NCBI GenBank assembly: GCA_913061155.1
Contig: CAJXSI010000002.1
Location: 1,167-65,166 of the forward strand
DNA from: an uncultured Alphaproteobacteria bacterium
GTDB taxonomy: Bacteria > Pseudomonadota > Alphaproteobacteria > UBA7879 > VGCX01
Direction of reading: 5' to 3'
Length of the DNA: 64,000 nucleotides
The notes under the pieces were generated by a model that saw only the letters and a list, made by a program, of their open reading frames with translations, was not told where the DNA came from and did no database searches. Position 1 is the first letter of the stretch. Each line of letters opens with the position of its first letter. The position numbers and the translations under genes were made by a program. Shown here in pieces: positions 1-64,000 of the stretch.

Positions 1-2838
1 GGAACTTGCCGCGATTGTTTCAACTTCTTCGTCGTCATCTGTGTCAGCTAGCCAGCTGGCATTCAAGGGTTGTGATAATTTGGATCCATCACGATACAAA
101 GCATTGGCTTTCAGACCCAATTTCCATGATAGGAAATAGGCTTCTTTACAGTCTTCAATTGTGGCAGAACTTGGCATATTAACGGTTTTGGAAATTGCTC
201 CTGAAATAAACGGTTGGGCCGCTGCCATCATACGAATGTGGCTTTCTGCAGAAAGATAGCGCTTTCCAGTTCGTCCACAAGCATTCGCACAGTCAAAAAT
301 GGGCAGATGTTCATCTTTTAAATGCGGCGACCCTTCCAATGTCATGCTGCCACAACAGTATTCATTGGCTGTATCAATATCTTGTTTTGTGAACCCAAAT
401 TCTGTCAACATATCAAAGGAAGGACTATCCAATTGGGCTTGGGTGAAGCCAAGTTTTTCTATGCAAAAGTCTTCCCCAAGGCTCCATTTATTAAAGGCAA
501 ATTTAATGTCAAAAGCTGACTTTAAGGCCCCTTTTAATTGATCGATTTGATCTGCCTCAAATCCTTTTTCAAGTAATTTGGCAAAGTTAATCGTTGGGCA
601 TCCTTCTAAGGTTCCATGACCCACTGTATACTTTTCAATATCTTTAATTTGGTCAGCTGTGTACCCAAGATTTCTTAAGGCACGGGGCGCCATACGGTTG
701 ATAATTTTAAAGTATCCGCCACCAGCAAGCGTTTTGAATTTAACCAAAGCAAAGTCTGGTTCAATCCCTGTTGTATCACAATCCATCACCAATCCGATTG
801 TTCCCGTTGGCGCAATCACAGTTGTTTGGGCATTACGATATCCATACTTTTCACCCATACTTAAGGCGTTATCCCAGGCTTTCTTTGCATGGTCGACCAA
901 TCCTTTGACAGGGCAGTCAGTTGCATCTAAAGGCACAGGCAGAATTTCAAGATTTTCATAGTCTTCTTTTTCACCATAAGCTGCTTTGCGGTGATTCCGC
1001 ATGACACGCAGCATATCTTCAGTATTATCTTTATATCCTTTGAAAGGCCCATGTTCTTTCGCCATTTCTGCCGATGTTGTATATGAAACGCCTGTCATAA
1101 CGGCTGCGATTCCGCCGGCAACGCTGCGGCCTTCTTCGCTGTCGTAAGGAATGCCCATAGCCATTAACAAACCACCGATATTGGCATAGCCCAGACCTAA
1201 TGTGCGATAATTATAAGTCCCCAAGGCAATTTCATCAGAAGGTAATTGGGACATTGTCACAGCAATTTCCAAAGTCAAAGTCCATAGGCGCACTGCATAT
1301 TCAAAGCCCTTAATATCGAATTCGGCTTTGCCTTTTGCGGCTTCTTTATAGAATTTGATTAAGTTGATGGAGGCCAAGTTACAAGCCGTATCGTCCAAGA
1401 ACATATATTCAGAGCAAGGATTGGATGCATTAATGCGCCCATGTTGTGGGCATGTATGCCATTCATTAATGGTTGAGTCATATTGAATTCCTGGATCAGC
1501 ACACGCCCATGCGGCATAAGCCACTTTGTTCCAAAGGGCAGCGGCATCAACAGATTTAAAAGGTTTTCCATTTGTCCGACGAATCAAATCCCAACTTTCC
1601 CCTTTTAAGGCTTTGCGCAAGAAATCATTGGATACACGAACAGAGTTATTAGAGTTCTGTCCAGAAACAGTATTGTAAGCTTCGGATGTCCAGCCTGTAT
1701 CAAAGGTATCAAAATCAAATGATTTTTGTCCTTGATTGGCCAGTTGCAAAATACGTTGGATATAGTTATCAGGAACCAGGGCATTACGGGCTTTTTTAAT
1801 GGCCATTTTTAAGTCGTGATTTTGTTTCACATCTGTGACAGCATCCTCTGTCCCATCAGGAAAGCAAGCTGTCATAACGGCGTCAAGGCTTTTCTTTGTT
1901 GCTTTTGATCCACAAACCAAGGCGGCAACTTTTTGTTCTTCGGCAACCTTCCAGTTGATGTATTCTTCGATATCTGGATGGTCAATGTTAACTGTTACCA
2001 TTTTTGCGGCACGGCGGGTGGTTCCCCCTGATTTAATGGCGCCGGCTGCACGATCACCAATGCGAAGGAAACTCATCATCCCCGAAGATTTTCCACCACC
2101 AGACAAGGATTCCCCACTGCCACGTAAGGCAGAAAAGTTTGTACCCGTTCCAGAACCAAATTTGAAAAGACGGGCTTCGCGGATCCAAAGATCCATGATG
2201 CCCCCGTCGCCAACCAAGTCATCTTTAATACCTTGGATAAAACAGGCATGGGGTTGCGGACGTTCATAGGCCGTCTTTGATTTCACTACTTCTTCTGTTT
2301 CAGGATCAACGTACGAATGTCCTTGTGCAGGCCCTTCAATACCATAGGCCCAGTTTAAACCTGTGTTAAACCATTGGGGTGAATTTGGGGCCCCCATTTG
2401 TTCACACAAGATATGACGCATTTCATCAAAATAAGCTTGGGCATCTTCTTCTGTATCAAAGTAATCGTGCTTCCATCCCCAATAAGTCCAAGTCCCAGCC
2501 AGGCGGTCGAATACTTGTTTGGCGGATGTTTCAGAGCCATACTGTTGATCTTCTGCTAAGTTTTCTAAGGCTTTGTCATCTGGTTTGGATTTTTGCAACC
2601 AAGTGGGAATACCTTTTTCAGTAACTTTCTTTGAATGTGCGGGAACACCAGCCTTGCGGAAATATTTCTGGGCGATTACATCAGCGGCAACTTGGGACCA
2701 TTCTTCGGGAACTTCCAAAGATTCCAGATTAAAAACAATACTTCCATCAGGATTTTTAATCTGACTGGTTGTGGTTTTAAATTTGATTGAATCATAAGGG
2801 GATTGTCCGGCAACTGTAAAACGGCGTTGAATTTTCAT
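1..2838 (-). CDS. nrdJ: Vitamin B12-dependent (class II) ribonucleotide reductase, N-terminal 946 codons. The gene continues past the window start, so the C-terminus is missing.
   Basis: ATG (rc) at 2836-2838. The read-through translation contains class II RNR hallmarks (…[23 protein letters not shown]…, …[21 protein letters not shown]…, …[21 protein letters not shown]…). The frame runs open to position 1. It is absent from the ORF track because no stop lies in the window. Confidence 0.85.
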
Positions 2839-3067
2839 GGTCCTGTGTTCCTCTCAAAGGCAAAAGTATATAAAAAGTTAAATTTTTTTCTTAATTTTTT
2901 CTAATGTAGGTAAAACCTATAAAAACCGCCCATTTAACCATATATTGGGTTATCCGGGGGTGATGGCTTCTACATCTAGTATTATGATTATATAGTTACG
3001 ATAGCTATTTCAAGTAAAATTTCTGCAAAATAGGAACTTTTTTTTCTTGAATTTTTTTTGAAATTAT

Positions 3068-3433
3068 GTGTCAACTGTATTCATGAGGTCTAGGACACAA
3101 TTAATAATTTCAGAAGTAAAAACATTTTGTAAACTTGCACAATTTATAGGCAAGGATGTATTCGAAAATAAATATTATGAATCATCAAATAAATTTTTTA
3201 GTAAAAGTAAAGCGAATAGTCGACGATGGGTTGTCTATAAAGGATATGCTGAAGGGTCAAAGGTAAGCCCCAATTGGCATGCGTGGCTGCACCATGCCGT
3301 TGAAAAGAAACCGGCAAGCCCCAGTAAAAAGACCACATCGTTTGTGCCAAATTTAACAGGCACCCCTTATAAGGACAAACCCAAATTTCAAGAAAAAAGG
3401 CATAAAGACGGATACCAGTCTTGGCGACCTTAG
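3068..3433 (+). CDS. NADH:ubiquinone oxidoreductase 17.2-kDa subunit (NDUFA12) family protein. The start is ambiguous: GTG at 3068 or ATG at 3083.
   Basis: Motifs …FENKYYESSN…RRWVVYKGYAEGSKVSPNWHAWLHH… are typical of bacterial NDUFA12-like proteins. It sits divergent from nrdJ across an AT-rich promoter region. Confidence 0.6.
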   Translation: MSTVFMRSRTQLIISEVKTFCKLAQFIGKDVFENKYYESSNKFFSKSKANSRRWVVYKGYAEGSKVSPNWHAWLHHAVEKKPASPSKKTTSFVPNLTGTPYKDKPKFQEKRHKDGYQSWRP

Positions 3434-3622
3434 GACACTTGTGTATAGTAAATATTAATGGACTGTTGCAAGGCGTCCTTTTTGGATGATTTTTAGTGTC
3501 AAAGTTTGGGGGCGGTACTTATGTACATCAAGTACAGCATGCTTGCCCAATTTTGTCTTTCCTAGAACGCATTTCAAAAATATCATCCTGCAGCAAGCCC
3601 TTAAATATTAAGGAGAAAATTT

Positions 3623-4081
3623 ATGCGCGGAAATCTTGTTGAAACAATCGCCGGGGGTATCGTTTTAATAATTGCCTGCCTTGTTCTGGTATTTGCTTAT
3701 AAAGAAAACAGTGGACAGGACGTTTCAGGTTATAATGTAACGGCAAAATTTGACCGTGTTGACGGGTTGGCTGAAGGCAGCGATATTAAACTTAGCGGAA
3801 TTAAAATTGGAAAGGTCACGTCTTTAAAAATTGATCCAAAAATTTATATGGCTATCGCAACGTTGACAATTTCAGATAATATTAAATTACCCATTGATTC
3901 AAGTGCCGCGATTATAAGTGAAAGTTTGTTGGGCGGAAAATATCTTTCCATCACACCAGGGGGGGAAGAAGATATGCTGAAAGAAGGGGATGAAATCTAT
4001 AATGTTCAATCATCTTTGATTCTTGAATCCTTAATAAGTCAATTGATTTTCAAAGACAAAGATAAAGAAGAAAAAGCATAA
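3623..4081 (+). CDS. mlaD: Outer-membrane lipid asymmetry maintenance protein MlaD (MCE-domain)
   Basis: Strong SD (AAGGAG) 8 nt upstream. N-terminal TM anchor followed by an MCE-like domain (…VTAKFDRVDGLAEGSDIKLSGIKIGKV…). Confidence 0.7.
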   Translation: MRGNLVETIAGGIVLIIACLVLVFAYKENSGQDVSGYNVTAKFDRVDGLAEGSDIKLSGIKIGKVTSLKIDPKIYMAIATLTISDNIKLPIDSSAAIISESLLGGKYLSITPGGEEDMLKEGDEIYNVQSSLILESLISQLIFKDKDKEEKA

Positions 4082-4082
4082 G

Positions 4083-4535
4083 ATGACAGGACCCTGTCTG
4101 AAAATTTTGATTTTATGCTTTATCACAGGACAAGCAATGGCCTTGCCAGCAAAGTACGTGACATTGCGGGGGCTTGATAAAGTTACGGCGCGTGTTTTTG
4201 ATTTGGACGCTGAAGTTGGGAAAACATTTCGATTTGGTAATTTGGAAATTGAAATCCATGCGTGTGATAAAACCCCTGAAGTAGAAATTCCTGAATGCAA
4301 AGCCTATCTGGAAATATGGGAAAACAAGGCAAACGAAACCCCAAAACGATATTTCAGTAGTTGGATGTTTTCATCCAGCCCTTCCATTTCAGCCATGGAT
4401 CACCCGGTCTATGATATCTGGATCAGTGGGTGTAAATTCAGTAAAGACAAGAAAAACCTGAAAACCGATTCAGACAATGTGGATGAAATTGATCATATCA
4501 GTAAAGAATCCACACTTTTGACAACAGATGAATAA
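4083..4535 (+). CDS. Secreted protein, DUF2155-like. This is the usual partner of NDUFA12/mlaD in alphaproteobacteria.
   Basis: Signal peptide. It starts 2 nt after the mlaD stop. The family assignment is from memory of the conserved neighbourhood, not from a search. Confidence 0.4.
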   Translation: MTGPCLKILILCFITGQAMALPAKYVTLRGLDKVTARVFDLDAEVGKTFRFGNLEIEIHACDKTPEVEIPECKAYLEIWENKANETPKRYFSSWMFSSSPSISAMDHPVYDIWISGCKFSKDKKNLKTDSDNVDEIDHISKESTLLTTDE

Positions 4536-5031
4536 GTTTGAAATGAATGATTTTGAAATAAAATATCTTGCAGATGTTCCTCAGCATATACAAGCTTGTG
4601 CAGCTTGGTCCTTTGGCCGGTGGGGTGTACAAAGAAAAGGGGCAAATCTTGAAAACAACCTTAGAATTTTTAAATCCAGTGCCCAGAAAAATCAAATTCC
4701 TTTAACATTGGTTGCCATTAATAAAAAAACAAAGTTGCCCATCGGTATGGGAAGTTTATGGGACCAAGATGGGGACGAGTGGCCTGATAAAACCCCCTGG
4801 ATTGCTTCTATATATACATTGTACAGGTATCGTGGGTTAGGGGTGGCGACTGCCCTTGTCCAAAATTTAGAACGGCAAGCTAAGAAACTTGGCTTTTTAG
4901 AAGTTTATCTTCAATCAGGTTCAGCAGCAGGTTTTTATGCCAATAAGGGGTATGAAAGTCTTGAGGTGATAAAAACATCCTGTACTACTTCAGGAACAGC
5001 TACCTTGTTTGTTAAAAATTTAAGCAAATAA
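4528..5031 (+). CDS. GNAT-family N-acetyltransferase
   Basis: Acetyl-CoA-binding core …YRYRGLGVATALVQNLERQAKKLG…. Overlaps the upstream gene by 8 nt. Confidence 0.6.
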   Translation: MNKFEMNDFEIKYLADVPQHIQACAAWSFGRWGVQRKGANLENNLRIFKSSAQKNQIPLTLVAINKKTKLPIGMGSLWDQDGDEWPDKTPWIASIYTLYRYRGLGVATALVQNLERQAKKLGFLEVYLQSGSAAGFYANKGYESLEVIKTSCTTSGTATLFVKNLSK

Positions 5032-5224
5032 ATGATCTTGTTGATTTGATGTTTTTGAGGGCTTTGATAGGGTCTTTCTTCTTGCAAGCTTTTAAGAATT
5101 ATTCCTTGGTTTTCTTGCAATTATATTACCATTAAATCTTTCCCAAATCCACTGTTATCAACACTTTTACCCTTTGTTCAGAGCCGATGAACCCGCATCC
5201 CCAGCCCAATCTTTTGAAAACTAA

Positions 5225-5746
5225 TTAAGTATAAGCGGGGGGTGCGACAAATTCTTGTTCGCCAATTAAAACGCCCTCTTGACTGAACCTTCTTACTATG
5301 ACCATTCCTCCGCCGATAAACGCGGTATTAAGACGTAGGGTATCAATATCCGACGTTGTTTTAATCACGCACATATTTTCGCAAGAAATTATTCCGTGGA
5401 ACCCCCATGTTTTGGCGTCTATGGACAGATAGTCCCCTTCAATACGCCCTTTACCGTCAAGGATACCACAGGAAATATTCAAAAGATTCTTACCAGGCTG
5501 TTTCAATAGCCCTAAAATAGATAAAGCTTCTTCAGGATTTTCTGTGTGGACTTGATTTCGATGCGGACCTATGGGGGTATCGTCGTGATAGACCACGCCG
5601 CCACATACATTTAACAAAATGGGGGCCGCCCCATTTTCTGGATTAATTTCATCTTCAGCTGCCAAGCATTGACCGTTGAATGTCAAAATAGTTATAATAA
5701 TAAATAGAAATTGTTTCATCTTCATCCTTTTAAACTTAATTCTCAT
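5225..5746 (-). CDS. Secreted hypothetical protein, possibly a degenerate Cu/Zn-superoxide-dismutase-like fold
   Basis: Signal peptide (…FLFIIITILTFNGQCLAAED). Weak resemblance to SodC segments (…GPHRNQVHTENPEE…, …AFIGGGMVIV…), but metal ligands are not conserved in order. Confidence 0.45.
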   Translation of the reverse strand: MRIKFKRMKMKQFLFIIITILTFNGQCLAAEDEINPENGAAPILLNVCGGVVYHDDTPIGPHRNQVHTENPEEALSILGLLKQPGKNLLNISCGILDGKGRIEGDYLSIDAKTWGFHGIISCENMCVIKTTSDIDTLRLNTAFIGGGMVIVRRFSQEGVLIGEQEFVAPPAYT

Positions 5747-5899
5747 GTAGTGTTCGATATCAAATTCATCAAGAAGATAAAAGTATTTATTTTAAATATT
5801 TCCCAATAATTGCAATTAATTTTTGATTATTCGAAGGTTTAAAGTGGAACACAAGCTTAGGAAAGGCCAAAATTAGGTATCAGGAGGTATTTGTATAAG

Positions 5900-5988
5900 T
5901 GGAAGAGAGAGAGGGATTCGAACCCTCGATACGCATAACGTATACACACTTTCCAGGCGTGCGCCTTAAACCACTCGGCCACCTCTCC
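5900..5988 (-). tRNA. tRNA-Ser, anticodon GGA, with long variable arm and encoded CCA
   Basis: The reverse complement gives GGAGAGG-TG-GCC-GAGTGGTTTAA-GGC-G-CACGC-CTGGAAA-GTGTG-[17-nt variable arm]-GAGGG-TTCGAAT-CCCTC-TCTCTCT-T-CCA. The acceptor stem has G1·U72 and G7·U66 wobble pairs, and position 73 is U. Confidence 0.85.
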
Positions 5989-6109
5989 AATTATGATCTT
6001 ATTACTACAATAAATATAGAGATTCCTCAAGATAAAAAAAGGGTCATCTTTAAATTTCTGGACATTTTTCAAAGCCTTGCTATATAAATAAATTTATAAA
6101 GAGGTAAGA

Positions 6110-6469
6110 ATGATGAGACTATTTCTATTAATTATAAGTTTAACATTTGCAAATTTTGCAGATGCCGCAGCAGGTATAGAAGAAGACTTGAAAGAATTAA
6201 AAGTTACTGTTGTGACACCTTCCCCTTTGGTTGGAAATGCTGCCCTTTTAGTTTCTGGGGATGATAATAAAACTTACGAATGGCTTTGTACTGTTGTTCC
6301 TTCATCAAATAAAGAGGAAAAATCATATAAGATGTCTATTTCTTTTTTGATTAATGCATCAGATAAAAAACATGTGCGCGGAATCAGATTTATAAGACCA
6401 GGCGAAGTTCCTGTTTCTTTGGGTATTCCTGTCGATACTTGGTTTCGTTTATTTGATCTTAGATCTTAA
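6110..6469 (+). CDS. Small secreted hypothetical protein
   Basis: SD AAGAGG upstream. Signal peptide MMRLFLLIISLTFANFADAAAG. No recognisable domain. Confidence 0.5.
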   Translation: MMRLFLLIISLTFANFADAAAGIEEDLKELKVTVVTPSPLVGNAALLVSGDDNKTYEWLCTVVPSSNKEEKSYKMSISFLINASDKKHVRGIRFIRPGEVPVSLGIPVDTWFRLFDLRS

Positions 6470-6515
6470 AAAACCCATTTCCAATTTGAATGACTTTCCG
6501 GTATAACTTTTAACT

Positions 6516-7289
6516 ATGGTGGATAAAACACGTATTAAAAATCAGTTACTAAGTATGGGGGTGGATCAACTTATGTCCGAAACCCCAACGGATCGTGTTG
6601 CGCAAAAAACAGAAGAACCCAAACCAGAAACGCCCCAACCAAAACAAACGATATCCCGGCCTGCGGTTGCGGCAAAAGGGGTGTCAACCCAGATCCAAGA
6701 AACAGAGGCATTGGCTGCCTCTGCACAAACCCTTGATGATTTAAAACGGGCCATTCAAAACTACGAAGGTTTGGCTGTTAAAAAAACCGCATTGAACATG
6801 GTTTTTTGTGACGGGAATTCCAAGGCCAAAATCATGTTGGTTGGCGAGGCCCCTGGCGCGGAAGAGGATAAACAAGGCAAACCCTTTGTCGGCCAAAGTG
6901 GCCAGATGTTGCGTAAAATATTCAAGTTTGCTGGCTTTGATCTTGATAATATTTACATCAGTAATGTCTTGAATTGGCGCCCACCAGGAAATCGCACGCC
7001 AACGCCGCAAGAAATTGCCATCGCCCGTCCTTTTATTCAACGCCACATAGAATTGGTTAACCCCGATATGGTTATTATGGTGGGGGGAACATCCTGTAAG
7101 GCATTGATTAATGCTAAAGATGGGATCACAAAATTGCGCGGTAATTGGTACGATTTGGATTTTTTGAAAGAGGGATCAACTGTTAAAGCAACCGCCATTT
7201 ATCATCCAGCCTATTTAATGCGCAGCCCGTCACGGAAAAAAGATGTGTGGCAAGATGTCTTGAAAATCAAAAATTACGTGGGGTCATGA
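6516..7289 (+). CDS. Family-4 uracil-DNA glycosylase (SPO1 polymerase-related type) with an N-terminal low-complexity extension
   Basis: Family-4 UDG motif …CDGNSKAKIMLVGEAPGAEEDKQGKPFVGQSGQ… and the downstream …VIMVGG…HPAYLMRSP…. Confidence 0.7.
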   Translation: MVDKTRIKNQLLSMGVDQLMSETPTDRVAQKTEEPKPETPQPKQTISRPAVAAKGVSTQIQETEALAASAQTLDDLKRAIQNYEGLAVKKTALNMVFCDGNSKAKIMLVGEAPGAEEDKQGKPFVGQSGQMLRKIFKFAGFDLDNIYISNVLNWRPPGNRTPTPQEIAIARPFIQRHIELVNPDMVIMVGGTSCKALINAKDGITKLRGNWYDLDFLKEGSTVKATAIYHPAYLMRSPSRKKDVWQDVLKIKNYVGS

Positions 7290-7329
7290 CACCTAAAAGC
7301 GGCGGCCTATAACTAAACAATCATCCTCC

Positions 7330-7995
7330 TGCTGATTCCCAAAACCTGTCAACGAATTTGTGCGCTTATACAGTCCCGGACTTGATGCGGGGCTCAGCCC
7401 CATTCTTTACCAGGTTTCCCGTTAAAATTTCCCAAAATCTGGACATATTGACACAGATATGGTTAACCTCAGCCAATGGGTTTTTTCGCTTTGCTTCATA
7501 ATTGCATTAAAGTGCCTAAAAAATAGGCAGGGAAAACCGCGAAAAATAATTTTTTTATTAAAAAAGTACCTACGCGCGCATGGCTTGGGCAAAATAGGCC
7601 CAACCAATTAATGCGGGCTACAGGCCCATAATAAATATAACTAACTGAAATAGCTGACTTATTTACCCATGCGTAAAACGCATACCATTTCCCGTTAATT
7701 TTACCCAGCCCCCCTTCATTGTCATTCCGGACTTGATCCGGAATCCACAGCGGTGTTTATTACAGACAATTTGATTGCCGTAGACTTCTAGCACCAGGGC
7801 GACGAGGTAAAATAGTCCGCTCATAACCTTAATGACAAACGATCCTACCCTGGTAATCTTATACGTATCGTCATCCCGGACTTGATCCGGGATCCAGTCA
7901 TAAACTAAACGGCAGGCGGGTTGTATCCAGTGACTACCGCCCTGGACTCCTGGCCAATCCTGGAATGGTAAGCAAGCGGCATCCCAATGCTTGAT
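7330..7995. repeat. Cluster of REP/MITE-like hairpin repeats. Includes a composite ~165-bp element (7790-7955) present as an inverted copy of elements in 12440-12720.
   Basis: Hairpins attccgga-CTTGA-tccggaat (7724-7744) and atcccgga-CTTGA-tccgggat (7873-7893), plus a degenerate copy at ~7374-7400. The block …gacaaacgatcctaccctggtaatcttatacgtatcgtcatcccgga… is the reverse complement of 12440-12530 and 12604-12700. Confidence 0.7.
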
Positions 7996-8129
7996 CAGGG
8001 GATAAAGTATTAATTTCCGGTATTTTAAAATTCTACCTTGTTAAATCCCAGCATTTTTTCTATACTGCTGACTATAATTAAGAAATCTATCTGGTTTCTT
8101 CATAAGTTTTATTTCAAGGTTATTTAAGA

Positions 8130-9440
8130 ATGCACGCAAATTTACCCCTAACACAAATTACTGTGATTGTTTTATGCGCACTGGTATGTGGATTATTATT
8201 CACACGGTTTAAACAGCCCGCTGTTTTGGGGTATGTCTTGGCGGGGGTTGTTCTGGGCCCGAACGTTTTATCGAATGGCGAGGATGTTTCGATGATTCGC
8301 GCCTTGGCAGAACTGGGCGTATTCATGTTGATGTTTTTAATCGGGGTGGAATTAAACTTAAGATCGTTTAAGGAAGTATGGCTACAGACCATTGGGGTGG
8401 TTACCTTGCAATTTGCAGGCAGTTTGGGGGCGATGTTCTTGGCATCTTTGGTGTTTAAATGGCCCTTTGCGTTGACGTTTTTGTTTTCTTGTATTGTGGC
8501 GCTAAGCAGTACGGCTGTCTCTATCAAAATGTTGGAATCAACGGGTGAGTTGCGCACAAATGTTGGACGCCTGACGGTTGGTATTTTAATTGCGCAAGAC
8601 CTTGCCTTCGTTCCGATGATTATCACCATTCAGTTTTTGGGTGGGGGGGATGTTTCCATTGCCATGCTGATATGGAAAGTCGCCTTAGCCGTTGGTATTA
8701 TCGCAACGTTGACTTGGTACCTTAGCCGGAATGAACGGATTTCATTGCCAGTGATTCATAAGACATCGCAAACAACAGAACTTGTTCCGTTATTGGCCCT
8801 GACATTTTGTTTTGGGTTGGCGGCGATTGCGGGTTTTTTGGGGTTGTCCGCGGCTTACGGTGCCTTTTTGGCTGGATTAGTTCTGGGGAACACAGCCGAT
8901 CGCCATTCAGTTATTAATGTGACACGTCCGATTCAAAGCACTCTGTTAATGGTTTTCTTCTTATCTGTTGGATTATTGGTTGATCTGAATTACATCTGGG
9001 ATAATATCCTTAAGGTAGCTTGGTTGTTGCTTACTATTGCCTTGGGGAAAACCATTTTAAACGCCACAATTTTGCATTTTTTCAAACAGCCGTGGTCCAT
9101 GTCTTTTTTATGTAGTTTGATGTTGGCCCAGATTGGAGAGTTTTCATTTGTTTTGGCAGACACAGCCGTAGAAGCAGGGGTGCTAAGCGTAGATGAAAAT
9201 AAACTGGTAATTTCCTTAACTGTTTTATCTTTGGTCTTCAGCCCATTTTGGGCAAAGGCAGCCAGTAAATTACAAGGCATGGATACCCTGAACTTAAGGA
9301 CGTTCCGGGATGGCATTAACACAATTTATGGGGCAGGGTTGCCAACGGCCCAATATGTATCAAAGTACGTTGTCCGCATCACAAAATATGGGAATAAAAT
9401 TGCCAAAACAATTAAACGTAAATTCCGAAAAAAGTCCTAA
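8130..9440 (+). CDS. Monovalent cation:proton antiporter-2 (CPA2/Kef-type Na+/H+ exchanger) family membrane protein
   Basis: About 12 TM segments. N-terminal …VLGYVLAGVVLGPNVL… and …ILIAQDLAFVPMI… are typical of the Na_H_Exchanger family. No C-terminal TrkA-N domain. Confidence 0.7.
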   Translation: MHANLPLTQITVIVLCALVCGLLFTRFKQPAVLGYVLAGVVLGPNVLSNGEDVSMIRALAELGVFMLMFLIGVELNLRSFKEVWLQTIGVVTLQFAGSLGAMFLASLVFKWPFALTFLFSCIVALSSTAVSIKMLESTGELRTNVGRLTVGILIAQDLAFVPMIITIQFLGGGDVSIAMLIWKVALAVGIIATLTWYLSRNERISLPVIHKTSQTTELVPLLALTFCFGLAAIAGFLGLSAAYGAFLAGLVLGNTADRHSVINVTRPIQSTLLMVFFLSVGLLVDLNYIWDNILKVAWLLLTIALGKTILNATILHFFKQPWSMSFLCSLMLAQIGEFSFVLADTAVEAGVLSVDENKLVISLTVLSLVFSPFWAKAASKLQGMDTLNLRTFRDGINTIYGAGLPTAQYVSKYVVRITKYGNKIAKTIKRKFRKKS

Positions 9441-10071
9441 GGCCTATGCCCCCAGCTTTGAATTTGAATCAAAATTTAATGGCATTGTGGCAGGTGTTGA
9501 CGAAGTAGGCATCGGGTCATGGGTTGGTCCCGTGATGGCGGCGGCAGTCATTCTTAAACCAGGGGTTTCCAAAGATATTTTGCAAAATCTGCAAGACTCC
9601 AAAAAATTATCCACCCCAAAACGGAATTTTATTTATCATCAGTTGTTAAAGTGTCCCCACGTTATTTATGGTATTGGGCAGGCAAGCGTTGATGAGATAG
9701 AGGCCTTGAATATTCGCCAGGCCACCTTTTTGGCCATGTCCCGCGCGGTCGATGCGTTGGGTGTAAAACCAGACGCCGCCATTGTGGATGGAAAGGCGCG
9801 CCCAATTTTGCCGTGCCCGATTCAAATGGTTATTAAGGGGGATCAACGAAGTTTTTCCATCGCGGCCGCGTCCATCATTGCCAAAGTAACACGGGATCAA
9901 TTTATCAAGGACTTGGCTGAAAAATTCCCAGAATATGGTTGGGATAAAAATGCAGGCTATGGAACACAAAAACATCGCGACGCCCTTAATAATCAAGGTG
10001 TAACTGACTTCCATCGCAAGGGATATGCGCCGATTGCAAGGCTTCTATGCCCAGAAAGACTTGAAAATTAA
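9388..10071 (+). CDS. rnhB: Ribonuclease HII. The start is uncertain. The ORF is open from 9310, and the ATG at 9388 overlaps the antiporter 3' end.
   Basis: …GIVAGVDEVGIGSWVGPVMAAAVIL… and …SIAAASIIAK… catalytic motifs. Confidence 0.75.
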   Translation: MGIKLPKQLNVNSEKSPKAYAPSFEFESKFNGIVAGVDEVGIGSWVGPVMAAAVILKPGVSKDILQNLQDSKKLSTPKRNFIYHQLLKCPHVIYGIGQASVDEIEALNIRQATFLAMSRAVDALGVKPDAAIVDGKARPILPCPIQMVIKGDQRSFSIAAASIIAKVTRDQFIKDLAEKFPEYGWDKNAGYGTQKHRDALNNQGVTDFHRKGYAPIARLLCPERLEN

Positions 10072-10205
10072 GGGTTTTCTTGTTTTTTCGCCTTGAATTA
10101 TTGTTGGCATCCTCTTACATTATCCGTTGAATAATCATTTTATCATGTAAAAGTAATTTTACTATTGGGCAATCAAAAACGTCGAAACGAAAGGAAACTT
10201 AAGAA

Positions 10206-10964
10206 ATGAAGAAAATTTTAATGTGTACAGCTGCGGCAACCATGCTTGCAGGATCCGCCTTTGCAGATAACGGCGCTTACGTTGGTTTTGGCCTTGGGAA
10301 TACCTTTGCGAATATATCAAATAAAACAAATGCCTCAGCTTATGATGTAGATACAGGCAAAACTGAATATCACTCTTTTGGTAACAGAAGATTAAAAGAT
10401 AAAACAGGAACTACAGGAAAATTATATGCAGGGTATGAATATGAAATGCAAGAATTTTCATTGCTTTTTGAAGGTGGATATACCCTTGATACTTCTGAGG
10501 CTGAATATGGAAATGAAACCAGTGGTGAAAACAATCTGGAATTAGATGGAACACCATCTTCTGTCGGGCCTGATGACAGTGATCCCGTTATTACTTCTAT
10601 GAAGTTAAAAAGAAACCACATTGTTTCTGTTGGAATGGGGATAAAAAAGGAAGTGGCCGCGAAATTTTCTGTAATGGGTGGTTTGGACCTTTTACATAGT
10701 CAATTTAAATTCCAAAGTAAAGGGACGGCTGATTACACGACAGGTGTTAACTCTGTTGTTAAGAAGAAATCTAAGTTTGGACTGGCACCGTGGGTTGGAA
10801 TGTCCTGGGATGCAGGAATTGTTGAAGCAGGATTAAGATATCAATATTCCAGATATCAACAGTTGAAAACTGGCGGGGATTATACTCCAAACAAGTTTAA
10901 CATCGCCAATAAAATCAAACCTGAATACCATACAATTATGGTAACAATTTCAAAGAAAATATAA
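10206..10964 (+). CDS. Outer-membrane beta-barrel-type protein, paralog A. Same family as 23361-24098.
   Basis: SD AAAGGA. Signal peptide …AGSAFA|DNG. About 45% identical to the 23361-24098 product, with shared blocks …YHSFGNRRLK…GKLYAGYE…KFGLAPWVG…AGLRYQYSRYQ…KPEYHTIMVTISKKI. Confidence 0.6.
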   Translation: MKKILMCTAAATMLAGSAFADNGAYVGFGLGNTFANISNKTNASAYDVDTGKTEYHSFGNRRLKDKTGTTGKLYAGYEYEMQEFSLLFEGGYTLDTSEAEYGNETSGENNLELDGTPSSVGPDDSDPVITSMKLKRNHIVSVGMGIKKEVAAKFSVMGGLDLLHSQFKFQSKGTADYTTGVNSVVKKKSKFGLAPWVGMSWDAGIVEAGLRYQYSRYQQLKTGGDYTPNKFNIANKIKPEYHTIMVTISKKI

Positions 10965-10991
10965 ATTTAATAAAAAGTTAAGAGGTTCATT

Positions 10992-12065
10992 ATGAAAAAT
11001 ATAAAAACAATTCTTTTAGGCGCATCGATGCTGATGTCATTAAATTCAATAGCAACACAATACAATAGCTATGATGAATTACCGGCTAAAGCAAAAAGAA
11101 GGGCAATTAAGTGCGCAACTGTAGTTCCAGAATACCAAGGTATTACGCCTGAACAAGTTGCACGCAATTTTGGTTGGATAGTCGGAGAGGCTATTCCTAA
11201 AAATGATGCAGAAGCACGTGAAAGGTTGAGAACAGCTGCCGCCGCAGCAAGAACAGCTGCCGCCGCAGTTGCTGCCGCTGCTCAACCAGTAGCAGGAGCT
11301 CCAGGATCAACAAGATCAGCATTGCGTTCAGCATCTGCAGAATCAGATTCAGAGGACGATGCACAAGCAGGAGCAGGAGCTCCAGGATCATCACGGTCTT
11401 CAGTAGCCTCAGGAGCAGGAGCTCCAGGATCAGCAAGAACAGCAGCCGGCGGTAGAACTCCAGGATCATCACGGCATTCAGCCGCCACAGGTAGGCCAAC
11501 TTTAGCATCACGGCTAGCAGCAGAAGCAGCAGAACCAGATAGCCATGAATCAGGCTACTCTGTTGCAAGGCTTCCTAGTGATTTGGAGGGTATCATTCTT
11601 GACCTTGACGCGGGAAATCCTATAAAAATATGGATGGGAAGTAATTCTATTACGATGGATGATCTAGGCAAAGCCTATGGTAAATTAACAGGTTCGGATA
11701 AAGATAAGCGTGAAAAACTTGCCCAGGTTTTAAATGCATTTGCCGCGGCGAGTGGAACTGAAGGCTTTCTCGAAGATATGCTAAATGCTTGTGCTTGTCT
11801 AGAAGGTGCCGCAGCAGCAGCCGCAGCTCCAGCCGATGAAACTCCAGCAGCCGCCGCTGGCAATGGGACAAAGCCAACATGGGCTACTGTTGTCGCTCCA
11901 CCAGAAGGTGCAGCAGCCGGCGCAGCCGCAGCTCCAGCAGCTTCACCAGCAGCAGCCGCAGCAGCTCCAGCTCCAGCTCCAGCCGATGAAACTCCAGCAG
12001 CTTCAGAAGGTGGTGCAGATGGCGCAGCAGTAGGCGATAGAACTCCAAAAGGAAAAGGAAAATAA
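10992..12065 (+). CDS. Secreted low-complexity, tandem-repeat protein. GC-rich Ala/Gly/Pro/Ser core and a Lys-rich tail.
   Basis: SD AAGAGG. Signal peptide MKNIKTILLGASMLMSLNSIA. Repeats GAGAPGS(x)RS… at nt ~11280-11480 and a duplicated APADETPAA unit (11823-11851 and 11970-11998). Ends …RTPKGKGK. A rho-independent terminator follows. Confidence 0.65.
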   Translation: MKNIKTILLGASMLMSLNSIATQYNSYDELPAKAKRRAIKCATVVPEYQGITPEQVARNFGWIVGEAIPKNDAEARERLRTAAAAARTAAAAVAAAAQPVAGAPGSTRSALRSASAESDSEDDAQAGAGAPGSSRSSVASGAGAPGSARTAAGGRTPGSSRHSAATGRPTLASRLAAEAAEPDSHESGYSVARLPSDLEGIILDLDAGNPIKIWMGSNSITMDDLGKAYGKLTGSDKDKREKLAQVLNAFAAASGTEGFLEDMLNACACLEGAAAAAAAPADETPAAAAGNGTKPTWATVVAPPEGAAAGAAAAPAASPAAAAAAPAPAPADETPAASEGGADGAAVGDRTPKGKGK

Positions 12066-12115
12066 CCGAAAGGTTAATCTACTAATTCTTTAACTAATAT
12101 TGAATAAATAAAAAA

Positions 12116-12138
12116 CCCCGCACACTGCGGGGTTTTTT
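12116..12138 (+). terminator. Rho-independent terminator after 10992-12065
   Basis: ccccgca-cac-tgcgggg followed by TTTTTT. Confidence 0.7.
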
Positions 12139-12159
12139 GCATGACAGGGAAAAATTAGG

Positions 12160-13075
12160 ATTATTCATTAACTTTGCCACAATGGCCTTCCGGCCACTCC
12201 GTCATCGCAAGTAGCCAAAGGATGCGTGGTAATCCATACGCCATCGACCTCCTCCAACTTCGTCGCCCCGCGCTTGATGCGGGGCCCAGGGCGGCAGTCA
12301 TCGGACACAATTTTCGTCATTCTGAATTTAGTTCAGAATCCATGTATCTCTGGCAGGTAAGGTATTTGTGATGAACACCGCTGTGGATTCCGGATCAAGT
12401 CCGGAATGACAATGAAGAAAGATGTCTAAGGTGGACTGGATTCCGGATCAAGTCCGGGAGGACGATACGTATAAGATCACCAGGGTAGAATCATTTGTCA
12501 TTAATCCTATGAGCGGACCTATTTTACTTCGTCGCCCCGTGCTTGACACGGGGTCCAGGGCGGCACTCACCGGATACAACCCGCCTGCTTTTTAGTTTAT
12601 GACTGGATTCCGGATCAAGCCCGGGACGACGATACGTATAAGATCACCGGGGTAGGATCGTTTGTCATTAATCCTATGAGCGGACCTATTTTTATTCGTC
12701 GCCTCGTGTATAGGTTCAGTAATTCGATGGCTATTTTACTTCGTCGCCCCGTGTATAAGTTCAGTAATTCGATGGCTATTTTACTTCGTCGCCCCGTGCT
12801 TGACACGGGGTCCAGGGCGGTATTCACCGGACACAATTTTCGTCATTCTGAATTTAGTTCAGAATCCATGTATCTCTGGCAGGTAAGGTATTTGTGATGA
12901 ACACCGCTGTGGATTCCGGATCAAGTCCGGAATGACAATGAAGAAAGATGCCTAAGGTGGACTGGATCCCGGATCAAGTCCGGGAAGACAATGAAGAAAG
13001 ATGTCTAAGGTAGACTGGGTCCCACGGTCAAGCCGTGGGATGACGGCAAAAAAGAAGTATCAAGGGCTGGGCAGA
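12160..13075. repeat. Dense array of REP/MITE-like elements. Contains ~180-bp direct repeats (12276-12460 and 12792-12975), a 52-bp tandem array (~12698-12830) and many CTTGA-loop hairpins.
   Basis: Hairpins at 12276-12294, 12387-12407, 12440-12458, 12538-12556, 12792-12810, 12912-12932, 12966-12984 and 13020-13040. Near-identical 180-bp blocks. Unit ttcgtcgccYcgtgtataRgttcagtaattcgatggctatttta repeated 2.5×. Confidence 0.75.
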
Positions 13076-13189
13076 CAAAACGAAGACGTCTATGATTTAA
13101 AACCACAAGGAGATGTTAATAACAATTTTCAAGCCACGAGGAGAGAGTGATGAAAACATTAGGGCTACAAGGAGAAGGGGATGAAAACC

Positions 13190-14086
13190 TTAAGAGCGTG
13201 GGTGGGTTTTTGTATAAATCTGTTTTAGTTTTTCCCGGTTAATATCGGTGTAACGTTGGGTGGTGGATAAGGAGGCATGCCCCAATAATTCTTGGATGGT
13301 GCGCAGGTCGCCGTCTGTCTCCAACAAATGGGTGGCAAATGTATGGCGTAATGCGTGGGGTGTTACCGTTTCTGGCAAGCCTATTCTTCGCCGGATATCG
13401 CGAATTTGTTTTTCCGCCACACTGATATTTAACCGTCCCCCCTTTTCTCCGTAAAACAATGGGCCTGAATCAAAAGGGCAAAAACTTATATACTTTTTAA
13501 TGGCACTGGCAACCACTGGCAACACGGGAACCAATCGTTCTTTGTTGCCTTTTCCTTTAATCCGCAAAACTGTATCAGCCATATCTTTTTTATCCAGCGC
13601 CAATGCCTCACTGATACGAAGGCCGCATCCATAAAGCAGTGTAAATAAGGCCAAGTTTCGTCGGTTGATCCAATCATCGCGATCATCTTCTTCGCAGGCA
13701 TCCAACAAATCGATTGCTTGGGATTTTGATAACCCACGCGGAATTGACTTTGGTATTTTGGGGGATCTTATATTTTGAATAATGGGATTGTGAAGAATAT
13801 CTTGACGGTCCAAATATTTATAAAAACTACGTACCACACTTAAGGCCCGGGCAATGGATGATTTGGCCAATTTATTTTCATTCAACTGACCAAGCCAGGC
13901 GCGGAAATCAATCGCCTTTAAACCTTCCAATGTTTTCAGGGTGGGCGCCCCCCCTTGATAGTGGGTGATGAAATTTAAGAATTGATCCAAGTCTTTTGTA
14001 TAGGCCAAAAAAGTATTGGTGGATAATTGGCGTTCTGATTGCACCCATGTTATCCACCTTTTAATGACTTGTTCGATGTTTTGCAT
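13190..14086 (-). CDS. xerC: Tyrosine recombinase XerC. The start is taken at the ATG overlapping the tal stop by 1 nt; the ORF is open to 14122.
   Basis: C-terminal …HALRHTFATHLLETDGDLRTIQELLGHASLSTTQRYT…HPRS catalytic R-H-R-Y region. Confidence 0.8.
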   Translation of the reverse strand: MQNIEQVIKRWITWVQSERQLSTNTFLAYTKDLDQFLNFITHYQGGAPTLKTLEGLKAIDFRAWLGQLNENKLAKSSIARALSVVRSFYKYLDRQDILHNPIIQNIRSPKIPKSIPRGLSKSQAIDLLDACEEDDRDDWINRRNLALFTLLYGCGLRISEALALDKKDMADTVLRIKGKGNKERLVPVLPVVASAIKKYISFCPFDSGPLFYGEKGGRLNISVAEKQIRDIRRRIGLPETVTPHALRHTFATHLLETDGDLRTIQELLGHASLSTTQRYTDINREKLKQIYTKTHPRS

Positions 14087-14748
14087 TAATCCTCGATAAT
14101 TGACTGTCCTGTCGATTGCCAATCTTTCAAAAAGGCATCCAGTCCATTATCTGTTAGGGGATGCTTAACCAATTGCTTGAAAACTTTGGCTGGCAAGGTT
14201 GCCACATCTGCACCAATTTCTGCCACCTGTTTTACGTGCAGTGGATGGCGCAAGGATGCCGCCAAAACTTGGGTGGTGATTTCAGGATAATTATCATAAA
14301 CCTGACAAATTTCTGAAATTAATGTCATGCCTTCCTGGCCAATATCATCCAAGCGTCCAATAAACGGGGAAATAAATGTTGCCCCTGCTTTTGCTGCCAT
14401 CAGGGCTTGCATAGATGAAAAACACAGTGTCACATTGACCAAGATATTTTCTTGGCGCAAACGATAACAGGCCTTTAATCCATCTTCTGTTAGGGGAACT
14501 TTGACACACACATTACTTGCAATTTTGGCCAAATATTTTCCTTCCCGGACCATGCCTTCAACATCAGTTGCCGTAACTTCGGCACTGACAGGACCGTCGA
14601 CAGCTTCGCAAATTTCGGCAATCACATCTTTAATCTTACGGCCTGTTTTGGCAATAATCGAAGGGTTTGTTGTCACCCCATCAACCAGCCCCATTTCTGC
14701 CAATTCTTTAATTTCTTTTACATTTGCGCCATCAACAAAAAACTTCAT
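14086..14748 (-). CDS. tal: Transaldolase / fructose-6-phosphate aldolase (type 3B, ~220 aa)
   Basis: [34 protein letters not shown]… signature N-terminus. Confidence 0.8.
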
Positions 14749-14805
14749 TTATATATCCTTTTGTGTTTGAATTCGTTTACTATATCATACAGAAATATGG
14801 ATCAT

Positions 14806-16779
14806 ATGTCAGATAATTTTGTCAAAATTTTAATTCCGCAAAGAATCGATTTTTCATTAACTTATGGAATACCGAAAGGGATAACTGTGCAAATGGGGCA
14901 GTATGTTAAGGTTCCTTTTCGGGCCAAATCCCAATGGGGTATTGTGTGGGGAATTGATGAAAATCCTGAATTTGACAGAAAAAAGATAAAAGACATTACG
15001 GCTGTTTCGGACCTGCCGCCCATGAACCAAATTAACCGACAGTTTATTGATTGGGTATCAAAATATACGATGTCCCCCATTGGATTGATTGCAAAAATGG
15101 CCATGGGAAATCCTGAGTATTTTGAGAAAATAAAAGAAGGCACAAAGGTCATCCCGAACCTGAATCTTGCGAAATTGGAAGGGGAGCAGAAAAACGCTGC
15201 CGCCCATCTTTCAAAATCTGTATCCGCCAAAAAGTTTGCCCCGATTCTTTTGGAAGGTGTCACAGGATCTGGAAAAACCGAGGTTTATTTTAAAGCCATG
15301 GAAACATGCTTGAATCAAAACCAGCAAACCCTTATTTTACTGCCTGAAATTTCTTTAAGCACCCAGTGGCTGGATCGGTTTAAAAAACGTTTTGGCTTTG
15401 CCCCAATCGTATGGCATTCCGATATTACCAAAGCCCAAAAACGCAATGCTTGGCAGGCCATTATTCAAAACAAAGCCCCTGTTGTTGTGGGCGCCAGGTC
15501 GGCCTTGTTCACCCCGTTTGACAACCTTGGCCTGGTTATTATTGACGAGGAACATGACAGCAGTTTCAAACAAGAAAGTCAGGTGATTTATAACGCCCGG
15601 GACATGGCTATTAAACGGGCCAGTCTTGGTAATTGCCCTGTTGTTTTATCATCCGCCACCCCTTGTGTTGAAACTTTGTATAATGTGGAATCTGGCAAGT
15701 ATGATTCCCTGTTTCTGCCCAATCGACATGGAAAGGCCCAAGTCCCTGCAGTTAGTTTAATCGATATGCGGGAAGAAGACTTAAAGGTAGGATCAAGTTG
15801 GTTATCAAATACATTGATCGAAGAAATAAAACAAACTGTTGCCAAAGACAACCAAACTTTGCTGTTTATGAATCGTCGCGGATATGCCCCTTTGGCTTTG
15901 TGTCGTGCCTGCGGACACCGATTGCAATGCCCAAGTTGTTCATCTTGGTTGGTGTATCACAAACAATCAAACCAAGTGCAATGTCACCACTGTGATTTTC
16001 ATTATACTTTGCCCAATACCTGTGAAAATTGTGATGAATCAAATTCCTTTATTTTATACGGTCCAGGGGTTGAACGCATTGCTGAAGAATTGGCAGAAAA
16101 ATTACCAGGCGTTCCCTTTGAAATCATTTCAAGTGATCTGTTGACTACCCCCAAAAAAATGCGCGAAGCCTTTGATCGAATTGAACAAGGGAAAGTTAAA
16201 ATTGTCATTGGCACCCAAATCATGGCAAAAGGCCATCACTTTCCTAACCTAACTTTGGTCGGTGTCTTGGATGCAGACCTTGGATTGGTTGGCGGGGATT
16301 TGCGTGCCGCAGAAAGAACCTTTCAATTACTGCATCAAGTTTCTGGTCGGGCTGGGCGGGCCGAACAACCTGGAAAAGTTTTATTGCAAACCTACAGTCC
16401 AAATAATGAAATGATGCAGATTTTACAACAGCAAAATTACAAAGCCTTCGTTGAAATTGAAAAACAAAATCGGGCCGAAATTGGGTTGCCGCCTTATGGC
16501 CATCTTGGGGCCATTATTATTTCGGCAAGGTCAACTGATGCAGGGGAATTATTTTGCCGGAAATTAAGCCAATCTATTCCCAAACACGATTCAATTTCTG
16601 TTTTCGGGCCGTCACCTGCCCCCATGTTCCAATTAAAAGGTTGGTATCGTTGGCGCTTTTTAATCAAAGGATCCAAGTCTGATAAAATTCAGCCTTATAT
16701 TGATTCTTGGGTTTCAAAAATTCAAGTACCGTCCACCTTAAAAATGCAAATTGATATTGATCCTTATTCCTTTATGTAG
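14806..16779 (+). CDS. priA: Primosomal protein N' (PriA helicase). The ORF is open from a TTG at 14761; an ATG at 14806 is the likely start.
   Basis: Walker A …LEGVTGSGKTEVY…, DEEH box (…VIIDEEHDSS…) and a Cys-rich zinc region (…CRACGHRLQCPSCSSWLVYH…CHHCDF…CENCDE…). Confidence 0.85.
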   Translation: MSDNFVKILIPQRIDFSLTYGIPKGITVQMGQYVKVPFRAKSQWGIVWGIDENPEFDRKKIKDITAVSDLPPMNQINRQFIDWVSKYTMSPIGLIAKMAMGNPEYFEKIKEGTKVIPNLNLAKLEGEQKNAAAHLSKSVSAKKFAPILLEGVTGSGKTEVYFKAMETCLNQNQQTLILLPEISLSTQWLDRFKKRFGFAPIVWHSDITKAQKRNAWQAIIQNKAPVVVGARSALFTPFDNLGLVIIDEEHDSSFKQESQVIYNARDMAIKRASLGNCPVVLSSATPCVETLYNVESGKYDSLFLPNRHGKAQVPAVSLIDMREEDLKVGSSWLSNTLIEEIKQTVAKDNQTLLFMNRRGYAPLALCRACGHRLQCPSCSSWLVYHKQSNQVQCHHCDFHYTLPNTCENCDESNSFILYGPGVERIAEELAEKLPGVPFEIISSDLLTTPKKMREAFDRIEQGKVKIVIGTQIMAKGHHFPNLTLVGVLDADLGLVGGDLRAAERTFQLLHQVSGRAGRAEQPGKVLLQTYSPNNEMMQILQQQNYKAFVEIEKQNRAEIGLPPYGHLGAIIISARSTDAGELFCRKLSQSIPKHDSISVFGPSPAPMFQLKGWYRWRFLIKGSKSDKIQPYIDSWVSKIQVPSTLKMQIDIDPYSFM

Positions 16780-16845
16780 GGGGTTTATTATCCTTGCCCC
16801 TTGTCAGGAAATAAGGTAAATTTTATGTAATTAAGGGAATACCTC

Positions 16846-17793
16846 ATGAATCGTATTTTTTACGCACTTATTATAATTTTACAGCTTCTTCCCAACGTTT
16901 TATTGGCAGAAGATCAGCCCTCTGAATACACCAATCCTGAAAAAATCCGGGCGGATCTGGATCGTCTTGAACAATATGTTCACAAGAAACTGGGGTTAAA
17001 TGATTTGGAACAACCAACCGGATTGCCGAAACCTGAAGCTGCTGAAAAAACAGCGTCTATTTATGAAAAAGGTGACCTGTCCCACCTTCATTCAAAACTG
17101 GACGATCAAAATACTTTGGTTGCGAATCTGATGGATCGTATTGAAAGATTAGAACATCAAGATGATATTTTTGGCCAGTCAACCCAAAAGAAAAATAATG
17201 AAATTGACCAGTTGAAAGAACACTTTGCGGCCCTGCAAGGTCAATTGGATGTTGCCCTTTTAGAAATTGAAAAATTAAAAAAATCTGGGGAAACTGCCCC
17301 AAAAGAAAAAGAAGATTCAAAGAAAAAATCTGAAGATACCCCTACGGAAAAGATCGCCCCTAAACCTGTTGAAGAAAATAAAAATGTTGATTTGGATGGA
17401 AAGTCCCCGGAAGAAATTTTCGACCTGGGGGAAAAAACTCTTAAGGCCGCAGATTATCAAACAGCCCAAAATATCTTTGATCAATACGTGGAATTGGATG
17501 GGGATAAATCTTCAAAATCAAAAGCCCATTATTATCTGGGGGAAATTTGTAATTTAACAAAACAGCCTGCCAAAGCATCCGAGCATTACCTGAAATCTTT
17601 CCAGTTAGATACTTCTGGGGATCATGCCGCAGAAAGTTTGGTGAAACTTGGCATTACTTTGCATGACGGCGGAAAGGCCAAAGCTGGTTGTGCCGCCCTT
17701 AAAAAAGCAAAAACCGAATATCCGGAAATGACAAGTTCTTCAAGATCTTTATTAGATGCTAAAATCAAGGAATTTAAGTGCCAAACAAGTTAA
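16846..17793 (+). CDS. cpoB: Tol-Pal system protein CpoB/YbgF. Signal peptide, coiled coil, C-terminal TPR.
   Basis: Signal peptide, long coiled coil (…LEHQDDIFG…QLKEHFAALQGQLD…), C-terminal TPR-like …AHYYLGEICNLTKQPAKASEHYLKSF…. The ybgF-tilS-ftsH synteny is conserved in alphaproteobacteria. Confidence 0.65.
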   Translation: MNRIFYALIIILQLLPNVLLAEDQPSEYTNPEKIRADLDRLEQYVHKKLGLNDLEQPTGLPKPEAAEKTASIYEKGDLSHLHSKLDDQNTLVANLMDRIERLEHQDDIFGQSTQKKNNEIDQLKEHFAALQGQLDVALLEIEKLKKSGETAPKEKEDSKKKSEDTPTEKIAPKPVEENKNVDLDGKSPEEIFDLGEKTLKAADYQTAQNIFDQYVELDGDKSSKSKAHYYLGEICNLTKQPAKASEHYLKSFQLDTSGDHAAESLVKLGITLHDGGKAKAGCAALKKAKTEYPEMTSSSRSLLDAKIKEFKCQTS

Positions 17794-19088
17794 GGCTGGA
17801 AACCACTTTACAGAATTTCTTAAACGGCATAACTTTCACGGCAGATTGCAAAATTGCCATCGCTGTTTCAGGGGGGGCTGACAGTTTGGCCCTGGCTTTT
17901 TCATTGAAATCTTTCGAAAAACAATACGGATACAGATTGATTGCTTTGCATGTTAATCACAAATTACGTGCCGAGGCATCGACAGAGGCCACCCAGGTAA
18001 AACAATGGATGAATGCCGCCGGAATTCCTTGTTATATTCTTGAATGGGAACATGCGGGCATTTCAACCAAGATCCAAGAACAAGCCCGCGATGCGCGATA
18101 TAACTTGATATCAACTGTTTGCAAAGACCAAAATATTAAAGGGGTTTTCCTTGGCCATCATAAAGAAGATCAATATGAAACCATTTTATATCGTCTAAGC
18201 TGTGCAACAGGGCCTGATGGTTTGGCAGGGATTCCCCCCATTTCAATCAAGCAAAATATTCCTTATTTAAGGCCGTACCTACCTTTGTATAAAAAGGATC
18301 TGGTCGACTATTTGGAAAATCATCCGTTTATTCAAGATCCCAGCAATGCCAATCTTAAGTATACACGGGTAAAATTTCGCCAAGAAACTGACCATCTGGC
18401 ACAGCTGGGTTTGACCATTGATACCCTTGTTGATGTGGCGGGTAAGGCAGCCCAAAATCGATTGTTTATTGAAGGTCTTGTTGATAAGGCTTCTGTGAAA
18501 TATACCCAGATTAATCCTTTGGGTTACGCCACTTTGGACCCTGCCTTATTTAAAGAAACTAATTTTGAAATCCAGTATCGACTTTTAAATAATTTGCTGA
18601 TGAAAATTGGGGGGAATACCAGTCCTCTTCGCCAGAAAAACTTGAAAGAATTTCTTGAGAAATGCCATAAAAATACTGCATTTAAAGGCGAAAGCATTGG
18701 AAATTGTTTAATTCGTCCCTATAAAAAAGAATGGCTAATTATCCGCGAACCTGAAAAAATTTCAGATAAAAAACCAGTGGGTAATCTTATTTTTTGGGAC
18801 AACCGTTTTATAATTTCAGGGCTTGAAAAGAATGAAAACCATTTCGTCGCAGCCCTTGGTGGGAATTGGGAAAATTATAAAAAAGTTTTTTCTGATATTG
18901 CCCAACTTCCCAGTTATTTTTGGCAGACAATTCCTGCCATATATGGTAAAAATGGTATAGTTTTAGAAATAATACTGCAAGACAGAGGAAATTCAGATAG
19001 TCTGACCAAGGGCTTTGACATAGAATTCTTCCCTTACTGCATGCAACATAAATCAATTTTTGATTTAACGAAAAGGATCACTTTATGA
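17778..19088 (+). CDS. tilS: tRNA(Ile)-lysidine synthetase
   Basis: PP-loop …IAVSGGADSLALAF…. Overlaps cpoB by 16 nt and ftsH by 4 nt. Confidence 0.8.
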   Translation: MPNKLRLETTLQNFLNGITFTADCKIAIAVSGGADSLALAFSLKSFEKQYGYRLIALHVNHKLRAEASTEATQVKQWMNAAGIPCYILEWEHAGISTKIQEQARDARYNLISTVCKDQNIKGVFLGHHKEDQYETILYRLSCATGPDGLAGIPPISIKQNIPYLRPYLPLYKKDLVDYLENHPFIQDPSNANLKYTRVKFRQETDHLAQLGLTIDTLVDVAGKAAQNRLFIEGLVDKASVKYTQINPLGYATLDPALFKETNFEIQYRLLNNLLMKIGGNTSPLRQKNLKEFLEKCHKNTAFKGESIGNCLIRPYKKEWLIIREPEKISDKKPVGNLIFWDNRFIISGLEKNENHFVAALGGNWENYKKVFSDIAQLPSYFWQTIPAIYGKNGIVLEIILQDRGNSDSLTKGFDIEFFPYCMQHKSIFDLTKRITL

Positions 19089-20995
19089 ACAATAACATTC
19101 GTAATTTTTGGCTTTTGACGATTATCGCCTTTGGCTTGTTCACCATATACAATATGTTTGATAATGGTAATGAGCAAAGTGGGGCCAAAATTATTGATTA
19201 TTCTGCCTTTAGAACAGCTGTCACACAAAACCAAATCAGCGAAGTTATCCTTAAGGGTGATACCGTTGTTGGTCGCCAAAATGATGGGCAAAAATTTATT
19301 ACCCGTGTTCCAGAAAATAACTTGTTTGCCGATGATTTGGCCAGTAAAGGCGTGAAAGTTGAAGCCGTTAACCGCGATGAAAACTATCCCTCTCTGTTCA
19401 GTGTCCTTATTTCTTGGTTCCCTATTTTATTATTTATTGGTGTTTGGGTTTACTTTTACCGTCAAATGCAATCTGGCGGCGGCGGTAAATCTATGGGATT
19501 TGGTAAATCAAAAGCAAAAATGCTGACCGAAGATAAATTAAAAATCACCTTCAAAGATGTTGCTGGTATTGAAGAAGCCAAAGATGAATTGGTGGAAATT
19601 GTCGACTTTTTAAAAGACCCCGAAAAATTCCACCGTATTGGCGGGCGCATCCCCAAAGGTGTCTTGTTAATGGGGTCACCTGGAACGGGTAAAACATTGT
19701 TGGCCAAGGCCATTGCGGGCGAAGCCCAAGTTCCTTTCTTTTCCATTTCAGGATCTGACTTTGTTGAAATGTTCGTTGGGGTGGGGGCCAGCCGTGTGCG
19801 TGACATGTTTGCGCAGGCTAAAAAGAACTGTCCTTGCATTATTTTCATTGATGAAATTGACGCTGTTGGACGTCATCGTGGGGCCGGCGTTGGCGGCGGC
19901 AATGATGAACGCGAACAAACTTTAAACCAATTATTGGTTGAAATGGACGGCTTTGATGAAAATGAAAGCGTTATCATAATTGCCGCCACCAACCGACCCG
20001 ATGTTCTGGACCCAGCTTTGATGCGTCCAGGCCGTTTTGACCGTCAAGTTGTTGTTCCATTACCGGATCTGGAAGGCCGTGAAGCCATTTTAAAAGTGCA
20101 TATGCGCAAGATTTCTTTGGCAGATGATATCAATGCAAAAGTTATTGCCCGGGGAACCCCTGGTTTTTCTGGGGCAGATCTTAGTAACCTTGTGAACGAA
20201 GGTGCCCTTTTGGCCGCGCGTCTTAATAAGCGTGTTGTCAGTATGGCCCATCTGGAAGAGGCCAAAGACAAAGTCATGATGGGGGCAGAACGCCGTTCCA
20301 TGATCATGACAGACGAAGAAAAAAAATTAACGGCTTATCATGAAGGTGGCCACGCCTTGGTTGCTTATTATATGGAAGACTCTGATCCCATTCACAAGGC
20401 AACCATTATTCCACGTGGGCGGGCTTTGGGTATGGTGATGCGCTTACCTGAAAAAGATCAAGTTTCTGTTACATTGGCCAAGTTAAAAGCTGACATTGCT
20501 GTTGCCATGGGGGGGCGTATTGCCGAAGAAATTATTTTTGGCAGAGAAAAAGTAACCACAGGGGCCTCTTCTGACATTCGGATGGCAACTGATTTGGCCA
20601 AGCGCATGGTCATGGAATGGGGGTTAAGTGAAAAGCTTGGACCCCTTGCATATGGCGCACCACAGCAAGAGGTATTCTTGGGACACTCTGTCACACAAAC
20701 CCAAGATATGTCAGAAAAAACACAGGAACTTGTGGATCAAGAAATCCGGCGTTCTGTAGATGATGGTTACGATGTTGCCTGTAAATTAATCAAAAAACAT
20801 ATTAAACAATTACATGCTTTGGCTGGGGCTATGTTGGAATTTGAAACCCTAAGTGGGGATGATATTGATAAGATCATGAAGGGAAAAAAGTTAGATCGTG
20901 ATCCACCTGCCAAAGGTAAAAAGAAAGCTGTGAAAAAGTCTAAGTCCTCGATCCCGGGAATGTCTGGACCAACACCGGCACCGCAAGGGGCATAA
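19085..20995 (+). CDS. ftsH: ATP-dependent zinc metalloprotease FtsH
   Basis: Two N-terminal TMs, AAA+ Walker A …[13 protein letters not shown]…, second region of homology, HEGGHAL zinc motif. Confidence 0.95.
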
Positions 20996-20997
20996 TC

Positions 20998-22347
20998 GTG
21001 ACGCGCAAAATATTTGGTACAGATGGCATTCGGTCCTTGGTTAATCGTGGGCCGTTGACCCCTGGGACTATTTTAAATGTGGCCCAGGCAACGGGCTTGC
21101 AATTTATGCGTGGGGATCACCGCCATCTGGTCATCATTGCAAAAGACACACGGCTATCTGGTTATATGCTGGAACCTGCTTTGACCGCGGGATTTACCTC
21201 TGTCGGAATGGATGTCATTTTGGTTGGGCCCATGCCAACACCCGCCGTTTCTATGTTAATTCGATCTTTGCGGGCAGATTTGGGCATCATGATTTCGGCT
21301 TCGCACAACCCTGCTGACGATAATGGCATTAAAATTTTTGGACCTGATGGACAAAAGCTGCCTGATTCTGTTGAAAAGGATATAGAGGCCAAAGCCGATT
21401 CTTTGACAGAAACTGACCTGGTTATACCGTCTAAACTGGGGCGCGCCCGTCGTTTGGACGATGCCCCTGGTCGTTATATCGAACACGTCAAAAGCACTTT
21501 TCCAAAGGGCAAAACGTTGCAAGGCCTTAAAATTGTTATTGATTGTGCCAATGGGGCTGCTTATAAAATTGCCCCAACCGTTCTATGGGAACTGGGCGCC
21601 GAAATTATTCCAATTGGGATCCACCCAGATGGGCGCAATATCAATCAGAATTGTGGTGCCACATCCACAGATGCCTTGCAAAAAAGTGTCGTTGATAACA
21701 AAGCAGATATTGGCATCGCCCTGGATGGGGACGCCGACCGTATTATTGTATCCGATGAAAAAGGGCATATTGTTGATGGGGATCAATTGATCGCAACCCT
21801 TGCATGTCATTGGCAAGAAAATGATAAATTAAATCATAATACTGTTGTTACCACCTTGATGTCCAACATTGGCCTTGAAAATTATTTGGCGACAAAGGGT
21901 ATTAAAATGATCCGTACCCAGGTGGGGGATCGATATGTTTCTGCTGAAATGTTGAACAATAATTATAACCTTGGGGGCGAACAGTCTGGTCATATTATCC
22001 TAAGTGATTATGGTACAACAGGGGATGGTTTATTGGCTGGATTACAAATTCTGTCCATTTTGGTGGAATCCCGCCAGCCCGCCAGCAAAGTATTACAGAA
22101 ATTTAAGGCAGTGCCCCAATCCCTTAAAAATTATAGATTCAAAGATCAAACACTTCTTGAAAATTCAATAGTAAAAAATTGTATGGATGTGGCTGAAAAG
22201 AAATTAACGGATGCCGGTGGGCGTTTGCTTATTCGAAAATCAGGGACAGAGCCTTTGGTTCGCGTTATGGCTGAATGTGAAGACGCAGATCTTTTGAACA
22301 CGGCAATTGATGATGTGATTCAGTGTCTGGAAAAAACAGATAAATAG
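20998..22347 (+). CDS. glmM: Phosphoglucosamine mutase (GTG start)
   Basis: …KIFGTDGIRS… and the phosphoserine loop …GIMISASHNP…. Confidence 0.9.
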   Translation: MTRKIFGTDGIRSLVNRGPLTPGTILNVAQATGLQFMRGDHRHLVIIAKDTRLSGYMLEPALTAGFTSVGMDVILVGPMPTPAVSMLIRSLRADLGIMISASHNPADDNGIKIFGPDGQKLPDSVEKDIEAKADSLTETDLVIPSKLGRARRLDDAPGRYIEHVKSTFPKGKTLQGLKIVIDCANGAAYKIAPTVLWELGAEIIPIGIHPDGRNINQNCGATSTDALQKSVVDNKADIGIALDGDADRIIVSDEKGHIVDGDQLIATLACHWQENDKLNHNTVVTTLMSNIGLENYLATKGIKMIRTQVGDRYVSAEMLNNNYNLGGEQSGHIILSDYGTTGDGLLAGLQILSILVESRQPASKVLQKFKAVPQSLKNYRFKDQTLLENSIVKNCMDVAEKKLTDAGGRLLIRKSGTEPLVRVMAECEDADLLNTAIDDVIQCLEKTDK

Positions 22348-22464
22348 ATCACCTAAGTTAATGACGGCGCATACTTTTTATAAAGCTTACCAATGATCGA
22401 ACGTTTTCATAAATCCGAAGACCGTTTATAATTGGGCCCCCCCATTGATCGGGGGCGGTTGAAA

Positions 22465-23337
22465 TTATTTTTTGCCCTGGGCTTTCCTCATTGGGTTTAC
22501 GCTTGAAAAACTTATGTCAGATGCTGCCCCTGCAGCATGTCCCGCAAAATCCACACCACTATAACCAGAAGATGCTGCCGCAGCGGCGGCAGGATCTCCA
22601 GTGCCTGTTGCCCCCAGGCCAGAAACATGCCGGCGCAATGCGTCGCGTATACTTGATTCTGGATCAGCACTTTCTGCGCCGGCATCTACGGTTGATTCAT
22701 AATCATCATAGGACAAACCTGCCCTTACTGCCTCTGTCGCCACAGCATCAGATAACCGCATAATTTTTGTCAGCAAATGAATGGCTTTGACCGTTACATC
22801 CCCTGCGGGCAACCCATCAAACCATTTCCCGAATGTATGCGGCGCAATTCCTTTTTCATGGGCTTTTCCTATGAGGTCATTTATTTGGTCCTCAATCTCA
22901 GAAAATGATCTTAACTCTCCTTCTTTTTTATATTGTGCACACAATACCCATATGATCTTTCTTTTTTCATCTACATTTCCACCATCAAAGTCATCTTTAT
23001 GAGTGCTTTCAATAAATCTTTTTAACTGTTCGCCAGTTACAGGAAATTCTGGTATTCCATAAAATAAACTTACAGGGATTCCTGATGATCTTGATATTTC
23101 TTCCCTTTTAAGTTTTTGGCCTTTAACCAACCTCCATACATCATCAGAAGTTGATTCCCCTTTTTTCATGGCCCTAAACTGCTCAAAAATTTCATCTTGA
23201 CTTAAGACACCGTTTGTTGATCTCCACATTTTTAAAGCAGCCCTTCTTTCTTTGTTTGAAAATTCATCTGCTGCAGATAAAGTTATGTTACTTAATAGTA
23301 AAAAAAAGACCCCTAAAACTATTGTATTAATTCTCAT
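22465..23337 (-). CDS. Secreted hypothetical protein with an Ala/Gly-rich C-terminus and Lys-rich tail. This is the partner of OMP paralog B.
   Basis: Signal peptide MRINTIVLGVFFLLLSNITLSAAD. C-terminus …GATGTGDPAAAAAASSGYSGVDFAGHAAGAAS…RKAQGKK. Starts 23 nt downstream of 23361-24098. Confidence 0.55.
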   Translation of the reverse strand: MRINTIVLGVFFLLLSNITLSAADEFSNKERRAALKMWRSTNGVLSQDEIFEQFRAMKKGESTSDDVWRLVKGQKLKREEISRSSGIPVSLFYGIPEFPVTGEQLKRFIESTHKDDFDGGNVDEKRKIIWVLCAQYKKEGELRSFSEIEDQINDLIGKAHEKGIAPHTFGKWFDGLPAGDVTVKAIHLLTKIMRLSDAVATEAVRAGLSYDDYESTVDAGAESADPESSIRDALRRHVSGLGATGTGDPAAAAAASSGYSGVDFAGHAAGAASDISFSSVNPMRKAQGKK

Positions 23338-23360
23338 ACTTATTATTCCCTGCTATTGTT

Positions 23361-24098
23361 TTAAATTCTTTTTGATAACGTGATAAAGACTGTATGGTAT
23401 TCAGGCTTTGTTTTTGTCATAATATTGAATTTTGAAGGGCTATAATCCCCTGACATTTTTAATTCTTGATACCTGGAATATTGGTACCGAATACCTGCTT
23501 CCATCCCATTAAAATCCAAGGAAGCCCCAACCCAAGGCGCCAGACCAAGTTTATATTTTTTCTTATTTACATCTGAAACTGTAGGAGAGTAATCTGCCGA
23601 TGGCGCGCTTTCCATTTCAAATCTGGAATACAAAAGATCCATGCCTATTTTTGCACTTAGGGCAGAGTTAATTTGTTTTCTGGCACCAATACTAACTGAA
23701 AAAGTATGTTTTCTGTTTAGTTTAACAATGCTGATTTCTGGCTCATCCGGCGGAGTGGCTGAATCAAATGTATCATCTAAAGTTAATATTTTTGCATGTT
23801 TTGCAGTCAGCCCATCATACAGATAACCAGATTCAAAAAAAATCGGCAAGGTATCCATTTCATATCCAAAGAATAACTTTCCTGCAAATGCGCCATTGTG
23901 TTTTAGGCGACGGCCACCAAAATAATGATATTCTATTGGTCGTCCCATTTCCACTCTATCTTGTGCACTGGCGTAGACATCGTTTTGCATATCGGCAAAG
24001 TTAAGGCCGGCACCCAGGCCTATATAGTAATTGCCTTCTGCCTTTGTGCCACACGCGCCAATAATAAAGATAAGTAAGAATTTATAGAATGCCTTCAC
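23361..24098 (-). CDS. Outer-membrane beta-barrel-type protein, paralog B
   Basis: Signal or lipoprotein-like N-terminus (…FIIGACGTKAEG). Shares blocks with 10206-10964, down to the C-terminal KPEYHTVFITLSKRI. Confidence 0.6.
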   Translation of the reverse strand: MKAFYKFLLIFIIGACGTKAEGNYYIGLGAGLNFADMQNDVYASAQDRVEMGRPIEYHYFGGRRLKHNGAFAGKLFFGYEMDTLPIFFESGYLYDGLTAKHAKILTLDDTFDSATPPDEPEISIVKLNRKHTFSVSIGARKQINSALSAKIGMDLLYSRFEMESAPSADYSPTVSDVNKKKYKLGLAPWVGASLDFNGMEAGIRYQYSRYQELKMSGDYSPSKFNIMTKTKPEYHTVFITLSKRI

Positions 24099-24209
24099 CT
24101 GATAACCCCTTGTGATTTATTTATATTTTATATATAGTAAATTAATATATTTTGTTGAGGGATGCAAACATATTTATAAACACCAACATCCCCTTTTTTG
24201 ATTTTCAGA

Positions 24210-27200
24210 TTATGCTTTCTTGCTACGCCAAGTGCGGTAATTCTCACGCAGTTGCAAGGCGCAAGGGGTGACAATCAATGTAAAGATTGATGCAAAGAAA
24301 ACCCCGAATACAATGGCACTGGCCAGCTGTACCCACCACTCACTGGACGGCGCCCCAATGGTGATATAACGGGACAGGAAATCAATATCCATCCGGAATA
24401 AAATCGGCAGCAACCCCAAAATGGTTGTAATTTGCGTTAACAAAATGGGCCGCAAACGTTGGGCTGCTGTTCTTAAAATGGCCTCTGTTTTATTGGCTGT
24501 CTGGCTTTTTAAATCATCAAATGTATCAATGAAAATAATGTTATTACTGACAATAATACCGGCCAGGGCGATAACGCCAATCCCACTCATCACGATACTG
24601 AAAGCTTGGTTCATGACAAGCAATCCAACCAGAACCCCAACAGTGGAAAGACCAATAGAACTGATAACCAGCATTGAACTGAAAAAGCTGTTGAATTGGG
24701 TGACCAAGATAATAACAATTAAAAAGATCGCAATCATGAAGGCCTTGATTAAAAATGATCCAGTTTCTTTTTTATCTTCTTCTTCGCCTTTAAAGGTGAC
24801 TTTGACTTTTTTATTCCCAGGGTTTTTTTGTAACCAACTTTGAATTTCTTTTACTTTGTCATTAACCAAAAATTGACTGTTCACATTGGCTTGAACATTC
24901 ATGTAGGGTTTTCCATCAATTCGTTCAATGGATGCCACCCGTTGTTTCGCGATCCGCTTGACAAAATTTGTAATGGGGACTTGACCATTTTTATTTTGAA
25001 TACGAATTTGATCCAGTTGATCCAGATTGCGATATTTTTCAGGGAATCGGACAACCACATCAATTTCATCCCGACTGTCTTCGGGGCGGTAAGTACCAAA
25101 TTTCATGCCGTCTGCAACAAGTTGGGTGATGGCCCCCACGCCCATTACATCGGCACCATATTTTCCAGCCTCAGAACGATCGATTTTTAATTCCCATTCA
25201 ATACCTGGCTTTGGTTTCGAATCTTCGATATCTTCAATTCCTTTAACTGTTTTCAAGTAATTTTCAATACGATCGACCTCCGGGGCCAACAGATCATAAT
25301 CATCCGCAGAGATTTCAATATCAATAGGCTTTCCTTTTTGAGGGCCTTTTTTATTGGTCTTTAATTCAACAATTACACCCGGAATATTATTGACGTTTTT
25401 CAAGGTGCGCTCCAAAACCACATTTGATTTTTCACGATTCTGCCAGTGAATTAATTCAACTGTAATGGCCCCAATGGTGTCTTCAGAAAATTCCCGGTTT
25501 TGTAAATTTCCTGCCTTTGTATAAATGGTTTTAAATTCTTTTGTATTAAGAATTTGGGTTTCAACTTTTCTGGCAAGGCGGTCTTTTTCTTTAACAGATA
25601 AATTACCACGGGCCTTTACCATATAGATGGCAGAGTCAGGTTCGATGTTTGGAAAAAATTCAATGCCGCGCCCAAAAGTGGAATATAAAAAGATAACAGA
25701 ACATAAAATAACAGAGGATCCAATTAATGTTTTCCCCGGCATTTCAACAAAGCCTTTCAGGGTGTTGACATAATATCCGGCAATGCCCTTGATGTCTTCG
25801 ATCTTGCCAGTTTCGGCAGCAATAATTGATTTAATGGCGGCTTTATCAGGTTGGGCAACGTTACCAAATAAACTGCCCAAGGCTGGGATGAAAATCAAGG
25901 CCACGAATAAAGAGGACGTTAAGGTTGCAATTAAGGTAATGGGCATAAATTTCATGAACTGCCCAACAACCCCTGGCCAGAAAAGCAAGGGCATAAACAC
26001 AACCAAAACAGTAACGGTTGATGTGATAACAGGAAGGGCCATTCGAATAGATGCCTCTTTATACGCTGCCAACTTGCTTTTGCCTTCGATCATTTTTCGG
26101 TCAGCATATTCAACCACAATGATGGCCCCATCAACCAGCATGCCGACTGATAAAATCAAACTAAAAAGAACAACAATATTTAAGGTATATCCCATTAATC
26201 CCAGAATAAAAATTCCCGCAAGAAAGGATGTTGGAATGGCCGTCCCCACAAGTAATCCAGATCGCCATCCCAAGGCAGTGATAATAATGACCATCACCAA
26301 AATGATTGCCATAATAATATTATTTTGCAGTTCTGATAGCATGTCACGAATGCGTTGCGAATCATCTTGGGCAAAAGTTACGGAAACTTTGCCTTTATAG
26401 GGTTTTAAAAATTGAATAGTTTTTTCGCGAACTTGCTCTATCGTTTCAATAATATTTTCGCCCATACGTTTTGATACTTCAACAATGATGGCAGGTCGTC
26501 CCTTGTCCCGGGCATAAGACAATCTGTCTTTGTAAGTTCGTTTAACATTTGCCACATCCTTTAATCGAAGGACAGAATCAGTGCCGCTTGTCTTAAGGGG
26601 AAGGTTGGCAATTTCTTGGACATTTTCCAAAAGGCCAGGGGCTTTTAACATGAAACTACCCGCACCAGATTTAATATTTCCTGATGGAACCATAATATTG
26701 TTACTGCTGAATAATTGCATTACATCTGATAAAGATATGTTGAAACTTTCAAGATGCATCGGGTCGATGATAACCTCTACAACTTCTTCTCGGTTGCCTA
26801 AGACTTTGGCCTCTAGAACACTTTTGATGGTTTCAATTTCATCTTGCAAATCCCGCCCAATATTGAACAGCGTACGTTCAGGAATATCGCCCGCAATTTG
26901 AATAACCAGGACAGGAAAAAGGCTGATATTAATTTCTTTAACAATGGGATCGTCCGAATCCATGGGTAAATCTGCTTTGGCTGTATCAATTTTATCGCGC
27001 ACATCAAGCAAGGCTTTGTCGATATTATGACCGGCATAAAATTCCAAAATAAACGTGCCAAAATCTTCGCTGGCGATGGCTTTGATTTCTTTTAAGCCTT
27101 CGATGCTGCGGACATGCTGTTCAATCGGTTTTAAAATCAGTCGTTCAGAATCTTCGGGGGAAATACCTTGGTGATGAATACTGACATAGACGATGGGGAT

Positions 27201-27326
27201 TTTAACATCAGGGGCAGATTCTTTCGGAATGGTGACATAGGTGTAAAGGCCGCCAATGAACAAAAAGAAGAACAGCAAAAGAACAGTACGTACATGATTT
27301 AAACAAAAATTAATTAACTGATGCAT
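24210..27326 (-). CDS. RND efflux transporter permease (AcrB/AcrD/AcrF family, 1038 aa)
   Basis: 12-TM topology with two large periplasmic loops. Conserved …GLLVGTAIPTSFLAGIFILGLMGYTLNIVVLFSLILSVGMLVDGAIIVVE… TM4 region. Confidence 0.9.
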   Translation of the reverse strand: MHQLINFCLNHVRTVLLLFFFLFIGGLYTYVTIPKESAPDVKIPIVYVSIHHQGISPEDSERLILKPIEQHVRSIEGLKEIKAIASEDFGTFILEFYAGHNIDKALLDVRDKIDTAKADLPMDSDDPIVKEINISLFPVLVIQIAGDIPERTLFNIGRDLQDEIETIKSVLEAKVLGNREEVVEVIIDPMHLESFNISLSDVMQLFSSNNIMVPSGNIKSGAGSFMLKAPGLLENVQEIANLPLKTSGTDSVLRLKDVANVKRTYKDRLSYARDKGRPAIIVEVSKRMGENIIETIEQVREKTIQFLKPYKGKVSVTFAQDDSQRIRDMLSELQNNIIMAIILVMVIIITALGWRSGLLVGTAIPTSFLAGIFILGLMGYTLNIVVLFSLILSVGMLVDGAIIVVEYADRKMIEGKSKLAAYKEASIRMALPVITSTVTVLVVFMPLLFWPGVVGQFMKFMPITLIATLTSSLFVALIFIPALGSLFGNVAQPDKAAIKSIIAAETGKIEDIKGIAGYYVNTLKGFVEMPGKTLIGSSVILCSVIFLYSTFGRGIEFFPNIEPDSAIYMVKARGNLSVKEKDRLARKVETQILNTKEFKTIYTKAGNLQNREFSEDTIGAITVELIHWQNREKSNVVLERTLKNVNNIPGVIVELKTNKKGPQKGKPIDIEISADDYDLLAPEVDRIENYLKTVKGIEDIEDSKPKPGIEWELKIDRSEAGKYGADVMGVGAITQLVADGMKFGTYRPEDSRDEIDVVVRFPEKYRNLDQLDQIRIQNKNGQVPITNFVKRIAKQRVASIERIDGKPYMNVQANVNSQFLVNDKVKEIQSWLQKNPGNKKVKVTFKGEEEDKKETGSFLIKAFMIAIFLIVIILVTQFNSFFSSMLVISSIGLSTVGVLVGLLVMNQAFSIVMSGIGVIALAGIIVSNNIIFIDTFDDLKSQTANKTEAILRTAAQRLRPILLTQITTILGLLPILFRMDIDFLSRYITIGAPSSEWWVQLASAIVFGVFFASIFTLIVTPCALQLRENYRTWRSKKA

Positions 27327-27329
27327 GGC

Positions 27330-28400
27330 TTATTCGTTCATTTCCACAGGGACGACAGTATTGCCTTCTTTTACAAATTCGTGACCAACTGTAATAATAC
27401 GAATACTATCAGGTAGGCCGGCAATCCATAAGCAGTCGCTGCTGGATTCAACCATTTCAGCCGGATAAAATTCCACAATATTGGCCGCGTTAACCGTTTT
27501 TATGCCGTAAACGCCTTCGTCAGATAATGTCAAAGAACTGGAGGGAACCTTGTGTGCCATAGATTCTTTTAAGGGTAATTTAACGGATGCAGAAATGCCG
27601 GCTGGAATTTCAAAGTCAGGATTGTATATTTTTATTTCAACCCGGAATGTGTGTGTATTTGGATCTGCCACAGTTGAAATGTATGAAATAACCCCTTGAA
27701 TTTTTGTTCCATCTGTAAGAACAACATCTACATTTTTACCTTTTTCAAGATACTTGTAATGTCTTTCTTCCACGTAAACAACAATCAACAAGGGATCCAA
27801 TTCAACAAATGTTGCCAGAGGTGTGTTTGAAAATTCAGAAACAATACCCCCAATTTCAACATCATATTTATTCAAGATTCCATTAAAGGGGGCTTTTATA
27901 ACAGAGTTATTTAAATCAATTTGGGCTTTCTTATAATCAGCCCGGGCCTTTTCCAAATCTGCCAAAGATTTTGCCAAAGAAGTTTTGGATCGATAGTTTT
28001 TCTTTGCCAATTTCCTGGCAGCGGTATATTCCAGTTCCCGCTGGCTTAATAAGGCTTTGGCACTTTGTAATTTTTCTTTGCGGTCTTCCAATTTCAGGGT
28101 AATAAGTTTTTGGCCTTCTTTAACAAAATCCCCTTCTTTTACGTGCCTGTTTTGCACAGTTCCATCTGTTTCTGCCCGAATAATAACTTTGCGTCCAGCC
28201 TCTGTTTTTCCATTTAATTCAAGATTAAGGATATGTGGAACAGCTTCGGATGTTTTTACTTGGACAGAAAATAATTTTCCATAATCTGTATTTTGGTTTT
28301 TTTCCCCTTCAGGTGTTGAAGGGAATAAAAAGCCCGATCCAAACCAAACAGTAAGAATCAAAAGGATAAAGGCAGATATAATATAAGATGATTTTTTCAT
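27330..28400 (-). CDS. RND efflux periplasmic adaptor (membrane-fusion protein)
   Basis: N-terminal anchor, coiled-coil hairpin (…LQSAKALLSQRELEYTAARKLAKKNYRSKTSLAKSLADLEKARADYKKAQIDL…), beta-barrel domain. Stop lies 4 nt before the permease start. Confidence 0.8.
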   Translation of the reverse strand: MKKSSYIISAFILLILTVWFGSGFLFPSTPEGEKNQNTDYGKLFSVQVKTSEAVPHILNLELNGKTEAGRKVIIRAETDGTVQNRHVKEGDFVKEGQKLITLKLEDRKEKLQSAKALLSQRELEYTAARKLAKKNYRSKTSLAKSLADLEKARADYKKAQIDLNNSVIKAPFNGILNKYDVEIGGIVSEFSNTPLATFVELDPLLIVVYVEERHYKYLEKGKNVDVVLTDGTKIQGVISYISTVADPNTHTFRVEIKIYNPDFEIPAGISASVKLPLKESMAHKVPSSSLTLSDEGVYGIKTVNAANIVEFYPAEMVESSSDCLWIAGLPDSIRIITVGHEFVKEGNTVVPVEMNE

Positions 28401-28546
28401 GACTATAACTTTATAAATTAAGGATTAACCATACCATATTTATCAGGAATTAAAATAGGAAAGCTGATGAAATACTTTGGGCAAAAAATTAAGTTTTCAT
28501 CTGTTGCATATGGTGTACAATAAAAAAATATTAAGGGAGTTTAAAT

Positions 28547-28672
28547 ATGAAATCTAAGAAGTTTTTATTAGCCATGCTGGCCTTAATGGCCTTAACAAGT
28601 TGCGAACCTTTATTTTGTGAATGTTATAAAGACAAGAACAATACGGCTTGGGCAAAGAAAGACAAAATTTAA
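28547..28672 (+). CDS. Possible small lipoprotein (41 aa)
   Basis: SD AAGGGAG 7 nt upstream. MKSKKFLLAMLALMALTSC lipobox. Below the ORF-track length cutoff. Convergent 4-nt overlap with rlmE. Confidence 0.3.
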   Translation: MKSKKFLLAMLALMALTSCEPLFCECYKDKNNTAWAKKDKI

Positions 28673-29367
28673 TCTTCTTTCTTTTTGAACCCAATCGCGA
28701 CAACGAACATTTCGGATGAATCTTTGCGGCTTGATGGCGGTTTGAAATGATGCACTTTGTCAAAATTTTGTTTTAATCTTTTTAAGATTTCTTGTTCCGT
28801 TCCCCCTTGGAAAACTTTGGCAACGAATGTACCACCAGGGGCCATGATTTGTTCAGAAAAATCATAAGCCATTTCGACCAAGGACATAATGCGCAAGTGA
28901 TCTGTGTTTTTATGCCCCGTCGTTGGGGGCGCCATATCACTTAATACTAAATCAGCCGGCCCAGTCATTTTGCTTTTTAATTGATCGGGGGCGTCATGGT
29001 CTTCGAAATCCATTTGCATGACTGTTACGCCTGGCATAGGCTCCATTTCTAAAATATCGAGGGCCAGAACTTCATTTCCAGGTTTTGTTGTATCGATATG
29101 TTGGGTTAATATTTGACACCATCCACCAGGGGCTGCCCCAAGATCTACCACCCGCATATTGGGCTTAATAATATTATATTTTTCATTAATCTGAAGTAGT
29201 TTAAAAGCCGCACGGGAACGATATCCCATACGCTGGGCCTCTTGCGTATAGGGATCATTCAGCTGGCGTTGCAACCATCGTTGGGAAGAAATCGACCGGC
29301 CACGGCTTTTTTTTAACTTAACCGTTAAATTGCGGCTGCCTGATCCTTTTGTGCTTTTTGTTGACAT
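28669..29367 (-). CDS. rlmE: 23S rRNA (uridine2552-2'-O)-methyltransferase RlmE/FtsJ. The start is taken at M9 of the ORF; the ORF is open to 29391.
   Basis: …[36 protein letters not shown]… SAM-binding motif. Confidence 0.8.
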
Positions 29368-30566
29368 GATGTTAATCCGAATTCTTTCCAAACTGTTGTT
29401 AAACTTTTAATAAGATGATCAATCATCTCTGGGGTATGATACGGCGTTACAGTAATGCGCAGCCTTTCTTGCCCTTTTGGGACAGTCGGGTAATTAATGG
29501 GTTGAATATATATCTGATAATTTTTCAACAACGCATCACTGATCCCTTTGCAATTCTCTGCATTCCTAACCATTACAGGAATAATATGGCTTTCGCTATC
29601 CAAAAATTCAATAGGGGTCTGTCTCAGCTGGCTTTTGACCAAGGAAACCTTTTGATGCATTTGCAATCGTTCAGTCGGATCTTTGCGAATATGTTGAAGG
29701 CTTGCCAAGGCACCAGCCGCGATAGAAGGGGGTAGGGACGTTGTGAAAATAAAAGGGGAAGCATGACTGCGGATGAAATCAACCGTTTCTGCATTGGCAG
29801 TAATATACCCGCCAAGCACACCAATGGCCTTGCCAAAGTTGGCACAAATAATATCAATATCATTCTGTAGGCCAAGTTCATCAACAATGCCAGCCCCATT
29901 TGGTCCATAAAGACCAACGGCATGAACCTCGTCAATATAGGTCAAGGCTTTGTATTTTTTGGCCAGGGCACATATTTCTTTGATGGGGGCAATATCACCA
30001 GCCATGGAATAAACAGATTCAAACGCAATGATTTTTGGACGATGGGGGTCGATGCTTTGTAATAATTCTTCTAAATGGGCCACATCATTATGGCGGAAAA
30101 TCATTTTTTCTGCTTTTGAATATCGGATTCCATGAATCATGGATGCATGATTTTGAACGTCTGATAAGATAACACAGTTGGGGAGGCGGCTTGCCAATGT
30201 GGATAAGGCTGATTCATTTGCGACATAGCCTGATGTGAATAATAGGGCACTATCTTTTTTGTGTAGGTTGGCCAATTCTTGTTCAAGTTTTGTATGCCAA
30301 TGATGGGTTCCGCCAATATTGCGTGTGCCACCTGATCCAGCCCCATCTTGATCCAAGGCTTGGTGCATTGCCTTGACAACAGCGGGGTGGTTGCCCATGC
30401 CAAGATAGTCATTAGAACACCAGATCGTAATTTCTTGGGATTGCCCCTTGTTTTGATATTTCGCGCGCGGGAAAGCCCCTGGAATTTTTTCCAGTTCAAT
30501 AAAAACCCGGTAACGCCCTTCAAGTTTAAGGTGATCCAAGGATTGTCTGAATATTTCTTTGTACAT
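29325..30566 (-). CDS. hemA: 5-aminolevulinate synthase, the alphaproteobacterial C4 pathway enzyme. Start taken at the ATG preceded by AAGGGA; the ORF is open to 30644.
   Basis: …[22 protein letters not shown]… and the PLP-lysine region …[16 protein letters not shown]…, class-II aminotransferase fold. Confidence 0.85.
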
Positions 30567-30882
30567 AAATCCCTTTGTTCTATGTGGCGATAGGTAGCCA
30601 ATCTTATGTATGTCAGTTATGTAGTGCCGACAGATAGCCTGCATTTTGTAAGCGCCATAGTTTTCTGTCTATCGCAAAATTAAAATAATATGGGCATAGT
30701 TTACCACACTAAGAAAGCAAAATAAAAGATATTTACAAAGGAAAAATCATGTCCTTTGAAGGAGGTTTTGAAAAAATTAGGAAGATATTTTGGCGCGTTA
30801 AGAAGAGGCTGGTTATTAACTTTTTTAACAATCTTAATAGGATAAATCCCCGTAATATAAAGCGCCTATAAGGGTCTTAAGT

Positions 30883-31833
30883 CTAAGCAACGGCCTGATG
30901 GCCTGGTGTTAAGATCGCTTGGTAATGGGAATGACTAACCTTGGTTTGGGCAGGTTCTGTTTCATTAACAAGTTCCCATGCAGCAGGGTTGTTAAACAAA
31001 GCACAAAGAAGTTGGTTGTTTAAGGCATGCCCGGCACCATTTCCATGAAAATGACCATAGATCATGTGTCCGGAAAGGTATAAATCGCCAACAGCATCCA
31101 AGGCTTTGTGACGCACACATTCATCTTCGTAACGAAGGCCTTCAGGGTTTAAAATGTTATCCCCATCAAAAACAACCGCATTTTCCAGGCTTCCCCCTTG
31201 AGCAAGACCATTCTTGCGAAGCATTTCAACGTCTTCGTAAAAACCAAAGGTACGCGCACGGGCCAGATCTTCTTTAAAACAATCTTGAATGTTTGTTGAA
31301 ATATATTGTTGATTTGCAAGGTTATTACGTCTTGAGAAATCAAATTCGTAACTTACCTTAAAGGCATCATGGGGCATAAGGCGGGCCGAAGTCACCCCAT
31401 CTTTACCTTTAACTTCGATGCTTTTTAATATTTTTATAAATTTTGTTTTGGCAGATTGCTCTTGGATACCGGCACATTCAATAAGGAATAAGAATGGGGC
31501 GGCACTTCCATCCATGATGGGAACTTCTGGTCCGGACACTTCAACAATAACGTTGGAAATGCTTGTGCCGGCCAAGGCTGCCATCACGTGTTCAACTGTA
31601 GAAATGCTAATACCATGTTTGTTTTGAATTTTTGTGCAAAGACGGGTGTCTGTCACATTGTCCCATTTCGCAGGGATTGTGGCCATTTCTTTATTTGATG
31701 TATCAACATCTGTCCGCACAAACTGTATACCAGTGTTTTCTTTTGCAGGGCGCAATGTTAGTGTAACGGGTACACCAGAATGAACGCCAACACCGCTGCA
31801 TGAAATAGATTGTCCAATTGTTTTTTGATACAT
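30883..31833 (-). CDS. lpxC: UDP-3-O-acyl-N-acetylglucosamine deacetylase
   Basis: MYQKTIGQSISCSGVGVHSGVPVTLTLRPA… and …HKALDAVGDLYL…. Confidence 0.9.
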   Translation of the reverse strand: MYQKTIGQSISCSGVGVHSGVPVTLTLRPAKENTGIQFVRTDVDTSNKEMATIPAKWDNVTDTRLCTKIQNKHGISISTVEHVMAALAGTSISNVIVEVSGPEVPIMDGSAAPFLFLIECAGIQEQSAKTKFIKILKSIEVKGKDGVTSARLMPHDAFKVSYEFDFSRRNNLANQQYISTNIQDCFKEDLARARTFGFYEDVEMLRKNGLAQGGSLENAVVFDGDNILNPEGLRYEDECVRHKALDAVGDLYLSGHMIYGHFHGNGAGHALNNQLLCALFNNPAAWELVNETEPAQTKVSHSHYQAILTPGHQAVA

Positions 31834-32074
31834 AAAATAATCCTCTATCTACAATCTAATAAGTTTTTATGTAAATTAAAAATAAACAAATGTTGCAGAA
31901 TGTTACATTCGGGGTTCATTTGCCTTTTGTCGGATAATTCTGCTTGATTGCACAGATCATTTCGCGTTTAAATAAAGGGGCTGATGCAAAGAACAATTTC
32001 TGGAAAAGGCTTTAACGTCTTAATATCATGCAAACAAAAAGCCTATGAATTAATAAAAAATCGGGGATGGCTTA

Positions 32075-32527
32075 ATGAAAATAATAATTTTACTGTTGGT
32101 ATTGTTGGTTCCTTTTAAGACAGTTGCCTTTGAAAAGGCGGACTGTAGCTTGAAATGCAAAGGAAGGTTCTATAGCCAAAAAGGGCTGAAGATCCTGCAA
32201 GATATTTTAAGGGATAAAAAGAAACTTAGTGAAAAAGATGTGGCGGCCATTATCAATGGGGGTGACGCTGACAAAAGTTTGACCATGGGTTGTTTGACGG
32301 CCTGTAATGCCAAAGATATTAGGGATACTCTTTGCTTTGTTTTAAGTCAGGAAAGTGATGAAAGTTTTGTTGAAAAGTTATCAGATGTTCTTCGTTCAAG
32401 TAAAAAAGCATCTGATTTCAGTTTGAGCCACGAGAAAGCTTGCAAGAAAATATTCCCAAAAAAGACAGGAAATATTTCAATGAATTATAAGGCAATCAGA
32501 AAAAACCTGGGGCCTAAGTCAGGCTAG
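32075..32527 (+). CDS. Small secreted Cys-containing hypothetical protein
   Basis: Signal peptide MKIIILLLVLLVPFKTVAFE. Six Cys. No recognisable domain. Confidence 0.45.
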   Translation: MKIIILLLVLLVPFKTVAFEKADCSLKCKGRFYSQKGLKILQDILRDKKKLSEKDVAAIINGGDADKSLTMGCLTACNAKDIRDTLCFVLSQESDESFVEKLSDVLRSSKKASDFSLSHEKACKKIFPKKTGNISMNYKAIRKNLGPKSG

Positions 32528-33710
32528 AACAGGCTTTTTTAATACGCTTTAAGGCTTCTTTAATTTGATCCAAACTGGTGGCATAAGATAGTCTTACATA
32601 AGGGGAAAACCCAAAAGCACTTCCTGGGACAACGGCCACTTCCGCAAAATCTAACAAAAATTCAGCAAAGTCAGTATCCGTTTCAATGACGGCCCCAGCC
32701 GGTGTTTTCTTGCCAATGAATTCTTTGCAATAAGGGTATACATAAAATGCCCCAATAGGTTCAAGACACGTCATGCCTTTGATGGTGTTTAATTCTTTGA
32801 CGATATAATCCCGACGTTCTTTAAAGCATAAAGTGCGTTCTTTTAGAAAATCTTGATCGCCTTTCAGGGCAACAGCTGCGGCCGCTTGACTGATGGAACA
32901 AGCATTTGATGTGCTTTGGGATTGTATTTTTTTCATGGCTGAGATCAAATCTTTCGGCCCCCCTGCATAACCAATACGCCACCCTGTCATCGCATAAGAT
33001 TTTGATACGCCGTTCACTGTAAGGGTCCTATTAAATAAACTTGGGCATGCTTCGGCAAAGGCATAAAATTTATGTTCATATATAATGTGTTCATAAATTT
33101 CATCAGATAAGACATAAATATCTGGATGCTTTTTTAAGACATCTTCTATAGCTTGGAATTCTTCTTTGCTATAAATACTGCCCGTTGGATTGTTGGGAGA
33201 ATTCAAAACCAACCACTTTGTTTTGTTTGTAATCGCTTTTTTCAAATCATTGGGCGTGATCTTGAAATTATTTTCTGCAGCCCCTTCAATAAAAACAGGC
33301 ACCCCTTCGGCGATTCGGACCATTTCAGGATATGAAACCCAATAAGGGGCAGGGATGATGACTTCATCTTGGGGATTTAACGTTGCCAAGAAAGCATTAA
33401 ACAGAATTTGTTTGGCCCCGGTTCCCACAATAATTTGGTCAAGGTCATAGTTTAAATTATTTTCATCGCGAAATTTATCAGCAATGGCTGATTTTAAATA
33501 AGTTGTTCCATCAACCGAGGTATATTTTGTTTGCCCATCTTTTATGGCTTGGATGGCAGCGTCTTTAATAAAATCAGGCGTGTCAAAATCTGGTTCACCG
33601 GCGCTAAGGCTGATAACGTCTTTGCCGTCTACTTTCATCGCGCGGGCTTTTGCCGAAATGGTTAATGTGGGCGATGGTTTGATTTGGCTTAATCTGTCAG
33701 CAAATTTCAT
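32514..33710 (-). CDS. Class-I PLP-dependent aminotransferase (aspartate/aromatic aminotransferase family)
   Basis: …LSAGEPDFDTP…, …LNSPNNPTGS…, …NGVSKSYAMTGWRIGYAGGP… (PLP-Lys). Confidence 0.8.
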   Translation of the reverse strand: MKFADRLSQIKPSPTLTISAKARAMKVDGKDVISLSAGEPDFDTPDFIKDAAIQAIKDGQTKYTSVDGTTYLKSAIADKFRDENNLNYDLDQIIVGTGAKQILFNAFLATLNPQDEVIIPAPYWVSYPEMVRIAEGVPVFIEGAAENNFKITPNDLKKAITNKTKWLVLNSPNNPTGSIYSKEEFQAIEDVLKKHPDIYVLSDEIYEHIIYEHKFYAFAEACPSLFNRTLTVNGVSKSYAMTGWRIGYAGGPKDLISAMKKIQSQSTSNACSISQAAAAVALKGDQDFLKERTLCFKERRDYIVKELNTIKGMTCLEPIGAFYVYPYCKEFIGKKTPAGAVIETDTDFAEFLLDFAEVAVVPGSAFGFSPYVRLSYATSLDQIKEALKRIKKACSSLT

Positions 33711-33779
33711 ATCAATTTCTTTACATTACAAGGTTGGTGGATTATTAATAAGAGTCAATAGTATTCAAGAGATAAGAAA

Positions 33780-34388
33780 ATGTCCAAAAAAAATTTAATA
33801 ATTTTACTTTCTGCCTTCATTACCTTTGCATTGGGAATGGGATATTACGTTTCTACCTATGTTCAGCCGGCAAAAACAAGTACACAAACGGGTAATGCTT
33901 TGTTGGGGGGCGACTTTATCCTAACCAGTCATAAGGGCCAAAATATTGATACAAAACAATTTCGGGGTAAATATATAATGGTTTATTTTGGGTACAGTTT
34001 TTGCCCAGATATTTGCCCAACAGCCTTGGAAAATATGTCAGAAGCCATGATGAAATTGGCGGATATCGGCCATAAAATTCAACCCATTTTTGTGACAGTT
34101 GACCCGGACCGTGATACGGTTCAGCAACTTGAAACGTATATCCAAAGTTTTCATCCAAGATTTTTGGCTTTGACGGGGACGAAAAAAGCGCTGGATAAGG
34201 CTATTAAAGCTTACAGAGTTTACGCCCAGAAAGTTGATGATGAAGGGGCCTCTGATTATTTGGTGGATCACTCTTCGATCGTTTATGTGATGGGGCCTGA
34301 TGGTCAATATGTTGCCCACTTTTCCCATAAGACTTCGGGGGAAGAAATGGCGTTTAAACTCCGTGAAATTATAAAGTCAGGGGCTTAG
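33780..34388 (+). CDS. SCO1/SenC copper chaperone for cytochrome oxidase assembly
   Basis: N-terminal TM and thioredoxin-like …YFGYSFCPDICPTAL… CxxxCP motif. Confidence 0.8.
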   Translation: MSKKNLIILLSAFITFALGMGYYVSTYVQPAKTSTQTGNALLGGDFILTSHKGQNIDTKQFRGKYIMVYFGYSFCPDICPTALENMSEAMMKLADIGHKIQPIFVTVDPDRDTVQQLETYIQSFHPRFLALTGTKKALDKAIKAYRVYAQKVDDEGASDYLVDHSSIVYVMGPDGQYVAHFSHKTSGEEMAFKLREIIKSGA

Positions 34389-34389
34389 G

Positions 34390-35559
34390 ATGATTAAGCT
34401 TGTTAGGCAAAATCTGCCCATTAAATTAATGTTATTGATCTTGATGGTTAGTATTTTTGGTGTCCATGTTTCAGCCGATATCAAAAGTTTTTCATTGGCC
34501 TTAAGCCTTTCCATGAAAGAAGGGTTGGTTTTCGTTTTACCTGTCATTATTTTTTCTTTCCTGTTCAGTAGTTTTTCAAAATTCAGTGGTAATATTGTTT
34601 TGTTTGTCACGGCATTATTGGGGGTTGTCTGTGTGTCTAACTTTACCAGTACAATGGTGGGCTATGGGATTGCCTTTTTGTGGATGCCAGATTTTTCCGC
34701 CACTGTCGGGCAAATGGGGGGAAAAGAATTATTGCCTTTGTGGTCCTTTGCTTTGCCAAAATATATATCAAATGAATGGGCTTTGTTTTCAGGTTTTTTC
34801 GCCGGTGTTGTTGCCTCAGGGGGTGGCAATAAAAGATTGATCGCTTGGTCTGAAAAACTTAAGAATCTTTCAAATTTATTTTTAAATAAAGTATTTGTTC
34901 CGTTGGTCCCAATTTTTATCCTTGGGTTTATTTTTAAGATGGAATACGAAGGTAGCCTAAGGGTTGTTTTAACGTCCTATAGCTCTGTTTTGGGCGTTTT
35001 AATTTTGGTCTATATTGTTTATTTGTTCATGCTTTATTTCATTGGGTGTGGTTTTAATCTGCAGAAAACGATTACAGCCATTCGCAATGCTTTGCCAGCT
35101 GGGTTGATGGGGTTCAGCACCATGTCAAGTGCGGCGTCTATGCTCTTAACCTTCCGTGCAGGGGAACGTAATACGGGCAACGAAAAACTGGTCAAAGTTG
35201 TGACGCCAACAACAGCCAGCATTCATTTGGTGGGGGACAGCATCGGGGTGCCGTTAATTGCGTTAACAATCTTGTTGGCCTTTGGTTATCCATTCCCAGG
35301 TATCTCAGAATACTTGGTGTTTGTTTTATATTTCATTCTGGCAAAATTTGCGATTTCTGCTGTGCCAGGTGGGGGAATGGTTGTCATGCTGCCGTATATT
35401 CAAAAATACCTTGGGTTTAATGATCCGATGTTGGCCTTGATTATGGCAATTTATCTGTTGTTTGATCCCATTTTTACATCTGTCAATGTTATGGGAAATA
35501 ATGCATTCTTAATTATCTTTAACAAGCTGATGGGCAAGAAAATTTCAAAACCGGAATAG
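34390..35559 (+). CDS. Dicarboxylate/amino-acid:cation symporter (SDF/DAACS)-like membrane protein
   Basis: Ser-rich HP1-like segment (…STMSSAASMLLTF…), …IHLVGDSIGVPL…, HP2-like …TSVNVMGNNAF…. Multi-TM. Assigned from motif resemblance only. Confidence 0.5.
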   Translation: MIKLVRQNLPIKLMLLILMVSIFGVHVSADIKSFSLALSLSMKEGLVFVLPVIIFSFLFSSFSKFSGNIVLFVTALLGVVCVSNFTSTMVGYGIAFLWMPDFSATVGQMGGKELLPLWSFALPKYISNEWALFSGFFAGVVASGGGNKRLIAWSEKLKNLSNLFLNKVFVPLVPIFILGFIFKMEYEGSLRVVLTSYSSVLGVLILVYIVYLFMLYFIGCGFNLQKTITAIRNALPAGLMGFSTMSSAASMLLTFRAGERNTGNEKLVKVVTPTTASIHLVGDSIGVPLIALTILLAFGYPFPGISEYLVFVLYFILAKFAISAVPGGGMVVMLPYIQKYLGFNDPMLALIMAIYLLFDPIFTSVNVMGNNAFLIIFNKLMGKKISKPE

Positions 35560-35593
35560 CCCCTTTTGTGCCTGATTGTGCTTGAAGATTTGG

Positions 35594-35622
35594 TTTAAAA
35601 AGTCTATAGTGTGATAAGACTT
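35594..35622 (+). promoter_or_regulatory. Candidate sigma70-type promoter for dnaN
   Basis: TTGAAG-N17-TATAGT, 30 nt upstream of the dnaN ATG. Confidence 0.35.
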
Positions 35623-35651
35623 TTAAAGCATATTGAAAAACAAGGCAGATC

Positions 35652-36770
35652 ATGAAATTAACCATCGAAAAATCTACGTTATTAAAAGCCCTAGGTCACG
35701 TTCAAACAGTGGTTGAGCGTCGAACAGTCACCCCAATTTTGGCCAATGTTTTATTAGAGGGGACTGATGGAAAGCTTAAATTAACAGCAACTGATCTGGA
35801 TATTTCGATTCAAGAAGAAACATCTGCGAAGGTTCAGCAAAAAGGCAGTGCAACCGTTTCGGCCCACACGTTTTATGATATTGTTCGCAAATTGCCAGAT
35901 GGATCAGATGTTGAATTATCCCATGATGCAAGTTCAGGACAATTTCAACTATCGGCAGGGCGGTCAAATTTCACCCTTCCTTCTTTGCCAGCTGAAGATT
36001 TTTCAAATATTAAAACGTCTGACTTTCCGCACAGCTTTGTTGTGACATCCGAAGAATTACGTCATTTGTTGGCCAGTACACGTTTTGCCATGTCAACAGA
36101 AGAAGCCCGATATTACCTGAATGGAATTTACCTGCACACAAAGAAAGTTGATAACGATATATTCCTGCGCACCGTTGCCACAGATGGCCACCGTTTGGCA
36201 ATGTCAGAAATTCCAGAACCAGATGGTGCAGATGGTATGCCGGATGTTATTATTCCACGCAAAACAATTGCTGAGGCAACAAAGGTATTGGAAAATATGG
36301 AAGGAAATGTAAAAGTTTCTTTGTCCCATACCCAGATTGCTTTTAACTTGGGGGCTGTCCAAATTACGTCCCGGTTGATCGATGGGGCTTTCCCTGATTA
36401 TGAAAAAGTAATCCCATATGATAACCAAAGCGTTTTGACCATCAGCCGCAAAAGCTTTGCTGAGGCTGTGGACCGTATCGCGACAATCTCATCAGATAAA
36501 ACACGATCAATTAAAATCACAATTGAATCGAACAAAGTCCAAGTTTCCGTTTCCAACAGCGATCAAGGAAGTGGGGCAGAGGAAATTGAAGCAACCTATG
36601 ATGGTAAGCGATTAAGTATTGGATTCAATGCCCGTTATGTTTTGGATATCTGTCAGCAAGTTGAAAGTGATACCTTGAAATTTTTATTGGCAGATGAAAC
36701 AGCGCCAGCCATTATCCGCGGCCTGGAAGACGAAGGCAGTCTTTATGTTTTGATGCCAATGCGTGTGTAA
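35652..36770 (+). CDS. dnaN: DNA polymerase III beta sliding clamp
   Basis: MKLTIEKSTLLKALGHVQTVVERRTVTPILANVLLE… canonical N-terminus. ~372 aa. Confidence 0.9.
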   Translation: MKLTIEKSTLLKALGHVQTVVERRTVTPILANVLLEGTDGKLKLTATDLDISIQEETSAKVQQKGSATVSAHTFYDIVRKLPDGSDVELSHDASSGQFQLSAGRSNFTLPSLPAEDFSNIKTSDFPHSFVVTSEELRHLLASTRFAMSTEEARYYLNGIYLHTKKVDNDIFLRTVATDGHRLAMSEIPEPDGADGMPDVIIPRKTIAEATKVLENMEGNVKVSLSHTQIAFNLGAVQITSRLIDGAFPDYEKVIPYDNQSVLTISRKSFAEAVDRIATISSDKTRSIKITIESNKVQVSVSNSDQGSGAEEIEATYDGKRLSIGFNARYVLDICQQVESDTLKFLLADETAPAIIRGLEDEGSLYVLMPMRV

Positions 36771-36820
36771 TAGCCTTAACAACAAGTGGCTATGGACACT
36801 TTTAACAAAGGTTACTAAGG

Positions 36821-37936
36821 ATGCAACAGATCCAGCCATGCTGGCTTAGAACACTTAAACTTCAGAACTTTAGAAATTTTTCTTCTTTAAACATAACTGT
36901 TCCGAAAGATCCGATTATTATCGCGGGGCCAAATGGCATTGGGAAAACCAATATATTGGAAGCGATTTCTTTGTTTTCCCCAGGAAAAGGTCTGCGCCAA
37001 TCAAAGCTTGGGATTATTAAAAAATCAGATGTCCAAGATCAGGGCTGGTTTATTAATGCAGACTTTGAACACCAACACCAAGATCTGAATATTGGCACTG
37101 GGCTGGATTTATCGACAGCTTCTGAACGGCGTATCGTTAAGGTCAATGGGGAAAAATCTTCCCAAACAGCATTGAACGATTGGATAAAAATTTTATGGCA
37201 AACACCCCAGATGGATCGTTTGTTTATTGATGGAATGACCATCCGCCGTAAGTTTTTTGATAAGTTATTGGTGAATTTTTCACCAGAGCATTCCAAGCAT
37301 CTTTATCGATATGATTATGCTTTGCGGGAACGATCCAAATTGCTTCGCGAGGGGATTATGGATCAAAAATGGCTGGCCGTTTTGGAACAAAAAATGGCCC
37401 AAGAATCAATTGCCATTACGGCGAACCGACTGGATTATTTGTCGCAGCTCCAGGGATTTTTGGAACAAGAAATTGAAGGCTTCCCTAAAATCGCGGTTTC
37501 TTTAGAGGGGGATGTTGAAACCCTTATTCATGAAAATTCCGCAACAGTGGCTGAAGAACGTCTCCAAGAAAGGCTTTGCCAGAATCGAAGTCGGGATTCT
37601 GTTATGGGTGGGTCAAAAATTGGGGCACATCAGTCAGAATTTCTTGTTTTGAACCTTGATTGTAACCAGCAAGCTGAGGTATGCTCTACGGGTGAGCAAA
37701 AAGCACTGCTATTGACTTTGATCATGGCAAATGCCCGGTTGCTTGCAACAGTTCATGAGGTTGCCCCCATCCTTTTGTTGGATGAGGTTGTTGCCCATTT
37801 AGATGAAAACAGACGACAAGTCTTATTCAACGAAATTTTAAAGCTTGGAATCCAGTCTTGGTTGACAGGGACAGATGTCCAAGTGTTTGAGCCATTAAGA
37901 AAACATGGTCACTTTATAAACTTAAACGAAAGATAG
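36821..37936 (+). CDS. recF: DNA replication and repair protein RecF
   Basis: Walker A …GPNGIGKTNILEAISL…, signature …LSTGEQKALLL…. Confidence 0.85.
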   Translation: MQQIQPCWLRTLKLQNFRNFSSLNITVPKDPIIIAGPNGIGKTNILEAISLFSPGKGLRQSKLGIIKKSDVQDQGWFINADFEHQHQDLNIGTGLDLSTASERRIVKVNGEKSSQTALNDWIKILWQTPQMDRLFIDGMTIRRKFFDKLLVNFSPEHSKHLYRYDYALRERSKLLREGIMDQKWLAVLEQKMAQESIAITANRLDYLSQLQGFLEQEIEGFPKIAVSLEGDVETLIHENSATVAEERLQERLCQNRSRDSVMGGSKIGAHQSEFLVLNLDCNQQAEVCSTGEQKALLLTLIMANARLLATVHEVAPILLLDEVVAHLDENRRQVLFNEILKLGIQSWLTGTDVQVFEPLRKHGHFINLNER

Positions 37937-37939
37937 TAG

Positions 37940-42137
<4,198 letters not shown>

Positions 42138-42221
42138 GAAGTTTTAAGATACGTTTTTAAATTTGGGGGATGCTATCTAATATGAAAATAGTTAGGGTTC
42201 ATAAATGCATGTAAAGCATTG

Positions 42222-42258
42222 TAAATTGAAAAGGCACAGCCCCTGACGGGGCTGTGCC
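42222..42258 (-). terminator. Strong rho-independent terminator (minus strand) inside the 560-bp spacer
   Basis: 11-bp stem ggcacagcccc-tgac-ggggctgtgcc. On the minus strand it is followed by TTTTCAATTT. Confidence 0.45.
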
Positions 42259-42697
42259 AATATTTAATTATCGTGGGTCTTTTTGTATTTTCTTTATCCC
42301 TGAAGAAAAAGCCTCCCAATAAAAAAGAATCCCGTTTTATAAGTAAAGGGGGCAATGTGTGTACAGGATGCCCCCTGGACTTATACCTTAACTATATAAC
42401 CAATTTAAAGGTCTGCAACCAATAATGTGATATAAATCGCGTATGTGCATAGTTTGTACTGTCTATTAAACTGAAATTAACAGACGGGCCTTGAATGCCA
42501 ATAAAGCAATTAGTAATAAATAAAAATTTCAACAAAATTGGTGGAAATAATAGGGTTTTAGGCGATGTTGGAAAATTGATGGGGGCAAATAATCTGACAA
42601 TTTGGTGCTTCAATCAGGCCTTAATTTTAAACCTAACTTATGGATTGCCTGGAGTTATAAAATATACGGTCGATAAAGCATGTGATGAAAGAAGCGA

Positions 42698-43552
42698 TTA
42701 AACTCTGGGTTCTTTCTGAGTAGCCAATTTTTTGTTTTTGTTAAAACAATGGGGACAAGAAACATCCTCAACATACTCTGGGCTTTCAAGGTCTTCTTGT
42801 GTCAACGGGTGTCGACAGCGATAACATAGTTCATTTTCTGTTTCTTTTAAGGTGGGGCTGACGGCCACACGATGGTCAAAAACAAAGCAGTCACCCTGCC
42901 AATGTTTACCACCACATTCTTCGAAATATTTCAAGACACCCCCATCAATTTGATGAACATCTTTAAAGCCTTTTTTTATCATATAAGGGGCCGCTTTTTC
43001 ACAACGAACACCACCAGTACAAAAAGTTACAATCGTTTTTTCTTTTAAGGAGTCATCAAGATCTGCAACAACTTCTTTAAAGTCTTTAAAGGAATCCATG
43101 TGGGGGGTTAAGGCGTTTTTGAACGTCCCAAGTTTAACCTCGTAATCATTTCGTGTATCAAGGAATACAATGTCTTTCCCTTCATCCAGCCATTTTTCAA
43201 GGACCTTTGGTTTAACAAAGGGCGCAGGGTTGTTAATGGGATCCAGATCATCTTCACCAAAAGCAATAATTTCTTTTTTCAAACGAACCAACATGCGGTT
43301 GAAAGGTTGGTGATCAGACGGGCTGTACTTAAACGTCATGTCTGCAAAGCGTTCATCACTTGTTAAAAAGTTTGTAAAGGCATCAATGTTTTCTTGGGTG
43401 CCAGCCATAACAATATTAATACCTTCAGGGCTGACCAAAATGGTTCCTTTAAGGTTTAAGGATAGGCATTTATTCCGCAGACGGGGGCGTAACGCGATAG
43501 GGTTCACGATTTTAATAAATTTATAACCAGAAATATTGATAACTTGTGACAT
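42698..43552 (-). CDS. trhO: Rhodanese-domain tRNA uridine(34) hydroxylase TrhO (YceA/UPF0176)
   Basis: …INISGYKF…, rhodanese active-site Cys region …VTFCTGGVRCEKA…, C-terminal Cys cluster. Confidence 0.75.
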   Translation of the reverse strand: MSQVINISGYKFIKIVNPIALRPRLRNKCLSLNLKGTILVSPEGINIVMAGTQENIDAFTNFLTSDERFADMTFKYSPSDHQPFNRMLVRLKKEIIAFGEDDLDPINNPAPFVKPKVLEKWLDEGKDIVFLDTRNDYEVKLGTFKNALTPHMDSFKDFKEVVADLDDSLKEKTIVTFCTGGVRCEKAAPYMIKKGFKDVHQIDGGVLKYFEECGGKHWQGDCFVFDHRVAVSPTLKETENELCYRCRHPLTQEDLESPEYVEDVSCPHCFNKNKKLATQKEPRV

Positions 43553-43618
43553 AATGACTTTAATTAAGTTTAACGTTGTTCTACACTATAGTCATCATAT
43601 AAGATCGAACACAGTAAA

Positions 43619-43915
43619 TTGTCAATAGGCAGGAAAATGAAAAAGTATATATTAGTTATATCATTGCTTGGTATTACAAGTTGTGATAACCATCAAAAAA
43701 CAACGGAAATGGATGATAAAGCCCCTGCATTCTATCAAAAAAAATGGGATAAACTTCCAGAAGATAACCAAGTTCTTGGACCTGTTGCAGACCCCAGTAA
43801 CTTGGATACAGTCAGTATCCGTGAAAAAAGGCAGCCTAAAGCTTTTGACGAAGATGATACGATTCGGGATGGTCATGCCCATCGTGCCGGATTTTTTCAA
43901 AACGAAGAAGAATAA
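43619..43915 (+). CDS. Small lipoprotein, hypothetical. The likely start is the internal MKKYILV…, at about 43637.
   Basis: Lipobox …LLGITSC. Confidence 0.45.
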   Translation: MSIGRKMKKYILVISLLGITSCDNHQKTTEMDDKAPAFYQKKWDKLPEDNQVLGPVADPSNLDTVSIREKRQPKAFDEDDTIRDGHAHRAGFFQNEEE

Positions 43916-43917
43916 AT

Positions 43918-44871
43918 ATGAACGAAGACATTAAGATTGCCCAATATGTTATAGAAACTGAAATTAAAGGGCTTCAGGCATTGAAGTCAGTATTTGATAA
44001 TGGTTTTGTTCAAGCCGTTGAAACGGTATTGAAATGCTCTGGGCGTGTTATTGTGACAGGTATGGGGAAAAGTGGTCACGTTTCCAATAAAATTGCGGCA
44101 ACGTTATCTTCTACTGGAACACCAGCTTTTTTCATCCATCCAGCTGAGGCAAGCCACGGAGATCTTGGCATGATCACAGGGCAAGACGTTGTTCTGGCTT
44201 TGTCAAATTCAGGGGAAACCCGTGAATTGTCTGATATTATTGCCTTTGCCAAACGTTTTAATATTCCCTTAATATCAATTACCCAGAATAAAAACAGCAG
44301 TTTAAGTAAAGCTGCCGACGTCAGCATAGTCTTGCCAAAGGAAGAAGAAGCCTGTCCAAATGGATTGGCGCCAACAACATCATCAACCATGATGTTGGTG
44401 TTTGGGGATGCCTTGGCCGTGACTTTGCTTAAAAGAAAAGGGTTTTCAAAAAATGATTTCAAAGTATTTCACCCAGGCGGTAAATTAGGGGCAAAGTTAA
44501 TGCATGTCAAAGATTTGATGCATAAAGGGGATCAAATTCCTTTGGTTCAGGAAGGAACCTTGATGTCCGAAGCTTTATTGGAAATGACAAAAAAACGTTT
44601 TGGCTGTGTGGGGATTGTAAATGCCCAAAACAGATTGACGGGTATCATTACAGATGGCGACTTACGAAGGACAATGTCACCAGGTCTTTTGAATGAAAAA
44701 GTTGAAAATATTATGTCGAAAAACCCCAAAACAATTGAAGAGGAAAGTTTGATTGAAAGTGCCGTCAGTAAAATGTCGGGGTCCATTACAACATTATTTA
44801 TTGCAGATGATGCTAAAAAAATTCTTGGGATTATCAGTATTCACGACTGTCTATTAGTAGGGGCTGTTTAG
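43918..44871 (+). CDS. kdsD: Arabinose-5-phosphate isomerase (KpsF/GutQ family; SIS + tandem CBS)
   Basis: SIS …RVIVTGMGKSGHV… and C-terminal CBS pair. Conserved position upstream of lptC-lptA-lptB. Confidence 0.85.
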   Translation: MNEDIKIAQYVIETEIKGLQALKSVFDNGFVQAVETVLKCSGRVIVTGMGKSGHVSNKIAATLSSTGTPAFFIHPAEASHGDLGMITGQDVVLALSNSGETRELSDIIAFAKRFNIPLISITQNKNSSLSKAADVSIVLPKEEEACPNGLAPTTSSTMMLVFGDALAVTLLKRKGFSKNDFKVFHPGGKLGAKLMHVKDLMHKGDQIPLVQEGTLMSEALLEMTKKRFGCVGIVNAQNRLTGIITDGDLRRTMSPGLLNEKVENIMSKNPKTIEEESLIESAVSKMSGSITTLFIADDAKKILGIISIHDCLLVGAV

Positions 44872-44874
44872 GCG

Positions 44875-45492
44875 ATGAATAAAGATTATCAAAAACTGGT
44901 GGCCCGGGCCAAAAAATCAAGAAAAGGCCGGAAAAAACTTAGGGGGTTATTGCTGGTTGGGGCATTGGCCGTTTTAATTTTGGTTCCAACAGTTTATAAA
45001 TTAATTGAAATCTACGAAGATACATTCTTGGTAAAAAGTAAGATTGAAGTGGATACAATCGATTTTGATAAAAAGTCTGTGATTAACCCAAAATATGTTG
45101 GTGTCGATAACAAAAACCAACCTTTTTTCATGACAGCCGATACAGCAACCCAACAAAAAGAAAATATGGTTCAGTTGGAAAATGTAAAAGGTGAAATCAA
45201 ATTAACCGATGGGGATACTGTGAATGTTCGGGCCAATAAAGGGTTTGTCAATACAGAGAATGATAAAAAAGCAGATCTGTACGGAGCCGTTCATGTTTTT
45301 CATGACAAGGGATATGATGCCAAAACAGAGGTTGCCCACATAGATTTTGCAGACAGTACAATTTCGGGTCCGCAGAAAATTAAAGCAAAAAGTAATCAAG
45401 GGACTGCTAGAGGGGATCGATTTATGTTAGACTATGGTAAGAAAATAATTACTTTGTATGGAAAACCACATCTTATTATTGTATCGAATTGA
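44875..45492 (+). CDS. lptC: LPS export protein LptC
   Basis: N-terminal TM anchor and OstA-like beta-jellyroll. Position between kdsD and lptA. Confidence 0.55.
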   Translation: MNKDYQKLVARAKKSRKGRKKLRGLLLVGALAVLILVPTVYKLIEIYEDTFLVKSKIEVDTIDFDKKSVINPKYVGVDNKNQPFFMTADTATQQKENMVQLENVKGEIKLTDGDTVNVRANKGFVNTENDKKADLYGAVHVFHDKGYDAKTEVAHIDFADSTISGPQKIKAKSNQGTARGDRFMLDYGKKIITLYGKPHLIIVSN

Positions 45493-46031
45493 GTGTTATT
45501 ATGAAATTTTTTTCAGCAGTCTTATTTGTTTTTTTAACTGGAACCGTTTGTTATTCTGTCAATGCAGACCCTGATAAAAAAGACCCCATCCATATTTTTT
45601 CAGATGAAAAGATGGTTTTCGACCAAAACAAACTTCAAGTATCTGCTTATGAAAACGCCGTTTTGACCCAGGGGGCTGATTCCATTAAGGCAGATGAAAT
45701 TCATGGGTATTTCAAAGAAGCCAAAGTAAGAAAAGAAAATGGGTCAAGATATGAACTTGAAAGAATCAAAGCCATTGGCCATGTTAAAATAATTTCCCCA
45801 GGCAAGTTGGCAACAGCGGATTATGGAACTTATTATGTCGACAAGGAACAGGTTATTCTTGAAAATAATGTCGTTATTTCAGATGGTGAAAATGAAGCCA
45901 AAGGCGCCTATGGCGTTATGGATAGAAACAAAGGGACCACCCAAATATATAGTTGTAAGCCCGGCCAAAAACATGGTAAAAAACAACGCGTAAAAGCATT
46001 ATTATCAAAAGGTAAAGATGACACTAAGTAA
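45489..46031 (+). CDS. lptA: LPS transport periplasmic protein LptA (OstA-N family)
   Basis: Signal peptide. …[29 protein letters not shown]… OstA-like fold. Overlaps neighbours by 4 and 14 nt. Confidence 0.65.
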
Positions 46032-46767
46032 GGTAAATAATCAGTTAATTTCTTTGGAAACCCACAATATTGGGAAGTCTTTTAAAAAACGTCCTGTCGT
46101 GCGGGGAGTTTCTATAAAAATTACCCAAGGGGAGGTTGTTGGCTTGTTGGGCCCAAATGGGGCTGGAAAGACGACTTGTTTTTATATTATTTGCGGTCTT
46201 ATTAAATCTGATTATGGAACCATTTCGTATGGGGGGCATGATATTTCTTCCCTTAGCATGTATCGCCGTGCAAGATTGGGGATTGGCTATTTACCCCAGG
46301 AAGCTTCGATTTTCAGAGGGCTTAACGTAGAAGACAATATCCGTGTTGCCTTAGAAGTTATTGAATCGTCTTCAGGAAAACAGGATGCAAAACTTGAAGA
46401 ATTATTGGCCGAATTTTCAATCAGCCATTTACGTCATACATCAGCCCTATCCTTGTCAGGGGGGGAACGACGGCGCGTTGAAATTGCCCGCGCCCTTGCA
46501 ACAAACCCCCAATTTGTGTTGTTGGATGAACCGTTGGCAGGAATTGACCCAATTGCTGTGAATGATATACGGGCCTTAATCCGTCAGTTAACGGATCGTA
46601 ATATTGGGGTGCTGATTACAGATCACAATGTAAGGGAAACCCTTAGTATTGTTGATAGAGCATACATTTTGAATGATGGAAAAGTTTTAACCGAAGGAAG
46701 CGCCCAAGATATCATTAATCACAAAGATGTTCGTCGGGTATACCTTGGCGAATCCTTTAAAGTATAA
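46018..46767 (+). CDS. lptB: LPS export ABC transporter ATP-binding protein LptB
   Basis: Walker A …GPNGAGKTT…, signature …[15 protein letters not shown]…, Walker B …LLDEP…. Confidence 0.9.
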
Positions 46768-46792
46768 CAAAATATAATAAATGGAGGAAACT

Positions 46793-47368
46793 ATGAATTT
46801 AGAAATATCAGGAAAGCATGTAGAATTAGGCGATGCTTTAAAGGGACATATTCAAGATAAACTTGAAAAAGCTGTTAGTAAGTATTTTGGAGATGTTGTG
46901 GATTCCCAAGTAATTGTCAGTAAAGATAATCATGATTTTCGTGTGAATATTGATATTCATGTGGGGCAAAATATTTTTGTGCGGGCAGAAGAAACGGCAG
47001 ATGATGCCCATGCTGCAACGGACAAAGCAGTGCATATTATTGAAAAGAATTTGCGGCGTTATAAAAAAAAATTAAAAGCCCATCACGGGAAACATGACGC
47101 CGGATTGGAGCAACGCGCGTTGCAATATGTTTTAAGTGGGGCCGTCTGGTCCGGAGACGAGGCTGAAGAAGAAGCAGAACCCACCATTATTGCAGAAACT
47201 GTTTCAAGTATTCCAATGTTGTCTGTCAGTAATGCGGTTATGCGCATGGACTTGGAAAATTTACCTGTGTATCTTTTTAAGAATGAAAAGAGTGGCGATA
47301 TTAATGCTGTCTATACCCGCAAAGACGGGAATATTGGTTGGGTGAACCCAGGGTCTAAGTCGTCATAA
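46793..47368 (+). CDS. hpf: Ribosome hibernation-promoting factor, long form. ATG at 46793 follows a GGAGGA SD.
   Basis: MNLEISGKHVELGDALKGHIQDKLEKAVSKYF… RaiA/HPF N-domain plus a C-terminal extension. Confidence 0.8.
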   Translation: MNLEISGKHVELGDALKGHIQDKLEKAVSKYFGDVVDSQVIVSKDNHDFRVNIDIHVGQNIFVRAEETADDAHAATDKAVHIIEKNLRRYKKKLKAHHGKHDAGLEQRALQYVLSGAVWSGDEAEEEAEPTIIAETVSSIPMLSVSNAVMRMDLENLPVYLFKNEKSGDINAVYTRKDGNIGWVNPGSKSS

Positions 47369-47393
47369 ATCTCTTTTCCCCACAGGGGGTGTG

Positions 47394-47402
47394 TGGTATA
47401 AT
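47394..47402 (+). promoter_or_regulatory. Candidate extended -10 promoter (TGgTATAAT) for the atpHAGDC operon
   Basis: TGGTATAAT about 20 nt upstream of the GTG start. SD AAGAGG at 47409-47414. Confidence 0.35.
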
Positions 47403-47421
47403 CCTGTGAAAGAGGTGTTAA

Positions 47422-47970
47422 GTGTCAAAAGCGAAGTTACAGCTTGTTGCAAATTCATATGCGACTGCTTTGTTTGAAGTAGCAACCAAAAATAAATCAA
47501 CTGAAGTTTTATATAAAGCTTTTAAAAAGAATGTGTCTTTTTTTGACTTAGCACAAGTTAGAAAAATACTGGATAACCCCCTTCTTTCTAAAGATGACCA
47601 CGAACACTTTGCCAAGGCTTTTGATCTTAAAGGCGTTGCCAATGATTTATTGATAGGTTTGATTAAGACATTATTTTCTTATTCTCGGATGGCAATTTTT
47701 CCGTATGTCCTTCAAAGTTATTGCGACCTTTATATGAAGGAAACGGGGGAATGTGAAGTTACTGTAATAAGTGCAGAAGATTTAAGTAGCGGACAGGAAC
47801 AAAACCTTAAGAAAAAATTGGAAGCCTATCTACAGAAAAAAGTTTCTTTCAATAAGAAAATTCAAGAAAACCTAAAGGCAGGATTTGTCCTGGAATTCAC
47901 AGGTAAACGACTTGATCTATCCTTAAAGGGTCAACTAAAACAATTTTTAAACCACGGGATGTTAAAATGA
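47422..47970 (+). CDS. atpH: F0F1 ATP synthase subunit delta (OSCP), GTG start
   Basis: …[13 protein letters not shown]… OSCP N-terminus. Directly precedes atpA with a 4-nt overlap. Confidence 0.75.
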
Positions 47971-49508
47971 AAATAGACATTAAACCAACAGAAGTAATTT
48001 CAGTCTTAAAAGAACATATTGAAGGCTTTGATAAAAAGACGAAGCTGGATGACACTGGAAAAGTGGTTTCTGTGGGGGATGGAATTGCCCATATTTATGG
48101 TCTGGATAAAGTTAAATCAGGGGAAATGATTAAGTTCCAAAGTGGCATTATGGGCATGGCCTTAAACTTGGATACAGATTCTGTTGGGGCTGTTATTTTT
48201 GGAAATACCCGGGGGGTAAAAGAAGGGGATACTGTTTCATTAACAGGAAAAGTTATTCAATGTCCTGTGGGAAAAGGATTGCTTGGTCGTGTTGTGGACG
48301 CTTTGGGAAACCCAATTGATGGAAAGGGTCCGTTAAAGGATGTGACCTATAAATCCGTGGAAACAGAGGCACCTGGAATTATTGCGCGCAAGTCCGTAAG
48401 CGAACCCATGTCAACAGGTATAAAAGCCATCGATGCATTAATTCCGGTTGGACGTGGACAGCGGGAATTAATTATTGGGGATCGTCAAACGGGTAAAACT
48501 GCCATTGCCATTGATACAATTCTTAATCAGAAATCAACGAATGATAAAGGCGGCGATAAAGACAAGCTTTTTTGTGTTTATGTTGCGATCGGTCAAAAAA
48601 GATCAACCGTGGCCCAAATTGTTAAAACATTAGAAGAAGCTGGTGCAATGGAATACTCTATCGTTGTGGCGGCAACAGCCTCGGATCCGGCTCCTCTACA
48701 ATTCTTAGCGCCTTATACAGGGTGCACCATGGGGGAATATTTCCGTGATAACGGGATGCATGCCTTGATAACTTATGACGACTTATCCAAACAAGCGGTT
48801 GCTTATCGTCAAATGTCATTGTTGCTGCGTCGTCCGCCAGGACGCGAGGCTTATCCTGGGGATGTTTTCTATTTACACTCTCGTTTGCTTGAGCGGGCTG
48901 CGAAACTAAGTGATGATCACGGGGGCGGTTCTTTAACAGCGTTGCCGATTGTTGAAACACAGGCAGGGGACGTTTCTGCCTATATTCCCACAAACGTTAT
49001 TTCCATTACGGATGGTCAGATTTTCTTAGAAACAGACTTGTTTTATAAAGGCATTCGACCTGCTGTCAATGTGGGATTGTCCGTTAGTCGTGTTGGGTCT
49101 GCTGCCCAAATTAAAGCCATGAAGCAAGTGGCTGGAACCATTAAATTAGAATTGGCACAATACCGTGAAATGGCTGCCTTTGCGCAGTTTGGATCTGATT
49201 TGGATGAGTCAACACAAAACCTATTATCCCGCGGGGAACGGTTAACAGAACTTTTGAAACAACCGCAATATTCTCCTTTAAAAAGCGAAGAACAGGTTGT
49301 TGTTATTTATGCGGGTGTTAACGGATATTTGGATGACCTTGACGTGGGTGAAATCCAAGATTTCGAAACGGCACTCCTGCATGACTTAAATAAGAATCAT
49401 TCTGATTTAATGAAAGCAATTGCAAAAGAAAAACAACTGAATGAAGACATAGGAAACAAGGTAAAGACCTTTATTGAAAAGTTTAAGAAACAATATAAAA
49501 CTGTGTAA
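47967..49508 (+). CDS. atpA: F0F1 ATP synthase subunit alpha
   Basis: Walker A …[15 protein letters not shown]…. Highly conserved throughout. Confidence 0.95.
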
Positions 49509-49510
49509 CG

Positions 49511-51843
<2,333 letters not shown>

Positions 51844-51847
51844 TTTT

Positions 51848-52258
51848 ATGACGTTAATCTTTCAAATTGTATCCCCTTTTACGACCATAGAACACGACAG
51901 TGTTTCCATGGTTACGCTGCCTGGGGCAGATGGGATGCTGGGTGTTATGCCCAAACATGCAACGTGCCTTGTTGATTTGCAGCCGGGGATTATTAAAATA
52001 TATAAAAATAAAGATATTTTAAAACGTTATATCACCCACGAAGGGGTGGCCAATATTACACCGGAACGATGCACAGTAAGCGTGGAAGAATTCCATGAAA
52101 TAGATGACCTTGATCCAAAAGTTTTGGAAGAAGATATTAAACGATATCACAATGACTTGGCTGGTGTGGATATCGAAGTCGAAGAACGAATTCTGGAAGC
52201 AAAAATTAAGGCAACAGAAAAAATGTTAGAGGTTGCACGTCAGCATTTTAAGAAATAA
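51848..52258 (+). CDS. atpC: F0F1 ATP synthase subunit epsilon
   Basis: Position after atpD. Beta-sandwich N-terminus plus helical C-terminus. ~136 aa. Confidence 0.8.
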   Translation: MTLIFQIVSPFTTIEHDSVSMVTLPGADGMLGVMPKHATCLVDLQPGIIKIYKNKDILKRYITHEGVANITPERCTVSVEEFHEIDDLDPKVLEEDIKRYHNDLAGVDIEVEERILEAKIKATEKMLEVARQHFKK

Positions 52259-52266
52259 AGTAAATT

Positions 52267-52626
52267 ATGGCTTATGATAAAAACAACATTTTTGCAAAAA
52301 TCATTCAGCGAGAAATTCCCTGTGATAAGGTTTATGAAGATGATTTTTCTTTGGCCTTTCGCGACATATCCCCTAAGGCAAAAATTCATGTATTGGTGAT
52401 TCCAAAAGGCATGTATACAGGCTTTGATGACTTTACTGATAACGCATCGGATAAGGAAAAAGTCGGATTTTCCACGGCTGTTTCCAAAGTTATTAAACAG
52501 TTAAATTTATCAGAAAAGGGGTGCCGCCTTATTTCAAATTTAGGCAACGATGGTGGGCAAGAAGTTCCCCATTATCACGTGCATATTTTAGGGGGCGAAA
52601 CACTGGGGGCGTTGATTGGAAAATGA
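52267..52626 (+). CDS. HIT-family (histidine triad) nucleotide hydrolase
   Basis: …VPHYHVHILGG… HxHxHxx motif. Confidence 0.8.
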   Translation: MAYDKNNIFAKIIQREIPCDKVYEDDFSLAFRDISPKAKIHVLVIPKGMYTGFDDFTDNASDKEKVGFSTAVSKVIKQLNLSEKGCRLISNLGNDGGQEVPHYHVHILGGETLGALIGK

Positions 52627-54203
52627 TGAAAAAAATATTTTTTATAGTAATATTCTTAGGCTTATCCTTTAAGTCATTTGCTGTTATCGAAACAGAAGAT
52701 ATCGGCGGTATCAACCCAGAAACAGTTGGGGTCAATACGTATGATACAAAATTTATTCCAACAGATCTTTGGGAAGGGCTTTCGCATACACAAGTTGTCC
52801 GGCTTATCAAAAATTTACCGACGAAATTTAAAAATAATTTTTGGACCCGCCTGCAAATATCTTTGCTTTTGTCCCCTATGAAAGTGCCTGAAAATAAAAC
52901 TGGTGAAAATAATATTTTCAATTTAAGATTTGAAAAACTGCTTGATATGGAAGCAGTTGACCAGGCTTATAATCTTGGGAAAAATCATGCGGATCAATTG
53001 GATGAAGATAGTTGGGCATGGTGTCAATTTATACATTTTCTGATTCATAATAATTATGATAAGGCCTTCAGTATTGCACAGGAATTTGCCTTAAAAGACA
53101 AGGATAACAAATGGCAACATGCGGTTATCACAATGCAATTATTGATGGGGAAAGATGACCAGGCTAACTTAAGTTTATCTTTGCTTGAAAAAGAAAATAA
53201 AAAACAAGATCATCATTTTATCAAAACCATCAAACAAATTCAGGCAGGGGAAAAAATCAAAGGCACTGAACATTCACCCCACCGTCCATTGATCATTAAA
53301 TTGATGGTATCTAAAAATATTATTCCTGAAGATATGAGTATTGAATCCATGTCAGATGACATCATTTTAATGATGATATTGGATCCTGGGTTTGAAAAAT
53401 TTTCAGATCGAATGAAGTTATCAATTCTTGAATATTATACAGAACAAAGTACACATAAGCCGCAATTATTAAAAGATCATTATCTGAAATTGGCAACAGA
53501 AGATCTGGTGAAAGAGGCTACTCAGAAAATTTCCAATAAAGAATATGATAAAGAAAATGATCCGTTAATTCGGGCGGCTTTGTATAAAATATTTGTTGAT
53601 TCAGAAGGCGAAGAAATAAAGAAAATGGCTTTTTCTGCTTTTTACAAAAATGCTTATGCAAATAAAATTTTAACGGTGGCGGTTGCTTGTTTTGGTAACG
53701 ATTATAATTATCCTGCTGCCGCTTATGACAAAGATTATTCCTTTGCGTTTGTTCTGCATAATTTAATGTTGCAAAACAAAAGCCAAATGAAGGCTTGGGT
53801 TGAAGGGTTGAATCAGGAAGAACTTTCTGAATTATCTTTGATTCTTCTTGCAAGTTGTAACTTGGATTATTTTTCAGGGGAAACACAAGAACATTTGATG
53901 GAAAACGTAAAAAAAATATATTTAGAACCTGCAAAAAAATTCTTATTTAAAGAGAAACTAAAGTTTTTACATAACGTTTCGTCCCCCTTTAAATTATCAG
54001 ATAGTCGTTTGATTGATGTCATTTCAGGGCAGTATGGTTTTGGGGCAGGTTTATCCATTCTTCTTAGTTCATCACAGTCCATATTATCAACAGATGTCTG
54101 GCAGGCTGCTGTTCAACTTCGTGTTTTAGAAGCCCTTAAACTGAAAAACCAGGCAACACAACTGCGACAGCTTTATGCTTATTCTTCTGCCAAGGATGAA
54201 TAA
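52623..54203 (+). CDS. Large secreted hypothetical protein (~526 aa), likely all-alpha
   Basis: The ATG overlaps the HIT stop (ATGA). Signal peptide MMKKIFFIVIFLGLSFKSFA. No recognisable motifs. Confidence 0.5.
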   Translation: MMKKIFFIVIFLGLSFKSFAVIETEDIGGINPETVGVNTYDTKFIPTDLWEGLSHTQVVRLIKNLPTKFKNNFWTRLQISLLLSPMKVPENKTGENNIFNLRFEKLLDMEAVDQAYNLGKNHADQLDEDSWAWCQFIHFLIHNNYDKAFSIAQEFALKDKDNKWQHAVITMQLLMGKDDQANLSLSLLEKENKKQDHHFIKTIKQIQAGEKIKGTEHSPHRPLIIKLMVSKNIIPEDMSIESMSDDIILMMILDPGFEKFSDRMKLSILEYYTEQSTHKPQLLKDHYLKLATEDLVKEATQKISNKEYDKENDPLIRAALYKIFVDSEGEEIKKMAFSAFYKNAYANKILTVAVACFGNDYNYPAAAYDKDYSFAFVLHNLMLQNKSQMKAWVEGLNQEELSELSLILLASCNLDYFSGETQEHLMENVKKIYLEPAKKFLFKEKLKFLHNVSSPFKLSDSRLIDVISGQYGFGAGLSILLSSSQSILSTDVWQAAVQLRVLEALKLKNQATQLRQLYAYSSAKDE

Positions 54204-54217
54204 CAGTGACAGCGCCC

Positions 54218-55114
54218 ATGAATGTTTTGGAACAATTTCTGGAAATGTTAATTGTGGAACGTGGGGTTGCAAAAAACACATTGGAATCTTACCGTCGCGA
54301 TTTATTATCGCTTTTTCAATTCTTTTCTGGGAAATCAATTAATCCCATTCAGGCCACATCAGAAAACTTAAAAATTTATTTATCTGGTTTACCTGATGGG
54401 GGATTGTCTGCCCGGTCGATTGCCCGGCATATTTCATCCATTAAACAATTTTATCGTTTTCTGATTTTGGAAAATACGATAACAATAGATCCAACAACAA
54501 TAATAGACAGCCCAAAACAAGCCAAGTCGCTGCCAAAAATTTTATCTGAAAAAGACATTGAATCTTTGCTGTTAACAGCAGCCGAAGATAACAGTCCGGA
54601 AGGACTTCGTTTAATGGCATTGCTTGAAACATTGTATGCGACAGGGCTGCGTGTGTCTGAATTGGTTATGTTGACCCATGGGGCTTTTTCTTATGAATCC
54701 GATACCATCATTGTCAAAGGGAAGGGGGCCAAAGAACGAATCGTCCCTTTGGGAAGTCATGCCCGAACTGCTCTTAAAAAGTATGTTGGGGTGCGGGGAT
54801 ATTTTGTACACCGCAAACAAAGCAAGTGGTTGTTTCCATCAACCAGTAAAGAAGGTCATTTAACCCGGCAGCGGTTTGGTCAATTGTTAAAACAGTTGGC
54901 AATGGATGCGGGGCTGGATCCATCAAAAATATCGCCACATGTTGTGCGTCATGCCTTTGCTACACATTTACTAAGTCACGGGGCTGACCTTATTTCTGTT
55001 CAGAAAATGCTGGGCCATTCCGATATCTCAACGACACAAATTTATACCCACGTTTTGCAAGATAAATTGCAAGACTTGGTTTTAAATCATCATCCATTGG
55101 GAAAGAAAAATTAA
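54218..55114 (+). CDS. xerD: Tyrosine recombinase XerD. An in-frame GTG at 54206 is also possible.
   Basis: …HVVRHAFATHLLSHGADLISVQKMLGHSDISTTQIYTHV…HHP… C-terminus is typical of XerD. Confidence 0.8.
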   Translation: MNVLEQFLEMLIVERGVAKNTLESYRRDLLSLFQFFSGKSINPIQATSENLKIYLSGLPDGGLSARSIARHISSIKQFYRFLILENTITIDPTTIIDSPKQAKSLPKILSEKDIESLLLTAAEDNSPEGLRLMALLETLYATGLRVSELVMLTHGAFSYESDTIIVKGKGAKERIVPLGSHARTALKKYVGVRGYFVHRKQSKWLFPSTSKEGHLTRQRFGQLLKQLAMDAGLDPSKISPHVVRHAFATHLLSHGADLISVQKMLGHSDISTTQIYTHVLQDKLQDLVLNHHPLGKKN

Positions 55115-55131
55115 GTTATTTTTGTCACATT

Positions 55132-56058
55132 TCATCGTAATGCGACTTCCAGTCTTTCAAGAATGGTGATGGTAAGGCTAGCATGAACAACATAATGAAA
55201 AAGGCGAACTTTCCAACCATTATACAGGCCGCTGATTCCGTATTTTCGGTAAAGATCCTGCATGGCTTTGAACAGGCGCGTACGTCCACTGGTTGTGTTT
55301 TTTTGTTGCTGGGTTTTAACGCAGTCAAAGGGCATAATAAACAAAGTATTTATAATTCCTACAAGAATACTGATGATAAATAAAATCCAAAAATCCAATG
55401 GCCCATCCGTTTCAAAATGTTTACGGGCGCTGCCTCTGAAAAAATCATCCGCCACTAAAAAAGTTATCCAAGATACCATTTGTTTTACATATACAGGGCG
55501 AAGTCCTGCCATAAGTTGAAGGCCTAAGCCCTTTCTGTTTTTTGTAAAAAAGTAAAGCAAGCCCCTTTTGCTTTTGTAATGTGTCATCAGCCAAACTTTG
55601 ATCCGTTCAAGGGGCGTGATGATAAAGCATTCAAAATTGGCAATGATAATGGCAGATACCAATTTATTCATTTCAGACCGCTTAAAAACTTCCAAAGATT
55701 CCAGCCCCAAAGGAATAAATAACATCATTGGCCACCGATAGATTTGTTTGATGACAACACGCAGGGTGTTGGGGATGTATCCCCGATAAAATCCCATCAG
55801 GCCATTACTGCGATAGATGTTTTTTGTAACAGCCAGGGCGCTATGGTTGTTGGGCAAGGCCTGCATATTTGTTTTAATACAATCCAAAGGATGTTCAAGA
55901 GGCAGGGCAAGCGCCCCGCGGACGGCGCCATAAAAACTGACCTTTGCGTATTGGTCCCACGTAAAACTTTTGGCAACGCAAGGTTTGGGGGGCAGGACAA
56001 TAAAGGTCAATAAAAATATAAAAATTCGATATTTCTGCATGGTGCCTAAACATATCAC
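55132..56058 (-). CDS. Mitochondrial carrier family (MCF/SLC25-like) transporter
   Basis: Three tandem ~100-aa repeats, each with an odd-helix Px[DE]xx[KR] signature (PLDCIK, PLERIK, PFDCVK). Each is followed by the G..G…YRG/GL.P motif (…GFYRGYIPNTLR…, …GLGLQLMAGLRPVYVKQ…, …GISGLYNGWKVRL…). Confidence 0.75.
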   Translation of the reverse strand: MICLGTMQKYRIFIFLLTFIVLPPKPCVAKSFTWDQYAKVSFYGAVRGALALPLEHPLDCIKTNMQALPNNHSALAVTKNIYRSNGLMGFYRGYIPNTLRVVIKQIYRWPMMLFIPLGLESLEVFKRSEMNKLVSAIIIANFECFIITPLERIKVWLMTHYKSKRGLLYFFTKNRKGLGLQLMAGLRPVYVKQMVSWITFLVADDFFRGSARKHFETDGPLDFWILFIISILVGIINTLFIMPFDCVKTQQQKNTTSGRTRLFKAMQDLYRKYGISGLYNGWKVRLFHYVVHASLTITILERLEVALR

Positions 56059-56078
56059 TAAGACTAAAAAGGGTCAAT

Positions 56079-56489
56079 CTATTGCCTAAGGATGCCCATT
56101 AACGTTTCGTTAAGATTTTGAATTTTATCTTCTTTGAAGAATTCTGTGTGGTTTTTTGCGGCTATTTTATAGGCTTGGGCCAGCGTATCTTTTCCCAAAT
56201 CAGTTAAAACAGGGTATCTGGATTTATTGTTTTCTTTGCGGTGAATGCGTTCAATCATGCCTTTTGACTCAAGCTTTCGCAAAGATTGGGATGTTACGTT
56301 AACATCAGTGCGACAATACTTTGAAAGATCTTTCTGGCGTACATGGCATTTATTTTGGGCAAAGCGATCCAACCCGGCCATTAAAATAAATTGAACCTGG
56401 CTGATATTTAAAGGGGTTAAGCTGTTTTCAGTTTTCTTATTCCAGGCATTGGCCACTTGCCAAAGCAGATAACCTGTATTTTTTTCCAT
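56079..56489 (-). CDS. MarR-family transcriptional regulator
   Basis: 136-aa winged-HTH (…QKDLSKYCRTDVNVTSQSLRKLESKGMIERIHRKENNKSRYPVLTDLGKD…). Confidence 0.7.
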   Translation of the reverse strand: MEKNTGYLLWQVANAWNKKTENSLTPLNISQVQFILMAGLDRFAQNKCHVRQKDLSKYCRTDVNVTSQSLRKLESKGMIERIHRKENNKSRYPVLTDLGKDTLAQAYKIAAKNHTEFFKEDKIQNLNETLMGILRQ

Positions 56490-56502
56490 TATATCACCAT
56501 AT

Positions 56503-56518
56503 AATATGTATACATATT
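56503..56518. promoter_or_regulatory. Perfect 16-bp palindrome AATATGTATACATATT, 14 nt upstream of the marR start. Candidate MarR operator.
   Basis: Exact dyad symmetry, in the divergent promoter region between marR and the symporter. Confidence 0.4.
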
Positions 56519-56928
56519 ATTTTGCCATGGTTTGGACAGATGTAAAGTCTTTTTTCAAAAATCCTACTTAGCTATGGGACTTTTAATAAACTTTTATTTC
56601 ACCGCGATGGTCGTATTGGAAAAAATATGCAGAGAAATAATAATCATGCAGGGGAATAATAAAAAACCTCATATTATCCTCTTTTTCTTACAGTTCTCTC
56701 TCATTCAAAAAAGAAGTAGAAAAAGGCTGGCTTGACTTTTGTTCGTTGGCACAGCATATTAAGGGTATGACTAACCTAAAAAACATAATTGAACTTATCT
56801 TCAGCAACTACGTTGTAGCTGCTGCCCATACCCCTGTCCACCACGCGGCATAGTGCTGCGTTTCTTTTTATATCTCTATTTATATTTTTAATTTTACAAC
56901 TTTAATTTTTCAAAAAAGGAAAAGTGTT

Positions 56929-58233
56929 ATGAACACGTATATTTTTTGGAGTGCTATTGCTGGATTAGCTGTGGCCTTTATTGGATCTGGTTTTAAAGGT
57001 AAACAGACAGACCAAACAATCGAAGACTATTTTATTTGTCGATCATCCTTAAAATTGGGCTGGTTAACGTTAACGATATTGGCCACCCAATTGGGGGGCG
57101 GTGCTGTCATCGGGGCCGCTGAAACAGCCTACACAAGTGGTTGGGTGGGGTGTTTTTACTCCTTAGGGATTTGCTTAGGCCTCCTGATTATGGGAATTTT
57201 CGTCGCCCCAAAATTAAAAACGTATAACTTAATGACGATGGCCTCTGTTTTCGGCGAAGTATATCAATCACGAAGGTTGCGGACTTTTTCCGCTTGTTTA
57301 TCCGTCATTACATTATTCTTTATCTTGGTGGCCATTGGGGTGTCTTGCCGAAAATTATTTACCTATTTGGGATATGATTCCCCATGGATATTGGCTGGAT
57401 TCTGGTTTGTGATTTTGGGGTATACCGTTATGGGTGGCTTACGCGCAGTTGTTATAACGGATGCTATTCAGGTTATTTTTATCTTAATTGTTTTTTCGGG
57501 TATTGCCTTATACGTTACCCAAATGCCGGATCTAAAGATGACTATTGTTGCTTATTCCCCACCTGAAAATACAGATATTCGTTGGACGGATTGGGTATTA
57601 ATGCCGCTTTGTTTTATGATTATCAGTCAGGACATGGGGCAACGGTGTTTTGCCGCAATGGACAAGACCGCCATTCAAAAAGGAATGATTATTGGGGCTT
57701 TGGTCTTGATGGTTGCTTCAACCGTTCCGGTTGTTATTGGTATTTTGGGGGCCCAGACGGGAATTGTTTCACATTCGGGCAGTATTTTAATGACGGTGGT
57801 GGAAAATATTTTTTCACCCACAATGGTTAGTTTAATTGCCATTTCGATTATCATTGCCATTGTTTCCACAGCAGATTCTTTGTTGTGTGCCATCAGTTCC
57901 AATATTTCAATTGATATTATGCGCAACAGTTCTGTCTTAAAAAGTAAAGGTATTACCTTTTTGATTGGGGTGGCGGCGATGATGTTTTCTTATTCAAAAT
58001 CAAACGTTATTCCAGTGATGATTATTGGCTATGAAATTTCAGTTTTTGCTTTGTTTATTCCTTTTTTAATGGGGTTGTATAAAAAGCCTGTAACTGAAAA
58101 GCAGGCCTTAATTTCAATTGGCGTAGGGGGGCTGTTTTTTATTCTTAAAAAAATGGCCCCTTTCCCTGGATTGGAATTTTTGATGTTAATAGGGTGTTCT
58201 TTGCCCTACATGTTTAAAAAGACAATTAGTTAG
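56929..58233 (+). CDS. Sodium:solute symporter (SSS family) transporter
   Basis: SD AGGAAAAG. N-terminal …LKLGWLTLTILATQLGGGAVIGAAETAYTSGW… is typical of SSS. ~13 TM. Confidence 0.8.
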   Translation: MNTYIFWSAIAGLAVAFIGSGFKGKQTDQTIEDYFICRSSLKLGWLTLTILATQLGGGAVIGAAETAYTSGWVGCFYSLGICLGLLIMGIFVAPKLKTYNLMTMASVFGEVYQSRRLRTFSACLSVITLFFILVAIGVSCRKLFTYLGYDSPWILAGFWFVILGYTVMGGLRAVVITDAIQVIFILIVFSGIALYVTQMPDLKMTIVAYSPPENTDIRWTDWVLMPLCFMIISQDMGQRCFAAMDKTAIQKGMIIGALVLMVASTVPVVIGILGAQTGIVSHSGSILMTVVENIFSPTMVSLIAISIIIAIVSTADSLLCAISSNISIDIMRNSSVLKSKGITFLIGVAAMMFSYSKSNVIPVMIIGYEISVFALFIPFLMGLYKKPVTEKQALISIGVGGLFFILKKMAPFPGLEFLMLIGCSLPYMFKKTIS

Positions 58234-58268
58234 GCAAAAGAAAAAGGCTGGGATAAAAAACCAGCCTT
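58233..58268 (-). terminator. Terminator-like hairpin between the convergent symporter gene and the cNMP-permease/SBP operon. Its T-run is on the minus strand.
   Basis: aaggctgg-gataaaaaa-ccagcctt. On the minus strand it is followed by TTTTTCTTTTG. Confidence 0.45.
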
Positions 58269-58383
58269 GCCGCCTAAAGAAGTTGTCAGCCTATTATCTG
58301 ACAGGGGATTCTTTGTATAGGCAGGAACCCCGGTTATATAAACGTGTAAGATGATTGTAACCTAATCTGTATGCTTCAAGTTT

Positions 58384-59415
58384 TTAGCCAATAGTTTGGA
58401 TATTAGGCATTATTTCTGAATTAAAAGGAACAAGTCCCTGGTTAATAAGGATTCCTTTATTGCTAGAAATTTCCGAAGATTGATAGAAATCAATAAATTT
58501 TTGAAGGCCATCCACCATGCGCAGTCTGTCTTTTCGGGCATAGATATATAAAGGCCTTGATAAAAGATAGTCTTGTGAGGCAATACTATCAAAAGAGGGG
58601 GCCACCCCCCCAATTGTGATGGCCTGAATTTTGTCTTTAAATTTTTTAATAAAACTGTATCCCATAATGCCCAACATTCCAGGGTTATCGTTAATCTTTT
58701 GAACGAATAAATCATGGGAATCGCCTAAATCATATTTTGTGGCAATAATAACGTGATCGCTGTCTTGCCTATAGGTGTTACAGATTTTTTCATATCGATG
58801 TGGGTTTGATTCTTTGATCTTTTGAATCCATTTATTGGTGGCACACCCTTTATCCATGGCAAGTTCTAGGAAAGATCCATAAGTTCCGTTTTTGACTTGG
58901 GGTAATAATAATTGGATTTTTATATTGGGAAGTTTGGGGTTAATATCCCGCCATTTTTTATAAGGATTCTTGATCAGTTTTCCATATTTATTTGGAACTT
59001 GTTTTGCCATCGCAAGAAATAATTCTTCAAGTGTAATGTTGAAGTTTTTGGTTCCTTTTTTGACGCTTAAGATAATACCATCATAGCCAAAAGGAACCTC
59101 TAAAATAGGACCCACCCCATTTTTTTGACATAAGGTGATTTCCGATTCTTTTATTTTTCTGGATGCCCCAACTATGTCAGGTGAAAAGTTATGCTTGGCT
59201 GGGCCGCAAAAAACAGCCATTCCCTGACCTGTGCCAGTCCCTTCGACAAAGGGTTCTATTTTATTAAAATTCTTTGAAAAATTCTTGGCAACTTCAACAG
59301 AAAATGGATAGACAGTTGTGGATCCAACAGATCGAATTTGCAACCTTTTTGCGGCTGCATTCCCCGCCAATAGGCAGAATAAAATTAATAATATTTTATA
59401 ATTTGTATTTACCAT
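58384..59415 (-). CDS. PstS-family (PBP-like_2) periplasmic phosphate/anion-binding protein
   Basis: Signal peptide and the …VGSTTVYPFS… plus …EGTGTGQG… motifs typical of PstS-like binding proteins. No pstCAB nearby. Confidence 0.7.
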   Translation of the reverse strand: MVNTNYKILLILFCLLAGNAAAKRLQIRSVGSTTVYPFSVEVAKNFSKNFNKIEPFVEGTGTGQGMAVFCGPAKHNFSPDIVGASRKIKESEITLCQKNGVGPILEVPFGYDGIILSVKKGTKNFNITLEELFLAMAKQVPNKYGKLIKNPYKKWRDINPKLPNIKIQLLLPQVKNGTYGSFLELAMDKGCATNKWIQKIKESNPHRYEKICNTYRQDSDHVIIATKYDLGDSHDLFVQKINDNPGMLGIMGYSFIKKFKDKIQAITIGGVAPSFDSIASQDYLLSRPLYIYARKDRLRMVDGLQKFIDFYQSSEISSNKGILINQGLVPFNSEIMPNIQTIG

Positions 59416-60454
59416 TTATCTTATTTCCTTCGTAATAAAGCCCAGAGGCAATGGCAAAAGATTTATAAATTTCTGGAATTCCTAAATCATCATACATTGA
59501 ATATTTTGTGTTTAAGCTTATTAAAAAATGTTCCGTTGTTAAGACTTTTGTTTTAACGGCTTTTTCTTGAATAATTTCCAAGACAAGTTGGGCCGTATTT
59601 TTTCCTTCAGATAAAGAAGATGTTGATACAGACAGGGGGACGCCATCTTTTGAATTTGTTTCATATAAACCAATGACGGGGATGGCCGAATTTTTAACTG
59701 TCCAAGAAATAACATCTTTAGAAGAAACAATCGTATTATCTGTCATTGATGTTTTCAGGTTCCTGTAATTTGACAAAAAGATAAAATCAACCTCAGCCAG
59801 GTGGTTTAGCTTTTTGACAGATTCCTTCCATTCTTCAAAGGTATCAACCATGATTGAATCTGTTAAAACATGGGGATCCCATGAATGGGTTAAGATAAAC
59901 TTATCATCCACTTTCATTAAGGTAGTTTGATCCCCAATGGAGGCAAGCTTCAGGCTTTTTTTGTTTTTCTTTAGGCTGGATAAAACTTTCTTAACATCAT
60001 TTAACGGAAATTGTTCTTGAACGCCTGAAACATTTTTTGCATTTGTATAGTCATAAGAAGAAGGATCCTTGATTTTTGCATAGACAAGGCTGATATGGGG
60101 GTTGCCAATATAGTTTTTCCCCACATATTCTTGTGCTTCCTCGCCAACGGCGACGATGACTTCTGGTTTTAGATCCTCAATAATATTTTCTGCAGATATT
60201 CCTGATGAAACTTTATAACGTTCAGATTGTTTATTTAACGTGTTCATAAAATAATTTAAGATAGAAGGATTCTTATCATGTTGAAGCTTTTTTAAAAACC
60301 CTTTGTTAAAGGCACGGACAGAAGACAGCGTCGTATCATAACTATGAATAATAATAATTCTGGGCCGGTTTAAGTTATAAGATAAAATAAACCAAAAAAT
60401 AACCAGAATCAGTATTCCCTTAACAATAAAAAATCTTTTTTTAATCATCATCAT
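59396..60454 (-). CDS. Periplasmic substrate-binding-like protein (type-I PBP fold / 'ABC_sub_bind'-like). The start is the ATG overlapping the upstream TGA.
   Basis: N-terminal anchor MMMIKKRFFIVKGILILVIFWFIL, then …RIIIIHSYDTTLSS… alternating beta/alpha pattern. Family assignment is tentative. Confidence 0.45.
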   Translation of the reverse strand: MMMIKKRFFIVKGILILVIFWFILSYNLNRPRIIIIHSYDTTLSSVRAFNKGFLKKLQHDKNPSILNYFMNTLNKQSERYKVSSGISAENIIEDLKPEVIVAVGEEAQEYVGKNYIGNPHISLVYAKIKDPSSYDYTNAKNVSGVQEQFPLNDVKKVLSSLKKNKKSLKLASIGDQTTLMKVDDKFILTHSWDPHVLTDSIMVDTFEEWKESVKKLNHLAEVDFIFLSNYRNLKTSMTDNTIVSSKDVISWTVKNSAIPVIGLYETNSKDGVPLSVSTSSLSEGKNTAQLVLEIIQEKAVKTKVLTTEHFLISLNTKYSMYDDLGIPEIYKSFAIASGLYYEGNKINGKYKL

Positions 60455-62328
60455 AGGCTTAATAATCCTATTGATTTCCAATAGGGCAAACTTAAATAGA
60501 TAGCTGCCAACTTTAATAAGTTAAGAATCGCATTTAAGGTTAAAACAGAACGTTCTTTAAAGGGATGATTTTTCATTAAAACAAATCGAAAGTTTGAATA
60601 TTCGGGTGATTGAAAAGGAAAGTAAAAAGATTCGCCAAAAATTAAAATAATGAAGGCCATAATCCAGGGGGATATTCCAATTGTTTGGGCAATCGGAATA
60701 AGGATGGACCCAAAAATAAAAATTGTGGGGCCTTTGGGCATAACAAAACGGGTTAAGGTAATTAAGACGAATAAAATCGCAATCGTTTTATTGAAATTGC
60801 CTAAGATATAATTTCCAACAAATTCAAGTTTATCTGAAATCATGTGCAATAGGCCAATATGATTGGCTGTGGATAGCAATCCCGTTAACCCTGCCAGATA
60901 AACCAACTCTGTCCAGTTGATGTCAGTATTAAACCCATCGCGTCGGATGAAACTGAAAGTTAAAAATGTTGACATGACAAGCAAGGCAATGGTTTCAGGA
61001 TTAATTCGATGATACCGAGATGTCGCCATGCCAATAAAACAGATCAGGGTTCCCACCGCGGCAGCCCATTCATAAGAAGTTGGGGGACCCAAGGTTTCAA
61101 GCTGCCGGGAAATCAGGGTTTTTGACAATTTTATTTTTGTGAACCCCCGCATTAGAATGGCCATGGCAATAGAATGCAGAACAATTAAAATAAGGGCTGT
61201 GACGAAGGATGCCTTAAGCCAACCCATCCATTGGAATTGCGCCTGATATTGTCCCCAGAATAATCCAAGTAATACATAATTGCGTACAGAACTACTAAGA
61301 AAAGAAGGGCCTAACAACGTAACGCTTTGCAACGCATTGGCAACAACAACAGTCCACATCTTTTCTTTGTAATGAAGGCGTAAGGTGGCATACGCATCTT
61401 TTACAAAAGAGGCCGATAAGTTAACCCTGTTTGTCATATCAGGAACAGTAGGCGTCAGAATCGACCCCAGGGTAAACATGGACATGTTAACCAAAATATT
61501 ATTCTTAGGCACCTTATTTAACAAATTTAATAAGATCCTATAAAGTAACCCAGAAGACATAATAATAGCGGCAATTCCAAAGATACCAAGGGCCATGATA
61601 AAGGTTCTGGACGAAAATCCAGATAAAATAACTTTGGGATCTGTTAACCCAATCCCCAAGCTGATCAACAAGGCGAAGATAGATGGGATGAATTCAGGAA
61701 CCAACCGGAATGCCCATGTTATAAGGGTTCCAGATAAAATACATAAAAATAACTTTTGTTTTATTTGGAAATCGTAATAATTCCCCAAAACATAAAATAA
61801 AATAATGGGCGTTAAAATGGCCAAAATCCATCCGAATAAGTAAATGTTTTCATTAAAAGGAAGGTCGACTTTTTTCTTTCGGATACCTTTTTCAGGTTTC
61901 TGCTGAAATTTTCTTGTGAATTCACGCGAAAAATTCAAAATTAATTCATTCAACATTTTCCGATCATTTTTGACAAGCTGAATTAAATCATATTTATGAA
62001 TTCTTGCAACTGTTACATCCTGGGATGTTGCCGTGGCTGTTCCAATATAATCTTTTTGATCCAGGGCACATTCTTCACCAAAAAGCATGCCTTCTTTTAA
62101 AGGAATAATTTGGTCTTTTATTTTAAGATTTATGGCGCCTTCAACCAAGAAATATAAAAAGTCAGCTTCTTTCGATGGGCGTGTGATCAGTTGATTTCTT
62201 TTATAAGTATGTAGGGAAAATAGGGCGATTAAGCGTGCTTTTGATCCTTGGGGAAGGACAGAGAAAGGACCTAATTCATTTTGGACTATTCTTTTTATTT
62301 TCTTTAAGCATCTGCTTTCAATCGTCAT
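60451..62328 (-). CDS. Cyclic-nucleotide-binding domain fused to a multi-TM anion permease (ArsB/NhaD/SLC13-like superfamily)
   Basis: N-terminal cNMP-binding fold with …GMLFGEECAL… and …ATATSQDVTVARI…. About 12 further TM segments. Confidence 0.65.
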   Translation of the reverse strand: MTIESRCLKKIKRIVQNELGPFSVLPQGSKARLIALFSLHTYKRNQLITRPSKEADFLYFLVEGAINLKIKDQIIPLKEGMLFGEECALDQKDYIGTATATSQDVTVARIHKYDLIQLVKNDRKMLNELILNFSREFTRKFQQKPEKGIRKKKVDLPFNENIYLFGWILAILTPIILFYVLGNYYDFQIKQKLFLCILSGTLITWAFRLVPEFIPSIFALLISLGIGLTDPKVILSGFSSRTFIMALGIFGIAAIIMSSGLLYRILLNLLNKVPKNNILVNMSMFTLGSILTPTVPDMTNRVNLSASFVKDAYATLRLHYKEKMWTVVVANALQSVTLLGPSFLSSSVRNYVLLGLFWGQYQAQFQWMGWLKASFVTALILIVLHSIAMAILMRGFTKIKLSKTLISRQLETLGPPTSYEWAAAVGTLICFIGMATSRYHRINPETIALLVMSTFLTFSFIRRDGFNTDINWTELVYLAGLTGLLSTANHIGLLHMISDKLEFVGNYILGNFNKTIAILFVLITLTRFVMPKGPTIFIFGSILIPIAQTIGISPWIMAFIILIFGESFYFPFQSPEYSNFRFVLMKNHPFKERSVLTLNAILNLLKLAAIYLSLPYWKSIGLLSL

Positions 62329-62346
62329 TCTTTGGCATCTATTTTA

Positions 62347-62538
62347 CTATTTTAGCTTTTCTCTTTTATACGAAGTTTTTTTAGAATGGTCATTAATGGA
62401 AATTTCAAATTCCCCTTTTTCACCTGTAAAAAGACCTGGGCCATTAACCTGGTCTGTGGGTAAAACTTCTTGACCCTCGTAGTTGCTGCAACTAACAAGG
62501 GTCAAGATTGCGAAAAGGGCACTTAAAAGCTTTTTCAT
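62347..62538 (-). CDS. Small lipoprotein (63 aa)
   Basis: Lipobox …LTLVSC. Lies between the porin and the permease operon. Confidence 0.4.
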   Translation of the reverse strand: MKKLLSALFAILTLVSCSNYEGQEVLPTDQVNGPGLFTGEKGEFEISINDHSKKTSYKREKLK

Positions 62539-62549
62539 TTATGGGCGCT

Positions 62550-63797
62550 CTAGAATTTTAGACGTGCACCAAGCATGACTACGTGAATATCTTTATAATC
62601 TTTTGTGCTTGATTTTTGAACATCAAATTGATGACCACGCCATGTTAAGAACATTTCTGTTGCGGCACTATCAAATTTTTGCAATGCTGTCGCACCAAAT
62701 AATTTTGCCGTTCCTTTTTTGTCCGCATCTGTTGATAGGTTACGTGTTTGACCATAGTCAACAGAGAAGATTGTTTTACCACAATCCAACATATCAACAT
62801 GTTGTCCAAGTTTTACAAAATAGTTTTCAGCATTTGATCCACCAGGACGGTTTCTGTAATCACGTGTTCCCCCTGCAAAACTGATGTTTGTACCAAAAGG
62901 TGCAAGAACGGACAAACTTCCGTTATATTGCTTGTATTGACCCCCATCGTTTCTGACGGCTGCGGCAGCTGCACGAACTGTGTAGCCACTGATCTTTGCG
63001 CCATAGAACAAGGCGGCATCATGTGTGCTGTTATTACCAGTTGTTGATCCTGAGGCACTGTGTCCTACGCGAAGTTGGACCCCTTGAAAGATTGGTGAGT
63101 CATAACGAATGCGTTGCTTACGACCATTCCCGTCGAATGGGTCGTATACTTCAATTAAGCGTGGGCTTGTTTTTGGATCAGTGGTTATTTCGCCTTTGTT
63201 CACGAAATAAGATGAATCTGTCAAGTAAGATGATGTTGCAAGATATGTTCCCGAAAGATCTTGTTCAGATGAATCGTCTGTTGCACTTGGTCCTTTACCC
63301 ATATATAAAGTACCCATTTTTTGACTCATCAACAAAAATTCTGCCCGCCTTGGATCAAGGTTATTTTTCTTAGCAGCGCCGGATCGAAGACTTACATCGG
63401 AAGAGTTATTAGGTCGGTAACCAAATTCAAAAATACTTTTTGCCGTTAAATCGTCACTGATGGGTGCTTCAGCAATAAAATGCGTACGTGTTGTACTGTT
63501 ATTGTTTGTTACGTGATAAACACCAGTTTTGGCCCCATCATCAGCCCAAGCTGTGGCAACGCTTACGTGTCCACCAATTGTTAGTTTAACTTTTTCATCA
63601 CGGGAATGAACAACTGTATTATCAGATTGTTTATGCATACGGCTGGACCCAGAAGATTTCCCTTCCAAGGCATCCAAACGTGCATTTAATTCATTAATTT
63701 GTTGGCGCAAAGTCATTACTTCGCTGGAATCTGCATGGCTTATTCCTGCAGAAAGAATCGCTGCTACAGCTGCAAAACCTATTAGAACTTTTTTCAT
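62550..63797 (-). CDS. Outer-membrane porin-like beta-barrel protein with an N-terminal coiled-coil segment
   Basis: Signal peptide …ILSAGISHA|DSS, coiled coil (…LRQQINELNARLDALEG…), alternating amphipathic strands, C-terminal …VMLGARLKF ending in aromatic Phe. Confidence 0.55.
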   Translation of the reverse strand: MKKVLIGFAAVAAILSAGISHADSSEVMTLRQQINELNARLDALEGKSSGSSRMHKQSDNTVVHSRDEKVKLTIGGHVSVATAWADDGAKTGVYHVTNNNSTTRTHFIAEAPISDDLTAKSIFEFGYRPNNSSDVSLRSGAAKKNNLDPRRAEFLLMSQKMGTLYMGKGPSATDDSSEQDLSGTYLATSSYLTDSSYFVNKGEITTDPKTSPRLIEVYDPFDGNGRKQRIRYDSPIFQGVQLRVGHSASGSTTGNNSTHDAALFYGAKISGYTVRAAAAAVRNDGGQYKQYNGSLSVLAPFGTNISFAGGTRDYRNRPGGSNAENYFVKLGQHVDMLDCGKTIFSVDYGQTRNLSTDADKKGTAKLFGATALQKFDSAATEMFLTWRGHQFDVQKSSTKDYKDIHVVMLGARLKF

Positions 63798-63958
63798 TAT
63801 ACCCCCCTTAAGGTTATTAAATATTAAATAAATATTAACTTAATGAATAATTTATTGCAATAGATTTTTTGAAATGGAAAGGGTTGCTATGACTTTACAA
63901 AAAAAAATCACAAGTTTAATAAAAACCTGTACGCTGTAATTATAAACAGGAGGCAAGT

Positions 63959-64000
63959 ATGAAAAAAATAATATTTCTGTGGGGGGTATTAATGATATCA
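63959..64000 (+). CDS. 5' end of a signal-peptide protein gene (MKKIIFLWGVLMIS…) that runs past the window end
   Basis: SD GGAGG 7 nt upstream. Only 14 codons are visible. Confidence 0.3.
   Translation, partial: MKKIIFLWGVLMIS

What the first reader, a model, noticed from the sequence alone, without database searches (positions are those of the whole stretch)
58384..62328. Operon of a cNMP-gated anion permease fusion with two orphan periplasmic binding proteins and no ABC components
All three genes are on the minus strand and translationally coupled. The permease stop TGA overlaps the next ATG (cTATGAtg at ~60451-60454), and the two SBP genes overlap by 20 nt. Gene 1 fuses a cytoplasmic cyclic-nucleotide-binding domain (FGEECAL motif) to a ~12-TM ArsB/SLC13-like permease. 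Genes 2 and 3 are a type-I-PBP-like protein and a PstS-like phosphate/anion-binding protein with the GSTTVYP motif. No ABC ATPase or permease genes are present. This points to a substrate-binding-protein-assisted secondary transporter, possibly phosphate-type, gated by a second messenger. The fusion plus this SBP pairing is not an architecture I recognise.
Basis: partly seen in the sequence, partly recalled or inferred. Interest (0 to 1): 0.6.

Follow-up and report, generated by a model that had tools for sequence, protein, structure and literature searches.

The report
DASS permease with tethered binding-protein partner
A membrane anion-transporter gene carrying a nucleotide-sensor-like domain is followed, here and in dozens of unrelated bacteria, by a gene for a membrane-tethered periplasmic binding protein, which points to an undescribed binding-protein-coupled transporter; the phosphate-binding protein beside it is a local add-on.

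Summary
The three genes, their overlaps and their domains are real. Gene 1 is a CNB-like domain fused to a DASS-fold permease. Gene 2 is a single-pass membrane-anchored type-I periplasmic binding protein, a distant PF04392 relative. Gene 3 is a PstS-type protein with all seven phosphate-binding residues of SAR11 PstS.

No ABC transporter genes lie in the window or in the 10 kb beyond its end. Two more genes, a porin-like protein and a small lipoprotein, sit tightly upstream, so the cluster has five genes.

Genes 1 and 2 form a widespread, unnamed module. In 51 of 52 informative metagenomic loci found through gene 2, the CNB-DASS gene lies directly upstream, usually with overlapping stop and start codons. 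PstS is present only in this lineage. Other lineages independently added other orphan binding proteins (PstS-family, TAXI), outer-membrane channel proteins, or class III nucleotide cyclases.

The CNB domain is non-canonical: the cyclic-phosphate arginine is replaced by a conserved tyrosine.

The best reading is a binding-protein-coupled, allosterically regulated DASS-fold anion transporter, a candidate new class beside TRAP, TTT and TAXI-GltS. Substrate, ligand and mechanism are untested.

The parts
62550..63797 (-). Porin-like outer-membrane protein (415 aa), first gene of the cluster
   Evidence: ORF. It has a signal peptide, no transmembrane helix after it, at least 9 amphipathic alternating segments and a C-terminal ...ARLKF. 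No Pfam or PDB sequence match. Conserved at 70% identity in the same position in L001/L004. The beta-barrel assignment is an inference.
62347..62538 (-). Small lipoprotein (63 aa, lipobox LVSC)
   Evidence: Read from the sequence. Weak LPAM_1 match. A homologous 64-aa gene sits at the same place in L001. It lies 11 nt after the porin stop and 18 nt before the permease start.
60451..62328 (-). CNB-like domain fused to a DASS-fold permease (625 aa)
   Evidence: Pfam cNMP_binding + Na_sulph_symp + CitMHS. AlphaFold model pLDDT 76. Foldseek target-normalised TM-score (TMt) 0.83 to AtDiT2.1 and 0.82 to NaCT and VcINDY.
61906..62328 (-). N-terminal cytoplasmic CNB-like domain (residues 1-141)
   Evidence: Pfam match at residues 40-122. 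Beta-roll plus helices in the model. Profile matches to PKG, PKA and CRP CNB domains.
62029..62082 (-). Non-canonical phosphate-binding cassette FGEECALDQKDYIGTATA (residues 83-100); Tyr94 replaces the canonical Arg
   Evidence: Alignment with E. coli CRP and 57 family members: Gly-Glu is kept, and the Arg position is Tyr in 43 of 57. Tyr94 is invariant in alignment A2.
60463..61851 (-). DASS-fold transport domain (residues 160-622) with hairpin motif LTPTVPDMTNR (residues 291-301, nt 61426-61458)
   Evidence: The family profile aligns to chloroplast DiT1/DiT2.1 (E 1e-16 to 6e-18), and the motif LTPviPSanGR falls on DiT PamPSttaR. T292, P293, P296 and R301 are invariant.
59396..60454 (-). Gene 2: single-pass membrane-anchored type-I periplasmic binding protein (352 aa), the conserved partner of the permease
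   Evidence: ATGA overlap with the permease stop. AlphaFold model pLDDT 87: helix 2-28 followed by a two-lobe PBP. Foldseek top hits are the PF04392 binding proteins 3LKV, 6HNI and 3LFT. The family has 293 representatives at E<=1e-30. It is adjacent to CNB-DASS in 73 of 80 loci.
58384..59415 (-). Gene 3: secreted PstS-type phosphate-binding protein (343 aa)
   Evidence: PBP_like_2 and TIGR02136. E=4e-55 to SAR11 CpPstS, PDB 9JWY. All 7 phosphate-contacting residues are kept (S32, T33, T34, T62, S85, G177, T178; one is S->T), as is Pro172. 20-nt overlap with gene 2.
58283..58304 (.). Hairpin between the convergent gene 3 and the SSF transporter gene; a possible bidirectional terminator
   Evidence: Consensus scan reports it on both strands. 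Weak evidence only.

Best explanation
The core is a two-subunit inner-membrane machine.

- Subunit 1 is a DASS-fold, elevator-type anion permease. By analogy with other DASS carriers it is probably a dimer. Its N-terminal CNB-like domain sits in the cytoplasm.
- Subunit 2 is a type-I periplasmic binding protein held at the membrane by one transmembrane helix. It is made in step with the permease through overlapping stop and start codons.

I propose the following. The tethered binding protein captures a periplasmic anionic solute and presents it to the outward-facing permease, as the P subunit does in TRAP transporters. The CNB-like domain sets the permease's activity according to a cytoplasmic ligand. 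That ligand may be a cyclic nucleotide made by the cyclases that accompany the module in some lineages.

In this bacterium the module has acquired a porin-like outer-membrane protein, a lipoprotein and a genuine phosphate-binding PstS. This suggests an envelope-spanning, ATP-independent uptake route in which phosphate, or a phosphorylated or dicarboxylic anion, is the cargo or a co-signal.

Shown by computation: gene order and overlaps, folds, conserved linkage, residue conservation.
Inferred: complex formation, hand-over of substrate, regulation, substrate identity.
For: Linkage of genes 1 and 2:
- 73 of 80 metagenomic loci retrieved through gene-2 relatives carry CNB-DASS immediately upstream on the same strand. 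Five of the other seven have too little upstream sequence to tell, one has the order reversed and one lacks it.
- Among the 52 loci with at least 1.95 kb upstream, 51 have it and one has the reversed order. In 50 of the 51 the alignment includes the CNB region.
- The same pair occurs in 9 alphaproteobacterial MAG loci and in cultured Chromobacterium alticapitis.
- A start codon overlaps the permease stop (-4 or -1) in 45 of 64 loci, whose G+C spans 28-67%.
- No other gene family is shared by more than 11 loci.

Intact parts:
- DASS fold, TMt 0.82-0.83.
- Invariant hairpin residues T-P-x-x-P-x-x-x-x-R that align with the DiT motif.
- Gene 2 has a confident PBP fold. Its family-conserved residues fall at strand ends that face the cleft (this placement is an inference).

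Repeated accretion of orphan binding proteins without ABC or TRAP permeases:
- PstS here and in L001.
- Two PstS-family proteins plus an anchored TAXI-like protein in L017, L021 and L073.
- A canonical TAXI protein plus a secretin-type lipoprotein in L024, L026, L035 and L083.

Cyclases lie next to the pair. Yeast Pho90, a DASS-fold phosphate carrier with an N-terminal regulatory domain, is a structural match at TMt 0.75.

Precedent: TAXI-GltS was proposed as a new SBP-dependent elevator transporter, and further classes are explicitly anticipated (PMC12344293).
Against: - There is no experimental datum for any member. Databases name them only 'SLC13 family permease' and 'ABC transporter substrate-binding protein'.
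- Structural relatives of gene 2 include co-sensors (LuxP, TorT, XylFII). More distant sequence relatives sit beside histidine kinases or are fused to cyclases. That fits sensing as well as delivery.
- The clade at 52% identity to this permease has no gene 2 beside it. In one such MAG the gene-2 homologue is coupled to a P-type ATPase on another contig.
- If gene 2 is the substrate donor, the extra binding proteins need a separate explanation.
- The CNB cassette lacks the Arg that binds the cyclic phosphate.
- This clade has Asp, where most members have Ser, in the hairpin motif.
- The PstS link rests on two related genomes only.
Confidence: 0.42

Rival explanations
1. Regulated transporter or transceptor. 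Gene 2, and PstS here, are periplasmic sensors, not substrate donors. Ligand-bound gene 2 allosterically switches the DASS permease on or off, in the way LuxP acts on LuxQ or TorT on TorS, and the CNB-like domain adds a cytoplasmic input. The permease takes its substrate directly from the periplasm.
For: Foldseek neighbours include LuxP, TorT and XylFII co-sensors. Distant relatives lie next to dCache/PAS and CHASE5 histidine kinases. A gene-2-like domain is the periplasmic part of cyclases encoded right next to the module in L070 and L091. Canonical DASS carriers need no binding protein (established knowledge: VcINDY, DiT). PstS is known to signal to a chemoreceptor in P. aeruginosa (cited in PMC10443332).
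Against: The adjacency and translational coupling are as tight as in obligate transporter subunits. None of the top 150 family members carries an output domain. Recurrent recruitment of classical transport binding proteins (PstS-family, TAXI) and of outer-membrane channels fits cargo flow better than signalling.
Confidence: 0.28
2. The PstS-type gene is functionally unrelated to the permease. It is the binding protein of a PstCAB ABC importer encoded elsewhere in a rearranged, host-associated genome, and it merely shares a transcript with the module.
For: It is 45%-type similar to a true Pst binding protein, with all phosphate ligands kept. It is absent from all 80 metagenomic loci and from the other MAG loci. 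The module works without it almost everywhere. Gene order in this lineage is fluid.
Against: The 20-nt overlap with gene 2 is conserved in the 81%-identity relative. No pstCAB lies in about 74 kb around it. PstS-family proteins were recruited independently, and at a different position, in the Chromobacterium-type operons. DASS-fold phosphate carriers exist (Pho90).
Confidence: 0.4
3. The module is mainly a signalling device. The DASS-like domain has lost transport and serves as a membrane scaffold or sensor. It relays periplasmic binding-protein occupancy to the cytoplasmic CNB-like domain, which then acts on other proteins.
For: The PBC is non-canonical. The module associates with cyclases. 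It has many periplasmic binding partners.
Against: The transport-domain hairpin residues are invariant over very divergent members. The CNB domain is an input domain in every characterised protein (established knowledge). No output domain is present.
Confidence: 0.08
4. Genes 1 and 2 are neighbours by chance, or only by shared ancestry, and have no functional relation.
For: The 52%-identity clade separates them.
Against: 51 of 52 informative loci keep the order across a G+C range of 28-67%, with overlapping stop and start codons in 45 of 64, while all other flanking genes differ.
Confidence: 0.02

Closest known systems
TRAP transporters (DctPQM / SiaPQM)
   Same: A secondary, elevator-type permease with the same basic fold as DASS, working with a periplasmic binding protein. 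TRAP QM structures are weaker Foldseek matches.
   Different: There is no DctQ or DctM (DctM match 17.2 bits, below the 23.8 cutoff). The binding protein is a type-I PF04392-like fold, not DctP or TAXI, and it is tethered by a transmembrane helix. The permease carries a CNB-like domain and is closest to dimeric DASS exchangers.
TAXI-GltS system of Bordetella pertussis (PMC12344293)
   Same: A binding protein translationally coupled to a non-TRAP elevator-type secondary carrier. The binding protein is membrane-tethered. The proposal rests on genome context.
   Different: The carrier family differs (ESS/GltS versus DASS). The binding-protein family differs. Here there is also a cytoplasmic regulatory domain and variable extra binding proteins.
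DASS family carriers (VcINDY, LaINDY, plant DiT1/DiT2, SLC13)
   Same: Fold (TMt 0.82-0.83) and Pfam PF00939. The hairpin motif P-[SD]-x-x-x-R resembles that of DiT exchangers.
   Different: Score below the NCBIfam DASS cutoff (79.7 versus 198.6 bits). No SNT motifs. N-terminal CNB-like domain. An obligatory neighbouring binding-protein gene.
Yeast Pho87/Pho90/Pho91 (SPX-DASS phosphate carriers)
   Same: A DASS-fold carrier with an N-terminal cytoplasmic ligand-sensing regulatory domain. Structural match TMt 0.75. A phosphate connection through PstS in this locus.
   Different: SPX versus CNB-like domain. Eukaryotic, with no binding protein. Phosphate transport is not shown here.
PstSCAB phosphate ABC importer
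   Same: Gene 3 is a PstS of the SAR11 type with the full set of phosphate ligands.
   Different: pstC, pstA, pstB and phoU are absent from the cluster and from about 74 kb around it.
Binding-protein co-sensors (LuxP-LuxQ, TorT-TorS, XylFII-LytS)
   Same: A type-I PBP fold without an ABC partner, encoded next to its membrane partner.
   Different: The partner here is a carrier, not a kinase. Gene 2 is membrane-anchored.

Membership tests
DASS / SLC13 (Pfam PF00939, TC 2.A.47) | Sequence match to the family model | tested here: met
   PF00939 at 83.2 bits against a cutoff of 27. The stricter NCBIfam TIGR00785 scores 79.7 bits against a cutoff of 198.6, which is not reached.
DASS / SLC13 (Pfam PF00939, TC 2.A.47) | Scaffold plus transport-domain fold with two re-entrant hairpins | tested here: met
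   AlphaFold model pLDDT 76. Foldseek TMt 0.83 to AtDiT2.1, 0.82 to NaCT and 0.82 to VcINDY.
DASS / SLC13 (Pfam PF00939, TC 2.A.47) | Ser-Asn-Thr motifs at the hairpin tips (Na+/substrate site of the symporters) | tested here: not met
   Hairpin 1 reads TPTVPDMTNR. It aligns with the P-S-x-x-x-R motif of the DiT exchangers, not with SNT.
DASS / SLC13 (Pfam PF00939, TC 2.A.47) | Transport of di/tricarboxylate, sulfate or phosphate | not testable with these tools
   Needs a transport assay.
Cyclic-nucleotide-binding domain (PF00027) | Sequence and fold match (beta-roll) | tested here: met
   32.4 bits against a cutoff of 27.5. Profile matches to PKG, PKA and CRP. Beta-roll present in the model.
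Cyclic-nucleotide-binding domain (PF00027) | Phosphate-binding cassette with Gly-Glu ... Arg-[Ser/Thr/Ala] | tested here: not met
   Gly84 and Glu85 are present. The Arg position is Tyr94, and it is Tyr in 43 of 57 family members.
Cyclic-nucleotide-binding domain (PF00027) | Binds cAMP or cGMP | not testable with these tools
   Only indirect support: cyclase genes lie next to the module in 9 loci.
ABC_sub_bind (PF04392 / COG2984) ABC-transporter binding proteins | Sequence and fold match | tested here: met
   Marginal Pfam score, 26.3 bits against a cutoff of 25.9, over residues 245-326. The Foldseek top hits 3LKV, 6HNI and 3LFT are PF04392 proteins.
ABC_sub_bind (PF04392 / COG2984) ABC-transporter binding proteins | Encoded with its ABC permease and ATPase (COG4120/COG1101) | tested here: not met
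   None in the window, none in the 10 kb beyond it, and none in the gene families shared among about 90 related loci.
PstS phosphate-binding proteins | Family model match | tested here: met
   PF12849 at 126.8 bits. TIGR02136 at 128.7 bits, below its 206.6 cutoff. E=4e-55 to CpPstS, PDB 9JWY.
PstS phosphate-binding proteins | Phosphate-contacting residues | tested here: met
   7 of 7 CpPstS ligand residues are conserved, one as Ser->Thr. The Pro replacing Arg is also shared.
PstS phosphate-binding proteins | Part of a pstSCAB operon | tested here: not met
   No pstCAB within about 74 kb. The rest of the genome could not be searched.
TRAP transporter | DctQ and DctM membrane subunits plus a DctP or TAXI binding protein | tested here: not met
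   DctM match below cutoff (17.2 versus 23.8 bits). No DctQ, DctP or TAXI in the window cluster.
Proposed CNB-DASS + tethered-PBP module (unnamed) | CNB-like-DASS gene directly followed by a gene for a transmembrane-anchored PF04392-like protein carrying the KPRILVLHSY / NVTGILE motifs | tested here: met
   The window has the ATGA overlap, PRIIIIHSY and NVSGVQE. The module is defined.

The most novel reading that the evidence does not exclude
[quoted passage not shown] The tethered protein is a constant docking or donor subunit. Soluble orphan binding proteins (PstS here, TAXI or PstS-family elsewhere) are interchangeable cargo donors. Transport is licensed by a cyclic nucleotide made by periplasm-sensing cyclases. 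In this bacterium that would amount to an ATP-independent, PstS-fed high-affinity phosphate importer spanning both membranes.
Probability: 0.2. Interest if true: 0.88.

Novelty: new variant of a known kind. Interest (0 to 1): 0.68.

Why it matters
Until 2025, only TRAP and TTT secondary transporters were known to use binding proteins. TAXI-GltS was then proposed as a third class, and its authors asked for further classes to test whether the elevator mechanism is what allows coupling to a binding protein (PMC12344293).

This module would be such a class, built on the well-understood DASS fold. It offers more than 70 natural gene pairs for co-evolution and structure prediction, and one cultured host (Chromobacterium alticapitis) for genetics. 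It also joins a cytoplasmic sensor domain to a carrier, a poorly explored level of transporter control.

If PstS really feeds it, that would be a phosphate uptake route independent of ATP, which is relevant to host-associated and oligotrophic marine bacteria.

Tried and rejected
- A single-sequence PDB search found nothing for the permease membrane domain or for gene 2. Profiles or models were needed instead.
- The porin-like protein has no Pfam or PDB sequence match.
- Alignments A1 and A5 were too diverse for locus scans.
- The third homologue search, with a diverse profile, added almost nothing because of the word index.
- The plasmid collection holds no CNB-DASS relative, only distant gene-2 relatives next to kinases.
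- Literature searches for the fusion, the pairing, PF04392 and COG2984 gave no description of this module.
- I considered that the TAXI genes upstream in some loci belong to a TRAP permease. The 714-aa antisense ORF in L035 is a high-G+C artefact, and no TRAP membrane gene was seen.
- I considered canonical cNMP gating. The Arg->Tyr change argues against it. Relatives with the canonical Arg (P0020, P0022) lack gene 2.
- Whole-genome presence of pstCAB or cyclases could not be checked.

Full report
**Observation**

The minus strand of the window carries three ORFs at exactly the reported coordinates: 60451-62328 (625 aa), 59396-60481 (352 aa from the ATG at 60454) and 58384-59415 (343 aa). The permease stop TGA (60453-60451) overlaps the next ATG (60454-60452). 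Genes 2 and 3 share 20 nt, and an AAGGA lies ahead of the gene-3 ATG.

Pfam and NCBIfam give the following:
- Gene 1: cNMP_binding (residues 40-122) plus Na_sulph_symp/CitMHS (188-622).
- Gene 2: a marginal ABC_sub_bind match.
- Gene 3: a strong PBP_like_2/PstS-family match.

The cluster is larger than reported. A 63-aa lipoprotein gene (62347-62538) and a 415-aa porin-like gene (62550-63797) precede the permease, with gaps of 18 and 11 nt. All five genes are kept in the same order in the closest relative, whose permease is 81% identical (L001/L004).

The only ABC-signature ORF in the 64 kb is an LptB-like gene 12 kb away on the other strand. The 10 kb beyond the window end encode msrA, msrB, a methyltransferase, a phospholipid-synthesis enzyme and a SurA-like protein, but no ABC transporter.

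**What the parts are**

*Permease.* The permease model (pLDDT 76) matches DASS structures: AtDiT2.1 TMt 0.83, NaCT 0.82, VcINDY 0.82, and also the yeast phosphate carrier Pho90 at 0.75. A profile of the membrane domain aligns best with chloroplast DiT1/DiT2.1. It places the family motif LTPviPSanGR on the DiT motif PamPSttaR. T292, P293, P296 and R301 are invariant. This lineage has Asp where most members have Ser.

*CNB domain.* The N-terminal domain is a CNB beta-roll. Its phosphate-binding cassette reads FGEECALDQKDYIGTATA. When aligned with CRP, the arginine that holds the cyclic phosphate is Tyr94 here, and it is Tyr in 43 of 57 family members.

*Gene 2.* It models confidently (pLDDT 87) as one transmembrane helix (residues 2-28) followed by a two-lobe type-I binding protein. 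The nearest structures are the aromatic-amino-acid binders of PF04392 (3LKV, 6HNI, 3LFT), then LuxP, ribose-binding protein and TorT.

*Gene 3.* It has a signal peptide and matches the SAR11 PstS structure 9JWY at E=4e-55. All seven phosphate-contacting residues reported for that protein (PMC12421899) are present: S32, T33 (Ser in CpPstS), T34, T62, S85, G177 and T178. The proline that replaces the classical arginine is present too.

**Comparative evidence**

Word-indexed searches found only a few dozen relatives of the permease and of gene 2. An exhaustive profile search showed that the gene-2 family is large: 3602 cluster representatives at E<=1e-3 and 293 at E<=1e-30. Nearly all are about 340-360 aa, with a short N-terminal tail, one transmembrane segment, and the motifs KPRILVLHSY..DY.W and NVTGILE.

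A metagenome scan with a family alignment returned 80 loci.
- 73 of the 80 carry a CNB-DASS gene directly upstream on the same strand.
- Of the other seven, five have too little upstream sequence to tell, L052 has the reverse order, and only L081 lacks it.
- Among the 52 loci with at least 1.95 kb upstream, 51 have it. In 50 of those 51 the alignment reaches the CNB region.

The pair is also present in nine alphaproteobacterial MAG loci and in Chromobacterium alticapitis. A start codon overlaps the permease stop by 4 or 1 nt in 45 of 64 loci. The loci span 28-67% G+C. No other gene family recurs in more than 11 loci. Genes 1 and 2 therefore form a self-contained, widely distributed module that annotation calls only 'SLC13 family permease' and 'ABC transporter substrate-binding protein'.

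Relatives with a canonical Arg-containing cassette (P0020, P0022) are not followed by gene 2.

The clade at 52% identity has lost the adjacency. In one such MAG a gene-2 homologue survives on another contig, overlapping a P-type ATPase gene.

**Accessory genes**

The PstS-type gene is found only here and in the 81% relative. Other lineages added other partners:
- Two PstS-family proteins and a membrane-anchored TAXI-like protein upstream of the pair in Chromobacterium, L021 and L073. L042 and L085 show the same arrangement but are truncated.
- A canonical TAXI binding protein plus a TPR-secretin lipoprotein upstream in L024, L026, L035 and L083, with a pentapeptide-repeat protein as well in L024 and L083. 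No TRAP membrane genes are present.
- A class III nucleotide cyclase immediately downstream of gene 2 in 6 of 45 metagenomic loci and in three MAG loci.

In L070 and L091 the periplasmic part of that cyclase is itself a gene-2-like domain. More distant gene-2 relatives lie beside sensor kinases in Nitratidesulfovibrio vulgaris pDV and Vibrio aquimaris.

**Interpretation**

The tight, ancient and translationally coupled linkage implies a physical complex between a DASS-fold elevator carrier and a tethered binding protein.

Orphan transport-type binding proteins and outer-membrane channels were recruited repeatedly around it, and the carrier's hairpin residues are invariant. For these reasons the reading I favour (about 0.4) is substrate capture and hand-over, as in TRAP, TTT and the recently proposed TAXI-GltS class (PMC12344293), with the CNB-like domain as a cytoplasmic throttle.

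The cyclase neighbours give the 'second-messenger' idea independent support. The Arg->Tyr change means the ligand may not be cAMP or cGMP bound in the usual way.

The main rival (about 0.3) is that gene 2 is a periplasmic sensor that gates the carrier. This fits its LuxP/TorT-like relatives and the cyclase fusions. The two readings are not exclusive.

Whether PstS serves this carrier or a Pst ABC system elsewhere cannot be decided without the genome; I rate the two possibilities as roughly even. Phosphate as cargo is plausible, given PstS, a porin-like gene and DASS-fold phosphate carriers such as Pho90. But sequence similarity is highest to dicarboxylate exchangers.

**Novelty and verdict**

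I found no description of this pairing in the searchable literature. The window is one member of an uncharacterised but common module.

I class it as a new variant of a known kind (binding-protein-associated elevator-type secondary transporters), not as categorically new, because every claim about mechanism is inferred.

Its interpretation is partly supported: right about a non-ABC, binding-protein-linked, regulated anion carrier, and wrong in treating both binding proteins as equivalent soluble partners and in assuming a canonical cNMP site.

Noticed in passing
window 55132-56058 (-): A 308-aa protein with two strong Mito_carr repeats (E=2e-34), i.e. a eukaryote-type mitochondrial carrier encoded in a bacterium. 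It is conserved in the relatives L001 (15740-16648) and L101. With the reduced, rearranged gene order, this suggests a host-associated or intracellular lifestyle.
   Followed up: partly
L018 7701-8753 and 8740-11274 (MAG CAMBTM01, the same assembly as L006): In a genome whose CNB-DASS gene has no gene-2 neighbour, the gene-2 homologue (36% identity) overlaps by 14 nt the start of a P-type cation ATPase gene. This may be a second kind of membrane partner or a rearrangement.
   Followed up: no
L070 11053-13074; L091 9177-11162: Proteins with a gene-2-like periplasmic binding domain, a second transmembrane segment and a class III adenylate/guanylate cyclase domain, encoded directly after the CNB-DASS/gene-2 pair. 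They are about 24% identical to the neighbouring gene 2.
   Followed up: partly
L012, L013, L016 (MAG loci): Here the DASS gene is only 474-494 aa and lacks the CNB region. It still keeps gene 2 downstream, and a dCache-HAMP-cyclase gene two genes further on.
   Followed up: no
L074 5148-11023; L076 and L080: Tandem duplications. L074 has DASS-gene 2-DASS-gene 2. L076 and L080 have two CNB-DASS paralogues in a row before a single gene 2.
   Followed up: no
L024 267-7290; L083 4205-10987; L026; L035: A five-gene arrangement: TAXI binding protein, TPR-secretin lipoprotein, pentapeptide-repeat protein, CNB-DASS, gene 2 (the pentapeptide gene was seen only in L024 and L083). No TRAP membrane component is present. 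The outer-membrane secretin-type protein parallels the porin-like gene of the window.
   Followed up: partly
window 52267-55114 versus L002/L003: In the 52%-identity clade the CNB-DASS gene lies directly beside the HIT / ~530-aa protein / XerD-like block. In the window the same block is separated from the module by an SSF-family symporter (56929-58233), a MarR-like gene (56079-56489) and the Mito_carr gene, so this is a variable insertion zone.
   Followed up: no
window 61426-61458 (-): The hairpin motif of this clade and of the 52% clade has Asp (TPTVPDMTNR / TPIIPDTSSR) where most family members and DiT carriers have Ser. This may signal a different substrate or coupling ion.
   Followed up: no
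window 35652-40369 and 47422-52258 (+): A dnaN-recF-gyrB cluster and an ATP synthase operon, judged only from the N-terminal ORF sequences. The module lies in a core chromosomal region, not on an obvious mobile element.
   Followed up: no
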